DNA from: a virus | Taxonomy: Duplodnaviria; Caudoviricetes | IMG/VR virus record: IMGVR_UViG_3300034062_004791 | Span: 1-58,867 of that record | Direction: 5' to 3' (one strand) | DNA length: 58,867 nucleotides | Shown: positions 1 through 58,867 of the stretch, piece by piece | Numbering within the stretch: the stretch's first letter is position 1 | Layout of the letters: every line of letters begins with the position of its first letter | Position numbers and translations under genes: made by a program | Notes under the pieces: generated by a model | Database searches by the model: none | What the model saw: only the letters and a program-made list of their open reading frames with translations | Told to the model about the DNA's origin: nothing

Positions 1-168
1 AGTGATACGTGAAGCATCAACACCCAGATTAGAAGCATACTGAGCAAAAAGTTGAGCAACAGTTTTACCCTGATAGTTGGCGGGAGTAACTGCATAAGCC
101 TCCTCATTGACCAGAAGGGTCACAGGGGCAGACTGATCTTGAGCGCGAACGTTGTTGAGAAATTGCAT
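1..168 (-). CDS. Partial small protein, possibly ThiS/MoaD/ubiquitin-like; runs off the window edge
   Basis: ATG at 168 reads open to base 1: MQFLNNVRAQDQSAPVTLLVNEEAYAVTPANYQGKTVAQLFAQYASNLGVDASRIT. It has its own promoter upstream and is absent from the ORF track. The fold call is tentative. Confidence 0.6.
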   Translation of the reverse strand, partial: MQFLNNVRAQDQSAPVTLLVNEEAYAVTPANYQGKTVAQLFAQYASNLGVDASRIT

Positions 169-229
169 AATAAAAAGAAAGTGGTAAACGACAGTGGTTG
201 TGGTGGAGGTTTCCCTCACCGACCCTTAT

Positions 230-288
230 AGTGTACGGCATGGGATGGAGAGTAGCGACCAGTCAAGACCAGTTCAAGAAGTGTCCAC
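230..288 (-). promoter_or_regulatory. Early promoter element (palindromic box plus -10)
   Basis: Box gaccagtt-caag-aagtgtccac at 267-288; -10-like TACACT at 230-235 on the minus strand. Confidence 0.6.
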
Positions 289-294
289 CAAACA

Positions 295-315
295 AAAAAG
301 GCGGCCATGGCCGCC
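295..315 (-). terminator. Rho-independent terminator
   Basis: GGCGGCCATGGCCGCC inverted repeat followed by T6 on the minus strand, directly at the stop of ORF 315..536. Confidence 0.85.
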
Positions 316-536
316 TAATCATAAACACCCCAATGCTCTTTTACATAAATCAAAAATTCTGGGATGATTTTCTCATTATAAAATGGATCCAACTTTCGAT
401 CCTTAAAGATCCTAAGAAGCATGTTCGGTTGATACCGGGACAATACATTTGTATAACATTGCCCCCAATTGAGTCTTGGGTAGTTTTCGTCATAATCATC
501 CACGACTTCTTCAAGATAGCGTTTAAATTCTGTCAT
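315..536 (-). CDS. Hypothetical protein
   Basis: 73 aa; ATGA-coupled to the upstream HNH gene and followed by a terminator. Confidence 0.7.
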   Translation of the reverse strand: MTEFKRYLEEVVDDYDENYPRLNWGQCYTNVLSRYQPNMLLRIFKDRKLDPFYNEKIIPEFLIYVKEHWGVYD

Positions 537-1075
537 GATTGTTTAATGTAGGCTTTTTTGTTTATTTTGTATGAGGATCCCCTTTCGCTGAAGATAAAAA
601 TTTCTTCTTTTTGATTATAGGGATTAATATCAATTTTTTCAATAATCCCTTTATATATTAATTTTCTATGAGACTTTACATAAAGCTCCTTACCTTCGAT
701 GGGTCCTCGATAACTTATAAAAGGAACCACATCGATTCCACTACCTTTTTCTCTGTTACACACATAGCACATTGGTTGAAGATTTTCGATATTATCTTTT
801 CCTCCAAATACTTTAGGAATTATGTGATCAATTGTAATTTCTATGTCATCTGATGACAGAATTGACCAGAAAATTCTATCGTGTCTTTGATCCTTATACT
901 TCCTCAATTTAATGGCGCATCTACCACAAGAAACACATGTGTATCCAATCTTCTTAAAGAGTTTAATTCTCTTAGCAGTACCTAGAAATCTAGACGAATA
1001 TATTTTGTCCGAGACAATAACATCTTCAAAAGAAAGTTCTTTTAGAAGTTGGGGCTGAGGTTTCTTTTTTGCCAT
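533..1075 (-). CDS. HNH endonuclease
   Basis: CxxC...TIDHIIPKVFGGKDNIENLQPMCYVCNREKG motif. Confidence 0.9.
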   Translation of the reverse strand: MAKKKPQPQLLKELSFEDVIVSDKIYSSRFLGTAKRIKLFKKIGYTCVSCGRCAIKLRKYKDQRHDRIFWSILSSDDIEITIDHIIPKVFGGKDNIENLQPMCYVCNREKGSGIDVVPFISYRGPIEGKELYVKSHRKLIYKGIIEKIDINPYNQKEEIFIFSERGSSYKINKKAYIKQS

Positions 1076-1077
1076 TA

Positions 1078-1287
1078 TTAAAAAAGAAGTTGGTTTAAAA
1101 TCTGGTGTTTAAGTGGAGTCGGTGTTCTTGGGTCGATGTCTATTTGTTTGACACGACCAGAATATTCGCTATATGCAAATAGCGAATATTCGGCCAGACG
1201 TTTACCGTCCATCCATTCTCCGACCTTATAAGACTCGATGTATTCTGATTGGCTATTGGGTCCTATTGCAAGGAGTTTCATGTTCAA
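1078..1287 (-). CDS. Hypothetical protein
   Basis: Tightly packed in the minus-strand gene run. Confidence 0.6.
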   Translation of the reverse strand: MNMKLLAIGPNSQSEYIESYKVGEWMDGKRLAEYSLFAYSEYSGRVKQIDIDPRTPTPLKHQILNQLLF

Positions 1288-1529
1288 GAAAGAATTTTAC
1301 GAATTTTGTCTCCAAGTAGTTCCATAATAGTCTTTTTTCTTGGTGTCCATGAACTGTAGTTTATGCAAATATTTCGATAAATTTCTGGGTATTTATGTAT
1401 TATACCACAATAAGACCCACCGGCTTTCAGACACTTATCAAAATCTGCGCCGTGGTAACTTATACTACAATGGTCGCAATTACGGCAATTAATTGCAAGA
1501 CCAGAAGTTGGATCAATTTGATTGTTCAT
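1284..1529 (-). CDS. Small Cys-rich (Zn-finger-like) protein
   Basis: CRNCDHC...C...C...C pattern, similar to 2840..3127 and 31777..32016. Confidence 0.65.
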   Translation of the reverse strand: MNNQIDPTSGLAINCRNCDHCSISYHGADFDKCLKAGGSYCGIIHKYPEIYRNICINYSSWTPRKKTIMELLGDKIRKILS

Positions 1530-2056
1530 TTTAGAGATTTCAGAAGTTTGGCAACTTGTTCTTCGCTCATTTGAGAGAGCAATTGTTTGGCCTGCTCAAT
1601 TTTGTAGTCATTGGGATCATCGAAGGTGGATTTTGTGTTAATTTCATAGGCACCCTCACCGTAGATTTCTACGATGGCCCAATGTTCATTACTAGATGCG
1701 GATGTTCCGTTTTTCACATATTGTCCGACTTGGGACAAATTATAAGTAGAAGTGACGTTTGTGATATGTTCAGAACCCCTGGCTAGTTTTACATAAACTT
1801 TCTGCCCCACAAAATCATCTAGGTTGATATTGGGTGCCTTTTGGGCGATACCATTACCTTCAGATGGAGTCAGGATTTTAATAATTCTAGGTTTTGACTT
1901 TCCTACTCCAGACTCAGTGAACAACGAACCAGAAATCTTATAAGGATACACTATATAAGGAAAATTATCCTTTTCAAGTGGTCCAGCTAATACAGATTGG
2001 TCACGAAGTTCAACGACGATGGTTTTACCAACGTATTGTGAAAGGTCGATAGTCAT
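1526..2056 (-). CDS. Internally duplicated protein with Sm/LSm-like motifs; paralog of 29310..29855
   Basis: IDLSQYVGKTIVVELRD and INLDDFVGQKVYVKLAR repeats; EIYGEGAYEI is shared with the paralog. Confidence 0.65.
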   Translation of the reverse strand: MTIDLSQYVGKTIVVELRDQSVLAGPLEKDNFPYIVYPYKISGSLFTESGVGKSKPRIIKILTPSEGNGIAQKAPNINLDDFVGQKVYVKLARGSEHITNVTSTYNLSQVGQYVKNGTSASSNEHWAIVEIYGEGAYEINTKSTFDDPNDYKIEQAKQLLSQMSEEQVAKLLKSLK

Positions 2057-2065
2057 AAGATTGGA

Positions 2066-2446
2066 TTAGGAAAAGTTGCAGATTTGGTTTAGAACTTGAG
2101 ATTGAATCTCGGAACATTCGGAACTTGTGAGAACAATCTGTTGTGTTTTGTTGTCATCGCCAACGATAAACAAAAGATAGTCGGAAATTCTCCGACCCAA
2201 AAAGAAACTAGCAATCGTATTAGCATTACGATACATCGTTGAGCCAGGATTCTGGATATCAACAACAAGTAGTTGTGTGTTTTTGGCCTTTTCTCGCATT
2301 TGATGCTTACGCAGTTCTGAATAGAGGTCGGAAGCTCGGTCAGCCATAGCTCTATTACCAGCATTGAAATACCTTTCTTGGAGGGAAGTAAGGCCACTAA
2401 GAATCATTTCGTATTCTTTGTCGGAAACTTCGATGGAGATGCTCAT
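2066..2446 (-). CDS. Hypothetical protein
   Basis: 126 aa ORF in the gene run. Confidence 0.7.
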   Translation of the reverse strand: MSISIEVSDKEYEMILSGLTSLQERYFNAGNRAMADRASDLYSELRKHQMREKAKNTQLLVVDIQNPGSTMYRNANTIASFFLGRRISDYLLFIVGDDNKTQQIVLTSSECSEIQSQVLNQICNFS

Positions 2447-2468
2447 GGTAGGTTATGTTGTGAATTTG

Positions 2469-2762
2469 TCAAATAAGACCAAGAATTTCTTTTTCTTCTT
2501 GGGAGAGTTTGTTAAGTGCTTGTTCTTTGAGTTCTTCTTTTCGTTGCTCACTTTCCATATAATCATACTCAAGTACCTCGACTCTTTTCATATACCAATC
2601 CCCATAAGGCTGTTCAGACCATTTTCCCCTACGGCCCATGACACCTTCTTGGGCATCAATATAATCGACCGCATGTTGCCTATGAAGAAAGGCGAGGTCT
2701 GGAATGCTTGGTCCTCGGCCTTCTGTCATATCGGCATTTCGATAGGTTTGCCAAATAATCAT
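2469..2762 (-). CDS. Hypothetical protein
   Basis: First gene after the promoter element at 2786-2843; KEQALNKLSQEEKEILGL tail resembles that of 47155..47505. Confidence 0.75.
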   Translation of the reverse strand: MIIWQTYRNADMTEGRGPSIPDLAFLHRQHAVDYIDAQEGVMGRRGKWSEQPYGDWYMKRVEVLEYDYMESEQRKEELKEQALNKLSQEEKEILGLI

Positions 2763-2773
2763 GGTTTTGTGGG

Positions 2774-2843
2774 TGAACTGAGTGTATTATAGGGGATAAT
2801 GACCGCGAATGGAGACTAGGGTGGACGGTTTAAAAACCGTTAC
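2774..2843 (-). promoter_or_regulatory. Early promoter element
   Basis: TATAAT at 2786-2791; box gtggacggtt-taaa-aaccgttac at 2821-2843; 2774-2798 is identical to 4837-4861. Confidence 0.8.
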
Positions 2844-3127
2844 CTAAGCATATAGGGAGGGTTGAAAAAATCCCAAATAAGTTTCCGCCAAGAATTCTTG
2901 GGCTTTTCTTGTACTTGCACTTCTTTTTGTTCAAAGTCCTTGGCATATTTACCACACATAGATTCATTTCCCCTAACATCATTAATCTTATAAAAAATTA
3001 AGTGGTTGCCACCATTTAGATAATCAGGGAATGATTCATAATATTTTGAGCATTCGGCACCCTCCATAAAATCTAGATACATACAATGTTTGCATTCCAG
3101 ACATGCTGGGATAGATTCGTTTGACAT
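2840..3127 (-). CDS. Small Cys-rich protein
   Basis: CLECKHC...C...CG; preceded by a GGAG RBS and its own promoter. Confidence 0.75.
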   Translation of the reverse strand: MSNESIPACLECKHCMYLDFMEGAECSKYYESFPDYLNGGNHLIFYKINDVRGNESMCGKYAKDFEQKEVQVQEKPKNSWRKLIWDFFNPPYMLR

Positions 3128-3151
3128 GGAGACTCCTTAAATTACAGGGGT

Positions 3152-3209
3152 ATCATATGGCATTCAGAGCACTTTAGACACCTCAAGTGGACAGTTTTTC
3201 AACTGTCAC
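3152..3209 (-). promoter_or_regulatory. Early promoter element
   Basis: TATGAT at 3152-3157; perfect core GACAGTT-tttc-AACTGTC within 3187-3209. Confidence 0.8.
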
Positions 3210-3732
3210 AATACTTACTGACAAGAAAATCAACATAATCATCTGGTGCTTCTCCAAGGTCCTTACCATCAGGAACAACCTCAACATAATCACCAAAATT
3301 GGCTAATTTTCTTCCAGCATCATCATTATCACAAACAACAATGATTGGGCGATTTAGCATTTCTAGCCAGTTTTTATAATCTTTTGGTGGATTATTTGCA
3401 AGAGTGGCAAAGGCCGATTGTTTTAATTCGGTCATCCGACAAGCATCAAAGATGCCTTCGGTTAGAAAGATAGGACCATCAGAAACATAATAACTTTCCA
3501 GGCCCCAGATTGCGATGGTTGGTTGGTTTTTATTTCTGTAGGTATAATATTTTCCTTTTTTCGGGCAATTAAAAACTTTTTTACATCCCTCTGGTTGATA
3601 TTGTTGGTAGCCCACCAATTGACCCGAGAGATTATAAAGAATAAAAGTTGCAATATTTAGTTCTTCATCAAGAATTGGTCTATGAAGTTCTAGGTCAAGA
3701 TGCCGTTGTTTTAGGTGGGTCTTTATGTTCAT
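3199..3732 (-). CDS. Stand-alone TOPRIM-domain (DnaG/primase-like) protein
   Basis: IFLTEGIFDA, IIVVCDNDDAG and KDLGE motifs; no Zn-binding domain; ATG at 3732 preferred. Confidence 0.85.
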   Translation of the reverse strand: MNIKTHLKQRHLDLELHRPILDEELNIATFILYNLSGQLVGYQQYQPEGCKKVFNCPKKGKYYTYRNKNQPTIAIWGLESYYVSDGPIFLTEGIFDACRMTELKQSAFATLANNPPKDYKNWLEMLNRPIIVVCDNDDAGRKLANFGDYVEVVPDGKDLGEAPDDYVDFLVSKYCDS

Positions 3733-3970
3733 AACCAGTTCCGCCACAATCTTCGCATCCTAAAGTTTCTATAATTGGTTCCTCTGCATAAACATAATAC
3801 CCATCTGCATTTATAAGAACTTTTACGAGTCCGGTTCCATCGCATGTTTCACATTTAAGTTTTGTAATCATTTTCTTTAGTCTTTCATTTTGCTTCCTAA
3901 GAAGTTCGGTTTCTTGTTTAAGAAGTTCGGTTTGCTTTCTTATTTTTTCTCTGAGATTACTTTGGTCCAT
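3695..3970 (-). CDS. Coiled-coil plus DnaJ-type Zn finger protein
   Basis: Heptad N-terminus; CETCDGTG and CEDCGGTG (CxxCxGxG) motifs. Confidence 0.7.
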   Translation of the reverse strand: MDQSNLREKIRKQTELLKQETELLRKQNERLKKMITKLKCETCDGTGLVKVLINADGYYVYAEEPIIETLGCEDCGGTGYEHKDPPKTTAS

Positions 3971-4183
3971 TCATTCTCCGCTCAAGATGAGGTCATCGAC
4001 ACCCATACAGGTTTCAGTGCTTTGCCTTGCCTCTACACATTTTACATAATTCATCAACCTTTGTTTCTCATGTTCAGTTTGATCAAGGTGGGAAATAGCC
4101 ATAAAAGGTATGACTGAAATAATGATTAGGACACCAACTAGAAAAATTTCAAATCCAGTAAAACCTTGAGTTTCGTTGTTCAT
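3971..4183 (-). CDS. Small membrane-anchored protein
   Basis: True start likely MNNETQ at 4183, since the longer ORF reads through a promoter; one TM helix followed by a Cys pair. Confidence 0.7.
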   Translation of the reverse strand: MNNETQGFTGFEIFLVGVLIIISVIPFMAISHLDQTEHEKQRLMNYVKCVEARQSTETCMGVDDLILSGE

Positions 4184-4205
4184 GGCGGTGATGGTTGAGT
4201 TGTGT

Positions 4206-4264
4206 GTATCATAAAGCAAAAAGGACCCTATGAGTGGGTCCTTGTGCCAGTTGGTCGGGTGTCT
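4206..4264 (-). promoter_or_regulatory. Early promoter element with stem-loop
   Basis: TATGAT; hairpin ggaccc-N-gggtcc flanked by an A-run; box gtgccagtt-ggtc-gggtgtct. Confidence 0.8.
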
Positions 4265-4266
4265 AC

Positions 4267-4818
4267 TTATACCCCACAAGTAGCCATTTGTTCTTGTTGA
4301 GACTTTTGAACAAACTGAGTGATTTCACTTGAGAGTTCGTAAGATTCTTTACGGGCCTCCTCAAGAATTGGGTCAATGAACCACTTCATTACCAGTTGTT
4401 CTGGGAGTCCTTTATATGACTCTGTTTTTAGATTGAGGTTAGACTGCATAATCCAGAAAAATGGCTGAGCATAATGAGACAGCATATTCGTAGCAATTTC
4501 TGTAATATCGATAGTAATATTAGGAAAATAATCAATATCATTCATATAGAGAGCTTGTGCATAGCCTGCGATACAGTGAGAGGTCCCACAACTATTTTTT
4601 GTGTGCCAACTATTCATATTAAATCGGTTTTGATTAGACTTAATAATAGAGGCAACCCTTACAAGATTACTCCATTGCTCGGCTGTGATAGAACTTCCAC
4701 TATTGAAAATGTCATCATTCCGAGAAAACATAAAAACACCTGGCCTTACACCAGTAATTTGTTCAGATTCAGCAAGCAGAGCAAAATAGTTGTTCTTGAA
4801 ATCAATTGGAGTCAACAT
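4267..4818 (-). CDS. Hypothetical protein with FNMxxW...CGTSHCIAG motif
   Basis: Recurrent phage Cys/His motif of unknown function. Confidence 0.75.
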   Translation of the reverse strand: MLTPIDFKNNYFALLAESEQITGVRPGVFMFSRNDDIFNSGSSITAEQWSNLVRVASIIKSNQNRFNMNSWHTKNSCGTSHCIAGYAQALYMNDIDYFPNITIDITEIATNMLSHYAQPFFWIMQSNLNLKTESYKGLPEQLVMKWFIDPILEEARKESYELSSEITQFVQKSQQEQMATCGV

Positions 4819-4836
4819 AATTTAAAATGAGTTGGT

Positions 4837-4905
4837 TGAACTGAGTGTATTATAGGGGATATTGATGGGAGGTGGTAGGGTCCTTGTGCCAGTTAGTCGG
4901 GTGTC
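4837..4905 (-). promoter_or_regulatory. Early promoter element
   Basis: TATAAT at 4848-4853; gggtcctt-gtgccagtt-agtc-gggtgtc. Confidence 0.8.
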
Positions 4906-5172
4906 CTACCATACATACACTTCTTTTTGATAAAAATTCCAATTTCCTACAATTTCCTTTGCATTATCTCCAAAAAATCCATGAGTAATTCCAGATGGGT
5001 TCCGTCTCCCTAGAATATCGCAACACACAGTCAACTCTTGATAAGACGCATAAACCACCGTATTAGTTCTAGGTGACATAAATTCATTTAGTTCCTCATC
5101 TGGGATAAATTGACCTAGTTTAATCGACAGATCGCCTTTTGAATTATTAAATTTAGAAATAAGTAATGGCAT
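4906..5172 (-). CDS. Hypothetical protein
   Basis: Start MPLLISK at 5172, downstream of the promoter at 5196-5252. Confidence 0.65.
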   Translation of the reverse strand: MPLLISKFNNSKGDLSIKLGQFIPDEELNEFMSPRTNTVVYASYQELTVCCDILGRRNPSGITHGFFGDNAKEIVGNWNFYQKEVYVW

Positions 5173-5195
5173 AATGAGTTGATTGAACTGGAGAC

Positions 5196-5252
5196 AGTAT
5201 AAAAGAGAATTGGCTGGTCTGGTCGGGTCCTTGTGCCAGTTGGTCAGGTGTC
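5196..5252 (-). promoter_or_regulatory. Early promoter element
   Basis: TATACT; gggtccttgtgccagtt-ggtc-aggtgtc. Confidence 0.8.
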
Positions 5253-6172
5253 TCCAGTGCAATCCAAAAAGTAATGATAATGAGCCGAATTGGGTGGGAT
5301 ATAGCGAACCACCACGCAACCCTTGTACGTGTCAACTTCCTCAAACTTTTGTGGTGGTTCTTTAGGTGCCACTGTAATATTGGATACAATATACATCGCC
5401 AAAAATGTTGGTATGGAAAGTATAATGCCCAAAAGTACACATTCGCCAATATTTAAAAGTGTTTTCATAATAATCAACAGATCACGAAACGATGAAACGA
5501 TGAGATTTAAAGATATCGTATCCATAATCAGTACTAACAAAGAATCCCAATTCTTCCAACCTCTTCTTATCCTCAGAGGATACATAAAAAGGTGAAATTA
5601 CAGGATTAACAGTCAAAGAATTGTTTTCACAATGGAACAATGGGGGTTCAAAATTTCCATATTTGGAAAAGATTTGGAGTGCTTCAATTAGGTCGTTCAT
5701 AATAATAATTCAAATTTCGTCTACAAAACTAACAGTCGGAGTAAGTCCTTGAATTTTGTACTCCTCAATTTTCTTGAATGTTTCTGTGGTGAAAGAATCA
5801 TCTTCTAGTTCTTTTTGACTAGCAAATTTGAGAAATAAGTTGTAATCATAAGAATCAAGGTCTTTTGATGGGACTATGCTGTTTGCATCAAAAAATTCAA
5901 CTTTACCGGACTTTATGAGTTCTTCTAATTCTTTAATTTTCATTTTGATAAGTGTTCTCGTTTGTCAAGTTCTTCTTTTATTACAGAAAGTTTTTGATTA
6001 ATTTTTTTTCTATTTTCTCTCCATTCAACACAAGAAGAACAATCACAATACCATACCCAGTCCGCTGCATAAACGTGTAAATACTCTCTTTCTTTACGAT
6101 AAACCTCCAAGAGACGATGAGTGGGGAGTTTAAGAATTGTTTCTAGTTTGTTTCTGTTAGGGTCCATAATAT

Positions 6173-6520
6173 TTAAATCGTCTCCATTAATTCTTCAAAA
6201 AAATTAATATTGGCAATCCGTTTTTGAGCATGTTTGGTCAACTCCACAAGAACTTTGGTTGTTGGTGAAATATAACCATCCCATGTTTGGTTATGCTCTA
6301 GGTAATCTACAAGTTCCACTAGATACTTGATAGAACAACTACTAATCTCAAAAGATTTCCCAACAATCCAATTATCCGTGATAAAAGTATAAAGAACAGG
6401 AGCCGGTTCTTGGCTATTGCACACCGCCTCAAACATGTCATTACGAAAATCATGCATTTCGTCATTCTCTAGGAACAAACGAACCACATTGCTAGTTGAA
6501 GACTGATGCTCAAATTTCAT
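6173..6520 (-). CDS. Hypothetical protein, first of a small-gene run (also ~5244..5468, 5482..5700, 5710..5943, 5940..6167)
   Basis: Co-oriented, abutting ORFs below the promoter at 6548-6606. Confidence 0.7.
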   Translation of the reverse strand: MKFEHQSSTSNVVRLFLENDEMHDFRNDMFEAVCNSQEPAPVLYTFITDNWIVGKSFEISSCSIKYLVELVDYLEHNQTWDGYISPTTKVLVELTKHAQKRIANINFFEELMETI

Positions 6521-6547
6521 GATGAATTGCCGTTTGGTTATGGGGTA

Positions 6548-6606
6548 ATTTTAAGAGAAAAAGGACCCTGGTGGTAGGGTCCTTGTGTCAGTTGGTTATG
6601 TGTCAC
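6548..6606 (-). promoter_or_regulatory. Early promoter element with stem-loop
   Basis: ggaccct-ggtggt-agggtcc hairpin with A-run; box gtgtcagtt-ggtt-atgtgtcac. Confidence 0.8.
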
Positions 6607-6607
6607 A

Positions 6608-6931
6608 TTACAGAGGAATAAAAGTAATTTTCTGGCCAATCCAATTGTACAAAGAAATGATGCTGTTTTGGTCATAGGCAAAATCATCATAACGAGGAAG
6701 TGTTCCACAAGACAGGTCCAAATTCTTCTCTAGTTTAGAACCCACCAAGTTTGGATTGTATTTGCTTGAGAAGATTTTAAGGGCCAGTTCTGACCTACAA
6801 GAAAGAATGTGTTCTTGAGTGGCCCGATAGGTTTTGTCTTGGGTATAATGAGAAAATGAGTCGGAAGTTAGTGGAAATACCAGGAAGATAATTCCAAGAA
6901 CTGATAAGGCGATTGCAAGAGAACGGTTCAT
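6608..6931 (-). CDS. Membrane-anchored or exported small protein with Cys pair
   Basis: Hydrophobic N-terminus; ILSCR...SCGTLP resembles 47502..47738. Confidence 0.7.
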   Translation of the reverse strand: MNRSLAIALSVLGIIFLVFPLTSDSFSHYTQDKTYRATQEHILSCRSELALKIFSSKYNPNLVGSKLEKNLDLSCGTLPRYDDFAYDQNSIISLYNWIGQKITFIPL

Positions 6932-6933
6932 TT

Positions 6934-7296
6934 TTAAATGGAATCAACCAACTGAGAATATCGGGGGAAATTACACAAGTAGTAAAACTCACTATTATCC
7001 CAGAAATCGTTTTCAATTAAATAGTCCCCAACCTCCTCATTCAGAAATACATGAACAGGATGCTCCTCAAGATATTTAATTGTACGATTGTTCCTGGCTT
7101 CATTATGAATATCATCTGCTTGATACATTAGGTAAAAAGAGCCGATTGTTTTCTTGAACAAGTCAACAATACGTTCTCTGGTAAACTCAGTAGTATCACG
7201 ATATACAATCATTTGCACAATAGCAAACGTCAATGGTCGTAAGGTACTACCAAAATCATTGTCAGAAAATCTGATACCGATGGAGTGAATTTTCAT
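6934..7296 (-). CDS. Hypothetical protein
   Basis: 120 aa, co-oriented with neighbours. Confidence 0.7.
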   Translation of the reverse strand: MKIHSIGIRFSDNDFGSTLRPLTFAIVQMIVYRDTTEFTRERIVDLFKKTIGSFYLMYQADDIHNEARNNRTIKYLEEHPVHVFLNEEVGDYLIENDFWDNSEFYYLCNFPRYSQLVDSI

Positions 7297-7310
7297 AATA
7301 AGTTACTTTT

Positions 7311-7604
7311 TCAGATTCCAGAAGTAGTAGAAGTAAAATAGGAATAAGCAATGGCCATGCATATATCATTATCTCCACCCTGCCATTCTTGGTAAGATTC
7401 TACCAAGCCCTTGCGTTCCAGAGTTCTCCGCACAGAGTCCCGAGTCAATAAAATGAAGTTATGAGAATACTTCCCTAAACTCTCCATGTAAGCATAGAAC
7501 TTCTTTTCAAAATCAGCCGGATAAGTGCATCTGTTACAAAACGCCAAGTACTCTAGGGCTTTATTGAGATCCTCCGGGGTGGAGATACCTTGTATCTTAT
7601 CCAT
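7311..7604 (-). CDS. Hypothetical protein
   Basis: 97 aa, co-oriented with neighbours. Confidence 0.65.
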   Translation of the reverse strand: MDKIQGISTPEDLNKALEYLAFCNRCTYPADFEKKFYAYMESLGKYSHNFILLTRDSVRRTLERKGLVESYQEWQGGDNDICMAIAYSYFTSTTSGI

Positions 7605-7680
7605 TGAGGCTTTTCCAATAGGCGTAGATAATGAAGTAGGATAAAAGAACTGGTAAAACCAAGATGATTATTGACATAAT

Positions 7681-8412
7681 TTACTTTTTGAGTGTGGGCA
7701 TAAGACGCAGACCATCTCGGAAGATTGCATTTTTAAGATTAGTTCTAAGGTCTGCAATCATTTCCAAAGTAAAGAGACTATTGGCCAAGAACATTTTCTC
7801 AAGTTCTTCCCGAATCCGCTCAATAGAAACCTTATGAAGCATTTCTGCCCCAAAGTCACTATTGACCGCATCCCAGGTGTTAGGTTCAATATCGAATCCT
7901 TTGGTGATATGGAACCTCAGGGCTCGCATAACCCTTAGACCATCTTCTGTGATTCGGTCGGTTGGATTACCAACAAATCGAAGAAGATTGTTGTTAAGGT
8001 CATCTAGGCCACCGAAAGGGTCAACTACTTCACCATTAAGGATGCAAAAAGAATTTACGGTGAAATCCCTTCTTTTTAAATCGTCCATCAAAGTTCCAGG
8101 TAGAACAAAATCAGGACGGCGACCATCAGTACTCGGACCATCTTTTCGGGCGAGAACAAAATCAGCAACGTTGGTGCGTTCTTTTAGTGGATGGCCATCA
8201 GGAACTTGTGCCCGAACAGTAAAGAATTCAGGAGTCTCAAGGAATACTTTGAATCCATTGTTTTTTAGATGTTCAACCAGATGGTTAAATGCGAACTCTG
8301 CATTTACAAACATATCGGGATTTTCTGGAATTGCAACAAAATCAACGTCTTTGGATTCTAGGCCAAGAAACTTGTCTCGGACTGCACCGCCGACTTCTGC
8401 AAAAGTAAACAT
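7681..8412 (-). CDS. cca: Class II tRNA nucleotidyltransferase (CCA-adding/polyA polymerase family), compact
   Basis: VGGAVRD...DVDFV, DLKRRDFTVN, EDGLRVMRALRF and SIERIREELEK motifs. Confidence 0.92.
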   Translation of the reverse strand: MFTFAEVGGAVRDKFLGLESKDVDFVAIPENPDMFVNAEFAFNHLVEHLKNNGFKVFLETPEFFTVRAQVPDGHPLKERTNVADFVLARKDGPSTDGRRPDFVLPGTLMDDLKRRDFTVNSFCILNGEVVDPFGGLDDLNNNLLRFVGNPTDRITEDGLRVMRALRFHITKGFDIEPNTWDAVNSDFGAEMLHKVSIERIREELEKMFLANSLFTLEMIADLRTNLKNAIFRDGLRLMPTLKK

Positions 8413-8573
8413 TAGTCCTGGAGTGAAGAAATAATTGTTGCTAATAGATTTAAAACTGCACTAGAACCACAAAACCCAACAAAGAATGGGAGTGAAACTT
8501 GAGCAGAAATGACTGCAAGAACACCAAAAATAAGTGCTCGTTGAAAATATGCGTTTGGGTTTTCGGAAAGCAT
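8412..8573 (-). CDS. Small membrane protein (53 aa)
   Basis: MLSENPNAYFQRALIFGVLAVISAQVSLPFFVGFCG...; stop overlaps the cca start; below the ORF-track cutoff. Confidence 0.6.
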   Translation of the reverse strand: MLSENPNAYFQRALIFGVLAVISAQVSLPFFVGFCGSSAVLNLLATIISSLQD

Positions 8574-8612
8574 TGGATTTCAGGTAATGAGACAGTTCCT
8601 TAAGTATCCTAT

Positions 8613-8843
8613 TTAATCAACCCTGTTAAGAACAGCATAGATTGCATCAGAAGATACGGCAGTGGAATTACAAATCAATCCACGAATCTGTGTGAGTGCC
8701 TGTTCTGGTGAAATAGAGATTTTTTCTACGCTTTCAATTTTCAAATTTTTATAATTATCAAGATAATTTTTTAAGTCATATTCAACACTATTGGTATTGA
8801 GAGCAACGGAATCAAACTCAATCGTAGCACTGTATCGGGGCAT
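8613..8843 (-). CDS. Hypothetical protein
   Basis: GGAG RBS and its own promoter. Confidence 0.7.
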   Translation of the reverse strand: MPRYSATIEFDSVALNTNSVEYDLKNYLDNYKNLKIESVEKISISPEQALTQIRGLICNSTAVSSDAIYAVLNRVD

Positions 8844-8870
8844 TGGGGAGTTCTCCTTGTGTGTATGAGA

Positions 8871-8931
8871 GTATTATACAATGAAAAAGGACCCTGATGC
8901 TAGGGTCCTTGTGACAGTTACTCAGGTGGCT
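8871..8931 (-). promoter_or_regulatory. Early promoter element with stem-loop
   Basis: TATAAT; aggaccct-gatgct-agggtcct; gtgacagtt-actc-aggtggct; the leader is nearly identical to that at 10790-10817. Confidence 0.85.
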
Positions 8932-9119
8932 CCTCGTTGTTGGTTAATACGAATTTCATCCAATAAGAGCCAAATAAAGTTCCCACTAAAAATGGTTGAA
9001 CAAACTCTTCGGGAAATCTTAATGTTACGAACACTATCAACAATGGACCAGCAACAAATACAATGAGGTTCTTTAGTGATTTCATGAATTCAATGGGAAA
9101 TACGTCGTTTTAAAATCGT

Positions 9120-9581
9120 CTACCCGCTAATTTTTCTATGAGTCTGTTGAAATCCATTGTAATGATAAGTTGTAAATTTTCCAATGTAATGAGCATCCTT
9201 TGGTCTAGATACCATTACATAAGACACAATAATATTAGGCATAGAATTGTAATTAACCAGTTTTATTACTGGTTCTCCCTCATAATTTGGAATTGTTCTC
9301 CATGTACCCTCTCTTTGAAGTTTTTCATAAGCATAAGTAACCTTACAAAAAGGATAACTTTCTATCTTTACCATTGTTCTTGGGTGACTATTTGATTGCC
9401 AAATAGTCCCAATTTCAGGAACAGATTTCTTAGGGGGATTGAGGGTAGAAATTAGATCATTAATTTCATTTTCAGTAAGTCTATATTTTCCATTATCACT
9501 TTCATAATCACCATGACCGTCAAACATGTTAATTGCATCAAGAATAAATGCAATTTGATTTTGGTTTAGATTTAGGTCCAT
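9120..9581 (-). CDS. Hypothetical protein
   Basis: 153 aa below the promoter at 9605-9661. Confidence 0.7.
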   Translation of the reverse strand: MDLNLNQNQIAFILDAINMFDGHGDYESDNGKYRLTENEINDLISTLNPPKKSVPEIGTIWQSNSHPRTMVKIESYPFCKVTYAYEKLQREGTWRTIPNYEGEPVIKLVNYNSMPNIIVSYVMVSRPKDAHYIGKFTTYHYNGFQQTHRKISG

Positions 9582-9604
9582 TAGAGTTTGATGATTACTT
9601 GGAT

Positions 9605-9661
9605 AGTATAAAACAAAAAAGGCGCCCGTGAAGGCGCCATTGTGACAGTTTAAAAATTGTC
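9605..9661 (-). promoter_or_regulatory. Early promoter element with terminator-like stem-loop
   Basis: TATACT; A-run plus ggcgcc-cgtgaa-ggcgcc; gtgacagtt-taaa-aattgtc. Confidence 0.8.
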
Positions 9662-10540
9662 TTGGTATTCTTCCATTTCCTTTTCTTCTTTATCGGCAAT
9701 TTCAAGAATAGTCTTAGCAAGTAGTTTATGGCCAGAAAGTTCTGTATTCTGACTACCTTCACCACATTGAGGAATCCAACTACGACGAGTCATTTCCATA
9801 AACTTAATCATGAATGCGCCCTTCAATGCATCTGTGGTGAATTGTTTTGCATCTTCAATACGACCCTCTTTCACTAAAGATATAATTTCGGGGAGTGGGT
9901 TAATAAAACTTCTAAATTCAAAACTGGTAAAATATCTAATCCAGTGATTGATTCTAGGATTACTACTCAATAGAATATTATCAAGGAAATATGGCTCATT
10001 AATTTTATCTTGAACAATTTTAATAATTTCATCTACATCCCCTAGAACATCAGTGAATTTGTAGTAAATATATTCACCATTGATGTACTCTTCAATATCA
10101 TATTCTTTAATGAGATTGTCTACCACATCTTTTCGCATCATCACAAAATCAATAGAGACATTCTCTGGATTTCCAACATAAGAGGCATAGCGATTTTGAA
10201 TCTCAAGTCGGCCTTCTCGCATGGTCTCAAAAAGATTATCCACATCAAATCCCTCTCGTTTTACTGCGATATCATGATACTCATTCTTGCCAACTTCTTT
10301 TTCGATCAGCTTTTCTTTTAGGTTCTTGATAATTACTTCAAGACCAATACCACTATTATTTTCACCAGTACCATAATAATCATAATGACTATGGAATGGA
10401 ACCATCACCGGGGTATAAAAATGATTTGAATAGCAATGATTGGAACCAACAGAATTTTGTTCTAGGATAAAGACATAAACCGGGTCTCCAGCATGAATAT
10501 GCAAATTGGAAACTCCGCAAGTTTTGTTCCAACAGCCCAT
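9650..10540 (-). CDS. Conserved large-phage hypothetical protein
   Basis: 296 aa; MGCWNKTCGVSNLHI N-terminus; GGAG RBS. Confidence 0.85.
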   Translation of the reverse strand: MGCWNKTCGVSNLHIHAGDPVYVFILEQNSVGSNHCYSNHFYTPVMVPFHSHYDYYGTGENNSGIGLEVIIKNLKEKLIEKEVGKNEYHDIAVKREGFDVDNLFETMREGRLEIQNRYASYVGNPENVSIDFVMMRKDVVDNLIKEYDIEEYINGEYIYYKFTDVLGDVDEIIKIVQDKINEPYFLDNILLSSNPRINHWIRYFTSFEFRSFINPLPEIISLVKEGRIEDAKQFTTDALKGAFMIKFMEMTRRSWIPQCGEGSQNTELSGHKLLAKTILEIADKEEKEMEEYQDNF

Positions 10541-10570
10541 AATTAAACTCCTTTAATGTTTTTAATGTGA

Positions 10571-10780
10571 TTATTCAAAAGTTGGCATAGGATGCCAATG
10601 GGTAGGGGGAAACGGATGGGGCCATCGAGCAAATTGCCCATTACTTTCTCGCCAAACATAATAGGCGTCCGTGGTATATGGGGCACCATTTGAGGTTACA
10701 ATTACATCCCTTGCAATAACTGCAAACATTTCAAATGGTTTCCTGTCTGTTCGTGCAGTTTCAATCGGTTGCCATTTCAT
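10571..10780 (-). CDS. DUF551-like protein
   Basis: WQPIETA...PTHWHPMP signature. Confidence 0.75.
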   Translation of the reverse strand: MKWQPIETARTDRKPFEMFAVIARDVIVTSNGAPYTTDAYYVWRESNGQFARWPHPFPPTHWHPMPTFE

Positions 10781-10807
10781 AAGAGGCGCTCCTTTATGTG
10801 TATGAGA

Positions 10808-10868
10808 GTATTATACAGCAAAAAAGGACCCTACTATCAGGGTCCTTGTGCCAGCTCATAAACCGTCT
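10808..10868 (-). promoter_or_regulatory. Early promoter element with stem-loop
   Basis: TATAAT; aggaccct-actatc-agggtcct; gtgccagct-cata-aaccgtct. Confidence 0.8.
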
Positions 10869-11184
10869 ACCAATCACCATAAAAAACATAATTGGTGTCA
10901 ATCACCGAAACTCCATACTCGCAAATATCAAGACTTTCCTCGATTTTATGAGCGGCAATCAGGGCGTCATCTTTGTTGTCATAAACCTCTGATTGACCCC
11001 AGATTGACTGCATATAGGCCCCGAGATTATAGGGTTGGTCTTGCATATACCAGTTCCAATTATCAATTGCTCCGGCCTCTGCGACTCGGTAGACTTTATG
11101 AGGTGCGCAAGAAACTCTTGCGATTCCTTCTTTTTTGAAAAAGCGAAAGGTCGAAAGAACATAAACGCCATTGTCAGCAGACAT
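10867..11184 (-). CDS. Conserved phage hypothetical protein
   Basis: MSADNGVYVL...YRVA...EYGV pattern; own promoter at 11211-11270. Confidence 0.8.
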   Translation of the reverse strand: MSADNGVYVLSTFRFFKKEGIARVSCAPHKVYRVAEAGAIDNWNWYMQDQPYNLGAYMQSIWGQSEVYDNKDDALIAAHKIEESLDICEYGVSVIDTNYVFYGDW

Positions 11185-11266
11185 GAGACCTCTTGGGTGG
11201 TTGTGACTTGATTATACAACGAAAAGGGCACCCGCGAAGGGGCCCTTATGCCGGTTTAGGAAGTGG

Positions 11267-11677
11267 TCACTTATCTACACTGAAGGTAGGAACTGGAGTT
11301 CCATCAAGGCCAATCGGAACCATAATCAACTTATTTCCTTTTTCAGAACCCTGTTCTAGGTTTTGAATATAAAGATATTGAAGATATTCTTTGTTGTCTT
11401 TGAGTGAGCCAGCAATAACCTGATTGGCTTTTGCTACACCCTCTGCACGAATAACTTCTGCATCAGCAAGTGCCCTAGCAGATTCTTTTTTGGCATTTGC
11501 TTCTTGAATTGCAATTTGACGATTATACTCGGCGCGAGCAAGTTCACTTTTTCCGGCAAGTGATTGGTTCTATATATTATATTGAGGAAGGCCAAATGCA
11601 AGACCACCAATAATTACCACTGCTCCGATAGCAAATAGGACCATACCAGAGTCAATAAAATCATTTTGTTGTTTCAT
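11267..11677 (-). pseudogene. Membrane-anchored coiled-coil (SPFH/band-7 C-terminal-like) gene interrupted by an in-frame TAG
   Basis: MKQQNDFIDSGMVLFAIGAVVIIGGLAFGLPQYNI*NQSLAGKSELARAEYNRQIAIQEANAKKESARALADAEVIRAEGVAKANQVIAGSLKDNKEYLQYLYIQ...; single TAG at 11570-11572; frame otherwise intact (136 codons). Confidence 0.8.
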
Positions 11678-11737
11678 AATTAATTTAAAATAAAGGAATA
11701 AAATTAGCTGAAAGTAAGTTTGTTAATTATTAGACTA

Positions 11738-12139
11738 TCACACTAGAGTACATTCATCGAAAGTAATCTTTGCATTAGCAACTTGCATTTGTCCATTATA
11801 AAAATACTTTTTCCATATGTCTTCACTGTCATCACCATCACCATAAAGAATAAAGAGAACTCCGTTAAATTTTTCAGAAACAGAAATCATATTCGTTTCA
11901 TGGTCATACCATTTACATTTATCTCCAAATGGGTTAAACCCAATAATATCTAAAACATCAGATTCAGTGACATAGTGATTTTGGTATTCTTTGTTGATAT
12001 CGCTGATTAGGCGGTTTTTTGTTGTTTCAGATAGATTAGAATCCTTAATTTCTTGAATTTCGGCCTCTTTGGCTTTTTTTCTTTCTGCTTGACCTTTGGA
12101 ATAATCAATTGTCAACTCATAGTAAGTGTTGTAGCCCAT
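11738..12139 (-). CDS. Conserved phage hypothetical protein
   Basis: MGYNTYY...KWYDH...LFILYGDGDD pattern; promoter at 12164-12222. Confidence 0.8.
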   Translation of the reverse strand: MGYNTYYELTIDYSKGQAERKKAKEAEIQEIKDSNLSETTKNRLISDINKEYQNHYVTESDVLDIIGFNPFGDKCKWYDHETNMISVSEKFNGVLFILYGDGDDSEDIWKKYFYNGQMQVANAKITFDECTLV

Positions 12140-12218
12140 AATGCTCCGATGAATTACTTTGTAAGTTTACTAGATGATTGTGTGATGGAGTGGGGTCCTT
12201 GTGACGGTTTGAGAAGTG

Positions 12219-12362
12219 TCACATAAACTCCATCATAAAATAATCAACAGTAATTCCACATTGCGAACAAAACTCTTCAACATCATCAGGCAGCGATTCC
12301 ATAATATTTGATGTTGCGAATCTTTCCCAGAGTTCGTAAAACTGGTCTTCAGAGAGAGTCAT
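12219..12362 (-). CDS. Small acidic protein (47 aa)
   Basis: MTLSEDQFYELWERF...GITVDYFMMEFM; the C-terminal motif is recalled from small cyanophage proteins. Confidence 0.65.
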   Translation of the reverse strand: MTLSEDQFYELWERFATSNIMESLPDDVEEFCSQCGITVDYFMMEFM

Positions 12363-12501
12363 TTAGATGATTCAAATGGTTTTGATAATACGCAATGTCA
12401 TCGAGAATAGAGTCTTTTATGTTTTGAGAATAATCAGGGTTATCCTCAATTTCCTTTTTTAATGATTCGATTTTTGTTTCTAAAAGAGTGAATTCGTCCA
12501 T
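12349..12501 (-). CDS. Hypothetical protein
   Basis: Start MDEFTLL at 12501; the longer ORF overlaps the tRNA. Confidence 0.55.
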   Translation of the reverse strand: MDEFTLLETKIESLKKEIEDNPDYSQNIKDSILDDIAYYQNHLNHLNDSL

Positions 12502-12518
12502 GTTGTTGGTTTGTTTAG

Positions 12519-12599
12519 TGTTCATCAAGAGATTTGAACTCTTATGGTTGCCCAGCAACATTTTCGATGTTGTGCGGATACCAATTCCGCTAGATGAAC
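12519..12599 (-). tRNA. Class II tRNA with Leu-type body and GAA anticodon; CCA not encoded
   Basis: GTTCATC TA GCGG AATTGGTAT CCGC A CAACA TCGAAAA TGTTG C TGG GCAA CCA T AAGAG TTCAAAT CTCTT GATGAAC A; all stems pair perfectly. Confidence 0.85.
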
Positions 12600-12604
12600 A
12601 AGAA

Positions 12605-12707
12605 ATTAATTTCCTGCTTCAACTCAGGAAATTAATAAAATACTCTTCCTTCCACAGACGAGTAAAAATTGTGTTAAGTGAAACGGAATCCGATAGATTT
12701 TTAACAC
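12605..12707 (-). ncRNA. Structured leader (three hairpins) ahead of the tRNA
   Basis: 12-bp perfect inverted repeat 12605-12616/12625-12636; tactc/gagta stem; gtgttaa/ttaacac stem 12671-12707; promoter box at 12748-12770. Confidence 0.5.
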
Positions 12708-12766
12708 CCCTTAAAGATAGCAGACTTATTGGCGGTTTTGGTGGTCAGTGGACAGTTTGTGGCCTG

Positions 12767-13012
12767 TCACGCGCTCAACTGTTTGATCTTCTCTCTAATC
12801 GCCCTGGCCCGGTCGAAATCTTTTTGTTTTAGGGCATCTTCTAAAGACTTTTGAAGGCTAGTAATCGCCGCGAAACTTGCCTCTTCGGTTAAATGATTTA
12901 ACCATTCTTCGGGCGCATTTTGTAGTGTTTTTAATGCAATCTCTTCGTCTCTAAAAACACCAGATTCCATGAGGATTTTTAGAATTTCTTCGGCTATTAG
13001 ATCGTTTTCCAT
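12767..13012 (-). CDS. Late protein with C-terminal UVR (UvrB/C-type) coiled-coil motif
   Basis: LEDALKQKDFDRARAIREKIKQL; ATAAATA late promoter upstream. Confidence 0.65.
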   Translation of the reverse strand: MENDLIAEEILKILMESGVFRDEEIALKTLQNAPEEWLNHLTEEASFAAITSLQKSLEDALKQKDFDRARAIREKIKQLSA

Positions 13013-13025
13013 GTTCACTATCTTT

Positions 13026-13037
13026 CTAAATATTTAT
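13026..13037. promoter_or_regulatory. Overlapping bidirectional T4-type late promoters
   Basis: ctaaatatttat gives CTAAATA on plus and ATAAATA on minus. Confidence 0.6.
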
Positions 13038-13045
13038 TTTAAAAG

Positions 13046-13126
13046 ATGACCCAACAATTACTAACAGGATTTTGCATAATCCTAATAGGCTCTTTAACCG
13101 CATATCTCATTAAAATCAGCCAGTAG
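13046..13126 (+). CDS. 26-aa single-TM peptide
   Basis: MTQQLLTGFCIILIGSLTAYLIKISQ, just downstream of CTAAATA and filling an otherwise empty gap. Confidence 0.5.
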   Translation: MTQQLLTGFCIILIGSLTAYLIKISQ

Positions 13127-13490
13127 GATAAACAAGAACTTGCTTGACTTCTTCTTGAGTCATATTTAGTCGTTTACCTAGAAGAAATGCCCGCTTCTTC
13201 CAGATCATAATAGCCTTTGTTAGCTGATTGACTTTTGCATGATTCAAAAAATGTGCCCGACGTTTTGCGATAATGAACAGCGTATTATATGCTTTCATGT
13301 CGTTAATTAGGTCTTGATGTTGATCAAGTTCCTTTTTAGAGATTTTGTTGAACATTTTGAAATAGACCTCTTTATAAGAAGTCAATTCGTCCAGGACCTT
13401 ATAAGTATCCTCTAGGGAGAGTTCTTCAAGATCATCGGCGGTAATATCTTGGGCAAAAATTTGGGAGAAATATGAAATCATAATGTGCAA
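13116..13490 (-). CDS. Hypothetical protein
   Basis: About 120 aa helical ORF; start uncertain. Confidence 0.7.
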   Translation of the reverse strand: MHIMISYFSQIFAQDITADDLEELSLEDTYKVLDELTSYKEVYFKMFNKISKKELDQHQDLINDMKAYNTLFIIAKRRAHFLNHAKVNQLTKAIMIWKKRAFLLGKRLNMTQEEVKQVLVYPTG

Positions 13491-13493
13491 AAT

Positions 13494-13517
13494 AAAAAAG
13501 GGGGCCTTTCGGCTCCC
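13494..13517 (-). terminator. Rho-independent terminator
   Basis: GGGAGCC-GAAA-GGCCCCC-T6. Confidence 0.8.
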
Positions 13518-13523
13518 TGTATC

Positions 13524-13643
13524 CTAGCACACAACGGTTTGCTTTTGCTGACGTAAGGTGGCGGTTTGGGCGGTTTTCAGGGCATTAGTTTTCCTGATGG
13601 TGGCCCGGATCAGATTAAGTTTGTTAATTGGGGTTTGAGACAT
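13524..13643 (-). CDS. Riboswitch-controlled basic peptide (39 aa)
   Basis: MSQTPINKLNLIRATIRKTNALKTAQTATLRQQKQTVVC; GGAG RBS; lies between the riboswitch and a terminator. Confidence 0.75.
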   Translation of the reverse strand: MSQTPINKLNLIRATIRKTNALKTAQTATLRQQKQTVVC

Positions 13644-13673
13644 GAGTTTTTCTCCAAAGAAACGGTTGAAAAT

Positions 13674-13723
13674 TGCGTTCCTTCGCTCTAAAGAGCTACT
13701 TCCGGCCAATTTGGCTGAACGAA
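13674..13723 (-). ncRNA. Glutamine riboswitch (glnA/Downstream-peptide family)
   Basis: TTCGTTCA-GCCAAATTGGC-CGGAAGTA-GCTCTTTAGAGC-GAAGGAACGCA: P1 CGTTC/GAACG, P2, E-loop GGAAGTA/GAAG, P3. Confidence 0.88.
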
Positions 13724-13731
13724 AGTTGTAT

Positions 13732-13738
13732 TATTTAG
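13732..13738 (-). promoter_or_regulatory. T4-type late promoter
   Basis: CTAAATA about 9 nt upstream of the riboswitch. Confidence 0.65.
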
Positions 13739-14061
13739 TCCTTGGCCCACCACCAAAGAAGACCAAGAATAGCCAATAACGGCACTGCAATATACCAATA
13801 AACAAACACCAAGTAGCCAACAACAAAAACAACACCTAACCAGAATTTTTCTTCAAAGGTTGTGTTGTCCTCATAAGATTGTCTAGGTTTTTCTTGGTAA
13901 TCATTACGTTCAGAAATTACTCTTAGATTTCTTATGTAGATTACGTTGTTCCATTGTGATTTAATAGTCTGTGTGGCAGTAGCACTAGACCCGGCAGTTA
14001 CAGTAACATCGAACGGCGTCCCCGAATCAGTAACTTTAATCTGAGCTTTCCAAACTGCCAT
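13735..14061 (-). CDS. Membrane protein with C-terminal TM helices
   Basis: Soluble N-domain and hydrophobic C-terminus. Confidence 0.75.
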   Translation of the reverse strand: MAVWKAQIKVTDSGTPFDVTVTAGSSATATQTIKSQWNNVIYIRNLRVISERNDYQEKPRQSYEDNTTFEEKFWLGVVFVVGYLVFVYWYIAVPLLAILGLLWWWAKD

Positions 14062-14507
14062 TATTCTTTCCCAAACACGAGGAACTTCTGATTGTGATTA
14101 TGAAAAACGATCTCATAATCATCTTTCAAATTGTCAATACTGATATCCCAGTCAATCCAAAGAAAAGACGGAAGATCTTCTAGACCATAATGCTTTATTG
14201 CAAAATCCTGAGGAGACTCATAAGCCCCATAAAACGTAGTATGGAGAAAATGAAATCCCGAAAAATAAGAAACAAGTTCGTCTAAGTCTAATTGAGACCC
14301 ATAAAGGTGATCGAAATCTAGATAATCGTCATAATAAGTAAGAAAATCTTCTTCTCCATACCTGTCAATAAAAGCCAGACAATCATCTGAGCAATAATCA
14401 ACCTCATCATACTCTTTCATTCGTTCGATTACTTCTGGTGAATAAAGCATTTCGTAATGAGTTCCATTAAGTCCCATAAATTTGTCCATCACTTTACAAT
14501 CTCCCAA
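14061..14507 (-). CDS. ArdA-like acidic anti-restriction protein
   Basis: Very D/E-rich; FYGAYESPQDFA...LPSFLWIDWD resembles the ArdA C-terminus. Confidence 0.6.
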   Translation of the reverse strand: MGDCKVMDKFMGLNGTHYEMLYSPEVIERMKEYDEVDYCSDDCLAFIDRYGEEDFLTYYDDYLDFDHLYGSQLDLDELVSYFSGFHFLHTTFYGAYESPQDFAIKHYGLEDLPSFLWIDWDISIDNLKDDYEIVFHNHNQKFLVFGKE

Positions 14508-14896
14508 CCAGCATATTCAACCTCATTATCGCCATCCATGTTGACGAATCCTTCCACCTCATATTTCCATTCCCTAAGAAGCTCTAGACCAGATTCATCA
14601 GTGTAGGCAAGCAATTCAATCCGACCTTCACATTCTTCTTCCTTATAATCAATAATCTGTCTCATGGCATCATAAATGCTATGGTAGATATATTGTGAAT
14701 CAAGAAATTCAATATCGTTATACATTCCAGTATATCCATAATAGCGAACAATAATCGCCTCAGGAGCAATCCCAGGAGAAAAAAGTCTGCGGTGGGTTGC
14801 ATTTACATGGGCCTGCCAGGCACTATTTTGGTGTACCAAATAACCAGGATAAAAATAAAACCCTGTGTTGTTGATGGTTTTTAGGTCGGAATTCAT
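14489..14896 (-). CDS. Hypothetical protein
   Basis: First gene after the promoter at 14921-14978. Confidence 0.7.
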   Translation of the reverse strand: MNSDLKTINNTGFYFYPGYLVHQNSAWQAHVNATHRRLFSPGIAPEAIIVRYYGYTGMYNDIEFLDSQYIYHSIYDAMRQIIDYKEEECEGRIELLAYTDESGLELLREWKYEVEGFVNMDGDNEVEYAGWEIVK

Positions 14897-15135
14897 TGGT
14901 GGGGTGAATTAACTGTTGATATTATAAAGACCCGACCGTGGTTCAGTCAGGCCTGATGTGACAGTTTATAAAGTGTCTCTAGTAGAAACTAAATTTCCAG
15001 CCTTTTTTAGTGGCCTCTTCGATTACTTGATCATTAGACCAATTGTAATCTTCGGTGCCCACAGTGATGCCGAAATTTTCCCATAAGAATTTTTCGGCAT
15101 CAATAATCATTGCCCTAGAATAATAACTTCTGGTT

Positions 15136-15354
15136 TCAGTGGTCATAATCGGTCTCATAGTAAGAAGAACAAACAATATCATCCCAATGTGATGGAATAG
15201 CCCTCCGAGAAAGAATCCGATTCATTTTAGAAATGGGGAATTCCATTGATTCATCATCGGTAATTAGCGAATCAATTTGACGTTTTTCGTTAAACGTCTT
15301 GGGATTTCGGAGAGCACACTTATTGAAAGAAGTGTTTCGGTGGGTGCGAGACAT
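15136..15354 (-). CDS. Small basic hypothetical protein
   Basis: MSRTHR...LRNPKTFNEKRQ...IPSHWDDI; promoter box at 15414-15433. Confidence 0.7.
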   Translation of the reverse strand: MSRTHRNTSFNKCALRNPKTFNEKRQIDSLITDDESMEFPISKMNRILSRRAIPSHWDDIVCSSYYETDYDH

Positions 15355-15448
15355 TGAACCTTGAGTGGGTGGTGTTATTGTATCTAGGAATTGAGTGGGC
15401 CTGTGTTTTGGGTGTGACAGTTTTTTATGTGTCTATTAGTGCGAATAT

Positions 15449-15808
15449 TTAGGAGGTGGTGTCATCGGGGAGTAGTTCTAGGGTGCGGCGGATGGTTTCA
15501 ACATGCTCTTTTAAGTTATCGTGGATAATGTATGATTTGAGCTGATCAACGGCATAGCCATCAATTACATCAAGAGCGTACAGTGCCTTCTCTTTTGTAC
15601 TGGGTGGCTTGGGTCGGAGTGCCTCCCTCATTCGGGAAAGTGAAAGCCCGTTGTCACCAGCATACCTAAGACACACATCTAGTTGTTGGTCGGCGCCCCA
15701 CTGGGCGGCGCAAGTGGCAATGTACCCCTCAGGGTCAATGTGTGGGGACTGATTTATCCACTTATCGACCAGCTCCGGCGGCGGCATGATCGGGTGTTGT
15801 TGAGTCAT
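15449..15808 (-). CDS. Conserved phage hypothetical protein in a GC-richer segment
   Basis: MTQQHPIMPPPELV...AAQWGADQQL; start at 15808. Confidence 0.75.
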   Translation of the reverse strand: MTQQHPIMPPPELVDKWINQSPHIDPEGYIATCAAQWGADQQLDVCLRYAGDNGLSLSRMREALRPKPPSTKEKALYALDVIDGYAVDQLKSYIIHDNLKEHVETIRRTLELLPDDTTS

Positions 15809-15831
15809 AATAATTCTCGTAGTGAAAATGT

Positions 15832-16077
15832 CTAGTGGGTTTGAGGTGTAATAAGCTCCCAAGCGTGAGGCCACTCAAGCAGGCAGCCGCAGTTAGGACA
15901 CTCAATCGAATAACAGGGGCGCATGGTTCCATCGCTATCAATTTCAAGCGAGTCTTCTTCAACCTCCTCTGTTAGCACTTGATCGCATTCAGGCATTCGA
16001 CCAGTTTCATCGATCCCAAAGAAGGGCATCCACGACTCAGCTCCGCATGTGGTTGTTAGTAAAAAAGTACGAGCCAT
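15832..16077 (-). CDS. Zn-ribbon-like hypothetical protein
   Basis: CPNCG motif; GGAG RBS. Confidence 0.65.
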   Translation of the reverse strand: MARTFLLTTTCGAESWMPFFGIDETGRMPECDQVLTEEVEEDSLEIDSDGTMRPCYSIECPNCGCLLEWPHAWELITPQTH

Positions 16078-16086
16078 TAGTCTCCT

Positions 16087-16248
16087 TCAATTAGATGATA
16101 GCAAACAAAAAACCTGAGCTGGCTTGTTGTCATAAAGCCTCTGACAGGCTTGCCACTTTTGAGGAATCCACCACCAAAGTGTTGCAATCATAATCAACAG
16201 CACTAAAATAGCAGCTCCAAACGTGGTGTAGTCATCAAGGTTTTTCAT
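16087..16248 (-). CDS. Small membrane-anchored protein (53 aa) with Cys pair
   Basis: MKNLDDYTTFGAAILVLLIMIATLWWWIPQKWQACQRLYDNKPAQVFCLLSSN; GGAGG RBS. Confidence 0.65.
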   Translation of the reverse strand: MKNLDDYTTFGAAILVLLIMIATLWWWIPQKWQACQRLYDNKPAQVFCLLSSN

Positions 16249-16299
16249 GGTCCTCCTGTATAATGTTGTTTACTCCCACATAATAACCCATAATCCCCA

Positions 16300-16677
16300 T
16301 CAGTCCTCTACCGAATGGTCAGTTTCAGAATCGTCCAGTCCTAAAAGCTCCAGGTCTTCTTTAACTTCTTCCCAAGTATAAGTTTTCACTTTACCTGTGT
16401 CAATATCATCAACCATCTGAAGTAAATATTCTAAAAACTCTTTAGGATGAACCTCATCCTCATTCAGAGAAGTCCAGAACCAGTCTCTACATTCTTCAAG
16501 AGGGTCATCATCTCTCATTAACGCATAATTGTCAAGATTATCTGTCATAAGGTCCGCCCAGATTCTAAAGTTCATTCTAAAAACCTGAACCCAGGTGGGA
16601 AGAACGTGAGTAAAAATGTACTCGGCCCATGACATTTTTGTTTTATTTTCCGTTCCTAAAATTGCCTTACTCATCAT
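16300..16677 (-). CDS. Conserved cyanophage-like hypothetical protein
   Basis: 125 aa; WADLM...DDPLEECRDWFW. Confidence 0.75.
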   Translation of the reverse strand: MMSKAILGTENKTKMSWAEYIFTHVLPTWVQVFRMNFRIWADLMTDNLDNYALMRDDDPLEECRDWFWTSLNEDEVHPKEFLEYLLQMVDDIDTGKVKTYTWEEVKEDLELLGLDDSETDHSVED

Positions 16678-16754
16678 CTTTTTGTTTCCCGTAATTAAAA
16701 CCGTAGTAAATGATATACAAATCTATCAGCACATTGAACCAATTAATTTCCATC

Positions 16755-16952
16755 TTAAAATCCCTTTGCTTTTTCCCTATGGTCTAACACTTCAACATAA
16801 TCTAAAAGTTCACTCGGGGTCTGAAACCAAGTTTGAAGTACGTCTTGATAATTATCGAATGTTCTTGTTTTTTTATTTATGAAATGGATTTTGTAGTCGT
16901 GACGTAAATAAGGCTCGTCTGATGTTTGTGTAAAGCTAATTGGATCGGTCAT
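16755..16952 (-). CDS. Hypothetical protein
   Basis: Start MTDPISF at 16952 with GGAG RBS, below a sigma70 promoter. Confidence 0.7.
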   Translation of the reverse strand: MTDPISFTQTSDEPYLRHDYKIHFINKKTRTFDNYQDVLQTWFQTPSELLDYVEVLDHREKAKGF

Positions 16953-16974
16953 GCTCCATCTGCTCTGGTGTCTC

Positions 16975-17003
16975 ATCTTAGCACGGGCCCGCCAATTTGT
17001 CAA
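16975..17003 (-). promoter_or_regulatory. Canonical sigma70 promoter
   Basis: TTGACA-17 nt-TAAGAT. Confidence 0.8.
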
Positions 17004-17043
17004 GCCCTAAAACCTATATAAATTAAGTTTATTCAAGGAGCCT

Positions 17044-17319
17044 ATGATTTCTATTAAAAAATTCTATTCAAACATAAAACTCGGTTGGTTATTAATTTTT
17101 GCCACCTTTACTTTGTGGAAAGATCACCTAAAATCCGAATCCACTTTTTGGGTTAATGGCATTTACTGTCTTGAGCAAGATCTATCCATGCCAACATTTA
17201 ATTGGTCAGATTATGAGTGTTTCATAAAAACCCAAAAGAAGCCAAGAGGTCGGGCAAAACCAAAATATCCAAACACAATTGCCGGGTTTTTAAAATGGCG
17301 TTCCGAATTTACTAAATAA
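17044..17319 (+). CDS. Hypothetical protein
   Basis: AAGGAG RBS; TATAAAT upstream; no competing minus-strand gene. Confidence 0.65.
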   Translation: MISIKKFYSNIKLGWLLIFATFTLWKDHLKSESTFWVNGIYCLEQDLSMPTFNWSDYECFIKTQKKPRGRAKPKYPNTIAGFLKWRSEFTK

Positions 17320-17556
17320 AACAGGAGACGAAATTCTCCTCTTTAGAGAATAAGATGTATTACTAAAAGATTCCAGAAATGGCTCTTTCATTAATGCTTC
17401 TCCTCTAATTGGGTAACATAATCCAATTCTAAGAGAAATAATCTCAGACGACTCATTTGCAGCCGCCTGTAGAGCCGACTCGTCTGACATTATGTCAGTA
17501 AGGAATTAGATTGTGTTACTAACAAACCACCCTTTCTTTCCTTAGGAGAAAAACAA
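17312..17556 (+). promoter_or_regulatory. Late promoter plus long structured 5' leader of the plus-strand cassette
   Basis: CTAAATA at 17312-17318; about 240 nt non-coding with several hairpins; AGGAG RBS. Confidence 0.6.
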
Positions 17557-18351
17557 ATGCCAGACACAGTTTATGCACCAGATCCCTGGTCTATTCTTGC
17601 CGGTCAGCACTCAGACATTCGTAGAGAAGGTTCTGTAGAGCGCGGCGAAATCCGTTATGATGTTGCTACTCGCGCAGCCGATAACCGTTATGCTACTGCA
17701 GTCGGTCAAGGCGAAATCAAGTATGCAATTGCCGAGCACTCTGAATCAACCAACCGCGATATTTTAACCACTGGTTATCATACTCAGGTAAAGGTTGATG
17801 AGGCCGCTGATAAGATTCAGCAAAGAGCCACTGATTTCTATCTTGCTGGTCAGGCAAGAGATTTTGATGCGGCTCGTGATGTTGCTGCCCTAAAGGCAAG
17901 TACAGACATGGCAACCCAAAAACTCAGCACCGAGATTCTTCTCACTGCTGAAAGGGGAGCCACTGCTACTGCTCTTGAGTCCGCTAAAGTTGCCGCTGCT
18001 GTTGCCCTAGGTCAATCTCAACTCAGCAAGGAAATTGCCGAGAGCAAGTTTGAGCTTAGCAAGCAGGTCGGTTATGAAAACGAGAAGACCCGTGACCTCA
18101 TCAATTCTCTCAAGAATGATGAACTCAATCGTCTTCTTATTGAGCGCAACACTGATCTTCAACATTGCCGCCACGACTATTGGGGTGCCAGAGATGGTCT
18201 CGTCAATACTCAATTTGCGGCCCTGTCTTCCCAGGTTAACTCTCAGCTAAATGCCCTAAACAGCCAAATTGCTGAGACCCGTCAAGGTATGGTTAACTTC
18301 GGGACCATGGCCGGTGTTGGTCAGTCCTCAACCAGCAACGCTGTACGCTGA
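17557..18351 (+). CDS. Ala-rich coiled-coil protein, probably structural and highly expressed
   Basis: 264 aa, helical; strong RBS; own terminator; C-terminal SQIAETRQGMVNFGTMAGVGQ motif. Confidence 0.85.
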   Translation: MPDTVYAPDPWSILAGQHSDIRREGSVERGEIRYDVATRAADNRYATAVGQGEIKYAIAEHSESTNRDILTTGYHTQVKVDEAADKIQQRATDFYLAGQARDFDAARDVAALKASTDMATQKLSTEILLTAERGATATALESAKVAAAVALGQSQLSKEIAESKFELSKQVGYENEKTRDLINSLKNDELNRLLIERNTDLQHCRHDYWGARDGLVNTQFAALSSQVNSQLNALNSQIAETRQGMVNFGTMAGVGQSSTSNAVR

Positions 18352-18370
18352 TTTAGTTCAGTAGTTATCT

Positions 18371-18395
18371 GGGGGAGTTACCTCCCCCTTTTTTT
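18371..18395 (+). terminator. Intra-operon rho-independent terminator
   Basis: GGGGGAG-TTAC-CTCCCCC-T7, immediately followed by the RBS of the next gene. Confidence 0.9.
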
Positions 18396-18411
18396 AAAAA
18401 GGAGAATAACT

Positions 18412-18957
18412 ATGGACTCAGCAGAAAGAAAACTCATTGATCTTTATAATCTTCTGGCCCAATATCAAAGAAATAATGACCCGGCCCTAGAGGGGGTTAT
18501 TAATTCAACTCGATCTGAAATAACATCGATATTGAATGATCGTGGTAGTGGTAAAACCGTCATCAAAATTGATGATAGGGACACTATCAACCACTGCAAT
18601 GAAGGCCCTCCAGGACCACCAGGACCCCCAGGACCCCCAGGACCACCAGGGGAGCCAGGAGTGTGTACCTGTAAATGCAAAAGCATCCTGGTTTCAGATG
18701 ATTATGATGCTACTTGCGATGATTACTATATCGGTGTCAACAGCAACGAACCTGTTACTATTACATTACCTGAAGACTGCATCGACTGTTGTGAGATCAT
18801 TGTAAAGGCAGAAATGGGTCCACCACTCGGAAATCGTAAAGTCACCATTACGACTTCGGATGGCTCATTAATTGACGGTGATGATGAGTATGTTATTGAA
18901 GTACCTTATGATTCAATCAACATAATTTGTCGCGGCGGCGATTGGCACATTATTTAA
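18412..18957 (+). CDS. Cys-rich short-collagen protein with C-terminal beta domain
   Basis: (GPP)4-GEP-G followed by VCTCKC; DDYYIGVN..VTITLP...IDG...WHII domain of the type seen at phage fibre tips. Confidence 0.85.
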   Translation: MDSAERKLIDLYNLLAQYQRNNDPALEGVINSTRSEITSILNDRGSGKTVIKIDDRDTINHCNEGPPGPPGPPGPPGPPGEPGVCTCKCKSILVSDDYDATCDDYYIGVNSNEPVTITLPEDCIDCCEIIVKAEMGPPLGNRKVTITTSDGSLIDGDDEYVIEVPYDSINIICRGGDWHII

Positions 18958-18966
18958 TTTAGAACC

Positions 18967-19764
18967 ATGAAATTTAATATTAAATCATCTCAAATTGACA
19001 CTAGAGATTTTATTTACAGAAACGATAGCACAGAGGTCTTGCGGGAATCCGTAGATCTCCGTGAATGGGATACAATTGTCGAATCGCAAGAAGATTTAGG
19101 TAGTTGCGCCGCCAATGCAATAACAAATGCCTATGAACTTTGCGTTAATCGAAATTATCCTGAACAGTTTACTCATCTAAGTAGATTATTTGTTTATTAT
19201 AATACACGCCTTGAGCACGGAATAATCGAAGAAGACGAGGGAATGTTTCTTAGGGATGGTATGAAATCATTATCCAAATATGGAGTGTGTTGTGAAAAAT
19301 TATGGCCTTATGGTATAGACAAATTTAACATAAAACCAAGTGAAGAGGCATATGAGGACGGTATAAAAAGAAAAATTCTTAATTACCAAAAACTCATAAG
19401 CACCTATTATATTGCCCAGGTGATAAACAACAACAAACCAGTTGTATTTGGAATGACCATTTATGAAAGTTTTATGGATCTAAATGAGCGTATTTCTACT
19501 GTTACTTTTCCTTCTAGAAAGGAAAGAAATCTTGGAGGCCATGCTATGTGCATGGTTGGTTATGATTTAAATAAGAGACTATTTTTGGCAAAGAATAGTT
19601 TTGGGTCTGATTGGGGAGACAACGGCTATTGTTGGATTCCTTTTGATTATATTGAGAAAGAGGCATACGACATTTGGACATTTGAAATCCCACCCCAAGC
19701 AGGAGAACTCAATGTACTACCCCTACCCATACTATCCGTACCACAGGCGGAGATATTGTTATGA
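18967..19764 (+). CDS. Papain-family (C1A) cysteine protease
   Basis: VDLREW, QEDLGSCAANA, GGHAMCMVGY and KNSFGSDWGDNGYCW; catalytic Q/C/H/N all present. Confidence 0.93.
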   Translation: MKFNIKSSQIDTRDFIYRNDSTEVLRESVDLREWDTIVESQEDLGSCAANAITNAYELCVNRNYPEQFTHLSRLFVYYNTRLEHGIIEEDEGMFLRDGMKSLSKYGVCCEKLWPYGIDKFNIKPSEEAYEDGIKRKILNYQKLISTYYIAQVINNNKPVVFGMTIYESFMDLNERISTVTFPSRKERNLGGHAMCMVGYDLNKRLFLAKNSFGSDWGDNGYCWIPFDYIEKEAYDIWTFEIPPQAGELNVLPLPILSVPQAEILL

Positions 19765-19840
19765 GAACTATTATTGGAACAGGTGCTATCCATATTACAA
19801 CAGATGGTATCCATATTATTCCTACTACCCCTATTATTAA
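19712..19840 (+). CDS. Tyr-rich peptide (42 aa, 20 Tyr)
   Basis: MYYPYPYYPYHRRRYCYENYYWNRCYPYYNRWYPYYSYYPYY; AGGAG RBS lies inside the protease 3' end. Confidence 0.75.
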   Translation: MYYPYPYYPYHRRRYCYENYYWNRCYPYYNRWYPYYSYYPYY

Positions 19841-19852
19841 GGAGACTTAAAA

Positions 19853-20101
19853 ATGCATTATCGATTTAGACCTTATCCTTATTATAGGCGGTATTATAAT
19901 ATTGATCCATATTATTACAGGAGATATTATCCTTATAATGTGATTGATAGCCAAATTGCCAATATCGATCAAAACATGATCAATTTTGGTGATATGACAA
20001 ATGTTACCCAGGACGCGGACATTTACCAGTTGAGAAGTCCAGAAACAGAAAAAACCAATGAACCACCCGAAGAAGATGGATCATTGGTTGTGGCCACATA
20101 A
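19853..20101 (+). CDS. Tyr/Arg-rich protein carrying a motif shared with 17557..18351
   Basis: AGGAG RBS; Y/R/P N-terminus, then SQIANIDQNMINFGDMTNVTQ, then an acidic tail. Confidence 0.8.
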   Translation: MHYRFRPYPYYRRYYNIDPYYYRRYYPYNVIDSQIANIDQNMINFGDMTNVTQDADIYQLRSPETEKTNEPPEEDGSLVVAT

Positions 20102-20116
20102 TTTACCAGGCGGTGT

Positions 20117-20401
20117 TTACCCATCGCCTTCTTCTTTTGTAATGCAATCAGACTGAAAAATCTTTTCTAGTTCTTTAAGTTCCTTGGGTGCAACCGCGAC
20201 CCATTCTTTTTTAATGTCTAGAAAAGTCTCCCAAATCGGAACACCATCAGATTCCATTCTTCGGTAAAAAACTCCTTTATAAGGTGCGAAATATTGACCC
20301 GTGAAGTTCCTAGAAATTTCTAGTTTTGGGGTTTTTAGATCATCTAGAGTTTGTTGGAGAGTGTTAATTTGGTTTTGTATTTCTTCGATAGTTAGTGACA
20401 T
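20117..20401 (-). CDS. Hypothetical protein
   Basis: Short coiled-coil N-terminus. Confidence 0.7.
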   Translation of the reverse strand: MSLTIEEIQNQINTLQQTLDDLKTPKLEISRNFTGQYFAPYKGVFYRRMESDGVPIWETFLDIKKEWVAVAPKELKELEKIFQSDCITKEEGDG

Positions 20402-20404
20402 GAT

Positions 20405-20800
20405 TTAGTTTTTATAAGAAATATTTTCGTTAAAAAGTTCTACTAGATCCTGGAAATAATATTCGACTTCTTCAGGATTTCTTTTTCCTAGTTCCCAGGC
20501 CTTATCAAAAATCCTGTTTGCCTTTGGGTGATTGACCATATTGTATTCTGCAATCAGGTCAGTTTGGAATTCATTTTTTAGTTTATCTTGTTCTTCATAA
20601 TAATGCTTTAGGTGGGCATTATATGATACTTCGTCAAGGACTTTTTCTTCTACACAGTTCTTTGGGGGGTTGAAATCATCATCAATTTTTCCAACTTTCA
20701 TTCCTACCATCACCCCTTTGCGATAGTAATAAATGGTCATGTAGTCATCCTTTTTAGGGATTGATACCGATGTTGTTTGATAATAAGCAAGTGGTTTCAT
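20405..20800 (-). CDS. Conserved phage hypothetical protein
   Basis: HPKANRIFDKAWELG motif; TATAAT upstream. Confidence 0.75.
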   Translation of the reverse strand: MKPLAYYQTTSVSIPKKDDYMTIYYYRKGVMVGMKVGKIDDDFNPPKNCVEEKVLDEVSYNAHLKHYYEEQDKLKNEFQTDLIAEYNMVNHPKANRIFDKAWELGKRNPEEVEYYFQDLVELFNENISYKN

Positions 20801-21053
20801 AATGTCTTTGCAAGGGTCAACTGGACTTTGACTGTCCTGTGACTATTATAGGGTAAATGGCGGGGATTTAAAGGGGTGATGCGGATGTGATGCAGATTAT
20901 CTATTTTTAATAATCACCGGACAAGATTTAACAACTTTCTGAATTTCTTCCATTATTTCCTGTTTCTGCGTCTGAGTCAGATTGGGATTAGTTATCAGTC
21001 GGTGATAAAGCCCAACAACCTGATTACAGGTGAGAAGTGTTAGAAGAAGTAAA

Positions 21054-21461
21054 TTAAACATTGAGAATTTCTTTTAGCTGCTGTTCTATTTGGCCATTTT
21101 GAAAGCCAAGTTCTCTTTTTTTGTTTTCTACTACCTCGTTCAGACGATAAACAGTTTTTCGGTCTGGGAGTTTTTCGCCCAGAATAAAGTTAAGTTTTTT
21201 ATAATTCTCCCAGTCTTTGACTGTTAAATTTGAATGGTCACATGCCACATATCCATAGCAATAAGGATAGTTTGCAATCCATAAACAAAGCCTATTATAA
21301 GTTGGATGTTCAAGAACACAACAATATTTGTTAAGAATTAAAATATCTGTTTCTGGGTCATCTAGATATTGATTGATGATTTTAGAAAGTTCTGGAGAAG
21401 TCTCACGATTTCTGATAAGAGACGCGAAGAAATAATTAAATTTTTTGAGTAGAGTGTTCAT
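21054..21461 (-). CDS. Hypothetical protein
   Basis: LWIANYPYCYG motif. Confidence 0.7.
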   Translation of the reverse strand: MNTLLKKFNYFFASLIRNRETSPELSKIINQYLDDPETDILILNKYCCVLEHPTYNRLCLWIANYPYCYGYVACDHSNLTVKDWENYKKLNFILGEKLPDRKTVYRLNEVVENKKRELGFQNGQIEQQLKEILNV

Positions 21462-21658
21462 ATTCTATAAACGGGAATAATGTTAATGGTGTGGCAATGT
21501 GGACAAAGAAGACCAGGCTCATCAACCATTGGAATTCTTTGTTTAAATGTCAGATTACATTCACCACAAGTAATACTCCAAAGTGGCGTAAGACCAATGA
21601 GTTGAAGAGGAGTAAAATTCAGACCTGATGCTGAGTGACAGCGAACTTTTTTGTACAT
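21458..21658 (-). CDS. Zn-ribbon protein
   Basis: CGEC...CPHC. Confidence 0.7.
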   Translation of the reverse strand: MYKKVRCHSASGLNFTPLQLIGLTPLWSITCGECNLTFKQRIPMVDEPGLLCPHCHTINIIPVYRI

Positions 21659-21661
21659 AAT

Positions 21662-22045
21662 TTAGAGAGCGAGTGTACATTCTTCTGGTGGATTCCAAAT
21701 AAAAAAGCAAATTAACTTTTGTTTTCCGATTCCACCTCTTTCGGAGTAACCTTCTTCTATTTCTTTGTCCCAACCATTCTTTTTGGCCTGGCTTACTGAT
21801 GGGAACAAACCAATTTCCTTGGCAATGTGGGCCATTGACCAATTGGGTTGAATGGCAATAGCGGTTTCCCAACTCATGCCTACAGAATTGGCGCTTTCTT
21901 CAGAGACTCCTTCTCTGATAAAATCAAACACTTTTTGATTTGGTCCAGAAAAGGCTTCTGGTGGGAAGTCTTTGATTCTTATCCATAATGGGAGGTGGGC
22001 CATAACAAGGTTTAATGGTTTACAAACCGTTGAATCTCGGCCCAT
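21662..22045 (-). CDS. Protein with S4-like RNA-binding motif
   Basis: MAHIAKEIGLFPSVSQAKKNG resembles the S4/TyrRS C-terminal helix motif; start uncertain. Confidence 0.55.
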   Translation of the reverse strand: MGRDSTVCKPLNLVMAHLPLWIRIKDFPPEAFSGPNQKVFDFIREGVSEESANSVGMSWETAIAIQPNWSMAHIAKEIGLFPSVSQAKKNGWDKEIEEGYSERGGIGKQKLICFFIWNPPEECTLAL

Positions 22046-22692
22046 TCAGCATCAGTGTATTCAGATTCACCAGAAACAATTTGATTGCTACGAGCACAAG
22101 ATAAAATTTCCTCGTTATAATTTTCTACAGCTGCACGCAATTTAAGTGCAACCTCTGAAAATTGGTCCGGGCCAACTGGTCGGATTTTTCCATTTAGTCC
22201 CATACCTCCGACAAGAGATAGAGCCAAATCGGCCATTTTTCCGGCCTTATAAAGTAGTTCTTTATTGTCCATTAATTCTGCTCACTCGTTAGGTTGATAA
22301 GTACTAGTAGATCGCTGCTTTACCCAGGCGATTGCTTCACCAAGGGTTGTGGCTCCTGACAAGCGAACATCTTGGTGGCCTGATGATAGCCAGAATTGAC
22401 CATTAGGGTCTCTGAATCCAGTTTCAACATCACGATAGCCAAATCCAGTCATGCGGTCCAAAACCGTCAAAGAGCCGATGTCTGTATGCAAAGCCCATTG
22501 ACGATTGGTGTCAAACTGATCAGGGACGGGCTCAAGTATGGATGGGTCAAAATGAGTATCAAGCGTTGTGCCAACCCAAAAAGGCTTTCCACTTTCGGGG
22601 TGAATTTGTCTTTTCATGGTAATCAGTTTTTCACTTGTGTTGTCTACTCTCATACAATAACCCATAATTGCCATCAATCCCATACCGAGTGG

Positions 22693-23097
22693 TCAGTTTA
22701 TGGACTGTCTACTGACTTGCTCATAATCCTGAAGAGCCCCATTTACAAAGTGTAGTTTCAGTCTTGGCCAGTCTTCCCATTTCCCTTTCCAATTTGAAGG
22801 ATAAACCACAATGTATTTTGTGATAAGGTAAATTCTATATTTTCCACGTTTTCCGGTTGGTATCCATTCAAAATTCAGAAATAGTCTGTCTTTTTTATAA
22901 CGAGGGTCATCTTCTTTAATTTCTTCAAAGGTTGAAGTGCCAGTATAATCGGGATACCATAATCTACCAGCCGGGTCAATCCAAAAATAGGTCATAGTCC
23001 CACTATAACCCTCTTCAATGTCTTTTGTTTGTAATTCGGTGTCCGTGAAGTGTTCTCCTAAATTATAAGAAGAGCGGACGTAATCAAAAAGTCCGAT
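22693..23097 (-). CDS. Conserved phage hypothetical protein with an apparent ATC start
   Basis: Frame is open from ATC (23097-23095): (I/M)GLFDYVRSSYNLGEHFTDTELQTKDIEEGYSGTMTYFWIDPAG; GAGGAGG lies 8 nt upstream. Confidence 0.7.
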   Translation of the reverse strand: MGLFDYVRSSYNLGEHFTDTELQTKDIEEGYSGTMTYFWIDPAGRLWYPDYTGTSTFEEIKEDDPRYKKDRLFLNFEWIPTGKRGKYRIYLITKYIVVYPSNWKGKWEDWPRLKLHFVNGALQDYEQVSRQSIN

Positions 23098-23100
23098 TGG

Positions 23101-23601
23101 TCATTCCTCCTCAGTCACTATATATTCGCATTTATACCCCTTTGTTTTTTCACCACGATTACAACAAACCCAAATTCTACTTTGATTTAACCCAAGTTGT
23201 CTTGAAAGCGGTCGTTGTCTACCAATAAAAACTTCACCAGTTTCCAAATGAGTTAATTTAACCATAACATCATTAAAGTTATTTGTCCCATGTCGTATTT
23301 TATCAAAAATATTATCTGATTGAGTTCCCTATTGTAAATTAGATAAGTTATCATCTTGAGCATTTCCGTTTAAATGCCTAACAACCATTTTATGTGGTCT
23401 TGGGGATACAAAACTTTCTAAAACGAGTGTAGAGATTGTTTTCTGGACTGCTTTGCCATTTTTATATAATACTACACACCTATAATTCATAGGTGTTTTA
23501 TACCTAATTTTTAAAATGCGATTTTTTTTATTTTTAACTCTTCCCATATTAGAAATTTTATAAAGTCCTTCATAATTTAAAACTGGTTTCCATTTTTCCA
23601 T
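23101..23601 (-). pseudogene. NUMOD4-HNH homing endonuclease interrupted by an in-frame TAG
   Basis: EKWKPVLNYEGLYKISNMGRVK (NUMOD4), then VRHLNGNAQDDNLSNLQ*GTQSDNIFDKIRHG; the frame continues 75 codons to TGA at 23101. Confidence 0.85.
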
Positions 23602-23604
23602 TTT

Positions 23605-24207
23605 TTATTTTACATATTTCATAAGTTCCTTATAATTCTCAAACATTTTCTGACGTTGAAGGAAATAAAAGAAAAATCTAAGGGTATTTAGAGAATCGTA
23701 TTCAGCATTATGTGATTGACCAATAAAATCTAGACCATAAGAAATCATTGATTTTCTAAGGCCACCGGAAGGAGTTTTGCCACGAACCATTTGATTGAAG
23801 ACGTATAGAGTTTTTACATCTATTACTCTGCGACCAAAATATGGAAAATGAATTCCTCTTTCTCTGAATTCATCCTTGAGTTCGGTTGCATCCGAAAACT
23901 TATTATTACCTCCCCAAACCAAGGGATTTGTAAATACTTGATTTTGTGTAAGAATATCCCCGAGTTCTTGGGCTACTGTTTTGTGGTCTACAGACTTTTC
24001 TTGGATAATTTCGTCAGTAATCCCGGTAAGTTGGGTGATAAATGGTGTAATATTTTCTTCAGGGTCAAGATACCAAGAGTATGTCTCGATTTCCTCGGGT
24101 CTTATTGGGCTCCCCCAGGCAACGCCAACCTGAATAATTCGTGGAGTAGTTCCATCATTTTTATTGTTAAGTTCAAGATCAATTGCTAGGTAGTTTTGGT
24201 CTCTCAT
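23605..24207 (-). CDS. DEDDh 3'-5' exonuclease (DnaQ/RNase T-like)
   Basis: AIDLE, ITQLTGIT and HNAEYD motifs. Confidence 0.9.
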   Translation of the reverse strand: MRDQNYLAIDLELNNKNDGTTPRIIQVGVAWGSPIRPEEIETYSWYLDPEENITPFITQLTGITDEIIQEKSVDHKTVAQELGDILTQNQVFTNPLVWGGNNKFSDATELKDEFRERGIHFPYFGRRVIDVKTLYVFNQMVRGKTPSGGLRKSMISYGLDFIGQSHNAEYDSLNTLRFFFYFLQRQKMFENYKELMKYVK

Positions 24208-24474
24208 TTTACTGATAAGGATTCCTCAATTCTTTAAATATTGCCTCAAAAAAAGCAACCCTGTCTTTTGTGTACTCAGCGTCAACACCATTTTCTTTAC
24301 AAAACATAATGATGCATTTATTAACATCTAATTGATAATCAGATTCAAACCTAGAATATTTAATGTGCTCTAAAAGCTCTAGACACATAATCTCAAACAA
24401 CTGAAACAGTTGTTGTTGAGAAAGTTCTACTTCTCTTTCGGTTTGCTGATGTGCATTAAATTTGATTTTCATTT

Positions 24475-24837
24475 TTATTGTACCTCAATTTCAAGAATTA
24501 GCCATTTACCAACATTATTATTCAGTTCACAAAGCAAATCGTGACCACCAATCTTCAATTCTTCATCAGTCCACAAATAACCAGTATATTCACTATAATG
24601 AGAACCAAACTGAACATCACCAATACCCATCACGGTTAGAATAGTTGCTTCAATCACTTCGTCCCGAGTGCAGGGTTTATCACTCACCCAGTAACGTACC
24701 GTGACTTTTTTGTTATGAATCCATCCCAATTCTTCAGCAAGAGGGTCGCTCAAACTAGAAAGAAACAAAACATCACATGCTTCACCATAATTGTGAAGAC
24801 AAAGCAAGCCTTCATAAGTCTTTGAGGTGAGAGTCAC
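24475..24837 (-). CDS. Conserved phage hypothetical protein
   Basis: HYSEYTGYLWTDE...IGGHDL. Confidence 0.75.
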   Translation of the reverse strand: MTLTSKTYEGLLCLHNYGEACDVLFLSSLSDPLAEELGWIHNKKVTVRYWVSDKPCTRDEVIEATILTVMGIGDVQFGSHYSEYTGYLWTDEELKIGGHDLLCELNNNVGKWLILEIEVQ

Positions 24838-25037
24838 TTGTTCATCTCCGCAATAACAGCAACAATAGCAATAATCAGAATGATTGCAAATACAAAACTA
24901 GCACTAATCCAAATCGGTGAGAGTACCCAAACCCAAGACCAATTAATATACCCGGTCAGTTTAAGACCGATAAACAGCACAGTCAAAAGACCAGGAAATC
25001 CGATTCCACTAGAAGATGAAGAAGAATTGTTAGACAT
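24834..25037 (-). CDS. Small membrane protein (LKLxGxIxWSWxWVLxPxW family)
   Basis: Characteristic phage TM motif. Confidence 0.8.
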   Translation of the reverse strand: MSNNSSSSSSGIGFPGLLTVLFIGLKLTGYINWSWVWVLSPIWISASFVFAIILIIAIVAVIAEMNK

Positions 25038-25063
25038 TGATTAAAACTCCGTTGTTGACAAAT

Positions 25064-25122
25064 GTATTATAGCCTAAATTAGATGGGTTGTTGTTTTGTT
25101 GGGTCAGTTTTCTAACTGACCC
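25064..25122 (-). promoter_or_regulatory. Early promoter element (perfect palindrome copy)
   Basis: GGGTCAGTT-ttct-AACTGACCC at 25101-25122; TATAAT at 25066-25071. Confidence 0.85.
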
Positions 25123-25600
25123 TCAAGGTCGTCCATAAAGCGCCCAAAGATACTCTTTTACTTCTCTAATAGAGCCAAATGGACCCATAATTTCATCGTC
25201 AAATGGGTAACTTGTTTGTGAGTAAAATTCATAATCTTCCCCCTCAAGAATATCAGCAGAAAGTAGGTTGCCGGTATAAGGGCAAGGAATTGCAACAAAT
25301 GAAATTTTTTGCATTTTGTGTTTTGTGTATACAGTCATTATAAAGCATCTAAATCCCTACGACGATGGACCTCGGACACTTTCTGAACCGTCCTATCACC
25401 TTGTTGCTCAATCAGGTCTGCGAGTTGTTTAAGTTCTTCTACTGGGATGCTTTCTTTTAGATTATACTTTCGGGCGAATGCATAGATGGCTGCTCTAATG
25501 GCCGTTGCTTCTAAATGTTCCATACTAGTAATAGAACCCCACGGAGAAGCCGCGCATTCTTGATTATAAAATTCGTTGAACCTATCAATTAATCGCATAA

Positions 25601-26059
25601 TCATCCATAGTTAAAGTGTACTTGTGTCTCCCATATAGTCAGACTTCTATCTTGGAGTTTATGAGCAACAACATTTGGAAGAAATCTAGAATATTTGTCT
25701 AGAAACTCTCTTTCATAAAGTTCTTCGGTTCCGGGTAGATAGAAATCATTTCCTACAAATTGTTGCCATCGTTTTTGATAATATTCGGTTGAATCATTGC
25801 GACTGATTTGTAGAAAAATAGTCCGGCCTTCACCACTCGCCGTATAATCAATTACTCGGTAGTTGTAGTAGTTTTTTTGAAATTCTTCAGGAAAAAATCC
25901 ATCTGAGATATGTCCAAATTGTTCTTTGACATTTATTTTGGATATTTTGATATTCGCTTCTCTGAGACGTTTGTTTTCTTCTCTAAGACGTTCAGTTTCT
26001 TCTCTAATGCGTTCGGTGTCTTTTCGCATTGGTTCTAGCCAGGAATCATCAGTCATCAT
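25601..26059 (-). CDS. Hypothetical protein with N-terminal heptad repeat
   Basis: ERIREETERLREENKRLRE, similar to the N-terminus of 3695..3970. Confidence 0.7.
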   Translation of the reverse strand: MMTDDSWLEPMRKDTERIREETERLREENKRLREANIKISKINVKEQFGHISDGFFPEEFQKNYYNYRVIDYTASGEGRTIFLQISRNDSTEYYQKRWQQFVGNDFYLPGTEELYEREFLDKYSRFLPNVVAHKLQDRSLTIWETQVHFNYG

Positions 26060-26802
26060 TCATATTCACGGTTAAATGCGTCTTCTCCAATATTTTTAAT
26101 CGTCATCTCCTTCCAATTATTATCTAGTCTAGGAATATCTCTCCAATCATATTCGGATAATACATATTTGTTTATACCATTCTTCGTATCTTCAACTATC
26201 TCATTAAAATAACTACCTTCTTTTTTGGTACTTGCGATAATTATTTTGGGTGAGCCATTACGATGAAAGAAAGAAGCCAATAAATTCTCAGAAGTATAGT
26301 ACTCCATAAAAGCAAATTCATCTAAGAATGCGTGAGTATATTCCCAATTCTCCCAAGTTTCGGGTGCGGATATATTTGTTACTATTTTTATCCTAGAATT
26401 ATTTTTAAGTATTAACCACATTGAGGTTCTTTTTACTATTTTGGGTTTAATCCAATCAGGCAACTGTTCATAAGCATTATAGAATCGTTCAAGTAAATAT
26501 TTTGAATTTTGATAACTAAAACTACTAATCACAATATTGCAATTAGATTTAAAGATTGCCTGATGTAAAAGGTAGAATAATGGAACAGATGATTTACCAA
26601 ATTGTCTTGGGGCCTTTATAAGATTGTATTTGTTTTTATGAATTTTTTTGACTATTTCTTCTTGGGCCGAATAAAGAAGAAATGGCGCATTGCGTTCTTC
26701 AAGTGAAGAAAATTTTACATAATTGTTGATAAAATAAGCTGGGTCATTAGAACATTTAATTAATTCTGAAAAATTAGAAATTTTGTTTAATAGGTTAATC
26801 AT
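26056..26802 (-). CDS. Terminase large-subunit-like ATPase domain only (gp17 paralog lacking the nuclease domain)
   Basis: DPAYFINNYVK, LYSAQ, PRQFGKS (Walker A), FLDEFAF (Walker B), IIIAST; ends at FNREYE. Confidence 0.85.
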   Translation of the reverse strand: MINLLNKISNFSELIKCSNDPAYFINNYVKFSSLEERNAPFLLYSAQEEIVKKIHKNKYNLIKAPRQFGKSSVPLFYLLHQAIFKSNCNIVISSFSYQNSKYLLERFYNAYEQLPDWIKPKIVKRTSMWLILKNNSRIKIVTNISAPETWENWEYTHAFLDEFAFMEYYTSENLLASFFHRNGSPKIIIASTKKEGSYFNEIVEDTKNGINKYVLSEYDWRDIPRLDNNWKEMTIKNIGEDAFNREYE

Positions 26803-26949
26803 ATCAAAAAGGTTGAATGCGGTCAAGAATAATTGCAAACACAGGAAGGGCAATAAAAAACAGAAGCCAAGAAATGCTTGTATATTCAAATACAAGAAAA
26901 ATCCACAGACACAAAAACGCTATCCATAAAACTAAAAAGGTTAGGTATT

Positions 26950-27852
26950 TCATGTTACTGAGTTGATAAAATTTCTATCTGGGACTAGGCTCTGTTGATT
27001 TCTCAATACTGTACCATTAAAACCGTCCATTAGCAAGAGGTTGTACCCACGGTTCCAGGCACTTTGCAAACCAGAAACATTAGACTGAAGTGCCCAGGAA
27101 TGGTCTGTATCAAATATAATGGGCTTATTAACTCTAGAAAACTGCCCATTATTTAGAGCAGTGAAGGTAGGACCATACCAATCGGCTCCTGTTTTCTGCA
27201 TCCAGGCTAATTCATTTTTGCCACTAGATGCCCTGATTCCTCTTGCATAAGAAACACCGACTGGTTTATCAGACCACTTATTAACCCACTTCACAACTTG
27301 CTTTTGAAACCAACCAGTTGAGTTGGACATTAACTCATTCCCTACTTCATAAATCACATTACCATAAGGCTCTAGAGTTTCTACAACTCTTTTAACATGG
27401 GCTCTTTGAAACTTATTCCAAGGTCCCTTCGTATGAACTTCTTCGTGGGATTTTGGTCCTAGACCATTAAATGGATGATTCTCCCAGGCCAAAGGGAAAA
27501 TGTCAGGAATAGAACCTTCAAAAAGAACGACTCCTGTTACAATGTCTCTTTTTTCGGCTCTTTTTACGGCATCTTCTAAATTAGTATAAAAAGTATTATT
27601 TAAGGCGCCATTCTTTTTCCAAGGACCATTTTTAATTCTTATAGTACCAGGAGTATTACTTCCCCAAATAGATTGGGAGAAGTTTGCTCCTTTTGTTTCT
27701 ACAGTCCAGAGTCTTGTAAAGTTTCCGGTTATTTTATCAATTCCTATTTTTTCACCACCAATTGTCTGAACAGTGTTCCAGGTGTGATTGCCCGCAAGGC
27801 GAATTTTCTTTCCGTCTTTATAAAAATCTTTACCTTTTATGGTTATGGACAT
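26950..27852 (-). CDS. Glycoside hydrolase-like TIM-barrel protein (clan GH-A-like), late
   Basis: NVIYEVGNE acid/base motif; KPIIFDTDH; CTAAATA late promoter at ~27877-27883. Confidence 0.65.
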   Translation of the reverse strand: MSITIKGKDFYKDGKKIRLAGNHTWNTVQTIGGEKIGIDKITGNFTRLWTVETKGANFSQSIWGSNTPGTIRIKNGPWKKNGALNNTFYTNLEDAVKRAEKRDIVTGVVLFEGSIPDIFPLAWENHPFNGLGPKSHEEVHTKGPWNKFQRAHVKRVVETLEPYGNVIYEVGNELMSNSTGWFQKQVVKWVNKWSDKPVGVSYARGIRASSGKNELAWMQKTGADWYGPTFTALNNGQFSRVNKPIIFDTDHSWALQSNVSGLQSAWNRGYNLLLMDGFNGTVLRNQQSLVPDRNFINSVT

Positions 27853-28352
27853 AATTCCTAAATCAGGAGTTATGACTATTTAGATTAATCATAGTACGAA
27901 TCAGTTCGTTGGCAAGTGCTTTCTAAATCTTCTATTTTGTCTTGTAGGTCTAGGATAACCTCAATAATTTTGTACTTATCCAGGTTTCCGGCCTCATCAA
28001 CAATCATTGAAATATATGAATCGTTGATTATTTTTTGTTGTTCTTCGTAAGATTTAAGCCAAAATTCTTTTTTTTCTTTAGAAAAATATGTGCTAAAGTC
28101 TTTTGGAGTGTGTCTCATTTTAATCTATCTCTCATCATTTTTACACATTTGTCCCATTGCATCGTATCATAAGATGGTCTAGAGCTTTCTTTTGGTAGCC
28201 ACCTAGCAACTAAATCAATAACTTCTTGAGTGCAATTGTGGGAGAATCCTAACTCATCTTGAATGAGTTGATAAAGCGTCGGAGGCTTATTCTTTTCGAC
28301 CCAGTTGTCAATAATACTCAGGCACTTTTTAAGATGTTCGTCTTGTTCTTGT

Positions 28353-28508
28353 TCAGTCATAAACCCCTCTAATTAATTCGGCAGTTTCTTCAATCAGTTC
28401 TTGTGTGATGTGGGAATATTCGCAATCTTTTGGAGTTGCAATATAAGGAAACTTGGCCTTATTTGGCTCAAATTTCCCGGCCAGGAGTGGTTTTTGGATT
28501 TTAGTCAT
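28353..28508 (-). pseudogene. Chimeric remnant: N-terminus of an ATP-dependent DNA ligase fused to an unrelated tail
   Basis: MTKIQKPLLAGKFEPNKAKFPYIATPK|DCEYSHIT...; ligase resemblance stops at the motif I lysine. Confidence 0.5.
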
Positions 28509-28975
28509 TCTTCATTCCGCCTCACATAATTGACCATAAAACTATAATCACGCAATGCTTCTTCTACTACAGATTCGTCGCAGTGCTCAAGCATTTCTTC
28601 TTCGGTAGCATAACCATTAAGTGAAACATCAATAATAAATTTAGCTATTTTAGCTGTACTCCTCAAACCATTCATCTCCATAATTCTCACGAATTTCAGT
28701 AGTAAGTTGCTCGTCGCTCACGTTCTTATACTCACTTACCAAATATTCATAAAGAGTTTCTTCTTTGAGTTTTTGAGACATACTATCCATAATAAAATTT
28801 ACGTAATTATCAACTAGTTTAGTCATTATTTAACTCTCCTTCAAGTTGAACAATAAGTTTTTTTAATAGCTTGTCCTGAATTGCCTTAGCAAACTCAATA
28901 ATACCGTCATCGGTTCCAGACCATCGATGCTTGCCTTTTACAAAATAATATGTAGCAAGTTCAAGACTTTGCTCA

Positions 28976-29272
28976 TCAGTCATTTGCATCGATTTCACAG
29001 CACACAAGTTCCCAATTTAATTGTTCAACCAAATCTTCTAATTGTTGAACACGAACATTCAACCGTTCAATCTCTCTAGAAGCATCATAAATCAACCGAT
29101 GAGGTTTGTCTTTCCAAGTATATGCATAATCACCCTCTCCTGATGGCGCCAGGCGAAGATGATACGTCATTTTAGTTGGCATATCAGGGATTTGACAATC
29201 ATTCTTCAATTGTAGAAGGTTTTCTTGTGAAACAGGAGTCAAATTCCAATCTGGTGTAGGGATAATAGTCAT
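28976..29272 (-). CDS. Hypothetical protein
   Basis: AYTWKDKPHRLIYDA motif. Confidence 0.7.
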   Translation of the reverse strand: MTIIPTPDWNLTPVSQENLLQLKNDCQIPDMPTKMTYHLRLAPSGEGDYAYTWKDKPHRLIYDASREIERLNVRVQQLEDLVEQLNWELVCCEIDAND

Positions 29273-29309
29273 TTCAGTTGTCTATAAGAAAGTTCTTTAG
29301 TGAAGGCGG

Positions 29310-29855
29310 TCATTTTTTCAAAGAGTAAAGGAGTTTTGCGATTTGTTCCTCGGAAAGGTCTTTGATTGCTTCTTTTGCCTTTTCTACTGCCTCATCAGTT
29401 GGCTCATCAAAGGTTTCTCTGGTTTTTATTTCGTAGGCCCCTTCACCGTAGATTTCTTCAATATCCCATCTATCATCAAATTGGGGGTTATGGGGAGTTC
29501 CATTCTTCCTATACTCCATGAGTGCGTGAATATACCAAATATTCTTGGATTTTTTTTCAATGTCCCTGAGGAGATATTTACCCGACTTAAACTTCACATA
29601 AACTGTTTGTCCCTCAAAATCCCCAAGATTGATGTTGGGGTAGCGTTGGGCGGGTCCATTCATAGTGTCAATTACAGTGATTGTAGCAATTTGGGGCATA
29701 CTGGCTCCCTCACCAGTGAGAGTAAATCCCCAGCCAGCAACAACGTATGAGTATTTTAAATGATTACTAGTACTAACTACTCCAACACATGGTTGAGCTC
29801 CATTGTCAAAAGTGCATTTAACTTTCTTTCCAACATACTTGGACAGGTCAATCAT
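29310..29855 (-). CDS. Paralog of 1526..2056
   Basis: MIDLSKYVGKKV...PNINLGDFEGQTVYVK...EIYGEGAYEI...SEEQIAKLLYSLK; promoter element at 29883-29942. Confidence 0.8.
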   Translation of the reverse strand: MIDLSKYVGKKVKCTFDNGAQPCVGVVSTSNHLKYSYVVAGWGFTLTGEGASMPQIATITVIDTMNGPAQRYPNINLGDFEGQTVYVKFKSGKYLLRDIEKKSKNIWYIHALMEYRKNGTPHNPQFDDRWDIEEIYGEGAYEIKTRETFDEPTDEAVEKAKEAIKDLSEEQIAKLLYSLKK

Positions 29856-30065
29856 GAATAAAACTCCTTTGTGTTTGTGAGTGTATTATAAGCCAAAAAG
29901 GGCACCTATGAAGCGCCCCTTGTGCCAGTTGGTCAAGTGTCCTTTTTGAATTCTTCATCAAAAGTTTCAACGAATTTACTTAAATCTGGATGGCACAGTA
30001 AATCCACAAGAGATTTTCCATTTCTATCCATTAAAATCTCTTCAAAAAGTTGTTCAGGTGTCTTT

Positions 30066-30302
30066 TCATTTTCTTTGGTCATTGGTTACTTCCTCATAAG
30101 TTGTCTCGTCCAAACGAGATTTACCTACCCACGTTTTACCACAAGATAAACAATTTACCTTAAAAGTTGTTGTGTTTGCGTCTGGATTGATATTAACTCC
30201 ATTCTTATCGTATATTGGTTGAAAATACATACAAGTTCTCGTACTATCAAGTATAGTGAACTTACAATCTTCTCTAGGGCATTCTGGATTTGGGGGTTTC
30301 AT
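30066..30302 (-). CDS. Zn-ribbon-like protein
   Basis: CP...C...YDKNGVNINPD...CLSCGKTW. Confidence 0.7.
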   Translation of the reverse strand: MKPPNPECPREDCKFTILDSTRTCMYFQPIYDKNGVNINPDANTTTFKVNCLSCGKTWVGKSRLDETTYEEVTNDQRK

Positions 30303-30446
30303 TTTTTATATTTTTGTTGAATTTTAGCATATCGATTTTCGACATCATCATAAGACTTAATTGCATTATCAGAATTAAAAGAATTTGCTATGGTATAAAA
30401 TCCTTCTCCAATAGTAGCAAATCCCATCAGGATGTATTTAACGAAG

Positions 30447-33400
30447 TTAGTCATTTTTCTTTAACTTAAAATCAACGGTAATACGCTCTACTGATATGAG
30501 AGGTATAATCGTAAGGTTAATCACACCATTCTCAATATCTTCTGGTGTATTATTCGTTTCGTCGCAGATTATCTTGCAGTTATCAGACAAAAAAAATTGT
30601 CTTATTTTCTCAAGTTGTTTCTTTTGTTCTTCAGTCATTTTCTATACCAACTGTCAATGATACGATGGGCCTTATCACGCAAAGTTTTTTCATCCATAAT
30701 AAGTTCTCTATTAGAGTTTCTTATTTCAATAGGGCAGGAAAAATTCTCATCAATTTCAACTGCTACCCTATTCAATAAACTATCTAAACTATCAGATAAT
30801 AATTCCTCACATCTTTTGTGATAGTGGTCGTAAACGTATATGTATCGTTCTTCAGTCATTTCCTAGTTCTACGCTCGCTACTGTTTCAGAAGTAATATCT
30901 AGGTCACTATAAGCAAGAATATCCATAATCTTGTCCATAGTTCTTGTTCTTACATCTTCTGGAAACTTTCCACCATAATTCATCACTCTCAAACTAGCGT
31001 AGAGTGTGTCGTGGATTACGTATAGGTCTGCGCAACTTAATTGGTGTTTCATTTTTCGTCCACCCACTTAAGACCCAGTAAATTTCTCATAAAAAATTGA
31101 ACAATTCTATTTGGCTTCTTTTGCATACAAATTCTAAAATTTGGCTCAATTAAATAATAACCAACCGAAGAGGGTCCTGTTTTGAATTCAACTCTCCAAT
31201 CATAATTACTAGCAGTTATTCCTGTTCCGGTTGTAATCAAGGTTAATGAAGGAGCAAAGTATCCATAAGTCTTGGCATACTCAAATCTACTATTTGCCTG
31301 GTCAGATTTGAGTTTAAATCTGTATTCGGCACTTTCTTTAGATACAGCAAATTTCCTCTTGGTTTTTACCAAAAGTTCATCAAGAGTATTCTCAAATTCT
31401 TGTTGAATTTCTTCTATGGATTTATGAGGTTCTTCCACATAAGGAATAACGAAGTATTCCTTGACAAGCTCATATTTAGGGTCATTTTCACCAAGGAGGC
31501 TTATGTCGCAAATAATACCCAGACACTTAAAAATATTTCCTACGTCTTCAATTGTTTTGATTTTACTTGTATCAATCACATAATCTTTTCTTTCAGCCAT
31601 TTTTAAGTTCCTTTTTAGAGTTATCTATATTTTGAGTAACAAGTTCAATAAGAATATCGGATGCACCCTTACAAATAAAGGTTTCCCAATCCCCAACTAC
31701 TTGTTCATTTCTTATAAGGTCTAACAAATCAAGTGCAAAACTGATTGCCTTTTCTTGCTGTTCTTCAGTCATTTTTCTATCCAAGATTACAATTTAGATT
31801 TTTCTCCCATTGATAGCACCAGTCCTCATCAGGGTTCACTTTTTGCGGTGGTCCTTGTATATAACATTTTGTTATATTGTGTCTTATAAGTTTTTCTACG
31901 TTAATTCCAGGCATAGAAGAAAACTTATTCTTCATAGCATCTATTACTGGGTCGTATACTTCTACAGTTCTTGAGTATTCACAAGTTCCACAAGTACAGG
32001 TTTCTTTATTAGTCATTTACAACACCATATGGCATAAACTGGAAGGTTCATAAAATCTTGATAGGTCATTTCAAGTGCTTCTCATCAATAAGAATCACAG
32101 TTTCAAATGCAAGTTCTTTACAAAGTCCACAGTGGTTTCCAAATTTTTCCATTAAGTCCCACATCTGAAATTTTACATATCCATTTTCATCTTCTTCGGG
32201 TGGTTCATAAGGATTTTCTTTCAATCTACCAATAGAACTCCAAAAATCTTCCCACTGCTGTTTGTGGAGTTTCTTACCATACTCTGTAAGACGAACCTTA
32301 ACCGTTTCGTTGATGTTAAAGGATTTCATTTTAAAAACAATTCAATTAAAAAGTTTACTTGTTCATCAGTCAGTCTGATGGTTTTATGTGTAAAAACATT
32401 TTCTTTATTTAAAAGAAATGAAGAGATTGCTTCTCGCTCTTTGTAGTTTATGATAATAAATTTATAACACTGTCCATGAACAGAAGAATGAAAACTTTCT
32501 TTTATGTAGGATTGTCTCATATCAGTAAGAAGTTTATCAAACTCGCTTACTACGTCACCATAATATAGGTTGACTAGTAAGCATTGATTTCTGTCAGTCA
32601 TTTGTTGTACTTTAGTAACATTTTGAGTGTAGTTTCTGGAGGCATATCATCAATCTTATGAGGTTCAAGAAGGTCTACAAGTTCCTCATACTTTCTCTTA
32701 TAGTCAATACCCAAGTCAATATTATTATCATCAATATTTTCCCTAATCATATCCAAACTGTGAAGAATTTTATAATACTCTGGAGTGTTTGGTGGAAACA
32801 AATTACTATCAAATCTATAAGTAAGACCGTACTTATGAAAATGCTTCCTAATCTCATTTTGGGTCAACGTGAAACAAAACTTATATTCAAAGTTTTCACC
32901 ATTATAATAATCAAATTTCATTTTGCCCTCATAGCATTGATTACAGCGTCTCTTGCGGTTTGTCCTTTTGCGTGATTCATAGGAAATCCGGTGTTGATAA
33001 AAACCCAATCACTCTCACCATTCATTTGAAGAGAATGTGATTTAAATTGGTTGAGTAGAAACTCAAGGATTTCTGTGTCTGATGGTTCTTCTTCGTTTTC
33101 ATAAACTTCTTCAATACACTCAACTCCCATCAATCCTTCTGCTTGTTCTTCTGCTTCTTTGTATGTGGAATACCTTGTTGCCTCTATTTTTTTTACTTCA
33201 TACCCATCATCAAAATCATATGAACCATTATCATAACGAATTACATAATAAGGTTTGGTGTCAATCATTTTAGTTCCTTCATAAGCAGTAGAATTTTTAC
33301 CATACATTCGGCTCCAATCAGATTCATCCATTTTAGATTAACTCCATTTTAATACGACTAATTGCGGTCCGATTTTCTCCTGGGAGTGAAACATTATAGA

Positions 33401-33751
33401 GAGTAGAAAGAATTCCTCTGAGTGTTTCTCTGCGAATTTGTCGGGCGAACTCAATGATATCCACAGAACTTCCTGCATATAAAGTCATATTTGGACCGTA
33501 TGGGTCATTACTTTTCTCAGATTGAAGATAAACTTCAGCAAGTTCAATAATTTTTTCGTTGGTAATCATTGTCCTCCTGTCGCTTCAAAACATCCATCGT
33601 CATAACCATTTTCATAAGAAATTGCAGAAACTCGTTGAGCAAATCGGATAGCAACCTCACGAAAGGCATTGTTCATAAAAAGTTCATCTTGTGGGGAAAG
33701 TCCAAAATCACTTCCGTCTCCCCAAAGAACCATTAGTTCTTCTTCAGTCAT
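30447..33751 (-). other. Dense run of about 14 translationally coupled small hypothetical genes
   Basis: Overlapping ATGA/ATGACTGA junctions; includes 31049..31600, 31777..32016, 32066..32329, 32326..32601 and 33333..33569. Confidence 0.75.
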
Positions 33752-33920
33752 TTTTCTCCACCTCTTTAAAAGTTAGAAATGCGACTGCCAATTTTTCTCC
33801 TTTGCTTTCTTTATCGCCCAACACGACATACTTGTATGTATCCTCTTCGGGTTGATCCACTTTTATCATTTTTGTTTTGGTCATCAGGTCTCCTTTGATG
33901 GTTCATAGTATTATAGGGCA

Positions 33921-34391
33921 TCACAGACCACTCTGGATGCCCTTGTGTGACGGTTCGTCAGGTGTCCTATAACTCGGTCCTCTTGGTACAAAATTAACAG
34001 AAACTAAAAAATAATCATCTATAACTCCATCTTCTTTAATAGTTACAATACCAGTCAAGACAACCTTATAAAGATTTAAATTATCAGGTTCAGATACAAG
34101 ACCACTCATAAATTTACCTTTAGGGGTATCTAGTATTTTTAGGTCAAGATAAAGTTTATTATCAATAATTCTAGGATTATAATATTTAAACGCTATATCA
34201 CTTAAATTAGTAATACAATTGTAATCTATAAATCCAACCACACCAAGATTAGACTTTTTACTGATTAGTTCATCAATTTGTCCTTTTATATTTTGTATTA
34301 ACTCAACAGAATTATTGGCACTGAAAGGTATTGACCATTCCTCGGTGACACAAACATCCTTGAGTTCATTAGTTTCTTTATGGAAGTTCAT
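33921..34391 (-). CDS. Degenerate T4 gp21-like prohead protease paralog
   Basis: NLGVVGF...TNLSDIAF...LKILDTPKGKFM parallels GELGHP...NLDRVSH...KILDTPxGK; catalytic His and Ser motifs not seen. Confidence 0.55.
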   Translation of the reverse strand: MNFHKETNELKDVCVTEEWSIPFSANNSVELIQNIKGQIDELISKKSNLGVVGFIDYNCITNLSDIAFKYYNPRIIDNKLYLDLKILDTPKGKFMSGLVSEPDNLNLYKVVLTGIVTIKEDGVIDDYFLVSVNFVPRGPSYRTPDEPSHKGIQSGL

Positions 34392-34632
34392 GGCCCATAC
34401 TCCTTGTAATTTTCAACGTAACATCATTATCGGGATTTTTTGTATCATTAAAAACAAAAATCAGTTTCTCAATCTTCTCCATATACATAATGTCTTCCAA
34501 AGGCGAGAGCAGAGCAAACATCAGCATGAGCAAATGTTACAAAGTAGTTTTTATATTCATCTTGCTCAATAAAATTGATTTTATATCCATAATTTTGAAG
34601 TTTAATTGAGGCGTCAAAGAATTGTGTTAGGT

Positions 34633-34845
34633 TCATAATTTGTAATCTACTAGACCATCTACGGGATTTTGTTGCATCCAAATAAGTGCCTTATCCAGGT
34701 CTCCATCTGTTGAATATAACGCCTTTGCACAGTGCATCATAGGAAACTGATTGTTAGACATTTTTTTGAGTTCTTGTATTTTGTGTTTGTCTCTGTGGAT
34801 TGAAAATCTTGGCTCAGTCACTTTTGGGTCTCCCGGATGAATCAT
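34633..34845 (-). CDS. EF-Ts N-terminal (UBA-like) domain mini-protein
   Basis: KIQELKKMS...PMMHCAKALYSTDGDLDKALIWM versus the EF-Ts pattern VKELRE.TG.GMMDCKKAL...GDLEKAIEWL; TATAAATA at 34870-34877. Confidence 0.7.
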   Translation of the reverse strand: MIHPGDPKVTEPRFSIHRDKHKIQELKKMSNNQFPMMHCAKALYSTDGDLDKALIWMQQNPVDGLVDYKL

Positions 34846-35242
34846 AAGGTGAAGAGTTTTCTGAACGAGTATTTATAGGTTTTGATAGAACCGGAAGTCT
34901 TGGTTCATAAGGAGATTGTGGATGGGTTTGGTTTTCTTGTTGTTTGGTCATTTTTTAAATAAATCTTCAAGGTCTTTTGGGAACAAACTAGTTTTTACAA
35001 GAGGCAAAATGTCCGGTAGTTGGGCAACAGAAAAGTCCTTGACTTCTCCGACTGATACCATAATCTGAGAGAGAATTTGCGTAATCTGGGACTGTAGTTG
35101 TTCGTTCATAAAGGTTGAGTGGTTTACAAGGTCATTATAAGTCAAAGTCCACCCCACCACAAGGCAGAGTGGACGGTTGGTTAGGTGTCTATTAAGATTT
35201 TTACTTTTTTAAATTCTTTATATCTAATTTTATATGTAAAAA

Positions 35243-36709
35243 TTAACCTCCTATTCCAGTTATAAATTGACGAATTTCTGTTGGACATATAATAAACGAC
35301 CATAAATCATTTGTAGAATCTAAATTCGTATCAGCATACACTTGAATTCCTAAAGATTCATTGTAAGATGCGGTAAAAGTTACGCTCCCAATTCCAGATA
35401 CCCTAGATGTTTCATTTAAATAAACTATATTTCCTTGATATTCCCTAACTATTGATAACTCAGATAGTTGACATCCACCGTTTCCTCCCTGCCCCTGAAC
35501 TAATAGTTTTACAGAACCAATATGAGTCCCATATCCAACGCTCGTATAAATTATTGAACTAGATGCTCCTCCAACTGCTCCAAATTGAGTTGCTTTTCCA
35601 ATAATAAAATCTTGATTAAAATGCAATCCTTCTGAGAATAATCCCAAAGTACATATTGAAGGTTCGTTTGTATCAACTACCCCCAATATAACCATTGGGT
35701 CATTCTCAGTTTTATTTGTAAATAGAAATTCAGAGAACTCGGATAAAGTACCTAATCCAACAACTACACTATGATTCTCATTTGAAACACCAAACCCTGA
35801 AAGATAAGTACCACTCAAGACTGTACGAGACGATTCTATATTTATTTCCTCGGATGAGGTGATAGATATATCTTCATCTGCGGAAATAACTATATCGGAA
35901 TTTAATTCTATAGAACTGGCATAAGTACCGCTGACCAAAGATATTCCACCATTACCTTGTACTTTAACATAATTATCGTCATCTCCTAAAAATAAATCTC
36001 CTTTTAGATAGAGAGAGGTAAATTCATTTACCACAGAAATAGTTATTAATATATCATCGTCACCCGATATTCCTCCGACATAAGAACCATCAATTGTTAA
36101 AATCTCATCTACTTGATAATTCTGTCCTGGATTTATAATTGTGATGGAATCAACTTCTCCACTTGAGTCTCTAGATACATTAAAAACTGCATCAAAACCA
36201 TTGGCACTTGATGCCGTAACATCTACATAAGATTGATTTGCTTCTTCAATAATAACTGTTGATGGTGCATATGAGAATGAAGAAATTGAACCTGCTAATT
36301 GATTTGAATAATAATTAGATGTTGTACTTAGTATTCCAGCTGCAATATGAATATGTGGAGCATCATCATTAAATGTAGGGTAAATATTTACATATTGCCC
36401 ATTTGTAACAAATGGTGTTTCCTCACCATCAAGTGATGGAATAAGTTGAATAACACCTAATGGGAAATCCTCATTAACATCACCAATAATACTCTCTGCA
36501 GAAAAAGATATATTTCCTGTATCTGCGGACCCCGAACCAGATTCAGAACTCCCAAAAGAGACTCCACCTGGAGTTACTCCATCAGATAATTTTAATTCGG
36601 GAAAGTTGGGGTCATAAAATACTTCTCCTTCATTACCAATAAACTGAGCTGGGTTAGAATCTCCAAGTTTCTCTAAAAGAATTCTATAAGTAGTATTTGG
36701 TAAAGACAT
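35243..36709 (-). CDS. Putative virion fibre/structural protein, late
   Basis: N-terminal FIGNEGEVFYDP...LKLSDGVTPGG fibre-anchor motif; S/G/T-rich beta repeats (INPGQNYQVDEILTI); CTAAATA at 36734-36740. Confidence 0.75.
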   Translation of the reverse strand: MSLPNTTYRILLEKLGDSNPAQFIGNEGEVFYDPNFPELKLSDGVTPGGVSFGSSESGSGSADTGNISFSAESIIGDVNEDFPLGVIQLIPSLDGEETPFVTNGQYVNIYPTFNDDAPHIHIAAGILSTTSNYYSNQLAGSISSFSYAPSTVIIEEANQSYVDVTASSANGFDAVFNVSRDSSGEVDSITIINPGQNYQVDEILTIDGSYVGGISGDDDILITISVVNEFTSLYLKGDLFLGDDDNYVKVQGNGGISLVSGTYASSIELNSDIVISADEDISITSSEEINIESSRTVLSGTYLSGFGVSNENHSVVVGLGTLSEFSEFLFTNKTENDPMVILGVVDTNEPSICTLGLFSEGLHFNQDFIIGKATQFGAVGGASSSIIYTSVGYGTHIGSVKLLVQGQGGNGGCQLSELSIVREYQGNIVYLNETSRVSGIGSVTFTASYNESLGIQVYADTNLDSTNDLWSFIICPTEIRQFITGIGG

Positions 36710-37647
36710 TATAGTAGAATAGTTTTTATTAACTATTTAGTATACAGCAAAAAGCACAGACTCCTTTGCGGGTCTGTGCCAGTTGGTTATGTGTCCTTCT
36801 TTATGCAACGGATAAAAATACATCCTTCTTCACCACAGCCACACATAATATGAGAATAATTTGCTGGTTGTTCAATCTCTCCTCGTTTTACCCGTGAGTT
36901 CAGAATATTCTGTTCCCTTACGGCAGCAGAAAGGTCTTTAGGTGTCATCCATCGGTAACTCATAAATCCTCTAATTCATTTACTACTTGTTCAATTTCAT
37001 CAGAATAAACGACATAATCATTACTACCATAAAGCCTGCCATAAAACTCATCCACCTCTTGATTTGATGGTAATGATTCTGAGCATAAAGTATTTAATTC
37101 ACGAATAGCAGTTGCCAGGGCCTCTCGCATATCATCGGATGGTTCTACAATCAACTCGTCTTTGAATGCTTGCCAGATTTTTTGGGCCTTACTCATTTTC
37201 AAGTTCCCCAATAATCTTCTTAATATCCTTTTCATTAATCACATTAATTCCGTGATCCCCATCAAGATGAAAGTGATTATAAGAACACTGATTAATAAGT
37301 TCACGAAGAGTTTGGGCAATGCAGAGTTCTTGCCAATCGTCGTCAAATGGGCCTAGGTTTTCGTATCGCTCATTAAAAGCATCTACTAGTTTTTGGGCGT
37401 TGTTAGTTGAGTTGGTTTCCATAATACCTCACATAACGGAATAATTGAACTTTTAGTAATGAATCCGGGTTTTGTGTATTCTTCTTTATAATGTTGAATG
37501 AATACTTTTGCGTCTACTCTGTCTTCAAAAGGTCCAACATACCGATGAAGAATTTGACCCCTTTCACCGGTATAAAGAGCCACAATGAACTTATGATGAT
37601 GTTCTGGGTATGTATCTTGAGAATTTACCCACTCATAATATTCTTCT

Positions 37648-37905
37648 TTAGTCATTCCACCCCTCCAGATATTCTGTAAAAAATCCAACTGCTAAACAAA
37701 ATATCCTTTGTTGAATATTCACACTAAAAAGACAACCACCGAAAAAAGAAAACAAGATGTTAAGACCACCAGAAGAATGAATTATACGACCAGGAGTTTC
37801 ATAATTAACCCAGAGTAATGTTTTATTGTTGATGATACCAAACTGCCAGGTGTGATCAGTATCACCATCGTCCCAGATTTTTTTATCGTATTGAAAAAGT
37901 TTCAT
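37648..37905 (-). CDS. Aromatic beta-rich small protein; same family as 39858..40136 and 43583..~43835
   Basis: Shared MKLF.../FG.../FS pattern. Confidence 0.6.
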   Translation of the reverse strand: MKLFQYDKKIWDDGDTDHTWQFGIINNKTLLWVNYETPGRIIHSSGGLNILFSFFGGCLFSVNIQQRIFCLAVGFFTEYLEGWND

Positions 37906-38211
37906 TTCTTTACATTCTCACAAAAGCCAGTTTGTTGTAAAAGTCCAAAAATATGGCCGGTAAAAACAAGTCCACTCATTGTAACTGCTGGTGCCAGAAA
38001 ACACATCAGAAGAATACCGAATGGAACGATGATATAACTGTCAATAAATTCTTTCATCAGTTTGAATTATTAGAACTATAATAAGAAGTAGTCATCAATG
38101 CGATTGCGAGAAACCATCCCCAACCAGCAATACCATTGAGGGCAAGTAGAATTGCTCCAACAGCACAGGCAAGAGAAGTGAGATTAGACGCAAGAAGTAA
38201 TAGTGCGGGTT

Positions 38212-38472
38212 TCATTCTAAAATAAGGCAATAACGACATTGAAAAGCAAAAGTTTCCTTTTGCCATGTTTTCTTTACACCATTTTCTTCCCAAGAATAAA
38301 CAACCTCATACCAAGGGTCAGTAGAACCATACTGATTAAACCCCTCAACAGTAACATAACCTTTAGAACCATCCGCCCGTGCCCAACGAGAACCAATTTT
38401 AATTTCGTTTGGTTTGAAGAAGTGTCCTACTACTGCTGTGTGTCCGTCGATAATTTCAGTTTCGTAATTCAT
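38212..38472 (-). CDS. Hypothetical SH3-like small protein
   Basis: IKIGSRW...VVYSW...FQCRY; promoter at 38494-38553. Confidence 0.7.
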   Translation of the reverse strand: MNYETEIIDGHTAVVGHFFKPNEIKIGSRWARADGSKGYVTVEGFNQYGSTDPWYEVVYSWEENGVKKTWQKETFAFQCRYCLILE

Positions 38473-38703
38473 AAGTCTTCATGTTTACTGAGTCATCATA
38501 CAACAAATGGCACCTGATGACAAGTGCCCTTGTGCCAATTGTTTAGGTGTCACTTGGCTCTCAAGAAAAGAGAACAAAAAAGCAACCCGGTAATTAGTCC
38601 AACAAAACTAATAGGACTAAAAGCACAATAGAAAATTACAATAATTACTGCTGACTGGACTGGTTCACAGACCAAGTAAGATCTTTTAAGGTGATTAAGG
38701 ATT

Positions 38704-39168
38704 TTAACCATAATAAGAAGAAAGCCACCAACCAATTACAGAATCAGGAGTAAGATTAAATTCCTCTAGAAAAGAAACAAGAACTTTATGCGAATCTTCG
38801 GTATCTTGAAAAAATGCTGGTTTTACCTCAACCGGAAATCCTCGCCTATTAGTCAAGGTTTTAGTTGAGATCAAATACATTGGACAATCATCACTACAGT
38901 AATTAATGACTTCAACCGGAATTGGATTATTTCTGGACCACTCACTACTAGCATTCCAGTATTTTGTTATAATGGGAGAGTTGGGGGAAATTCCTGGTTT
39001 GTGATTACCATTTTCGTCATATGGAGACTCCACTGGATTTACAAATCCTTTAACATGCTGCCACCACAATTCAACATCATAATCATATTCGTCGTTACTC
39101 CATGGAAATTCATATTCTTCTTCAAAAAGACAACCATAAGAAAGTTGACCATTAGTCGAGACGCTCAT
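38704..39168 (-). CDS. Conserved phage hypothetical protein
   Basis: Start MSVSTNGQLSYG; ends WWLSSYYG; promoter box at 39233-39253. Confidence 0.75.
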   Translation of the reverse strand: MSVSTNGQLSYGCLFEEEYEFPWSNDEYDYDVELWWQHVKGFVNPVESPYDENGNHKPGISPNSPIITKYWNASSEWSRNNPIPVEVINYCSDDCPMYLISTKTLTNRRGFPVEVKPAFFQDTEDSHKVLVSFLEEFNLTPDSVIGWWLSSYYG

Positions 39169-40150
39169 AAAAATTTCTCCAATTAGGTGTGTTTTAACAA
39201 TAACAAAAATCATCTGGTAATAGTAGACGTTTATGCCAGTTCTAAAACTGACCATCCCTGAATCCGATCAAATAGCCTAAGATTAGACCACACAAAAATG
39301 CAATAAACAAGTAGAGTTCGTGTGAAACGAAATCCACAAATTCCAACCATTCTGCTGTCGTCACTGTTTAATTAGCCAAATGGCATGAATGATTCCAAAA
39401 GTAAACAATGCGCCAATAACACCACTAATCCAGCCAACCCGTATTTCGTGGTGTTTAATCGCCTCATCAATCATTTTTTGAACTTCTCCTCGGTCCATTT
39501 TAGGTTGGTAGAACGGCGATTTGGCTATAAAGATCTTCTTTAAGGATCCCCAGAAGTTCTTCACATTTTTGACGGGTGTAAGAATCCCAAATGGATTTTT
39601 CCATTTGAGTCAGAACACATTCGCAAAGAAGTTCTTTTTGTTCGGTTGTTAGTCTTTCCATGGTGGTAGTCTCTCCATAATTTTTTTAATTCGCTCCATT
39701 GCTTCAGGATCTGGTGGCTCGTTTAGGCGCTTAACTAAGGAATCATAATCCTCGGCAGAAACATAAATGGTTTCTGGTTTTGCTCCAAAGTACTTAAGGC
39801 ATTTGCGTTCATACTGCCAAGATTTGTATTTGAACCAAAGGGAAAGAAAAAAGTTCTTCATAAATCCCTAAAATCTCTTATAAACCCAATGTCCATCGCG
39901 GCCCGATAATGGATAAAAGACATTCTAAGGTAAAACTTCCAGATACTTAAATCAAAGGCAAAAACTGAACTTTTAAAAACAGAAACACTAAGACTTAGAT
40001 TTGGCTCCCAGTCAACCCATTCAGTAGTAAAAGCGGTCCCTTCGATTAGATTAAATTTCTTAAATTGGCCAAAGATGAAATCTATAGTATGGCCAAAATC
40101 ATATTCATAATGACTATCAAACAATTTCAGTCCCACAACTTATTCCCCTT

Positions 40151-40567
40151 TTAGCTCATGGCCTCTAGTTCTTCCTCGGTGTATTGTGGATTTTCTGGTT
40201 CCTTAAGCCTTGAAAGTTCGGCCTTTAGGGAAATAATTTGGTGTTGCAGCCGATCAATTTCTTGTTTTTGTCCTTCTTCAACATCAAACAGTTCATTGAT
40301 ATGATCAGATGTTTCCATAATTTCTGATGCTTGCATAAGAGAATTTACGAGTTCTTCTCCATTACTCTCAATATCAAGGGCAGCATCAAGATGTGCCTTC
40401 ATGATAGAATACTCGGCCAGGCCAAGAGACCTTAAAAAGGAATTAAAAACATGAACATATTCCTTGGCTGATGGATATTCATTTGTAATTTTAAATTCTA
40501 TCGTATGATTGGGAGAATTTAAAACACTGGCCGCAGGAAGCCTGGCCGAAAAGATAATTTCGTTCAT
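40151..40567 (-). CDS. Hypothetical protein
   Basis: 138 aa with coiled-coil C-terminus. Confidence 0.7.
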   Translation of the reverse strand: MNEIIFSARLPAASVLNSPNHTIEFKITNEYPSAKEYVHVFNSFLRSLGLAEYSIMKAHLDAALDIESNGEELVNSLMQASEIMETSDHINELFDVEEGQKQEIDRLQHQIISLKAELSRLKEPENPQYTEEELEAMS

Positions 40568-40752
40568 TCGTTAATCTCCGCACTAATTTCGGCGATTTCG
40601 TTTGCCTTCCGAAGAAGCTCTTTAAGGTGAAGTGTCAGGGCCTCTAGGTCATCGGCTGTTTTGCCCACAAGGGCGTCGTAAATTCTTTCGATTGCGGCGG
40701 AAGTCTGGAGCGTCATGTTCTGGGGCATAATGATATTGCGACTGGTTGTAGT

Positions 40753-41247
40753 TTAGAGGGTAGTGGTGGCTTCTAGTGTGGTTGTTGTGCCAGTTTCAGG
40801 AGTGGGTGCTTTCTTAAGAACATAAGAACCATCGCCATTATTAACCCATTCGATCTCATCACCCTCTTCTAGACCAGCCGTTTCTAAAAGATCATCCGGA
40901 AAAGTGAGGAAATATTCCCCAGAAGGATCGGCCTCTACAGGAAGAACCCAGTTTTTTGTTTTATTCTCGTTGGGGAAATTACTTGTTAGAAAGTCATTTG
41001 CCAAATAGTCGATTTCTTCTTTTTGTTTAACAATTACCTCATCCCAGGCGACCTTAAATTTATCATCAAACTCTTTAATGAACATCTGAAGAAAATCATC
41101 CGCAGCATACATCAATGTTTCGATCTTTGAGCTATCTCCATATGGAAGTTTTTCGATAGCACAATCTAAAATTTCCCTGGCTGAACAAATTTTGGAAACT
41201 ACCATTTCAAGATCATTCATGGCGTCCCAACTCTTTTGATAATCCAT
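40753..41247 (-). CDS. Helical domain fused to an AbrB/SpoVT-like DNA-binding domain
   Basis: GEYFLTFPDDLLETAGLEEGDEIEW...DGSYVLKK. Confidence 0.75.
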   Translation of the reverse strand: MDYQKSWDAMNDLEMVVSKICSAREILDCAIEKLPYGDSSKIETLMYAADDFLQMFIKEFDDKFKVAWDEVIVKQKEEIDYLANDFLTSNFPNENKTKNWVLPVEADPSGEYFLTFPDDLLETAGLEEGDEIEWVNNGDGSYVLKKAPTPETGTTTTLEATTTL

Positions 41248-41726
41248 TAGAAATCTTCTCCTAGAGTGTGAATAACGGGCGTTTCTTGAGTCAGAATTTT
41301 ATAAAGATCCTTGTTTTGTGATGCAGAAACCGGAACAAATTCTGTTTCGGGATTAAAATATTCGTCTCTGATTGCCTGATTAATCACAATAGAACCCTCA
41401 TCATAAGACCAGGACCTATGAAAAGTTTCTTTTGGAATCACAAGGGCACCTGAAGACCGGTTGAGATGAACAATATGGTAGGGATATCGCCAGGATAAAT
41501 TGACCAGTTCAAAAGTCCTCTTTCCTGAAAGAACTCGATTGTTGTCGATTTGATGATAATGAATGTAAAACTGTTTGGCCCCTACCTTATCGTCTGGTGG
41601 AGAAATGGCAGGGCCATTGTGAACAACAAGATCCTGGGCATTGGATCCTTCTACTGAAATATCATAAAAAATGACAGAATCTGTCTCTCGGAAAACCTTA
41701 TGTTTTTTGAAAGTAATTTCGCTCAT
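41247..41726 (-). CDS. Cupin-fold protein of cyanobacterial type
   Basis: FYIHYHQIDNNRVLSGKRTFEL...LVIPKETFHRS His motifs. Confidence 0.75.
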   Translation of the reverse strand: MSEITFKKHKVFRETDSVIFYDISVEGSNAQDLVVHNGPAISPPDDKVGAKQFYIHYHQIDNNRVLSGKRTFELVNLSWRYPYHIVHLNRSSGALVIPKETFHRSWSYDEGSIVINQAIRDEYFNPETEFVPVSASQNKDLYKILTQETPVIHTLGEDF

Positions 41727-42001
41727 CGGGGAAAATAGTAGTTTTGGTATTTATTAATCGAATCGTTGAGACCAAGTAACCCCGAAAGACTCTTGTAATT
41801 GCTGAATTTCTTCAAAATATATTTTAAGTTCACTATCATCAGGAAGTTCCGCCCACCCACTAGGACAAAGCATAAGTAAACTATCTATCGCGGTGATCAA
41901 GGTATTATTGATAATCTCATGTTCTCTACAAGTTAGAGTAACTTGTATGCTACTGGTGTCCATGTTGTAATCAGAATCCATCATGTTTTTGTTCTCCATA
42001 A

Positions 42002-42421
42002 TTAGGGGGTAATCCAATCATAGGAATCGCAAGTTTCAACACTCTCATTGCCATCATATTCATCAATACGATAGGGTCCATAAACTTCATCAATAGCAAG
42101 ACTAGCACACATTCCGCTTGCTTTTTCACCAAGTTCTTCTACAACCTGAACAAGGATTGGATCATGGCGACAAACATTACGATTATACCAAGTTTGTTTG
42201 GAATACTTTTCGTTATATTCACGACGTTGATCCATGGTCATAGAATACCAGTCTCCTTTTTTAACACGTTCTTCAGGTGGAACCAACCAAACAGTGAACA
42301 TACCACTGAAATCACCATCTTTAATCCAGACTTCCTTACCTTGAAGTTCCCAATATCGCTTGCAAGCCTCTTTTGAGAGACTAAAGCCTCCGTAACAATT
42401 GTTGTAAACTACTTTTGTCAT
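42002..42421 (-). CDS. Conserved phage hypothetical protein
   Basis: KVVYNNCYGGFSLS...RHDPILVQVVEELG...IDEYDGNESV. Confidence 0.85.
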   Translation of the reverse strand: MTKVVYNNCYGGFSLSKEACKRYWELQGKEVWIKDGDFSGMFTVWLVPPEERVKKGDWYSMTMDQRREYNEKYSKQTWYNRNVCRHDPILVQVVEELGEKASGMCASLAIDEVYGPYRIDEYDGNESVETCDSYDWITP

Positions 42422-42499
42422 TTAAAAAATTCTCCTTTGTTTGAACAGATAAACAATAACTGATTTTTGATTCTGGTTTTATGGTCGTGTGACAGTTTG

Positions 42500-43303
42500 T
42501 TAATCGTCTACTTCAATCTCAAAATTTGGATCGAAATCTGGATTTAGCCCAGAACTATTATAAGAATTATAATAGCCCCTTGGATTACATATAACCCGAC
42601 AACCCCCAATCATGTAATCAAAACTATCATGCATATGACCATGAGAAAAATACTTAATCTGCGGATTATTCAAAATCAAATCATCTAAATTACTGGCAAA
42701 TGCCCCGTTCATGGTCTCGGCCCGGTATTTCGGATGAATCGACTGATAAGACGGCGCATGGTGAGTGCAGATCCAGATTTTTTCGTCCTTAAACTCTTCT
42801 AATTTCTCAATCAAGAATTGTTTAGATTGTTTATGGAACCCAAGAGTATCTTCTGGTCGTAATTTCCTATAATTATTTCCAATTCTTATGCTTGTATAAT
42901 CTCGCATATACCTCTGGGCCTCCATCATTTCTAATGGGTTCTCATTAAAAAAGTCTGTCCAGAGCGTGCAACAAAGGAAGGTCCAACTTTTGATTTTTAT
43001 GTACTCATTTTCAAGTAAGTGGATATTATCTGGGAGATTTTCTTTTATGAGATCATGAGTTGACTCAAAATTGTACCCCCAAAATTCGTGGTTTCCTTTT
43101 ATGTAAATAACATGCTCAAAATTATCAGAACATTTTTGAAGAAAATCTTTATAGACTTTTTTAAGGGGGCCATCAGTCTTAAAGTGGCGAGCACATAAGA
43201 TGTCACCACCTAAAATCAAGATTTCACCTGATTTTAAGTCAGGAACCCCGTGGCCCTGATCACAAAATTCAAGGTGAGCGTCCGAGACACATTTCACTCG
43301 CAT
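42500..43303 (-). CDS. Calcineurin-like metallophosphoesterase
   Basis: SDAHLE, GGDI, GNHE, THHAP, HGHMH and NPRGY motifs. Confidence 0.92.
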   Translation of the reverse strand: MRVKCVSDAHLEFCDQGHGVPDLKSGEILILGGDILCARHFKTDGPLKKVYKDFLQKCSDNFEHVIYIKGNHEFWGYNFESTHDLIKENLPDNIHLLENEYIKIKSWTFLCCTLWTDFFNENPLEMMEAQRYMRDYTSIRIGNNYRKLRPEDTLGFHKQSKQFLIEKLEEFKDEKIWICTHHAPSYQSIHPKYRAETMNGAFASNLDDLILNNPQIKYFSHGHMHDSFDYMIGGCRVICNPRGYYNSYNSSGLNPDFDPNFEIEVDD

Positions 43304-43808
43304 GGTATTTTAATCTGGGTAAATGGAATAATAAGGGTGTCAGCATAAGTGACTGGTGAATTCTCCGTGGTCTTATGAGTGGCGATCCAGGAATTCAAGA
43401 ACATAATAGCACACTCGCGCCTGTATGCAAAGGCCTGTTTGCGTTTGTCAAAATACTCCTGGGATTTAAAAAGAAAAGTCTCTGCATCCTGGAGAAGAGA
43501 ATATTCCGTTTGATTCACAAACGACAAATATTCTTGTTTGTTTTCTTCAGACGGGTCTTCTACTACTTTTTTTATAAGTTCGTCAATCATACTCAAAAAT
43601 CTTAGTCAATAAATTAAATTCAAAAGTAATTCTAAAAACACTAACAACAAGAGAAAAAACCTGATTAAGACCACAATCAATTCGGATCCATGGCCAGCCA
43701 CCATATTCGTCTAAAGAGAAACTGAACTCGGCCAGGGCGAATTTGTTTTTGACAGGCAAGACAGTAAAAATAACCATCTTGCCACCATATTTCTCGGTGT
43801 ATGTAAAC

Positions 43809-45395
43809 TTAAGCGGCCAGCTCATTGGTTCTAATCTCAAGGGCCTTTTTGAATGCCTTAGAAAACTCTTCTTGTTCTGCATAATTTAGACTGGTATTAC
43901 ATTGCTTTTTAATTTGAATAACCTTAAAGTTTTCTTCTTCCAACTTGGCCTGAATAGTCAGGTATGGAGCATTTTCTTTAAGGGCCAAGATAATAAAATG
44001 ATTCTTCTTTAGAATACCATCTGAATAAGTAGAACTACCTACGCAGTTTCTGGCAACCCGGCCATAATGTGAAAGTTGATAAGTCGATTGGGGCTGAAGG
44101 AAAGTTAGGCCATCAACCTTAACGGGAGACGGAAAAAGATCCTGGGGAAGATCTACATTTTTGTGGTTACATTTCCACTGTTCGGCCATAATCCAATCAT
44201 GAAATTCTGCTGCCCTCCAGCGTCCGGAGTATTTCAATTCCATATCTGGTTTGTAATAAAAAACATCCCCAATCATGCTAATTGTGTCTTTAACCACAAT
44301 AGGCGAATTAATAAACATATTCACAAAAGACTTTACCGGGACATTTTCTTGGACCCAAATCATTTGGGGCTGTCGAAAGGTATAGCCAGAATAAAAAATA
44401 GAACTCTGACGAAAATCATGATCCATCGACCAGATCTGTTGAAGATAGTCCAGAGACATTTTTTCTCCATAAAGATTAATCAAGACATTCAAGACATTTA
44501 GTCTATTGACAATTGATGCATGTTTATGAGAAATAAGATGCTCATAGTCTCTGTTAGATTTCCATTCTGGTGGATTATTAAAAGTATCAATAATCCAAAG
44601 AATATCTTGATTGATTACCTTTTTAAAGAAAGGAGTATTGATAGCCTCTTTGAGTTCTCTGGAATGATACCTACTAATATTCAAATAATAATCAATATCT
44701 GGAACCCAGTGGAAATCATTTTCTTGTGTCCAATTAGACAAAACCACCGCCAAGGACCGATTATATGAATAGAACATATTATACATATTAGATTCTATCT
44801 TAATATGTTTTTGAAGTTTACTGATAAAACCATCCCTGGCAGCCTGTTCCGGTCCAGGCTGATTATACGTATTACCAAAGGGTGTCACCATCTGATAGGT
44901 GTGATTCTTTAGATCCTCTGGAGTCACACTACGGAAAAGATAAAGATATTCTTTTTTATTATGGAACCGAGAAGTAAAATCTTCTTCTTTTACATTAAAA
45001 GTTTTAAAATAATAACCATCCCTATACGTCTTAAGAGACTTAAGATTTCTTACACACAAGGAATAATTAAATACAACCTCCTCACTATTATCAAACCAAA
45101 TCGCATACCAGAAGCGGTTACCGATTTTTGTTACAATAATGGTATTTTCTCCTGATACAGTAGCAGAAGTTGCATAGTGATTATAATAGGGATCGGTATG
45201 CCTGTTTAGTGTCTCAATAATATTCTTGAGCCGTTCTTTAGGTAGGATATTTTCTGGAACCAGATTTTCTGGAATTCCGGCCTTTGGGAAAGTTGGTTTG
45301 GTGCTTGCTGGCTTTTTAGGGGCCACTGGTTTTTTTACATCATAATCCTCTACTTTTACATAAAGAGGCTTGGGGATAGTAAAATTCAACATCAA
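43809..45395 (-). CDS. PcfJ-like domain protein
   Basis: C-terminal FHD...LSHYGRVARNCVGSSTY...PYLTIQ pattern. Confidence 0.7.
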   Translation of the reverse strand: MMLNFTIPKPLYVKVEDYDVKKPVAPKKPASTKPTFPKAGIPENLVPENILPKERLKNIIETLNRHTDPYYNHYATSATVSGENTIIVTKIGNRFWYAIWFDNSEEVVFNYSLCVRNLKSLKTYRDGYYFKTFNVKEEDFTSRFHNKKEYLYLFRSVTPEDLKNHTYQMVTPFGNTYNQPGPEQAARDGFISKLQKHIKIESNMYNMFYSYNRSLAVVLSNWTQENDFHWVPDIDYYLNISRYHSRELKEAINTPFFKKVINQDILWIIDTFNNPPEWKSNRDYEHLISHKHASIVNRLNVLNVLINLYGEKMSLDYLQQIWSMDHDFRQSSIFYSGYTFRQPQMIWVQENVPVKSFVNMFINSPIVVKDTISMIGDVFYYKPDMELKYSGRWRAAEFHDWIMAEQWKCNHKNVDLPQDLFPSPVKVDGLTFLQPQSTYQLSHYGRVARNCVGSSTYSDGILKKNHFIILALKENAPYLTIQAKLEEENFKVIQIKKQCNTSLNYAEQEEFSKAFKKALEIRTNELAA

Positions 45396-46763
45396 AATTC
45401 CTCCACAACTTTATTGGTTTCGTTATCAATTACATAAGAACTGCCAAAATGGACCGCCATTGACATGGCAATATCAATGGCCTCTTCTAGGCTATCACAT
45501 TCTTGAAATTCAGTATTGGAGTGTGCAGAGTAGCGTTTCATTGGGTTTGGTTGACTGACAATAGAATAGCCCACCTCAGCAATTGAGATGGGCCAAGATG
45601 GACAGTTTTTAAACCGTCACTCAGTAAACTCTAGGTCAGAAACTTCTTCTTCCACTGCATCAGAGCAGAGAGACGAAACCTTATCGAGTAGGTCAAGGAT
45701 TTGACTACCGGTTTTACCGGATCGAACAATTGCCAGGGCTTCTTCGCGTGACATAATATACTCCATTATAATTTGGTTTACAGGGTTTTTAGAAGTTGTT
45801 GAACTTCCGGGGATAATTCTTCTTCAACCGGAGACGAAAAAACTCCGGTCTCTAGAAGATTGTCGATGAGAGTCTGGGATAGCTTCTCATCAGACGGTTC
45901 TAGTCTAACGTACTTTTCCTTACTTGGCATAATCAGTGGACAGTTCTTCAATTGGCATAATCATCGAATTCGGGATAGTCCTCTTCATTTTCTTCTTCCT
46001 CTTTCATGAGGTACTCAAAAAGCTCTTTTTCTTCGGTTTTTTCAGCGATTAACGTTTCCATAAAACCCCCTTTGGATGAATTGCCATTTTAAAAGTTCCA
46101 GAGCATCTTCAAAATGAAGAAACTCTGGATTAGTAATATTTAGATCACAAGATCTAATAAAACCCATGTGATCACAAAGACTTTTTAGATATTCTTCTAA
46201 ATCGTCAATAGATTGCAGATTTCGCCTGTTGGCGAGAATCGTAAGGTCCGTACTCATCGTAATCTCCATCGTTGTATTCGACTATTGCATAATAACCATC
46301 CTCCTTACAAATAATATCTACATCAGTAATGTAAATCGTTTGTTGTTCTAGAGTTTGCATGGGGTTCCTCCTAAGACGGAATAATTTTTACATCGAATGC
46401 GTTTAGATTTTGTTTGACATGTTCTTCCCATTGAAAAGAATCCTCGATTTTTAGGAAAGTGGCCTTTTGTTCTTTTTTATGTTTGGGAAGTTTGTAGGTA
46501 ACGGTAAATCTCATGGGATCGATTCTTGATAGTCTTCTACTGATTCAAGGAGGTCTTTTAGTTTTTTATAAATGACCGAATCGGTTCCAAGATCAAAATC
46601 GGCGTCCATCATAATGTCCTCAATTTGAGAAGTGATGTCAAGAAGAAATTTTTGTTGCTCGTTCAAGTTTGTTTAGGTCCTCCAATGTGGATGTTTGTAT
46701 TATATAGGGTGGGTGATCAGGATTTTTTATGAGTGTGCCAGTTTGGGGAGTGGCTCAAAGCGG

Positions 46764-46979
46764 TTATGGTGCCTTTCCGAGTTTTTCAGAAAGTTTTATG
46801 TAGTTATAAAGTTCTTTACACTCATTAGGCTTTTCCATACAAGAAACAGTTGTCTCATTTTTTGCTTCTTTTTTTCCATGAAAATGGCCCATATTATAAA
46901 ACATCACAGGAAACCCAATTAAAACAAGAAAAAGACTAAGAGATGCAAGTAATGCTTCAAAAAACTCGTCAGTAGTCAC
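46764..46979 (-). CDS. Small membrane protein (CxEKPxxCK family)
   Basis: TM helix, then TTVSCMEKPNECKELYNYIK. Confidence 0.7.
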   Translation of the reverse strand: MTTDEFFEALLASLSLFLVLIGFPVMFYNMGHFHGKKEAKNETTVSCMEKPNECKELYNYIKLSEKLGKAP

Positions 46980-47158
46980 TTATTATCTCCCATTTTTAAA
47001 TAATCATAAATGATTTTACATTGAGCCGGTTTCTCAATACACATAACAACGGTTCTTCGTTCTCCAAGAGTATAGGTGACATTAGAAATTGCAATCATAA
47101 ACATTATAGCAAGAACAAAATTTCTAAGTGATTTACTCGTTTCTGATTCGTTTTTCAT
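46976..47158 (-). CDS. Tandem paralog of 46764..46979
   Basis: TM helix, then TVVMCIEKPAQCKIIYDYLK. Confidence 0.7.
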   Translation of the reverse strand: MKNESETSKSLRNFVLAIMFMIAISNVTYTLGERRTVVMCIEKPAQCKIIYDYLKMGDNK

Positions 47159-47505
47159 TTGCTATCTCCAATAAGTCCTAGCTGTTCTTTTTCTTCCTTA
47201 CTCAAAGAAGAAAGTTCTTTCTTTAGTTTTTCAAGTTTTTGGGTCTTTACTTTTGCTTTGTTTTCTTTTTCTTTCGCTAGTTGTTTCATTCTTTTTTCAT
47301 ATTCTTTATCATTTTCCTCTCGGTGTTTATAAAGATAATATACAGTGTATTTTTCTCCACCATAAACCCAATCATAATCACTCTCAAGCCCCTCCCAACC
47401 AGCGTCCAAATCAGCCTGAAGTGAATAAATGATACTCTGAAGAGAACCCTCAAAGCCCCCATGATACTGTTTGGTTTCTCTTACTTGAATTCGTTTGATA
47501 GTCAT
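47155..47505 (-). CDS. Hypothetical protein
   Basis: Charged helical C-terminus. Confidence 0.75.
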   Translation of the reverse strand: MTIKRIQVRETKQYHGGFEGSLQSIIYSLQADLDAGWEGLESDYDWVYGGEKYTVYYLYKHREENDKEYEKRMKQLAKEKENKAKVKTQKLEKLKKELSSLSKEEKEQLGLIGDSK

Positions 47506-47738
47506 TTGCTATCTCCACGTTGAGGAATTGGCCCGCAAATTTTGTCCATCTGGGCGATTTCTACTGACTTGCGGCACTCAAGAACTGTTTTGAGATTTTG
47601 TTGAAACTGACTGTTTTCTTGATGTGAAAAATAAAAAGGAGAGCCAATAAGCAGAAACAACCCCAAGTAAAGCGGACTAAAGATCAAAATACTCGCAATA
47701 ATCGCAATAGATTGCGGATCCTTAAAAAAACGTTTCAT
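47502..47738 (-). CDS. Small membrane-anchored protein with Cys pair
   Basis: TM helix, then VLECRKS...ICGPIP. Confidence 0.7.
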   Translation of the reverse strand: MKRFFKDPQSIAIIASILIFSPLYLGLFLLIGSPFYFSHQENSQFQQNLKTVLECRKSVEIAQMDKICGPIPQRGDSK

Positions 47739-47823
47739 AGTTTAAAAAGTTGGATAATGTTGTAGATGGTTGCTACAGTAAGAAATACTGAAATGAATAC
47801 AAGTGGTAAATAAAGAAAGAATT

Positions 47824-48309
47824 TCATAGATAAACGTACTCCCTCCATTCATCAACATTAGATTTTTTCAAAATAATCTCCAATTTACTTTTAGGTTTGT
47901 AGTTGGTTCGGTAAGGAAACTTACCCCATTCTTCTGGGGTCCGATTACCCTTTTCTTCATTACAACTTCGACATGCTGGCACTAGATTATCGAAAGTGTG
48001 AAGCCCTCCGCGAGACAAAGGAATTACGTGATCGATTGTTAAATCATCATAAATTCCACAATAAGCGCACTGATAATTACCAAATTTCTTAACAAGATTT
48101 TTGGTTGGCCTCACACTCAAGAGTTTTTCAAATGGAATCCTTACATAATTTTTCAGGCAAATGACTCGTTTAGAAATAAACTTGACTCTTTCTTTCAATA
48201 AAAGAACAACGGCTCTTCGCCATTTTATAATGGAAATCGGGTTGTAATCGGCGTTTAAAAGTAACACATCTCGGTAAGGTTCTAGGTCCTTGTAGCTCAT
48301 AAAGATCAA
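47824..48309 (-). CDS. HNH endonuclease (McrA-like, cyanobacterial type)
   Basis: VLLLNADYNP, CAYCG and LTIDHVIPLSRGG..NLVPACRSCNEEKG. Confidence 0.9.
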   Translation of the reverse strand: MIFMSYKDLEPYRDVLLLNADYNPISIIKWRRAVVLLLKERVKFISKRVICLKNYVRIPFEKLLSVRPTKNLVKKFGNYQCAYCGIYDDLTIDHVIPLSRGGLHTFDNLVPACRSCNEEKGNRTPEEWGKFPYRTNYKPKSKLEIILKKSNVDEWREYVYL

Positions 48310-48980
48310 AACTCCTTGATTACACCAGATTCTACATTATAAAGAGACAACGGAGCCAGAGAATCGCTCCCACATCCAGAATCAAGAACGATGGATTGGT
48401 CTCCAATAAAAACCGTATGATAATGACCGGCTACCCGGACGTATTCTTGGTTTTCATTCTGGGCCTCCCACCACTTGACTCGGATATTATCCCGGTCGGT
48501 TTTTCCGTAAATAAATACGTCCCTGTACCTACGATTAAGGTCACTCCTAAAAACAAAATTTGATTCTGTTTTTAGACTATTCGGGAAGTATGCATGGGCA
48601 ATTCGGTATTCCTTGCCCCTACTATCCTTCATAATCGCCCCATAAGGAAAAGACGAAAGAAGATCAAACAGGGCTTTTTTATCAATGTTGTTCTCCTCAA
48701 ATTCCTTGATTGTGACATCTAGGCCATTATTTTGAGAGACATTGTTTCCTTTTAGATAACGAACTAGCTTGTCCTGGTGATTAGAATGCATACAAACGTG
48801 ACCATTTTTTACACACTTTTCCACCAGATTAAGAACCCCAATGGAGTCACTGTATCCAATCTTGCTATCAAAAATATCTCCAAGAAAGATAATCTGGAGA
48901 TTTTGGGACTCGGCATAATCAACTGCACTTTGCAGTCTTTGGGACTGAGAGTGAATATCAGAAATAAAACAGAAAGACAT
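48306..48980 (-). CDS. Metallophosphoesterase (Pnkp/ApaH-like phosphatase)
   Basis: SDIH, LGDIFD, SNH, AGHYH and LDSGC motifs. Confidence 0.88.
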   Translation of the reverse strand: MSFCFISDIHSQSQRLQSAVDYAESQNLQIIFLGDIFDSKIGYSDSIGVLNLVEKCVKNGHVCMHSNHQDKLVRYLKGNNVSQNNGLDVTIKEFEENNIDKKALFDLLSSFPYGAIMKDSRGKEYRIAHAYFPNSLKTESNFVFRSDLNRRYRDVFIYGKTDRDNIRVKWWEAQNENQEYVRVAGHYHTVFIGDQSIVLDSGCGSDSLAPLSLYNVESGVIKEF

Positions 48981-49057
48981 TAAAAACCTCGGTTAACTTT
49001 TTAAGTTTAGCCGAGGTTATGGTTTTATTGGGTTAGGGTGTGACAGTTAGGAGATTG

Positions 49058-49420
49058 TCACCAGTCGGTTTCGGATTCCAGATCGTCAATTGCGGTGAAA
49101 ATCTGGTCGCGGAACTCGTTGAGTTTTGCGTCAACGGCTGGCGCACGGACTGACCATTGCGAAATCCAACTGATCATTTCATTAACCCCCTCACGGGCAC
49201 GATCAGCAGCGGTAGGCTCGACTTCCTCTTCAGGAACATCGGCCTCAAGATCATCAACAAAGAAGAATCGTGAATAAAAGGAACATTCTTTTACATTCCC
49301 CATTGTTGTTTGTACCCAGCGTTCAAGATTCGCATCATAAGCCAGCACTTTAGAAGAAGTGGTGCGAGCGGTAAAATCGTAATCAGAGCGGTTGAAAATT
49401 TGATAATTCATAAAAAGCAT
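49058..49420 (-). CDS. Hypothetical protein
   Basis: Single-gene module between promoter boxes at 49040-49061 and 49478-49500. Confidence 0.75.
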   Translation of the reverse strand: MLFMNYQIFNRSDYDFTARTTSSKVLAYDANLERWVQTTMGNVKECSFYSRFFFVDDLEADVPEEEVEPTAADRAREGVNEMISWISQWSVRAPAVDAKLNEFRDQIFTAIDDLESETDW

Positions 49421-49469
49421 CCTTTAGTAATTTGGACAATGATAATGTAGCACGTTTAAAGGCCAGTGG

Positions 49470-49949
49470 TCAATTTAGTGGACAGTTAAAGGACCGTCCA
49501 TCGGCCACTTGAGAGAAACCCTCCGAAACGCATGGCCTACTATAAGAGCCATGCATCGACTCTAGCACATGAATGGGGACAGTTTTTGTTCTGTCTGAGT
49601 TGTGATTTCTTTTTAACATTTCTTCTTTGGTTATTTCAAAATAAACAGCAATCTTCTCATAATGATCTGGAATCATTTTGAGTTTTCTTTTCCTAACTTT
49701 TGGGGTCAGGTGAGTCTGATCACAAATAATGTTTTGATCATTTTTGACCGCATGTTCAAGTTGTTGAAGCATTAATGAGATTGCCTCGGTTATGTATTCA
49801 CTAAAGATCGCATCGTATGTCGAGTTGATATTCTCAGCATAATTTTCGATTATGTTGTCAGAAGAGATGACAATGTATCCTGGGTGCGTTTTGACCCAGG
49901 AAGATTTTCCAGATGTTGGAACACCGCATAAAAGAATTGCTTTAGGCAT
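49470..49949 (-). CDS. P-loop kinase (polynucleotide kinase/AAA_33-like)
   Basis: LLCGVPTSGKSS, ISSD and ICDQTHL...R motifs. Confidence 0.9.
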   Translation of the reverse strand: MPKAILLCGVPTSGKSSWVKTHPGYIVISSDNIIENYAENINSTYDAIFSEYITEAISLMLQQLEHAVKNDQNIICDQTHLTPKVRKRKLKMIPDHYEKIAVYFEITKEEMLKRNHNSDRTKTVPIHVLESMHGSYSRPCVSEGFSQVADGRSFNCPLN

Positions 49950-51276
49950 CTTGAGATTCCAAATCTACATAATTTTCATCATCTAGTTGTTTAGTTTCCC
50001 ATTCAAGAAATTTGAATGATTTGAGTTTATAAATCTCAGAATCAAAAATGTCTTTCCTTAGGCAAATTCCTTCATCTGGAACGGGTTTTTTCTGAGATAC
50101 ACATAGGTCACAATCTTTCTCCAAATAATCGCCAATAAGACACTGAAGAAAATTCTCGTGCCAATGGTCATTTACAGAAAGATCTGGATAAAGATCCTTG
50201 GCCTTTCCATAATAAAGTTCAGGAACCATTGTGAGTCCAAACTGTTCACAATATTCCTTCACCTGATTATGGGAGAATTCATAAACTTGACCAGACTGGT
50301 TTGTTGTGGTGATTCGGTAAATATAGGTCTTAAATGTGCCCGGTTCACAACCATAATCATATCCATTTTGGATGTAACCACCGGTTTTTAGATACCCAGT
50401 GGCTTCTCCATAAAGGGTAATAGAATCTTGAATTGCGTATTCTACTGATTTGGCAATTTCTTCCCAGAGATCATAAGAATAAAAATGATCCTTATTTCCT
50501 ACTTCAAGATAGCCGTTTTTCAGGACCCTTCTTGATGCCCAAAGCAAATCATACTCAGTGTCAACAATTTTTACACCAAACTTTTTAAGCAACTTTTCTT
50601 GCCAGGTCAGCCTTTTATTACACAGAAGTCTGGCCGCAACCCATGAGGTTCCATGAAGTTTTCGGGTAATTGCAATATAATCGTTTGGCGAAATATTGTG
50701 AATGGATTTTTTTAGTTGAATGGTATCATAATGAAACCTGAATTGTTGATCAACAACTTTAGGCTCACGAACAACTTTCTTCTGATTTTTCTTCTCCTTA
50801 TTTTGCTTCTTAAGAGAAACAGGATTTACATACTTCTCGCAAACGAGAATATCACCATAAGAATCAAATTCTGTTCCGACCAGATCCTCTTTAAAATCAA
50901 CACTCTTTCCGGTCTTTTCTTCTAGCCAATTGCAGAATTTATCAAACGGCAGGGCATAACCCATAGAAGGCACTGATCTCAATTTTACAGCCCTCACTCT
51001 TCCCTTAGAATTGAAAAATCCAGCTACTTCCTTATTATCATTTAGAGTTTTATCAGAAAAAGAATTGCCCCATGAGAGGAACTCTTTATTGATAGCACAC
51101 TCTAGCGGAAAGTAAACATAAACGTCTCCTTCCTTTGCGTCCAATGAAACAATAACAGAATTCCCTTGGATAACTGCAATCTGAAGCCTATCGGCATTAG
51201 GGTGAGGGGCAATATTATCCAGTCGGACAATCTGTGACAAATAATTTGGGTTGGCTTTTTCTGAAATCTTAAACAT
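49942..51276 (-). CDS. RNA ligase (Rnl2/DRB0094-like, with N-terminal OB domain)
   Basis: PHPNADRL OB motif; TRKLHGTS (motif I), LYGE, DEGICL and KLKS. Confidence 0.88.
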   Translation of the reverse strand: MFKISEKANPNYLSQIVRLDNIAPHPNADRLQIAVIQGNSVIVSLDAKEGDVYVYFPLECAINKEFLSWGNSFSDKTLNDNKEVAGFFNSKGRVRAVKLRSVPSMGYALPFDKFCNWLEEKTGKSVDFKEDLVGTEFDSYGDILVCEKYVNPVSLKKQNKEKKNQKKVVREPKVVDQQFRFHYDTIQLKKSIHNISPNDYIAITRKLHGTSWVAARLLCNKRLTWQEKLLKKFGVKIVDTEYDLLWASRRVLKNGYLEVGNKDHFYSYDLWEEIAKSVEYAIQDSITLYGEATGYLKTGGYIQNGYDYGCEPGTFKTYIYRITTTNQSGQVYEFSHNQVKEYCEQFGLTMVPELYYGKAKDLYPDLSVNDHWHENFLQCLIGDYLEKDCDLCVSQKKPVPDEGICLRKDIFDSEIYKLKSFKFLEWETKQLDDENYVDLESQDA

Positions 51277-51354
51277 GACAAAACTCTAAGGGCAAATGAA
51301 CCATAAAACGTTTTTAGACAGAATAGTATAAAAAGTAGACAGTTTAAAAATTGT

Positions 51355-52587
51355 CTACTTACTAATTTCCTGAGACACTGTTTCTCCCAGGGTAAAACTT
51401 TTGTAAATGACCGTTTCTACTGCTTCCGCAACTTTCTTTGAATAAGAATCAAAAACTGGCAATACAATCAGACCATAAGGCTTTACATAATTCCTATAAT
51501 CACATGCACGCAATTCACCAGATACAATTCGATCTGAATCGTTTTTATGAAGACGAATTACACGACCAACAGTTTGGACCATATCAATAATAGACATATT
51601 CCTTAGGAAGATTACTGAATCAAGACCAACCACATTGATTCCTTCTCCTAGGATACTGTAATTGAGCACCACAAATTTCTTTTCTTCATCATTACCCCAC
51701 TCGTTAAGGGTCTTGAAGAAGTCGGCTCTTTTGACCTCTTTCCCATCAATATAACACCCATGTTGTGAGGTAATATGCATAAGACTATAATCTCTTTCTT
51801 TTAGTTGTTCTGCAAAATCAGTTTCACTGATCAATGAAATAATTGATTTAGTAGACTTTGCGGCAATAAGAACCTTGGATGCATTTTCTTCATCAAGGGT
51901 CTTTAGGATCAGGTTACAATTACGTTCATCAATATTCTCACTATTTTCTACTTCTTTTTTTACAACCAATGGTGGAATAACAAAACCCTGGTCTACCATT
52001 TGGGTCATTGGGACACTACAAAGAATTTCACCATAGACTTCTTTGATATTCATTCCTGGTTTTTTATCAGGAATAAGGGAGTTTTTAGGGGTAGCCGTAA
52101 AGAAGTATTTTTTGTTTGCAGACTTGACTGCGTCTTCAATATGGGGAAAGAAGTTTTTCTTTACCGAGTTGTGACATTCATCAAAATTGTATGTATCAAC
52201 CTTAATTCCAGATTCGATTACTTTCTTTAGGGAATTATAAGAAGTAAAGATTAGTTTATGGTGGTCTTTATGGATATTATGCCATTCTTTAAGATTTTGT
52301 GGATCAGTTGTTCTATAATGTTTGAATTTAGATCCAGAATGAATATGAATAAACTTTGCATTAGTAATAAACTTCTCATATTCTTGAGACAGTTGAGAAA
52401 CAAGAAGAAGTCTTGGTGCAACAACACAAACAGTCTGAGGAATAGATGATTCAAACTGTTTAATTGTATTTTGAATAAAAATAATAGACTTACCAGCACC
52501 TGTTCCTAGGATAATTGAACCATTATCATTATGATGCATCTGATGCAATGCGTCTTGTTGATGTGGTCTGAGAATAATAGGAGTCAT
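51355..52587 (-). CDS. SF2 DExH helicase
   Basis: LRPHQ, GTGAGKS, FDECH, FTATP, GEGIN and QTVGRVIR motifs. Confidence 0.92.
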   Translation of the reverse strand: MTPIILRPHQQDALHQMHHNDNGSIILGTGAGKSIIFIQNTIKQFESSIPQTVCVVAPRLLLVSQLSQEYEKFITNAKFIHIHSGSKFKHYRTTDPQNLKEWHNIHKDHHKLIFTSYNSLKKVIESGIKVDTYNFDECHNSVKKNFFPHIEDAVKSANKKYFFTATPKNSLIPDKKPGMNIKEVYGEILCSVPMTQMVDQGFVIPPLVVKKEVENSENIDERNCNLILKTLDEENASKVLIAAKSTKSIISLISETDFAEQLKERDYSLMHITSQHGCYIDGKEVKRADFFKTLNEWGNDEEKKFVVLNYSILGEGINVVGLDSVIFLRNMSIIDMVQTVGRVIRLHKNDSDRIVSGELRACDYRNYVKPYGLIVLPVFDSYSKKVAEAVETVIYKSFTLGETVSQEISK

Positions 52588-52714
52588 TTGGTAGTGTTAT
52601 TATTTTATTATTGTAGTGGGTATTTATGAGATTTAATGAGATAGTAGACAGTTTTATAAGTGTCTATATTAGTTATTAATTAATATATAATGTATTCACT
52701 AAACCGACAAACCG

Positions 52715-52809
52715 ATCCTAGACCCTTTCTCAGAAAAAGTCAAGTACCTATAAGACAATCGGGAAATTGTCACAAGACACTTGACAAATTTGAATTTATG
52801 TTGTAATCT
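52715..52809. promoter_or_regulatory. Divergent sigma70-like promoter pair flanking a palindromic box
   Basis: Minus strand: TTGACT-17-TAGGAT (52743-52715). Plus strand: TTGACA-17-TAATCT (52781-52809). Box gacaat-N6-attgtcac lies between them. Confidence 0.55.
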
Positions 52810-52820
52810 GGTCCAGATTC

Positions 52821-54659
52821 TCAAACAGTATCAAAAAAGAACATTTGCCATAATCTTGCATTTTCCATCACAGTACCAAAGTATTGAGAAGCACTATGAA
52901 TACAACTGGCATCAAAAATCACAAGACGATTATAAACATTCCCTAAAACGTCTACTGGTTCAAATGGAGTGCCGTCTAAATGACAATCTCCAGGAATATC
53001 TTTCCAAGAAGCATCCCATCCTTCTTCAAAATAATTTCTTGCTCTTGTTTTTTTATGAGCATAAAGAGTAGTACCACACTGATAAGGAGCACCAGGAGTT
53101 AGATACAACATTCCACCCCATTTCTGACTATCACAATGATAAACTAATGGTTCTCCCGACCAAGCAACCTGAAATCTTCCGTTCATTCCATGACTTTCCC
53201 ATTCAGTAATTTTTCTACCCATAATCTCTTCAAAACGTTCTTTGAGACCTGGAAATAAAAACTGTTGTTCTGTCCTTCTCCCAATAAATCCTCTCCCAAA
53301 ACCACCTTCCATATAATCTTGTTCTAGAGCAAACTTTCTGACTTCATCTGGTTTTTCATAAAAGTTGTCTACAATCCAAGAGGTTGATTTTTGGTTATTA
53401 TTTACTGAAAAAAAATTAAAAGACTGTTCGGTATCACTTAATATATAATCCCTAACATTGTGAATACCATCTTTGACAGATTTCATTCTTTCTATGATAC
53501 TTTTATCTATTAAATCAGGATGAGCCCACCAGTCTTCAAAATTTGATTTACCCTCAGGTGAAATATCATTTGCAATTAAAATATAACCTTTACTCAATAG
53601 AAACTCTCTTGATTTTTCTCGGTAAGATTTAGTAACATCCACATAATAATCGTGCTCATAAGTAATAACTGCAAATTTATACTCATTAAAAGGTATTTTT
53701 AACATACATTCATAAGTATTTTTTGCTGGTTCAATATCTAATTGTAAATAATCAATTACATCACTTTCAAAGTTTTCCTTTAAAAGTTTTTTATAATCAA
53801 TTGTAAGGGCATTGTCATGTAATAATTTTGAACTTCTATTATTTCTATAGTTTTCAATAAACTTCTCATTATATTCAATAGAAACACCAGACCACCCAAA
53901 ACTTTTTTCAAGTAATGCAGTATTATTTCCCTTAAAAGGGTCTGCTCCACCTATTTCTAGAAATGTTCCATTTTTTTTTCCATTTGTCATAGAAAGAATA
54001 AACATATCTTGAAATACTTGGGAATAATTTCTTTCTATAGAAGAAGAACCAGGAAACTTATATCTTAATTTTGAGTGGTCTTCTTTTTTATATGGCTGAA
54101 ATGATATAGATTCTGGTCCACTACCAAGACTAGTAATATTCTGTTCTACTGAATTTTTATGAGACTCGTCTAATTTATCCCAATAATTATCAACCAATTT
54201 ACGAAAAAGTTCCCTTGATTCCATTCCTTTTCCCCACCACCATCCAGCAACTGCCTTCTGGAAAAGTAGTAAATGATCCCCACTATATTCAGAAATTATA
54301 CTTTCTTGATTAGAATATTGAATTCCTAAATTTGCATATGTATATGCACTTTGCCATTCTTGGTTTCTTTCATAAAGTAATGAAAGAAAATAGTATGCTT
54401 CTGGTCTTTGTGGCATTAAATTTAATGCATTTTCAAGAATAACTTTCTCTGTCACATCTCTTGAACCTTGTGCTCTATAACAAAATGACGACCTAATAAG
54501 TGCTCTATATGCTAATAAATCATCTTTAGACCTTTCTGCCGCTCTTAAGTAATAGCTATGTGCTGGGGCATATTGTTGTTGTTTTTCGTACCACTCGGCA
54601 AGTTTATAATTCTTTTCCGCATTTTCTGTATCTACTGAAAATTCATTTAATTCATTCAT
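52821..54659 (-). CDS. Fusion of TPR, FkbM-type methyltransferase and 2OG-Fe(II) oxygenase-like domains
   Basis: PQRPEAYYFLS TPR; FLEIGGAD...IDYLQLDIE..ITYEH; IVDNFY..PD, YHCD and YNRLVIFDA..IHSA..R. Confidence 0.85.
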   Translation of the reverse strand: MNELNEFSVDTENAEKNYKLAEWYEKQQQYAPAHSYYLRAAERSKDDLLAYRALIRSSFCYRAQGSRDVTEKVILENALNLMPQRPEAYYFLSLLYERNQEWQSAYTYANLGIQYSNQESIISEYSGDHLLLFQKAVAGWWWGKGMESRELFRKLVDNYWDKLDESHKNSVEQNITSLGSGPESISFQPYKKEDHSKLRYKFPGSSSIERNYSQVFQDMFILSMTNGKKNGTFLEIGGADPFKGNNTALLEKSFGWSGVSIEYNEKFIENYRNNRSSKLLHDNALTIDYKKLLKENFESDVIDYLQLDIEPAKNTYECMLKIPFNEYKFAVITYEHDYYVDVTKSYREKSREFLLSKGYILIANDISPEGKSNFEDWWAHPDLIDKSIIERMKSVKDGIHNVRDYILSDTEQSFNFFSVNNNQKSTSWIVDNFYEKPDEVRKFALEQDYMEGGFGRGFIGRRTEQQFLFPGLKERFEEIMGRKITEWESHGMNGRFQVAWSGEPLVYHCDSQKWGGMLYLTPGAPYQCGTTLYAHKKTRARNYFEEGWDASWKDIPGDCHLDGTPFEPVDVLGNVYNRLVIFDASCIHSASQYFGTVMENARLWQMFFFDTV

Positions 54660-55626
54660 TGATAAAATCCTCCACTACATTTTTAGAAACTTTTAAAATA
54701 TATGCTGCATTATCCTGAACACCAAAACTAATCAGAAAATCATTTTGGTGTTCTACCATTCCACAACAAAATTCAATTTTCATATTCATAAACGAAAATA
54801 ATTTTGATATTTTTTGAAGCCTAAATTCCTTATCCCAAATGACAAAACGATGGCGGTATGTTGCATCTTTTCTTCCTTGCTCGGAGTTATATAAATGTGT
54901 TTCATGAAGAAGCGATATATATCCATTTTTATATGGAATAACCTGAGAACCTCCCCTCAAATCATTTTCTAACCGAATATAAGGACTTGTTTCAAAAACT
55001 TCTGTTTCTTTTCCATTTATATTAAATTTCATTAGTGCAGTGGGGTTAGACCACTTAAGAAGATGAAATGGTTTATCTAAAATCGGAGTGCAATTTTTCA
55101 TGCAATACTCATTATCTGGAAGTGGCCCAGGAATACGATAACGAAAAACTTCTTTAACTGAAGAATCAGAAATCTTAAATTCACTGATTTCCATTCTACC
55201 AGTTCCTTTATTATCTAAGTCTCTACGAACACCTATACCATAAAGTTTATTATTCCACTCTACAAGACGAACATCCTCCAGACCTACAAAATCCCACTGT
55301 GGTTGATAAGTATCAAAGTCTGAAGTATCTATTTTTGAATAGTGAACTGTATCTAGATTATCATCTAGTTCTGCAATATAATTCGTAGTCCTCAAGTGCA
55401 TATCATTTTCGGGATGAATGTAGGATAATGGACCCCACATATGCTCAAACCGATTAAGTTCTGCATGATATAATGTATAATTTATATTACGAAGATTAAC
55501 TAATATTTTATTTTGGTAAATGAAGACTGAGGGATTTGTAATTGATGGCCCTGAAAGGTCTTCTGGTCTTATAAGCAAAGGTTTTATAATTCCCTTATTT
55601 TCTAAAGCAAGTTTTACAAAGTTCAT
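54652..55626 (-). CDS. Beta-propeller glycosidase/phosphorylase-like protein (GH130-like)
   Basis: NPSV, GLEDVRL, KN, RGGSQ, IEFCCG and SFGVQD motifs; late promoters at ~55669 and ~55684. Confidence 0.75.
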   Translation of the reverse strand: MNFVKLALENKGIIKPLLIRPEDLSGPSITNPSVFIYQNKILVNLRNINYTLYHAELNRFEHMWGPLSYIHPENDMHLRTTNYIAELDDNLDTVHYSKIDTSDFDTYQPQWDFVGLEDVRLVEWNNKLYGIGVRRDLDNKGTGRMEISEFKISDSSVKEVFRYRIPGPLPDNEYCMKNCTPILDKPFHLLKWSNPTALMKFNINGKETEVFETSPYIRLENDLRGGSQVIPYKNGYISLLHETHLYNSEQGRKDATYRHRFVIWDKEFRLQKISKLFSFMNMKIEFCCGMVEHQNDFLISFGVQDNAAYILKVSKNVVEDFINE

Positions 55627-55705
55627 TAAATTTCAGTAATAATTTAATCAGGAAACTCTTTCCTTTGGTTATTTATAACAGAATATTTAGTGGATTAATT
55701 GGCGT

Positions 55706-55963
55706 TTATCTGATATCTGGATTTGGAGTATTATAATCTGGATTTGGAGTTCCGTCTACTAAAAATCTGGGTTGTATGACTCCTTCAAAGTATGGCCCCA
55801 CTTTATATATTTTGGCCCTCTGTCTTACCGTTTCAATAATACTTTCCGTAAAATATTCTTCTGGACTAGTAGCAGAAGTAGCACCAGCAACGGAAACAAT
55901 CCAATACTCCGCAATTAACGCCGGTATCAACTCATCTGGTAATTCAAAAGAAAACTGTGCCAC
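55706..55963 (-). CDS. Small protein downstream of the fibre gene (possible fibre chaperone)
   Basis: GTG start with a perfect AAGGAGGT RBS. Confidence 0.7.
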   Translation of the reverse strand: MAQFSFELPDELIPALIAEYWIVSVAGATSATSPEEYFTESIIETVRQRAKIYKVGPYFEGVIQPRFLVDGTPNPDYNTPNPDIR

Positions 55964-55978
55964 AATAGATAACCTCCT

Positions 55979-57727
55979 TTAACTAATAGTAGATTTTAAA
56001 ACTGCAAAACGAATTACTAAAGCCTGAGAAAGCGCACCAGCAGTAACATTACGAACAGCTATTGATGCTGAGCCAGATGAACATGAGGCATTGAGTGTAT
56101 ATGAGCCTAAAGTTCCAACTGACCCCATATTTAAAATCAATAGGTCTGTTTCCCCAATCTTATTATTAGTTAGTGTAAATGTAACTGTAGTATTTGCGGC
56201 AAGTGATGCACCATTCATTGTAATTGAACCACAAAGAGTATTTAATGTTACTCCAGTACTTTTATTAGTAGTTTGAGTAACTTCACCACCAGCCCCAGTT
56301 CCATATCCAAAAGAACCTCCAATACTCAATTGCCCACCAAAGGGTAAAATTGAAACAGTACCATCAGCATCAACATCAATACTAGGAATACCAGAAACAT
56401 CATTCACAGAAAAAATAGAACCACTGGTAAGATTATTCGTAATTCTAAATAATTGACCAGAAGATGCTTCCCAAGACAGAGTTCCACTGTCTAAATTGTC
56501 ATAATGCATATTTTTAATAATAGTTCCAATTCCAACCGTCCCAATTCCAGAAACATTTCCAGTATATGTAAGAGAGCTAGAACCAGTAGCTACATTGGAT
56601 GAGTTTTTATAGATAATTTGATTTGCACTACCTTCCACTGGTCCAGTAATACCTTGAATACCTTGAGTTCCGGTAGTACCTTGAGTACCTGTGGTTCCTT
56701 GAGTACCTGTAGTACCTTGAGTTCCTGTAGTTCCCTGGCTTCCTTGAGTACCTGTAGTACCTTGAGTACCTGTAGTACCTTGAGTTCCTGTAGTTCCCTG
56801 AGTTCCTGTGGTTCCTTGAGTACCTGTAGTACCTTGAGTTCCTGTAGTTCCCTGAGTTCCTGTGGTTCCTTGAGTACCTGTAGTGCCTTGAGTACCAGTT
56901 AATCCTTGTCTACCTTGGATTCCTTGAATACCTTGAGTTCCGGTAGTACCTTGAGTTCCGGTAGTACCTTGAGTTCCTGTGGTTCCTTGAGTACCTTGAG
57001 TTCCTGTGGTTCCTTGAGTACCTGTAGTACCTTGAGTTCCTGTGGTTCCTTGAGTACCTGTAGTACCCTGAGTTCCGATAGTACCCTGAGTACCAGTTAA
57101 TCCTTGTCTACCTTGGATTCCTTGAATACCTTGAGTTCCTGTAGTACCCTGAGTTCCGGTAGTACCTTGAGTTCCTTGAGTTCCTGTGGTTCCTTGAGTA
57201 CCTGTAGTACCCTGAGTTCCGATAGTACCCTGAGTACCAGTTAATCCTTGTCTACCTTGGATTCCTTGAATACCTTGAGTTCCTGTAGTACCCTGAGTTC
57301 CGGTAGTACCTTGAGTTCCTTGAATTCCCTGAACTCCTTGGATACCTTGAAGTGCTGCTGTTGCAATTGCTTCCCACTTGATGCCAGAACCAGTAGATAG
57401 TAATACTGATGTTGCAGTTCCTACATTATTACTACTATCTTTTAAAGCACCAACAACTTTAATATAACTATCTGTTTGTCCTAAACTTACTGTCTTATTT
57501 GTAAGACCTCTTATTTCACCATCCTGCTCAAAAATAATATCTACATTATTAACACCATCACCAATAAAAATATCTCTACTTGTATCACCTAAAGTTAAAT
57601 CGCCACCAGGATTTGCGATATTAAGATTACCATTATCATCTAATTGAATAGTAGCACTTGATATACCAATGTTACCTTGAAAATCCACTAGGCCCGAGGC
57701 AGGCGTTATGATTACATCTTTGGGCAT
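55979..57727 (-). CDS. Collagen-like tail/whisker fibre protein
   Basis: Long uninterrupted G-X-Y (GTQ/GTT/GIQ) tract; SIFSVNDVSGIPSI motif; beta-rich C-terminus. Confidence 0.9.
   Translation of the reverse strand: MPKDVIITPASGLVDFQGNIGISSATIQLDDNGNLNIANPGGDLTLGDTSRDIFIGDGVNNVDIIFEQDGEIRGLTNKTVSLGQTDSYIKVVGALKDSSNNVGTATSVLLSTGSGIKWEAIATAALQGIQGVQGIQGTQGTTGTQGTTGTQGIQGIQGRQGLTGTQGTIGTQGTTGTQGTTGTQGTQGTTGTQGTTGTQGIQGIQGRQGLTGTQGTIGTQGTTGTQGTTGTQGTTGTQGTTGTQGTQGTTGTQGTTGTQGTTGTQGIQGIQGRQGLTGTQGTTGTQGTTGTQGTTGTQGTTGTQGTTGTQGTTGTQGTTGTQGTTGTQGSQGTTGTQGTTGTQGTTGTQGTTGTQGIQGITGPVEGSANQIIYKNSSNVATGSSSLTYTGNVSGIGTVGIGTIIKNMHYDNLDSGTLSWEASSGQLFRITNNLTSGSIFSVNDVSGIPSIDVDADGTVSILPFGGQLSIGGSFGYGTGAGGEVTQTTNKSTGVTLNTLCGSITMNGASLAANTTVTFTLTNNKIGETDLLILNMGSVGTLGSYTLNASCSSGSASIAVRNVTAGALSQALVIRFAVLKSTIS
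56645..57350. repeat. 9/18-bp tandem repeats encoding the collagen tract
   Basis: Units such as accttgagt and tcctgtagt; a GIQGIQGRQGLT block recurs three times. Confidence 0.9.
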
Positions 57728-57728
57728 T

Positions 57729-58865
57729 TTAAATTATGCTTCCTCCAAGTCTTAATTTGGGTAAAGTAGGACTATCTTTAGTATATATGAGTCCTGTAGC
57801 AGGCCCAAAACCACTATTTACTCCATTATCATTTGTGATTGGGAATGGATATGGTTTATCCAAAAAGATATTCATTGGTTTCATCCAATAACCTTCACTT
57901 GCATTTACATTATCTACGTGAACTCCCACATTTATGTTTCTTGAGAATGAAACTGGATTCACAGTTAATGTTTTGGTTTCATAGGAACCTACTGCAGCAA
58001 TCGTATACTGAGTAACAGTTGAACCACCAGTTACAATTGAACTATAATCTCCGCCAGCATTTGCTAATCTATTTGGACCAACTGCAGAAACAACATCTCT
58101 TACTTCAAGTCTTGGATAGTTTCCAGAATAAGGACTATAAAGTTTAATCGCACAAGAGACATTAAGAGTTGTATTTGCAGGCACATAAACAGAAACCATA
58201 AATCCAAGTCCATAATCATTTATTTCTGTTGAATGTAAAACTCTCCAAGCAGTTTCATTTGCATCCCAATATCTTTCAACTCCATAACCAAACTCACGAA
58301 TTGCATCAATCTCAAAGTTATGTTCTAAAGAAGTTGCAGTTTGACGATTTGTTCCTCTGTCTATGTGAGTTCCGTGATATTGTGACCTTACGGTTGTTCC
58401 TGGTGGATTTGAGTTTTCATTTGCAAGACCACTTAATCTTGTGTGATATGAATAGGAAATAATTGACGATACTCTTTCACAATACATTCCGTGCCTGGAA
58501 CCAGTTGATTTTATTTTGTAATTACTTGGTGAAGTACTAGATGCAAAAAATAAACTTTGTTCGTTTCCACCATCACCAATGAAATGATGAACTCCTATAT
58601 TAGTATCAAACTGAATAATTCTTGCTTGCCTATAATTTCTTGAGGAATAATTATAAGCAAATTCTCCCCATTCCGCCATATGTTCATTTCTATATCCCGA
58701 AGCATTACTTCCAGATGCTATACAGTTATAAGCACAACCACCTTCGTGATACCAACCAGGAGTTATAGCAGAGTTAAAAATTCCAACAACAGAACAACAT
58801 CTCAATTGCCCGTATCTTGCTCTATTAAACAAACCACCTAAATCTCTTGTACTATTACTTCCGGT
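57729..58865 (-). CDS. Partial large virion/tail-associated protein (5' end outside the window)
   Basis: Frame is open to the window edge; beta-rich; adjacent to the fibre gene. Confidence 0.8.
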   Translation of the reverse strand, partial: TGSNSTRDLGGLFNRARYGQLRCCSVVGIFNSAITPGWYHEGGCAYNCIASGSNASGYRNEHMAEWGEFAYNYSSRNYRQARIIQFDTNIGVHHFIGDGGNEQSLFFASSTSPSNYKIKSTGSRHGMYCERVSSIISYSYHTRLSGLANENSNPPGTTVRSQYHGTHIDRGTNRQTATSLEHNFEIDAIREFGYGVERYWDANETAWRVLHSTEINDYGLGFMVSVYVPANTTLNVSCAIKLYSPYSGNYPRLEVRDVVSAVGPNRLANAGGDYSSIVTGGSTVTQYTIAAVGSYETKTLTVNPVSFSRNINVGVHVDNVNASEGYWMKPMNIFLDKPYPFPITNDNGVNSGFGPATGLIYTKDSPTLPKLRLGGSII

Positions 58866-58867
58866 GA

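What the first reader, a model, noticed from the sequence alone, without database searches (positions are those of the whole stretch)
12519..12599. Solitary tRNA with leucine identity elements but a Phe (GAA) anticodon and C33
Seen: a perfect cloverleaf with long variable arm, A73, A15:U48, A20a, and anticodon loop UC-GAA-AA (GAA at 12565-12563). Known: these body features are bacterial LeuRS determinants, LeuRS largely ignores the anticodon, tRNA-Phe has a short arm, and U33 is nearly invariant. Every stem is intact while only the loop is odd, and the gene has its own promoter. Inference: a Phe-to-Leu mistranslating tRNA, an anticodon-nuclease decoy, or a non-ribosomal Leu donor.
Basis: partly seen in the sequence, partly recalled or inferred. 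Interest (0 to 1): 0.8.

Follow-up and report, generated by a model that had tools for sequence, protein, structure and literature searches.

The report
Phage leucine tRNA with phenylalanine anticodon
A freshwater cyanophage carries a perfectly folded leucine-type tRNA gene whose anticodon loop now reads phenylalanine codons, so it may put leucine where phenylalanine belongs, though nothing yet shows it is used.

Summary
Window 12519-12599 (-) is a real class II tRNA: Rfam tRNA 50.8 bits, MFE cloverleaf z -4.6, 21 of 21 stem pairs Watson-Crick, A73, 12-nt variable arm, loop U32-C33-G34-A35-A36-A37-A38. The loop is not an assembly error: contigs of two runs from two studies cover it with no difference.

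It descends from a phage tRNA-Leu. A relative about 80-85% identical in the flanks has tRNA-Leu(UAA), loop CUUAAAA, at the same place. It sits behind the same upstream hairpin and before the same small ORFs. A more distant lineage has the same hairpin followed by tRNA-Leu(CAA).

Best reading (inferred, 0.42): a remodelled tRNA-Leu that still folds and matures, is charged by LeuRS and possibly PheRS, and pairs with UUY. No codon-level trace of recoding was found. Expression, charging and decoding are untested. The "own promoter" claim was not supported.

The parts
12519..12599 (-). Class II (long-variable-arm) tRNA gene, 81 nt, A73, no encoded CCA. Positional orthologue of phage tRNA-Leu(UAA)/(CAA).
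   Evidence: ARAGORN. Rfam tRNA 50.8 bits. MFE cloverleaf z -4.58. 21/21 Watson-Crick stem pairs. Synteny with L002 tRNA-Leu(taa).
12561..12567 (-). Anticodon loop U32 C33 G34 A35 A36 A37 A38. The anticodon GAA lies at 12565-12563 and C33 at 12566.
   Evidence: Read. Relatives have CTTAAAA or CTCAAAA. The loop is confirmed in contigs of runs X2 and X4.
12544..12555 (-). Variable region CTGGGCAACCAT: 3-bp stem TGG/CCA with a GCAA loop. The last base T takes the U48 position.
   Evidence: It is 12 nt here against 18 nt in L002 and 11 nt in G002.
12605..12636 (-). Conserved hairpin: 12-bp stem and 8-nt loop AGUUGAAG, ending 5 nt before the tRNA 5' end.
   Evidence: Flagged terminator-like. The core 16-mer precedes the tRNA in three lineages. 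5 of 12 pairs change on both sides across 3 sequences. One copy in the window and in each of G001-G003; none in S-SCSM2R.
12349..12501 (-). Conserved 50-aa ORF that starts 17 nt after the tRNA 3' end. It is 86% identical to the ORF after the tRNA-Leu(UAA) of L002.
   Evidence: No Pfam family.
12219..12362 (-). Next conserved small ORF (47 aa), also present after the tRNA in L002.
   Evidence: No Pfam family.
12767..13018 (-). Upstream 83-aa ORF, 88% identical to its L002 counterpart. It anchors the synteny.
   Evidence: No Pfam family.
7681..8412 (-). 243-aa protein of the CCA-adding enzyme / poly(A) polymerase family, on the same strand about 4 kb downstream. It could mature a tRNA that lacks an encoded CCA (inference).
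   Evidence: PF01743 63.3 bits and PF12627 29.8 bits. The orthologous region is present in the relative.

Best explanation
SHOWN. This is the positional orthologue of the tRNA-Leu(UAA/CAA) gene that this group of large cyanophage-like viruses keeps behind a conserved hairpin. In this lineage the anticodon loop changed from C32-U33-Y34 to U32-C33-G34. Every helix and every core tertiary position stayed intact.

INFERRED.
- The RNA is still made, folded and matured. It is probably read through from upstream, trimmed, and given CCA by the host or by the phage's own nucleotidyltransferase-family protein.
- It is leucylated, because bacterial LeuRS reads A73, the A15-U48 / G18G19 / A20a corner and the large variable region, and does not read the anticodon.
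- Its GAA anticodon pairs with UUC and UUU.
- It also shows the common PheRS set (G34, A35, A36, A73) plus U20, so some charging with Phe is likely.

The net prediction is a UUY decoder of Leu or mixed Leu/Phe identity. It would compete with host tRNA-Phe and give low-level Phe-to-Leu substitution during infection. C33 and a possible U32-A38 pair would modulate its ribosomal activity rather than abolish it.
For: Structure. Rfam tRNA scores 50.8 bits, against 46.7 and 55.9 bits for the relatives' tRNA-Leu genes. The cloverleaf fold has z -4.58. 21/21 stem pairs are Watson-Crick.

Descent from tRNA-Leu.
- L002 has the same upstream 83-aa ORF (88% identity), the same hairpin, and the same downstream 50-aa ORF (86%) and 47-aa ORF. 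It has tRNA-Leu(taa) in the slot.
- Three further viral contigs have the same hairpin followed by tRNA-Leu(caa).

Selection on the fold. Against L002, 9 pairs are unchanged, 3 changed on one side and 9 changed on both sides, with none broken. Flanking DNA is 77-91% identical, while the tRNA is 41/69 (59%) identical outside the variable region.

Identity rules come from passages of the Giege and Eriani review (PMC9976931). Leu in bacteria: A73, tertiary interactions, A20a, large variable region, no anticodon element. Phe: G34 A35 A36 A73 are common to all systems, with U20 and U59 added in E. coli.

Precedents.
- tRNA-Leu with a GAA anticodon puts Leu at Phe codons in yeast (0.02-35%) and in mammalian cells (PMC11028032, abstract and passages).
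- Natural C33 in yeast tRNA-Leu(GAG) does not substantially impair function (PMC13492127).

Persistence. Parts of the stretch are held by 10 runs from 10 studies of lake or freshwater metagenomes dated 2016-2024. The loop itself was verified in 2 of the 4 runs laid.

Other cases. The same kind of gene (Leu-type D loop, long arm, GAA, U33) turned up in 1 of 15 viral pattern matches (L091) and in 11 of 65 matched segments from 64 genome loci.
Against: - No evidence of expression: no RNA run holds the stretch.
- No promoter-like site on the - strand, and a terminator-like hairpin stands 5 nt upstream of the gene.
- No sign that the phage proteome has adjusted. Window F against relative L occurs 8 times and window L against relative F 10 times, in 2762 aligned residues.
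- In 22 orthologue pairs (2344 codons), TTT is 85 vs 88, TTC 39 vs 35, TTA 24 vs 25 and TTG 40 vs 41.
- Phe-to-Leu ambiguity would hit all phage proteins (Phe is 4.8% of 8614 codons) and has no evident benefit.
- The window lost several positions invariant in the 6 other cyanophage tRNA-Leu(UAA) genes I compared: G9, the G13.A22 mismatch, C32, U33, U34 and G59. That could equally mean relaxed constraint.
- Only three lineages of the hairpin-tRNA module were found, and no close relative shares this loop.
- The rate of such GAA variants in genomes looks low enough to be sporadic mutation. This is my rough estimate, not a count.
Confidence: 0.42

Rival explanations
1. Non-decoding relic. The tRNA-Leu lost its decoding job when the loop changed. 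Either it is a very young pseudogene that has not yet decayed, or only its fold is still used, for example as an RNase P/Z processing signal that frees the downstream small-ORF mRNA or as a stabilising structure.
For: - Relatives have normal Leu loops, so this loop is the derived, odd state.
- Three adjacent loop positions and other family-invariant positions (G9, A22, G59) changed.
- The gene lies 17 nt upstream of a conserved ORF and 5 nt downstream of a conserved hairpin, inside a same-strand gene row.
- No promoter of its own was found.
- Codon use shows no footprint of a new decoder.
Against: - 21/21 Watson-Crick pairs and intact U8, A14, G18G19, T54-C56, A58 and A73 after 41% divergence from the orthologue. 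Neutral decay would be expected to break helices.
- A mere processing signal would not need the full set of Leu corner elements or A36-A37-A38.
- C33 alone is not disabling in yeast tRNA-Leu(GAG).
Confidence: 0.3
2. Recruited tRNA-Phe. The GAA anticodon plus A73 and U20 make PheRS the dominant charger, so the gene now works as an extra, harmless Phe tRNA for a TTT-rich phage. It would be a tRNA-Leu gene turned alloacceptor.
For: - The common Phe identity set is G34 A35 A36 A73, with U20 added in E. coli. A class II yeast tRNA-Tyr given GAA is mischarged by PheRS (PMC9976931 passages).
- The window tRNA has G34, A35, A36, A73 and U20.
- TTT is 3.77% of 8614 codons, the commonest UUN codon.
- A31-U32...A38-U39 matches my recollection of E. 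coli tRNA-Phe apart from position 33. This is recalled and was not checked by any search.
Against: - LeuRS determinants are all still present and LeuRS ignores the anticodon.
- tRNA-Leu(GAA) in yeast and mammalian cells did insert Leu.
- A59, not U59.
- I know of no class II tRNA-Phe. The literature search for Leu-GAA terms found only the human/yeast work.
- A host tRNA-Phe with the same anticodon already reads both codons.
Confidence: 0.12
3. Counter-defence or non-ribosomal role. The altered loop (C33, U32) makes the tRNA resistant to, or a decoy for, a host anticodon nuclease. Alternatively the Leu-tRNA feeds a non-ribosomal acceptor such as an L/F-transferase.
For: - Phage tRNAs are proposed to escape anticodon nucleases through loop mutations (PMC10264068, Results section read).
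- The window also encodes an RNA ligase next to a metallophosphoesterase, and a CCA-adding-family protein, which points to investment in tRNA upkeep.
- Several other viral contigs carry multiple C33 tRNAs beside U33 ones.
Against: - In the published model the escaping tRNA keeps its anticodon. Here the anticodon itself changed, so it cannot replace tRNA-Leu(UAA).
- No host, nuclease or transferase is known for this phage.
- Nothing in the neighbouring ORFs has a family assignment: 0 of 10 had a Pfam hit.
Confidence: 0.08
4. Sequencing or assembly artefact in the loop.
For: Only one contig in IMG/VR carries this loop.
Against: Contigs of two runs from two studies cover the loop with 0 differences, one at depth 24.3. 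Three adjacent bases differ from the relatives, not one.
Confidence: 0.02

Closest known systems
Cyanophage tRNA-Leu(UAA) genes (Kyanoviridae such as S-RIM2, S-RIM32, S-CAM1, SynMITS9220M01; also S-SCSM2R and Syn9)
   Same: - Class II body, A73, AATYGG D loop, TTCAAxT T loop and U48.
- The syntenic relative's gene matches annotated tRNA-Leu in 75 phage records, 65 of them Synechococcus phages.
- Leu(UAA) supply matters for cyanophage infection (PMC11726456, abstract, one results section and the discussion read).
   Different: - The loop is UCGAAAA instead of the family-invariant CUUAAAA.
- G9 is A, G13.A22 is G-C, and G59 is A.
- No blastn similarity to any phage tRNA was detectable.
- It can no longer read UUA or UUG.
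tRNA-Leu anticodon variants with GAA (human Leu-CAA-3-1 C34G; engineered yeast tRNA-Leu-GAA)
   Same: Leu body with a Phe anticodon reached from a YAA anticodon. Shown to insert Leu at UUY codons (PMC11028032).
   Different: - Those are eukaryotic, rare alleles or engineered constructs, with U33 and a single base change.
- Here the gene is viral, apparently fixed in a natural population, has three loop changes including C33, and its function is untested.
Natural non-U33 elongator tRNAs: S. cerevisiae tRNA-Leu(GAG) with C33; Candida tRNA-Ser(CAG) with G33
   Same: - A class II tRNA with a non-U at position 33. The yeast case is also Leu with C33-G34-A35.
- The Candida case couples an odd position 33 to an identity/anticodon mismatch (PMC5041475 and PMC13492127 passages).
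   Different: - The yeast tRNA has a cognate Leu anticodon.
- The Candida tRNA is a Ser body reading a Leu codon within an established code change.
- No code change is seen here.
Phage tRNAs with anticodon-loop mutations proposed to evade host anticodon nucleases (van den Berg et al. 2023)
   Same: A phage tRNA whose loop differs from the expected sequence at positions flanking the anticodon.
   Different: In that model the anticodon is kept so the tRNA can replace the cleaved host tRNA. Here position 34 changed too.
Canonical bacterial tRNA-Phe(GAA)
   Same: GAA anticodon, A73, A37-A38 and U20 (identity set).
   Different: Class I tRNA-Phe has a short variable loop. This gene has a 12-nt arm, C33 and A59, and descends from tRNA-Leu.

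Membership tests
tRNA (Rfam RF00005) | Covariance-model score above the gathering threshold (29 bits) over the full model | tested here: met
   50.8 bits, model positions 1-71, E 8.7e-11. The model missed it in larger searches, which I attribute to filters.
tRNA (Rfam RF00005) | Cloverleaf with four paired helices and the core bases U8, A14, G18G19, T54-T55-C56 and A58 | tested here: met
   21/21 Watson-Crick pairs. The MFE fold is the cloverleaf, z -4.58. Core bases read.
tRNA (Rfam RF00005) | U33 (U-turn) | tested here: not met
   C at 12566, confirmed in contigs of two runs.
Bacterial-type tRNA-Leu | Large variable region (class II) | tested here: met
   12-nt variable region with a 3-bp stem.
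Bacterial-type tRNA-Leu | A73 discriminator; A15-U48, G18G19 and A20a in the corner (determinants as listed in PMC9976931) | tested here: met
   A73. D loop A14 A15 T16 T17 G18 G19 T20 A20a T21. Last variable-region base T. This is by position counting only; no 3D test was done.
Bacterial-type tRNA-Leu | Leu anticodon (NAG or YAA) | tested here: not met
   GAA.
Bacterial-type tRNA-Leu | Common descent with tRNA-Leu genes | tested here: met
   Same slot, hairpin and flanking ORFs as tRNA-Leu(taa) in L002 and tRNA-Leu(caa) in G001-G003. L002 is the nearest of the 184 other tRNAs that ARAGORN called in the fetched loci (66% identity).
Bacterial-type tRNA-Leu | Charged by LeuRS | not testable with these tools
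   Needs an aminoacylation assay.
tRNA-Phe | G34 A35 A36 and A73 (the common identity set) | tested here: met
tRNA-Phe | Class I body (short variable loop); U20 and U59 in E. coli | tested here: not met
   12-nt arm. U20 is present, but position 59 is A.
tRNA-Phe | Charged by PheRS | not testable with these tools
   Needs an aminoacylation assay.
Natural mistranslating (identity/anticodon-mismatched) tRNAs | Body recognised by an anticodon-blind synthetase combined with another amino acid's anticodon | tested here: met
   Sequence features only.
Natural mistranslating (identity/anticodon-mismatched) tRNAs | Expressed, aminoacylated and shown to misincorporate | not testable with these tools
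   No RNA run is listed. The indirect codon and substitution tests show no footprint, and they would not detect low-level ambiguity.
tRNA pseudogene | Broken helices, lost core bases, sub-threshold model score | tested here: not met
   Only position 33 departs from the tRNA core.
Nuclease-evading phage tRNA (van den Berg model) | Same anticodon as the targeted host tRNA, with flanking loop positions mutated | tested here: not met
   Position 34 also changed, so the Leu anticodon is lost. Host and nuclease are unknown.

The most novel reading that the evidence does not exclude
The three loop changes are one adaptation. On this reading the phage has turned its accessory tRNA-Leu gene into a class II-bodied UUY decoder. 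G34 gives the Phe anticodon, U32 gives a Phe-type loop, and C33 removes the U-turn uridine that a host anticodon nuclease would need. The tRNA is charged by PheRS, LeuRS or both. It keeps TTT-rich phage messages translating when host tRNA-Phe is attacked or scarce. If so, it would be the first natural long-arm tRNA working at Phe codons, and a case of alloacceptor recruitment in a virus. The other Leu-type tRNA(GAA) genes (1 viral contig, 11 segments of genome contigs) and the contigs with several C33 tRNAs would then be part of a wider, undescribed practice.
Probability: 0.15. Interest if true: 0.8.

Novelty: new variant of a known kind. Interest (0 to 1): 0.55.

Why it matters
Cyanophage tRNA-Leu(UAA) is one of the few phage tRNAs with a demonstrated role in whether an infection succeeds (PMC11726456). 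Here the orthologous gene has kept a flawless tRNA fold but changed which codons it can read. Its new anticodon is one that LeuRS will not check.

If the tRNA is active, a natural virus deliberately or tolerably blurs Phe and Leu during infection, or has made a Phe tRNA out of a Leu tRNA. Either would be a new way for phages to act on translation. It would also be a natural counterpart to the engineered and human-variant tRNA-Leu(GAA) mistranslators.

If it is inert, it shows how a phage tRNA gene can persist as a pure structure. The question can be settled with a synthetic transcript and two synthetases.

Tried and rejected
**Searches for close relatives with the same loop.** All were blank.
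- An exact 18-base D-arm scan of IMG/VR found 0.
- blastn of the tRNA and of 501 bases around it against 50,697 phage records found nothing, or only 19-37-base chance matches.
- The 16-base hairpin core gave 65 viral stretches, but only 5 of 66 segments (4 contigs) had a tRNA behind it.
- A relaxed hairpin-plus-T-loop pattern added nothing.
- The one metagenome scan gave 4 stretches. Two were the L002 type again and two were chance.
- A profile of the downstream 50-aa ORF found only the L002 contig.
- The 133-aa neighbour found L001, which has no tRNA within 4 kb.

**Other blanks and rejected ideas.**
- S-SCSM2R, the nearest cultured phage (58% identity over one 612-aa protein), has tRNA-Leu(taa) and tRNA-Leu(tag) but not the hairpin.
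- No RNA holder was listed for the stretch, so nothing can be said about expression.
- Runs X5 and X6 did not cover the loop.
- Pfam gave no family for 10 of 10 neighbouring ORFs.
- The hairpin as a repeated regulatory cassette: rejected, since it is single copy.
- A shifted cloverleaf that would restore U33, or give a CGA (Ser) anticodon: no alternative register keeps a 5-bp anticodon stem (by hand), and A73 argues against Ser identity.
- Replacement of the gene by a foreign tRNA: among the tRNAs collected, L002 remains the nearest. But all similarities are 59-66%, so this is not resolved.
- A weak asymmetry (relative TTA against window CTA at 8 sites, the reverse at 2) is too small to interpret.

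**Literature.**
- Searches for tRNA-Leu-GAA terms found 3 papers, only the human/yeast one relevant.
- Searches for allo-tRNA, isotype mismatch, phage tRNA, mistranslating tRNA and anticodon shift found 2 papers, neither on phages.
- I therefore know of no printed description of a phage or bacterial Leu-type tRNA(GAA) in that library. Subscription journals and supplements were not searchable.
- Supplementary files 1a-c of PMC10264068, which list loop mutations, were not seen.

**Not available or recalled only.**
- tRNAscan-SE isotype models were not available. I did not build isotype covariance models because I held too few Phe sequences.
- Nematode nev-tRNAs, MiaA's A36-A37-A38 rule and the E. 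coli tRNA-Phe loop are recalled, not checked by any search.
Full report
**What the window is.** It is a complete IMG/VR virus record of 58,867 bases, classed linear and estimated at 24% of a genome. GC content is 33-42%. Most ORFs are small and lie on the - strand. PHROGs names tail-fibre proteins, a DNA helicase and an RNA ligase. The best cultured relative found with one 612-aa protein is Synechococcus phage S-SCSM2R (244 kb): 58.4% identity over 99% of the query. In all, 19 records matched: 11 Synechococcus phages, 6 'Marine virus' and 2 'Cyanophage'. A glutamine riboswitch at 13672-13723 (-) scores 52.2 bits. Runs holding the stretch are lake or freshwater metagenomes, 10 runs from 10 studies. 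I read the window as part of a large freshwater cyanophage-like myovirus. The host is not shown.

**The observation.** ARAGORN reports one tRNA, at 12518-12599 (-), and calls it tRNA-Phe(gaa). Rfam's tRNA model gave nothing on the whole window, on 321 bases or in the own-genome search. On 94 bases it matched 12519-12599 at 50.8 bits, full length, E 8.7e-11. I therefore treat the earlier blanks as filter losses.

The parse is as follows:
- acceptor stem GTTCATC/GATGAAC
- T8 A9
- D arm GCGG-AATTGGTAT-CCGC
- A26
- anticodon arm CAACA-TCGAAAA-TGTTG
- variable region CTGGGCAACCAT
- T arm AAGAG-TTCAAAT-CTCTT
- A73, no CCA

All 21 cloverleaf pairs are Watson-Crick. The minimum-free-energy fold is the cloverleaf, at -26.5 kcal/mol and z -4.58, and 0 of 200 shuffles fold as well. 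RNAfold also pairs U32 with A38.

**Sequence error is excluded.** Of the four runs laid, X2 covers the whole 901 bases in one contig at depth 24.3 with 0 differences. X2 may be the source sample. X4, from another study, covers 12426-12576 with 0 differences at depth 3.2. X5 and X6 do not reach the loop.

**Descent.** The 83-aa ORF upstream (12767-13018) has an 88% identical counterpart on another viral contig, L002. That contig carries, in order, the same ORF, about 1.5 kb of extra ORFs, a hairpin with the same 16-base core, a tRNA, and then the same 50-aa ORF (86% identity) and 47-aa ORF. Its tRNA is tRNA-Leu(taa) with loop CTTAAAA and scores 46.7 bits with Rfam.

Scanning IMG/VR for the hairpin core gave 65 stretches. 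Only 5 of 66 segments had a tRNA just downstream: two from the L002 contig and three from other contigs (G001-G003). Those three carry an identical tRNA-Leu(caa), loop CTCAAAA, at 55.9 bits. G002 is a complete 249,820-base genome with terminal repeats and only two tRNA matches, Leu(caa) and Pro(tgg). The metagenome scan, a relaxed pattern and a profile of the downstream ORF added only L002-type copies.

So three lineages share 'hairpin + class II tRNA with A73'. Two read UUR Leu codons. The window's copy has GAA.

**How it diverged.** Flanking DNA of the window and the L002-type contig is 77-91% identical in the longer blocks. The tRNA is only 41/69 (59%) identical outside the variable region. 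The anticodon stem matches at 1 of 10 positions, and the variable region is 12 nt against 18 nt. Of the 21 pairs, 9 are the same, 3 differ on one side and 9 differ on both sides. The window has no mismatch, while L002 has G13.A22 and U31.U39.

I compared both with five cultured cyanophage tRNA-Leu(UAA) genes, fetched. There were 57 positions with an outgroup consensus of at least 4 of 5. Of these, 31 are ancestral in both, 11 are derived only in the window, 6 only in L002, and 9 differ in both. The window-only changes include G9 to A, A22 to C (which makes 13-22 a Watson-Crick pair), C32 to T, T33 to C, T34 to G, and G59 to A. All six other UAA genes have CTTAAAA.

L002's tRNA still matches annotated tRNA-Leu in 75 phage records, 65 of them Synechococcus phages. 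The window's tRNA matches none. I conclude that the fold stayed under selection while the sequence moved fast. I also conclude that the loop is the derived state. Whether the anticodon arm was mutated in place or swapped in from another tRNA cannot be told.

**Identity logic (established knowledge).** In passages of the Giege and Eriani review, bacterial Leu identity is A73, tertiary interactions (A15-U48, G18G19), A20a and the large variable region, with no anticodon element. G73 is the Ser mark and an antideterminant for LeuRS. Phe identity is G34, A35, A36 and A73 in every system studied, plus U20 and U59 in E. coli. A yeast tRNA-Tyr given GAA is mischarged by PheRS. The window tRNA has the whole Leu set by position. 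It also has G34, A35, A36, A73 and U20, but A59. So it is predicted to be a LeuRS substrate and may also be a PheRS substrate. This is inference; nothing here measures charging.

**Would it decode?** tRNA-Leu with GAA inserts Leu at Phe codons in mammalian cells and in yeast (0.02-35%), and it halves yeast growth (PMC11028032, abstract and passages). U33 is nearly invariant. The exceptions named in print are eukaryotic initiators (C33) and Candida tRNA-Ser(CAG) (G33) (PMC5041475 passage). However, S. cerevisiae tRNA-Leu(GAG) naturally has C33, and changing it to U33 has only minor effects (PMC13492127, abstract and passages). So C33 is not proof of inactivity.

In my own collection of loci, 11 of 185 ARAGORN tRNAs have C33. 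The set is biased, because my search pattern allowed C33. Still, several C33 tRNAs were not selected by the pattern: Met CAT, Leu GAG (loop TCGAGAG), Pro TGG and Ala CGC. They sit beside U33 tRNAs on the same viral contigs.

**Tests for a footprint.** Window codon use in 32 long ORFs (8614 codons) is TTT 3.77%, TTC 1.04%, TTA 1.59% and TTG 0.96%. Against the L002-type contig, window F aligns with relative F 126 times and with L 8 times, while window L aligns with relative F 10 times. This count covered 2762 aligned residues and included ORFs of both strands. In 22 same-strand orthologue pairs (2344 codons), TTT is 85 vs 88, TTC 39 vs 35, TTA 24 vs 25 and TTG 40 vs 41. There is no sign that UUY has been reassigned, and no sign that TTA use fell after the UAA anticodon was lost. 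These tests cannot see low-level ambiguity.

**Surroundings.**
- The 12-bp hairpin at 12636-12605 ends 5 nt before the tRNA, and the scan calls it terminator-like.
- Its 8-nt loop AGUUGAAG and four closing pairs are identical in the three lineages. Across 3 sequences, 5 of 12 pairs change on both sides, and one pair shows U-A, C-G and G-C. 2 of 500 shuffles reach the observed percentage of paired cells. With three sequences this is suggestive only.
- The hairpin occurs once in the window and in each of the contigs G001-G003 that carry the module; S-SCSM2R has no exact copy.
- No sigma-70-like site was found on the - strand. AT-rich hexamers that resemble a -10 box lie just 5' of the hairpin in all three lineages. 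I saw these by eye only.
- The tRNA 3' end is 17 nt from the start of a conserved 50-aa ORF.
- About 4 kb further along the same strand, 7681-8412 encodes a 243-aa protein with the poly(A) polymerase / CCA-adding head domain and its RNA-binding domain. The relative has the orthologue.
- An RNA ligase (49942-51276) lies near a metallophosphoesterase (48306-48980).

**Is the combination unique?** I scanned for a Leu-type D loop, then YYGAAAA, then a T loop.
- In IMG/VR this gave 15 stretches. ARAGORN called 8 tRNAs among them: 7 Ser (UGA or CGA) and one 85-nt class II tRNA(GAA), with loop TTGAAAA and A73, on contig L091. L091's 3' half is unique in IMG/VR, and the gene has no blastn match in the phage records.
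- In the 185,579-species genome collection the fixed-spacing version gave 64 loci and 65 segments. Of these, 11 are class II tRNA(GAA) with loop CTGAAAA, 32 are Ser tRNAs and 22 are not tRNAs. The 11 lie mostly on contigs of metagenome-assembled genomes, and 9 of them have no other tRNA in the fetched stretch.

So Leu-type tRNA(GAA) genes recur at a low rate. The window's copy is the only one of these with C33. I did not check whether those genomes keep normal Leu and Phe tRNAs.

**Verdict.** What the gene is, is well supported: a structurally intact, remodelled orthologue of a phage tRNA-Leu, with a Phe anticodon and C33. How it works is inferred. I give 0.42 to an active UUY decoder of Leu or mixed Leu/Phe identity, and 0.30 to a non-decoding relic or fold-only element.

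Noticed in passing
window 12605-12636 (-); L002 about 5999-6031; L077 about 1047-1079: A hairpin with an invariant 8-nt loop AGUUGAAG and a covarying stem sits 5-13 nt upstream of the tRNA in three diverged viral lineages. It occurs once in the window and in each of G001-G003 (no exact copy in S-SCSM2R). Its role is unknown; it could be a terminator, a processing site or a protein-binding site.
   Followed up: partly
window 7681-8412 (-): A short (243 aa) CCA-adding enzyme / poly(A) polymerase family protein (PF01743 63.3 bits, PF12627 29.8 bits), in a phage whose tRNA gene encodes no CCA. The orthologue is present in the L002-type relative.
   Followed up: partly
window 49942-51276 (-) and 48306-48980 (-): An RNA ligase (PHROG 968, PF09414) lies close to a calcineurin-like metallophosphoesterase. 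This may be an RNA or tRNA repair pair.
   Followed up: no
window 13672-13723 (-): A glutamine riboswitch aptamer (RF01739, 52.2 bits) lies upstream of a small ORF, about 1.1 kb upstream of the tRNA on the same strand. The relative's orthologous region is collinear.
   Followed up: no
L079, L084, L086, L087, L090 (IMG/VR loci): tRNA-rich viral contigs carry several tRNAs with C33 beside normal U33 tRNAs: Met CAT CCCATAA, Ser CGA CCCGAAA, Ser TGA CCTGAAA, Leu GAG TCGAGAG, Pro TGG CCTGGGA and Ala CGC CCCGCAA. The Ser-like ones share the window's D-arm string and have four bases between the acceptor and D stems.
   Followed up: partly
L086 37-122 and 2646-2733; L090 3795-3880 and 6404-6491: ARAGORN-88-nt tRNAs with long variable arms and Asn (GTT) or His (GTG) anticodons. 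These would be further class II bodies with unexpected anticodons on viral contigs.
   Followed up: no
L091 787-871; L099, L103, L110, L125, L128, L131, L132, L133, L140, L144, L146: Leu-type class II tRNAs with a GAA anticodon and normal U33 occur on one other viral contig and in 11 segments of bacterial or archaeal genome contigs, mostly metagenome-assembled. One is in an Absconditabacterales contig next to a tRNA(UCA).
   Followed up: partly
L002 4312-5729 (between the 83-aa ORF and the hairpin): The relative has about 1.5 kb of extra ORFs here that the window lacks. One is a 128-aa protein with a repeated 'AQNPNTPTKTLE.LA.D' motif. So the region just upstream of the tRNA module is an indel hot spot.
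   Followed up: no
window 533-1075 (-) and 18967-19764 (+): An HNH endonuclease (PF01844, 45 bits) and a papain-family cysteine protease (PF00112, 52.9 bits).
   Followed up: no

Follow-up and report, generated by a model that had tools for sequence, protein, structure and literature searches.

Among described systems, those nearest to the locus analysed here are the collagen-like fibres of phages, the fibritin of phage T4, the xylellain-type C1A cysteine peptidases and the protein coats of bacterial spores. T4 fibritin (encoded by wac) forms whiskers, each a coiled-coil trimer that ends in a small folding domain at the C-terminus. The spore coats and exosporia of Bacillus and Clostridium contain the collagen-like BclA together with Cys-rich proteins and Tyr/Pro-rich proteins of the CotT type, the latter processed by the protease YabG. 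Two further general properties bear on the comparison: repeats of 11 residues occur also in surface-coating proteins, and a Tyr-rich composition with Arg is typical of self-associating sequences. We know of no phage copy of a xylellain-type C1A peptidase that has a known substrate.

The window (the whole stretch of virus DNA that was analysed, 58,867 nucleotides) carries on its plus strand a cassette of five genes, g1 to g5, that recalls each of these systems in part. Like the spore coat sets, the cassette combines collagen-like, Cys-rich and small Tyr/Pro/Arg-rich proteins with a cysteine protease, and in distant lineages a gene of the GerE-type helix-turn-helix (HTH) lies upstream of it; unlike them, it belongs to a phage with a cyanobacterial host and is without homology to them. 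Neither a CotH-like nor any other coat family was found in Pfam, among NCBI-named families or in PDB, and the alignment with BclA (1wck) is confined to the Gly-X-Y run. The likeness to spore coats and exosporia drawn in a preliminary description of the locus is one of composition only, the sole BclA match falling in collagen repeats, and the cassette products, which have no homology to the BclA C-terminal domain, CotH, CotT or YabG, are not classed as spore coat or exosporium proteins. A literature search turned up no described system with the makeup of the cassette, in agreement with what had been said of phages. The carrier is a large T4-like virus of freshwater-type cyanobacteria, and we propose, with a probability of roughly 0.45, that uncultured T4-like (Kyanoviridae-type) jumbo cyanophages carry the cassette as an accessory structural module, which would add a fibrous appendage or coat to the virion with g1 made in excess.

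Layout and RNA elements of the island

All five plus-strand ORFs are present in the window as had been described, with g4 starting at an inner ATG at 19712. The extent first given to the island holds for these genes and left out a sixth, up0 (17044–17319, plus strand), which is the first gene of the island and encodes a basic protein of 91 aa with a hydrophobic N-terminal segment. Relatives of up0, which has no Pfam or PHROG match, occupy the same position in close loci (49–90% identity) and form a family kept in 7 lineages. The remaining plus-strand ORFs of at least 120 aa (2364–2792, 7862–8434 and 29343–29750) each overlap a longer minus-strand ORF, so that at this length the cassette is, as claimed, the only multi-gene plus-strand island in the window. 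A terminator-like hairpin found in the terminator scan (20108–20137, plus strand) closes the island and abuts the end of a convergent minus-strand gene (20117–20401). In a complete genome 97% identical to the window (G001), some 90 kb separate the cassette from the capsid gene, which is on the other strand; the genes around the cassette are small and unnamed.

A promoter-like A/T motif, CTAAATAA (17312–17319, plus strand), overlaps the stop codon of up0; the aligned site reads TATAAATAA in six relatives. The motif had been taken for a late promoter and is here called promoter-like only: the window copy differs from the T4 late consensus TATAAATA. The consensus is enriched neither in the window (2 found against 5.6 expected) nor in the complete relative genome (25 copies, the control giving 26), and it is missing from the approximately 90 non-coding nucleotides that precede the capsid gene in G001 and in a second genome, G002.

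The leader of g1 consists of two plus-strand elements. The first hairpin (17343–17408), almost invariant in sequence, encloses a mini-ORF, ATG TAT TAC TAA (17355–17366), and its 15-mer ATGTATTACTAAAAG is exact in 54 of 102 loci, many of which are close-clade duplicates. The second, a long imperfect hairpin (17411–17520), is a conserved structured RNA. Over the whole leader RNAalifold returns 54 pairs, 10 of them with compensatory changes, against 5.5 ± 1.4 in the control (none of 500 shuffles reaches as high, and slid versions give 0–2), and the stretch 17320–17560 has a minimum free energy of −68.2 kcal/mol (z = −5.43). Rfam gives no match at E ≤ 1 on either strand of 16900–20300; the g1 leader is a covarying structured RNA outside known Rfam families.

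The spacer between g1 and g2 contains a further plus-strand hairpin from the terminator scan (18371–18395; GGGGGAG/CTCCCCC followed by T7), whose 7 pairs, 6 of them GC, and T run are those of a predicted Rho-independent terminator, in keeping with the strong internal terminator described earlier. A GC-rich hairpin stands at the same place in all 19 relatives with a short g1–g2 spacer, with differing stem sequences, and is followed by at least 4 T in 15 of the 19 (alignment read by eye). Such conservation of a hairpin with differing stems fits an excess of g1 over g2–g5, and hence the earlier suggestion of a major subunit made in excess; we propose that the hairpin is an attenuator that sets g1 above g2–g5.

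Proteins of the cassette

The proposed major subunit, g1 (17557–18351, plus strand), is an acidic, helical protein of 264 aa made of 24 repeats of 11 residues. At periods 11 and 3.667 only 3–6 of 500 shuffles reach its hydrophobicity power, as against 203 of 500 at period 3.5, and the lengths of 120 listed relatives peak at 242/243, 253, 264, 275, 286 and 297, in steps of 11. The C-terminal tail of 25 residues, ETRQGMVNFGTMAGVGQSSTSNAVR, is near-invariant even where overall identity falls to 31–40%. The family is virus-only: its 981 relatives are all metagenomic and none is named, no relative was found in prokaryote genomes, two divergent queries found no match in 50,697 phage records, and Pfam has no match. 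As in T4 fibritin, a helical rod of variable repeat number is conserved at its ends and carries a small C-terminal cap that hardly varies; unlike the heptads of fibritin, with their period of 3.5, g1 has the periodicity 11/3.67. No sequence or profile similarity between the two was found, and no Pfam, PHROG or PDB match of note. With an 11-residue period and no similarity to wac, g1 is not assigned to the fibritin-like whiskers, the likeness being architectural only.

The product of g2 (18412–18957, plus strand; 181 aa) comprises an N-terminal helix, six Gly-X-Y triplets (residues 65–82), a CxCxC motif into which G83-V-C85 leads, and a C-terminal domain of about 100 aa. With 9 Cys in all, it is Cys-rich, as had been said, and a putative mini-collagen. 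The window protein, having six triplets only, scores 20.5 bits against Pfam Collagen, below the cut-off of 27.2; in its relatives the run extends from about 6 to about 30 triplets (alignment), the family profile matches collagens strongly, and PHROG tail-fibre families match the collagen part. Conservation of the Cys motif that follows the run hints at locking by disulfides outside the cell.

The C-terminal domain resembles predicted models in the Atlas (TM 0.86–0.94 by query) that are C-termini of viral proteins, in clusters with Collagen, DUF5661, Peptidase_S74, Mtd_N or T4_gp9_10_N. A profile of the domain (A6) finds the last approximately 85 residues of gp279 of Synechococcus phage B3 (E = 2.6e-9), which its depositors annotate as 'tail fiber protein' and which sits between the portal and scaffold genes, and in G001 a 219-aa ORF directly after the Gp20 portal gene (E = 1.6e-23). 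Below the cut-off lie Pfam Phage_depo_C (6 of 24 members, best E = 0.0053) and T4_gp9_10_N (2 of 24 members, best E = 0.008); the best sub-threshold PDB matches include tailspike 7rej (E = 0.13) and a baseplate connector. Judged from its sequence, the domain is akin to proteins of structural gene clusters, and the predicted models and the depositors' annotation make it a probable beta-rich domain of phage fibre type. Collagen-like phage fibres, such as B3 gp279 and a 582-aa collagen protein of the window itself (55979–57727), likewise join a Gly-X-Y run to a distal beta domain; g2 differs from them in being very short, with a CxCxC motif and 9 Cys, and in being encoded away from the structural cluster and always paired with g1.

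The papain protease reported in the cassette is intact: g3 (18967–19764, plus strand; 265 aa) is a xylellain-type C1A cysteine peptidase that exceeds the cut-off for PF00112 Peptidase_C1 (52.9 bits against 20.7; E = 7e-14) and matches PDB 3ois_A, which we take to be a xylellain-type entry, over residues 10–239 (E = 2.3e-36). All 16 aligned sequences have Q41, C47, H192, N210 and W216, and g3 is predicted to be catalytically competent. It is the short bacterial form, with no inhibitor or prodomain family in the Pfam scan, and its N-terminus, MKFNIKSSQIDTRDF, read without a signal-peptide predictor, is not hydrophobic; reading the N-termini of g1–g5 by eye likewise revealed nothing like a signal peptide, as previously noted. 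Like xylellain-type enzymes (3ois), g3 matches over its full length, keeps Gln, Cys, His, Asn and Trp and is without prodomain or signal peptide; unlike others of the type, it lies inside a cassette of structural appearance, and its 3' end overlaps a Tyr-rich ORF. A role as head protease is ruled out, since G001 encodes its own prohead protease (Peptidase_S77). Tailed phages are reported to have acquired xylellain-type C1A genes repeatedly (PMC10380794).

That overlapping ORF is g4 (19712–19840, plus strand), which is in another frame than g3 and is preceded by AGGAGA; its 42 aa include 20 Tyr (47.6%, the 48% of the earlier account), 6 Pro, 5 Arg and 2 Cys (pI 9.0). An intact g4 follows g3 in 14 of 14 close loci examined. 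The last gene, g5 (19853–20101, plus strand; 82 aa), encodes a Tyr/Arg/Pro segment (residues 1–28, with 12 Tyr and a net charge of +4.6) and an acidic remainder made up of a part resembling the g1 tail (residues 29–55) and a Pro/Glu tail. The resemblance amounts to 13 of 27 identical residues (BLASTP, E = 3e-7), and a g1 profile finds g5 in the relative genome (E = 6.1e-5). Differences by codon position number 625/502/1270 in g4 and 611/440/1183 in g5, a substitution pattern that marks both Tyr-rich ORFs as coding.

Conservation of the module

Synteny was assessed over 52 fetched g1 loci, 40 of them distinct and all viral. In each of the 36 distinct loci with at least 900 nt of flank, g2 lies directly downstream of g1; where the flank reaches at least 4.5 kb, a Tyr-rich ORF is present in 26 of 32 loci, g3 in 18 of 32, and both together with g2 in 17 of 32. 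Gene order and co-occurrence persist across lineages down to 31% g1 identity, while neighbouring genes outside the module vary from lineage to lineage; distant lineages show the order HTH/sigma-like gene, g1, g2, Tyr-rich g5-like gene, coiled-coil gene (F6), g2 paralog and g3. Proteins with the g2-type domain number 2–6 per locus (74 copies in 38 sources). Given this synteny in many viral contigs, the arrangement is more than chance. The idea of a five-gene unit survives in its core, which is g1 and g2, and fails for the protease as an obligate member: g3 is missing within 5.5 kb in 14 of the 32 loci and a relative of it stands alone in Burkholderia phage FLC9, so the protease link is facultative. 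The nearest isolate, Synechococcus phage B3, has neither g1 nor g3.

Interpretation and significance

Of the forms suggested earlier (an intracellular matrix, an occlusion-like body or a virion cloak), a virion-attached structure is favoured over the intracellular ones because the g2 C-terminal domain, probably of phage fibre type, is found in structural gene clusters. Transcription would start upstream of the structured leader of about 200 nt, which probably stabilises or processes the mRNA, and most transcripts would end at the hairpin after g1, so that g1, an alpha-helical rod of hendecads whose C-terminal cap is conserved, would be made in large excess and g2–g5 in minor amounts by read-through. 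The g2 product would form a short trimer—N-terminal helix, collagen run, CxCxC and a distal beta domain of the virion-fibre kind—that the CxCxC motif could lock by disulfides once outside the cell. As a cytoplasmic papain-type peptidase, g3 may trim precursors, the best candidate site being the motif common to the g1 tail and g5; a cut in g5 would separate its sticky basic Tyr/Arg/Pro segment from the acidic tail, and g4 and the g5 N-terminus may act as cement or cross-linkers. Several observations weigh against this virion module: a strong excess of g1 over g2 misfits a simple 1:1 shaft-and-tip fibre, the cassette is far from the capsid gene in G001, B3 has neither g1 nor g3, g1 is without a match among the phage records, and the protease link is facultative.

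The distance from structural genes also suits an assembly inside the cell, in which g1 would polymerise as a matrix, inclusion or condensate, g4 and g5 would supply sticky contacts and g3 would mature or release it. The absence of signal peptides, the apparent set-up of g1 for very high expression (hairpin and leader), the 11-residue repeats and the make-up of g4 and g5 (Tyr at about 48%, plus Arg) count for it, but we consider it unlikely: the g2 C-terminal domain is shared with proteins of virion structural clusters, the kept Cys motif would be useless in a reducing cytoplasm, and the loci hold no hint of cargo or of a release mechanism. The strict adjacency of g1 and g2 and the several g2-type proteins per locus could instead mean that g1 is an assembly factor for g2-type fibre proteins, made in excess as other fibre chaperones are and docking through its invariant tail, with g3 removing g1 or a pro-segment and the final structure containing g2 paralogs only. 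This is doubtful, as variation by whole 11-mers is characteristic of structural rods that set a length, not of chaperones, g1 resembles no chaperone family in Pfam, PHROG or PDB searches, and tail-fibre assembly genes usually lie downstream of their own fibre gene.

For g3 alone, a host target (surface layer proteins, wall peptides, or takeover or lysis targets) might be considered, its linkage to the cassette then reflecting co-regulation only. The facultative distribution of g3, the solitary copy in FLC9 and the repeated acquisition already mentioned agree with this, as does a C1 domain heading a 753-aa Alicyclobacillus phage protein labelled 'endolysin' in its record; some relatives, moreover, add after g5 a coiled-coil protein with a C-terminal membrane segment that matches DUF7201 and, weakly, a holin PHROG (8.5e-4). 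Yet g3 has no wall-binding or secretion signal, is fixed, where present, at the module end beside g2 paralogs, and has g4 nested in its 3' end in all 14 close loci, and we regard a host-directed role as improbable. That the five genes are unrelated morons merely side by side is very improbable indeed: nothing of substance speaks for it apart from the varying flanks, and it is contradicted by the synteny counts, order and adjacency being kept at 31% g1 identity over several genomic backgrounds, and by the motif common to g1 and g5. A more elaborate form of the proposed structure, which we hold to be a long shot, is a protease-matured coat: an excess hendecad rod capped or bridged by a disulfide-knotted mini-collagen and cemented by peptides of Tyr, Arg and Pro, which are freed from acidic pro-segments by a papain-type peptidase dedicated to that task. 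It would be a cross-linked extracellular virion cloak or an intracellular body, a convergent analogue of the spore coat, some lineages having a sigma-like regulator of their own and others a novel structured leader RNA.

In environmental phages, accessory fibres and coats determine which hosts are infected, how stable the particle is and how it attaches. The present case is that of a whole module, conserved in many uncultured jumbo cyanophages, without a characterised member. It brings together a large protein family restricted to viruses, whose members have a clean repeat of 11 residues and a tail that does not vary, a papain-type peptidase linked in a phage to structural-looking partners, extreme Tyr-rich peptides that are evidently under selection, and an unclassified structured leader RNA. 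If the cross-linked coat were true, it would represent a novel kind of viral armour.

The cassette and its source virus

The preliminary description had listed five plus-strand genes, and all five ORFs were found in the window: g1 (17557-18351, 264 aa), g2 (18412-18957, 181 aa), g3 (18967-19764, 265 aa), and the Tyr-rich ORFs g4 (19712-19840) and g5 (19853-20101, 82 aa). The fourth is an inner ATG ORF of 42 aa, 20 of them Tyr, which has AGGAGA upstream and, read in a different frame, overlaps g3 at its end. Upstream of the five lies one further plus-strand gene, the sixth (17044-17319), which is kept in the close clade, the loci nearest the window. The set had also been described as the only plus-strand island, which it is, because every remaining plus-strand ORF of at least 120 aa overlaps a longer one on the minus strand. 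Elsewhere the window is a minus-strand gene run, most of it without names; it includes genes for an RNA-ligase-like protein (PF09414; 49942-51276), a DEAD/ResIII helicase (51355-52587), a PcfJ-like protein (43809-45395) and a DUF7441 protein (16755-17003). The window's second fibre-type gene, on the strand opposite to the cassette, encodes a 582-aa collagen-repeat protein (minus strand, 55979-57727) with strong PHROG tail-fibre matches (5e-50); next to it is an unnamed 367-aa ORF (minus strand, 57729-58832).

The window is a 58.9-kb fragment, from a viral record judged 24% complete. Synechococcus phage B3 (taxonomically Kyanoviridae) is a relative by the window's large genes, the RNA-ligase-like ORF being 58% identical. 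Two complete related genomes, G001 (249,820 bp) and G002 (258,362 bp), have terminal repeats and a T4-type Gp23 capsid gene; the cassette proteins of G001 are 93-98% identical to the window's, and G001 keeps the T4 order (sheath, tube and Gp20 portal and, further on, Peptidase_S77 prohead protease, scaffold and capsid). In some relatives psbD (photosystem II D2) lies a few kb from the cassette (L008:5967-7028, L010:4131-5192). Given the B3-like genes, the Gp23 capsid, the T4 gene order and psbD near the cassette, the source element is, as judged from gene content, a T4-like jumbo cyanophage; a search of the literature on jumbo cyanophages and B3 found no primary description among the results listed. 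A Dps/ferritin-like gene is found downstream of the cassette in three relatives (L023, L026, L028).

Conservation of the cassette across viruses

Scans of IMG/VR yielded 52 loci for g1, 18 for g2 and 31 for g3, and 40 distinct g1 loci were left once identical g1 DNA was removed. In all 36 distinct loci that extend 900 nt or more past g1, g2 directly follows it; where at least 4.5 kb was available, g2 was present in 32/32, a Tyr-rich ORF in 26, g3 in 18 and all three in 17. These counts bear out the expectation that the cassette genes co-occur elsewhere, and a failure to co-occur, which had been named as grounds for refutation, is clearly not what is seen. The obligate core is g1 and g2, and the protease g3 is facultative. 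Among 50,697 phage records, no match was found to the DNA of 17000-20400, to g1 (queried with the window protein and a 31%-identical relative) or to a co-occurring family from the distant loci.

Order in the close clade is invariable: g1, g2, a Cys-free g2 paralog in some, g3, g4 and g5. Downstream of g5, five relatives encode a 140-aa protein that combines a coiled coil with a membrane segment at its C-terminus (L011:4113-4535, L010:9300-9722, L018:7688-8110, L023:9348-9770, L024:9226-9648); its Pfam match is DUF7201 (3e-26), and it has a weak match to a holin PHROG. In some, a Pro-rich (PEPV)n protein is present too; both proteins are absent from the window. Lineages with 31-48% g1 identity to the window have a longer island (a GerE/sigma-70 region 4 gene, g1, g2, a Tyr-rich g5-like ORF, a coiled-coil family, a g2 paralog and g3), and the genes flanking it vary among them. 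The gene directly upstream of g1 in L035-L053 (for example, L038:5110-5838) encodes a protein of 200-290 aa, with a Pfam match to the GerE/sigma-70 region 4 domain at 1.7e-16 and a PHROG labelled 'sigma factor', and a TAAGTA(A/T)TAT-type motif recurs ahead of g1 in the distant lineages; the protein is a candidate dedicated regulator, with the motif as its possible site. This regulator is absent from G001 and G002, the two complete close-clade genomes. In a further lineage (L091, L094-L096; for example, L094:2528-3808), g3 ends a long series of short fibre-like genes, whose products include several proteins with g2-type domains, one with an Ice_binding-like domain (3.6e-30) and repeated MYKKITH...EEHF proteins. 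The short loci L094, L095 and L096 show no g1 within their span, and L091 opens with a g1-like ORF (113-673).

RNA elements and Tyr-rich peptides

The g1 leader (17320-17556, 237 nt) is better conserved than coding DNA and has a predicted fold of -68.2 kcal/mol (z = -5.43). Ten pairs show compensatory changes; shuffles give 5.5 +/- 1.4 (0/500 as high) and slid controls 0-2, a comparison biased in the structure's favour by the use of one nine-sequence alignment for both prediction and covariation test. The leader, which matches no Rfam family, is by these comparative measures a conserved structured RNA with covarying pairs. G-U pairs point to the plus strand; since they do so, and since its frame is not open in relatives (aligned sequences, by eye), a minus-strand ORF at 17290-17490 (66 aa) was rejected. 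The leader also holds a mini-ORF, ATG TAT TAC TAA (Met-Tyr-Tyr-stop), upstream of a cassette that encodes Tyr-rich peptides; it is exact in the close clade but loses its stop in the relative L023, and attenuation through this leader peptide was set aside.

The strong terminator claimed inside the cassette corresponds to a hairpin with T7 at 18371-18395 in a terminator scan, which places another terminator-like site downstream of g5. A hairpin is present between g1 and g2 in 19/19 short spacers, with unrelated stem sequences, and is followed by at least four T in 15 (by eye).

Both g4 and g5 are intact in the 14 close loci inspected, and their pairwise differences by codon position (625/502/1270 for g4, 611/440/1183 for g5) fall mostly at third positions; this excess therefore identifies them, on substitution pattern, as protein-coding in these frames. 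A basic Tyr/Arg/Pro head (+4.6) of g5 is followed by a g1-like motif and an acidic tail (-9.4 overall). The motif, xMxNFGxMxxVxQ, is that of the g1 C-terminus (13/27 identical, E 3e-7), and the g1 profile picks up g5 in G001 at 6.1e-5. The g5 layout suggests that it may be a pro-protein.

Protein families and the probable role of the cassette

For g1, a set of 5.8 billion proteins gives 981 relatives at E <= 0.001, and none of the 120 matches listed bears a name or a Pfam domain. Profile searches gave no match in B3, chance-level matches only in PDB, and 52 pattern matches with none confirmed in 185,579 prokaryote species genomes. The length of g1 is 24 x 11 residues, its hydrophobicity has power at 11 and 11/3 residues (3-6 of 500 shuffles reach it) and lacks it at 3.5, and relatives' lengths, among the 120 matches listed, cluster at 242/243, 253, 264, 275, 286 and 297. 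It is thus predicted to be a hendecad-repeat helical protein whose length varies in whole repeats; the last 25 residues are near-invariant, even at 31% overall identity. GvpC-like, LEA-like and apolipoprotein-like readings of the 11-mers found no family match and were set aside.

Four parts emerge from the g2 alignment: a conserved helix at the N-terminus, six to about 30 Gly-X-Y triplets, a CxCxC motif and a C-terminal domain of about 100 aa. In the Atlas, the modelled domain resembles the C-termini of viral proteins (TM 0.86-0.94, by query), and the clusters of its neighbours carry Collagen, DUF5661, Peptidase_S74, Mtd_N or T4_gp9_10_N; the matches found directly in PDB and Pfam fall below threshold but are all alike in type (tailspike, baseplate connector, Phage_depo_C, gp9/10). 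Searching with a profile built from this domain only hits the extreme C-terminus of B3 gp279 (E 2.6e-9), an 876-aa 'tail fiber protein' encoded between the portal and scaffold genes. In G001 it hits a 219-aa ORF that directly follows the Gp20 portal gene (E 1.6e-23; C1:128453-129112, equal to L105:6454-7113), ends in the g2 domain and lacks collagen and Cys. The two genes occupy the same place.

Mainly because of this likeness to phage structural and fibre proteins, a virion-attached structure would be the preferred cassette product; assembly of the products inside the cell is a less likely reading. Animal collagens have disulfide knots, which the Cys motif right after the g2 collagen run resembles; we infer that this motif may be used outside the cell. 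That g1 is an assembly factor rather than a component is likewise less likely. The protease g3 exceeds the Pfam C1 cut-off, matches the bacterial cysteine protease 3ois (which we take to be xylellain) at 2.3e-36, and keeps its Gln, Cys, His, Asn and Trp in 16/16 sequences. It is not considered the head maturation protease, because a relative genome has its own T4-type Peptidase_S77, adjoining the scaffold gene. According to a paper on the papain family, Myoviridae and Siphoviridae each gained short xylellain-type C1A peptidases on their own, and the passages concerned assign them no role (PMC10380794). A g3-type peptidase stands alone in phage FLC9, and a long Alicyclobacillus phage protein labelled 'endolysin' begins with a C1 domain; a protease directed at the host is a further, less likely reading.

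Each part of the cassette is of a familiar kind (collagen-like fibre, C1A peptidase, coiled-coil rod, terminator). No earlier description of the combination, the g1 family, the Tyr-rich peptides or the leader RNA emerged from the literature searches or the family libraries, and the results listed for a phage system of this makeup held nothing relevant. The simplest account, to which we give a probability of about 0.45, is that the cassette is a regulated structural module: g1 would be its major component, g2 a minor fibre protein of virion type, and the g3 protease and Tyr-rich peptides its maturation and cementing parts.

Follow-up and report, generated by a model that had tools for sequence, protein, structure and literature searches.

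The first and last proteins of a five-gene viral cassette, encoded by genes A and D, share a homologous end-piece, about 33 residues long (hereafter, the module). The cassette lies in a 58,867-base stretch of viral DNA, analysed as a whole (the window), and its features are listed below. Rather than seeding amyloid, the module most likely serves as a tag by which a tiny Tyr-rich protein reaches the end of a long coiled-coil fibre. In its full form, the preferred reading is that the module is the assembly or docking end of A itself, copied by D for recruitment, with the protease encoded by gene C probably maturing D; this is proposed tentatively, as a reading that approaches an even chance and falls a little short of it.

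17557–18351, plus strand: gene A, 264 aa (open reading frame with an AGGAG ribosome-binding site)
18250–18348, plus strand: shared module in A, residues 232–264 (BLASTP, shuffles, family alignments), with the 21-mer at 18262–18324
18371–18388, plus strand: G+C-rich hairpin with a trailing T run just past the A stop, terminator- or attenuator-like (terminator scan)
18412–18957, plus strand: gene B, 181 aa (weak Pfam Collagen match, AlphaFold2, Foldseek)
18967–19764, plus strand: gene C, 265 aa, predicted papain-family (C1) cysteine protease (PF00112, PDB 3ois_A)
19712–19840, plus strand: gene Y, 42 aa, Tyr-rich (AGGAG 4–9 nt before the ATG, conserved position)
19853–20101, plus strand: gene D, 82 aa (open reading frame, family alignment)
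19937–20035, plus strand: shared module in D, residues 29–61 (BLASTP, family alignments, profile search), with the 21-mer at 19949–20011
20108–20129, plus strand: terminator-like hairpin with a T-rich tail, end of cassette (terminator scan)

Sequence Relationship Between A and D

The first-pass annotation had reported a 21-residue motif common to the first and last cassette proteins, described as otherwise unrelated, and comparison of the translations agrees with it on each point. Positions 18262–18324 encode SQIAETRQGMVNFGTMAGVGQ in A and positions 19949–20011 encode SQIANIDQNMINFGDMTNVTQ in D, with 12 of 21 residues identical and no gaps; A heads the cassette and D ends it; and BLASTP of A against D returns a single match, confined to the module (A 232–258, D 29–55, 13/27 identical, E=3e-7). 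When the residues of both proteins were shuffled 2000 times and the best 21-mer identity was scored, the mean was 6.1 and the maximum 10, with 0/2000 shuffles reaching 12, and the BLOSUM62 score of 58 compares with 20.5 ± 4.1 in shuffles (z = 9.1). The ungapped similarity exceeds the earlier 21-mer, spanning 33 residues (A 232–264, D 29–61) and aligning R264, the last residue of A, to R61 of D, after which conservation in the D family ends. Among the six-frame ORFs of at least 25 aa in the window, a motif HMM matches only A and D (E≤10). The 63-nt stretches of the two genes have 39/63 bases in common and use the same codon at 8/12 of the shared residues, two of them Met, indicating that the module is not a recent copy.

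Conservation and Distribution of the Module

A profile search of 1,835,955,588 proteins yielded 163 matches at E≤1e-3. The 150 matches listed consist of long proteins with the module at their extreme C-terminus, short Tyr-rich proteins and three repetitive false matches, and no third module-bearing family was found among these 150 of the 163 matches (1.84 billion representatives searched). All but two of the 150 (P0303 and P0351) contain a single module stretch, and the complete records G001 and G002 hold exactly two module carriers each. Among the matches listed, the module is kept in 120/120 homologues of A and in 118/120 homologues of D, the remaining two reading NLG and NHG, and conservation of the motif in homologues of both genes was thus seen in at least 120 and at least 118 proteins, respectively. 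Constraint on the module is far stronger in A than in D, and no other part of A is as well conserved, even among homologues at 32–40% overall identity.

In 37 module sequences drawn from both families, Q14, N18, G20, and Q27 never vary. In A, hydrophobic residues occupy module positions 5, 9, 12, 16, and 19; an Asn-(Phe/Tyr)-Gly segment, invariant in the A module, separates this heptad part from a polar tail (Q/N/S/T) with a hydrophobic residue at every third position, and the free C-terminus of A is a hydrophobic-Arg pair. Many D-like proteins have Ser-Met or other pairs in place of hydrophobic-Arg, and several (P0337, P0338, P0349, and the D ORFs of loci L037 and L049) end at hydrophobic-Arg, like A. 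Q, N, G, and S together make up 51–52% of the module, with K at 0–1%, P at 0% and L at 2–4%; by family, the A module has 14% Q, 10% N, 14% G, and 14% S, and the D module 15% Q, 17% N, 6% G, 13% S, 9% V, and 9% I. The periodicity of hydrophobic residues peaks at 95–100 degrees (helix-like) in the first half of the module and at 120 degrees (period 3) in the second, with low power in both halves at the 160–180 degrees of a beta-strand.

Linkage of the Cassette and Its Viral Context

The gene order A-B-(B')-C-(Y)-D, on one strand, is found in 52 viral loci, and B is the next gene after A in every locus with enough flanking sequence. Thirty-four of the loci are informative (unique, with at least 4 kb of flank), and in 23 of these the strand of A bears a small motif-carrying ORF 0.6–2.6 kb further downstream. 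The D module is found behind A in other genomes as well, and the earlier claim that the motif links the cassette is sustained: both families conserve it, no third family appears among the listed matches, and the loci are linked. In the remaining 11/34 loci the D motif is absent and the A module near-invariant, and the same applies to record G004 (400 kb, CheckV 100%), in which the A module is present and both the D module and protease C are absent. A hence needs no D, which removes the basis for regarding D as an obligatory nucleator.

Across the 34 loci, with a 6 kb flank, co-occurrence of C and D gives a table of 18/5/3/8, with an odds ratio of 9.6 and p=0.008, uncorrected for shared ancestry. 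There is no C within 6 kb in 13/34 loci, and none in the 400 kb of G004. In a single case (L016), the protease lacks its catalytic-Cys segment, the D module has decayed to E=14 and the A module is intact.

The cassette is carried by uncultured T4-like myoviruses of about 250 kb. The gp23-type capsid gene (PF07068) lies outside the window, and the T4-like assignment comes from related records: G001, G002, and G003, which hold loci 97, 83, and 34% identical to A, encode gp23-type proteins with E=9e-149, 3e-150, and 2e-81, respectively. About 90 kb separates cassette and capsid gene in G001, and the surroundings of the cassette show no late promoter box of the T4 type. One of the related ~250-kb viruses encodes psbA. 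The cassette would give T4-like myoviruses, including some that are presumably cyanophages, an accessory fibre or appendage module; its placement on the virion is suggested solely by the fold class of B and its Cys pattern.

Proteins Encoded by the Cassette

Protein A comprises a conserved N-terminal peptide, a rod of variable length built of 11-residue repeats and the conserved C-terminal module. Database searches return 981 homologues at E≤1e-3, none with a Pfam family, and no cultured phage has A; a Pfam search of whole A, and likewise of D, finds no family (E≤0.1). Among the matches listed, 65/120 homologues have lengths equal to 264 modulo 11. The AlphaFold2 monomer of A is one helix from residue 12 to 246 (mean pLDDT 78) that includes the first half of the module and ends just before NFG, with the last 18 residues at pLDDT 47–56. 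On this model, A is the major coiled-coil rod protein of the cassette, with a helix of about 235 residues. A stem-loop lies 3' of the A stop codon in 30/30 loci folded; the hairpin of the window taken alone is no better than shuffles (z = -0.6), and those of four other loci range from z = -1.6 to -5.3. With this hairpin behind A as support, A would be produced in larger amounts than B, C, Y, and D.

Protein B combines two N-terminal helices, a short Gly-Pro-Pro collagen-like stretch flanked by Cys residues and a C-terminal beta-sandwich of the gp9/gp10 adaptor type. Its match to PF01391 (Collagen) has E=4e-4 and 20.5 bits, below the curated cut-off of 27.2, over some six Gly-Pro-Pro triplets, and in relatives the corresponding stretch has much longer Gly-X-Y runs. 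The AlphaFold2 model (pLDDT 83) was searched with Foldseek: in the PDB, the C-terminal 90 residues match 10 chains at E≤1e-3, all from phage baseplates, tailspikes or capsid spikes, the best with rmsd 2.6–3 over about 100 columns. These matches (E 2.8e-5 to 1e-3) include the Klebsiella phage KP1 baseplate, CBA120 TSP4 residues 1–250, T4 gp9, and a 602-residue T4 baseplate chain that, from its length, we take to be gp10. BFVD yields 234 models at E≤1e-3; tail fibre proteins are represented, as is 'Baseplate structural protein Gp9/Gp10'. The modelled C-terminal domain is hence a gp9/gp10-type adaptor at the level of fold only, with no sequence-family match.

Protein C, judged from its sequence, is a papain-family C1 protease. 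It matches PF00112 with E=7e-14 and 52.9 bits (cut-off 20.7), and its residues 10–239 align to PDB 3ois_A ('Cysteine protease') with E=2.3e-36, including the GSC (Cys) and GGHA (His) segments; no pro-region or signal segment is seen. In a different reading frame from C, and overlapping its 3' end, lies gene Y, missing from the earlier gene list, whose product is 48% Tyr, plus Pro and Arg and two Cys, and lacks the module; Tyr-rich ORFs are conserved at this position in most close loci. Protein D consists of a Tyr/Arg/Pro-rich part (residues 1–28, pI 9.7), the module (29–61) and a variable, acidic, Pro-rich tail (62–82). It has 148 database matches, and D-type carriers are mini-proteins of 60–110 residues. 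The hairpin that closes the cassette faces a convergent minus-strand gene at 20117–20401.

Discussion

The module is the best-conserved part of A and is kept without D and C, indicating that its first job lies in the assembly of A itself. In A it would comprise the final two or three heptads of the rod, an Asn-(Phe/Tyr)-Gly stop and a polar tail that closes the helical rod, and would either set and cap the oligomer or dock the rod on an ever-present partner, for which the adjacent B, with its gp9/gp10-type adaptor domain, is the candidate. The Tyr/Arg-rich D would have acquired this end-piece and with it recruitment to the site of A, where it would either add a strand to the cap or bind the same acceptor as a further ligand, placing a Tyr/Arg-rich peptide on the fibre; C would, most likely, mature D by cleavage. 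That D joins A or its site and displays its Tyr/Arg part, a role already put forward for it, is a plausible candidate.

The first-pass annotation had likened the pair to curli and amyloid signalling systems. In such amyloid-like templating, the module would be a single cross-beta rung stacking between molecules, with A polymerising via its tail and D co-polymerising with, seeding or capping A, like a nucleator/major subunit or signalling pair. The module, at 27–33 residues, with its invariant Q, N, G, and Q, abundant Q, N, G, and S, near absence of K and P and low L, agrees with the description of BASS motifs in the BASS paper (about 21–25 residues, conserved G/N/Q, rich in Q, N, G, V, and I, poor in K, P, and L; 10.1101/2020.01.06.895854). 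The A and D genes are collinear and close, one module copy is C-terminal, and the 48–57% identity between the A and D modules falls in or near the 43–56% that the same paper gives for cross-seeding motif pairs (10.1101/2020.01.06.895854). A precedent in T4-like phages is offered by the curli-related genes in a hypervariable region of pelagimyophages (PMC7029224). Against templating, Pfam at E≤10 gives no family for either 33-residue module, the A tail or D (Curlin repeat included), and the module profile matches no solved chain at E≤1, the only row being an aminotransferase at E=1.4. The first half of the module is modelled as a helix and has helix-like periodicity, and power at 160–180 degrees is low in both halves. 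Monomer models often draw amyloid-forming segments as helices. Furthermore, A and D hold one module copy each instead of tandem repeats; no NLR-type (NACHT/NB-ARC) or Bell-type partner was found, A and D being without Pfam family and the cassette giving only a collagen-like protein and a C1 protease, and defence-system models gave no match; no signal-like hydrophobic segment is present by a crude measure (Kyte-Doolittle maximum ≤0.97 in 10-residue windows over the first 35 residues); CsgG and CsgF (PF03783, PF10614) are absent from five related records, three of them estimated complete; and retention of the A module where D is missing implies that D is not required as a nucleator. The helix modelled in the first half and the lack of a family match, signal segment and CsgG/CsgF do not sustain a curli or amyloid-signalling mechanism, and amyloid-like templating appears unlikely. 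Rather unlikely, too, is the module as a one-rung self-complementary polymerisation unit, by which A tails would stack or join into a filament or lattice and D would enter the stack; D, with the unit between aromatic and basic arms, would then be a seed, cap or cross-linker, and A and D, together with Y, the Cys-stapled B and C, would yield a Tyr-rich, covalently hardened fibrous coat or net.

The position of an intact C1 protease gene between those of the two carriers, the co-occurrence of C with D (odds ratio 9.6, p=0.008), and the loss of the catalytic-Cys segment of C alongside decay of the D module in L016 could also be read to mean that C processes A and D, with the module serving as its site of recognition or cleavage. 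The cut could, for instance, fall behind the hydrophobic-Arg pair at the end of the module: the conserved part of D ends at Leu-Arg, followed by its variable tail, and papain-type enzymes prefer a hydrophobic residue before the cut-site residue. However, the A module is just as conserved where C is missing (13/34 loci within 6 kb, and 400 kb of G004), the hydrophobic-Arg of A is already C-terminal, leaving nothing to remove, many D-like proteins have Ser-Met or other pairs at that place, and C is present in L037 and L049, where D already stops at that Arg; a processing element is, on this evidence, fairly improbable. Retention of the A module without D or C, and its greater constraint in A than in D, as expected under an unchanging partner, would equally suit a scenario in which A and D never meet and the module of each binds one third molecule encoded outside the cassette, for example a protein of capsid or tail, or else a component of the host surface or cytoplasm. 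Nothing points to any particular ligand of this kind, however, and B is the only gene always adjoining A, so that an outside ligand seems quite improbable. Lastly, the abundance of Q, N, S, and G in the module might suggest a similarity with no common function, as a duplication relic or low-complexity coincidence, but the shuffling results (z = 9.1, 0/2000), the positions invariant across both families over deep divergence and the restriction to two carrier families among the 150 listed matches from 1.84 billion proteins make this extremely improbable. The silent-site divergence of the module DNA, moreover, indicates that the protein sequence is held by selection, which argues against the absence of function.

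Should the end-piece act as a portable tag for docking, any protein gaining its 33 residues would be recruited, providing a simple rule for the addition of accessory fibre parts in large T4-like phages; the tag is short enough for peptide work and could be used to decorate phage particles. If the amyloid reading were true, templated assembly motifs would reach phages, and the one-rung unit would be the first amyloid-signalling-like motif pair in bacteriophage, with a structural and not a cell-death role. Two abundant families without annotation (981 and 148 database matches) and a five-gene module without cultured representative also emerge from the analysis, which places the widespread D among the Tyr/Arg-rich mini-proteins, an unexplained class. 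On a methodological level, it illustrates that a short motif common to neighbouring genes can be validated or rejected by profile searches and co-occurrence counts alone.

Comparison With Known Systems

The A/D pair resembles amyloid signalling motif pairs (bacterial BASS, fungal HRAM/PP, RHIM) and the curli pair CsgA/CsgB in having a short Q/N/G-rich motif in two neighbouring collinear genes at about 50% identity, with one C-terminal copy and a similar compositional bias. It differs from them in lacking an NLR/Bell partner, tandem repeats, a secretion signal, CsgG, and CsgF, in giving no Pfam or PDB match, in the helical periodicity of the first half of the module, and in that the 'major' carrier A keeps the motif without the 'nucleator' D. 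Protein C aligns with the PDB 3ois protease over residues 10–239, but is phage-encoded, with no pro-region or signal segment seen.

Parallels are also found among phage structural proteins. Like T4 fibritin (wac), whose coiled-coil rod ends in a short C-terminal unit for folding and registration, A is predicted to be a long helical rod with a conserved N-terminal peptide and a small, conserved, non-helical C-terminal element, and both come from T4-like viruses. Fibritin_C (PF07921) is found neither in A nor in five related records (E≤1), and the rod of A, unlike that of fibritin, varies in length in 11-residue steps; to our knowledge, no second protein carries the fibritin end unit. The C-terminal domain of B is alike in fold to components of the T4 gp9/gp10 baseplate network and the CBA120 branched tailspikes. 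Neither A nor D matches a known fibre protein by sequence or family, and, compared with phage fibre attachment ends, their tag is C-terminal or internal and Q/N/G-rich, with one carrier that is not a fibre but a mini-protein of 60–110 residues. Common to both is the idea of short, conserved ends by which several fibre proteins use one docking site.

The Shared Module of A and D

The cassette is the only plus-strand gene block of the window, the rest of which reads on the minus strand, and the two proteins with which this section is concerned, a coiled-coil rod (A) and a small motif carrier (D), are encoded at its two ends:

17557–18351, plus strand: A, first ORF of the plus-strand block, 264 aa
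19853–20101, plus strand: D, last ORF of the plus-strand block, 82 aa

The first-pass annotation had reported a 21-residue motif shared by A (18262–18324) and D (19949–20011) in otherwise unrelated proteins. The two 21-mers do translate as written, with 12 of 21 residues identical and no gaps, and BLASTP detects a single match between the proteins (13/27 identical, E = 3e-7). None of 2000 shuffles of A and D reached 12 identities (mean 6.1, maximum 10), and the A/D substitution score exceeds that of the shuffles by 9.1 standard deviations. The likeness is also longer than originally described, extending ungapped over 33 residues, from residue 232 of A to R264, its last residue, and from residue 29 of D to R61, the position at which conservation in the D family stops. 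The DNA of the two stretches has only 39 of 63 bases in common, indicating that the likeness has been kept at the protein level.

Database searches return 981 relatives of A (E ≤ 1e-3) and 148 of D (E ≤ 0.01), none of which carries a Pfam family or has been given an informative name. Of the relatives listed (120 for each protein), all those of A and 118 of those of D show a simple pattern of the motif; the two exceptions carry NLG and NHG in place of N-F/Y/V-G. No other part of A is preserved as well as the module, and in A proteins at 32–47% overall identity the letters from TRQ to the final Arg are nearly unchanged. When 37 modules drawn from the two families are aligned, Q14, N18, G20, and Q27 are invariant, and S7, M22, and V25 nearly so. 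The profile derived from this alignment, searched against 1,835,955,588 representative proteins, matched 163 at E ≤ 1e-3, and no third module-bearing family appears among the 150 matches listed. A script typed 143 of these as A-type (60; long proteins in which two or three residues separate the module from the C-terminus, and fragments of such proteins) or D-type (83; proteins of 43–130 residues with a mostly Tyr-rich N-terminal part), and the few that it left untyped look A-like or D-like by eye. Three long, repetitive proteins from the profile search (P0273, P0283, and P0353), with zero or many tiny matched stretches, were taken as false. In the window, A and D alone match a motif HMM at E ≤ 10, and the motif, conserved in both families, occurs in pairs in some related genomes; the earlier proposal that it marks a single system is thus supported.

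Organization of the Cassette

A relative of A is encoded in 52 viral loci, where the genes lie on a single strand in the order A, B, often B' (a paralogue of B), C, often Y, and D; in distant loci, D is placed between B and B'. A is modelled as a single helix (residues 12–246, mean pLDDT 78), and its rod (residues about 17–150) is built of 11-residue units. The lengths of its homologues cluster at 242/243, 253, 264, 275, 286, 297, and 319 aa, with 65 of 120 equal to 264 modulo 11, and whole 11-residue units are gained or lost between relatives. B (181 aa) comprises two N-terminal helices, a short Gly-Pro-Pro stretch with flanking cysteines, and a C-terminal beta-sandwich modelled at pLDDT above 90, which matches baseplate, tailspike, and capsid-spike adaptor domains in solved phage structures and has 234 matches among predicted viral proteins at E ≤ 1e-3, some of them named baseplate Gp9/Gp10 or tail fibre. 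The window holds a second, much larger collagen-like gene (55979–57727, minus strand), whose 582-aa product includes an extended collagen triple-helix region (PF01391, E = 4e-37) and which adjoins further large minus-strand ORFs (52821–58832). By sequence, C is an intact papain-family protease. Its 3' end is overlapped in another frame by a small gene that the first-pass annotation had missed:

19712–19840, plus strand: Y, 42 aa, 48% Tyr, with Pro and Arg, two Cys, and its own AGGAG

Counterparts of Y are kept in most close loci. In distant loci, the Tyr-rich mini-proteins are different ones and do not carry the shared module.

A further element of the cassette lies between A and the genes downstream:

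18371–18388, plus strand: G+C-rich hairpin, directly 3' of the A stop codon

Each of the 30 loci folded has a hairpin of this kind after the A stop codon, usually followed by a T run, and the stem sequences vary between clades; the window's own hairpin is no better than shuffles (z = -0.6), and four other loci score between z = -1.6 and z = -5.3. The recurrence of the hairpin suggests higher expression of A than of the cassette genes downstream of it. Upstream of A, a 66-aa ORF (17290–17490, minus strand) reads away from it, and eight diverged loci preserve its start region, which includes a short palindrome around the ATG, ahead of A; this ORF could be part of the cassette, possibly with a regulatory role. 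The T4 late-promoter box TATAAATA has two copies in the window, against 5.6 expected by chance, and neither lies near the cassette.

Association of the Module With D and C

Thirty-four unique loci extend at least 4 kb beyond A; a small motif-bearing ORF is present in 23 of them, a small Tyr-rich ORF in 25, and C in 21. The D module is absent from 11 of the 34, including two (L015 and L019) with A and B alone and one (L016) in which it has decayed. Over whole records, two module carriers are found in G001, the record with the locus closest to the window's A, and in G002 and G005, and a single one in G003 and G004. The last of these (400 kb, put at 100% complete by CheckV, without terminal repeats) has no C over its whole length, and its A module is conserved to the same degree as the others. 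The persistence of the A module without D in 11 loci and without C in G004 argues that the end of A has a job of its own, and A and B are the constant core of the cassette.

D and C go together across loci (both in 18, D only in 5, C only in 3, neither in 8), with an odds ratio of 9.6 (p = 0.008) that ignores shared ancestry and refers to 6-kb flanks. In L016, the protease (8145–8732) is missing two internal segments, including that of the catalytic cysteine, and the D protein (8832–9122) carries a decayed module beside an intact one in A, possibly a case of coupled loss. Trimming of the D tail by C to expose an A-like free end was rejected as a rule, because C is found where D already stops at such an end.

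Occurrence of Related Loci

The closest loci come from complete records with terminal repeats (250 and 258 kb), which encode a T4 gp23-type capsid protein. In the 258-kb record (G002), a psbA-type gene (bases 40460–41332; Photo_RC, E = 3e-92) lies just beside the cassette, next to the end of locus L003, which makes that relative, at least, a cyanophage; psbA is absent from the other four records searched, among them that nearest to the window. The window also contains a tRNA-Phe gene (12518–12599, minus strand), a small ORF judged by eye to be a candidate homing-endonuclease-type protein (23329–23601, minus strand), and an RNA ligase adjoining a DEAD/ResIII helicase (49942–52587, minus strand), the ordinary variable-region content of a large T4-like phage.

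In cultured phage records, neither a DNA search with the cassette nor a tblastn search with A gave a match, and none of 77 pattern matches to A in prokaryotes (one genome per species) was confirmed. PHROGs yielded only weak matches, to tail and tail-collar families for A (E 0.03–0.04) and to phrog_36133, of unknown function, for D (E 0.022). PADLOC detected no defence-system match, PDB sequence searches with A, B, the A profile, and the module profile returned nothing meaningful, and the ESM Atlas offered only unnamed viral clusters for A and no usable match for D. Literature keyword searches, which unnamed proteins escape, yielded no account of the cassette, and by that measure neither the A and D families nor the cassette nor the mini-proteins have been described before.

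Function of the Module

In both families, hydrophobic residues occupy alignment positions 5, 9, 12, 16, and 19 (of 33) in the first half of the module, a helix-like pattern; in A these extend the 3-4 spacing of the rod, and in the D family the averaged hydrophobicity peaks at 95–100 degrees. The second half peaks at 120 degrees (period 3) in both families. In the model of A, the helix ends directly before the invariant N-F-G, and the last 18 residues are of low confidence. Several D-like proteins terminate at the same hydrophobic-Arg as A, so that the ancestral module looks like a C-terminal end-piece, to which the window's D has added a variable acidic tail. Covariation between the A and D modules was also considered: in three loci (L022, L025, and L027), A reads Leu-Tyr before NFG and D has Tyr at the same place. 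These loci form a single clade, and four other Tyr-bearing D modules go with an unchanged A; the coincidence was therefore not counted.

The co-polymerisation tag of curli or amyloid type envisaged in the first-pass annotation holds up in composition, since half of the module is Q, N, G, and S, with K and P almost absent, and A and D modules are about 50% identical, traits that passages of the BASS paper (10.1101/2020.01.06.895854) likewise give for amyloid signalling motifs. T4-like phages can, moreover, carry amyloid-related genes, as passages of a study of pelagimyophages with curli-related genes, including CsgG and CsgF, indicate (PMC7029224); CsgG and CsgF genes are absent from the five related records. 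Power at the beta-strand period (160–180 degrees) is low throughout the module, and most of the testable features that define curli subunits and amyloid signalling pairs are lacking. Amyloid-like stacking is the less likely of the live readings, and we regard it as improbable.

Slightly more doubtful is the module as a handle for protease C, a reading to be set beside both the association of C with D and the well-kept A module of G004. A common ligand outside the cassette is a little less probable again, and that the module has no common function in A and D, conserved as it is in both families, is barely credible. We tentatively favor over each of these a shared, non-amyloid assembly or docking end-piece, borrowed by D, with D probably processed by C; the remaining probability is reserved for explanations not thought of. 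As such an end-piece, the module would complete and fix the A rod, or dock the rod on a partner that is always there, of which B is the simplest candidate. D would be placed at the site of A through its borrowed copy, and C would probably process D, all binding steps being ones that we infer.

Docking ends shared within phage appendage modules are a known kind of arrangement. Set against curli subunits and amyloid signalling pairs, the module has their composition but lacks most of their other testable features. In its proposed working, it is most like either the C-terminal unit of T4 fibritin or the modular attachment ends found in the fibre networks of phages, although no test run assigned it to either group.
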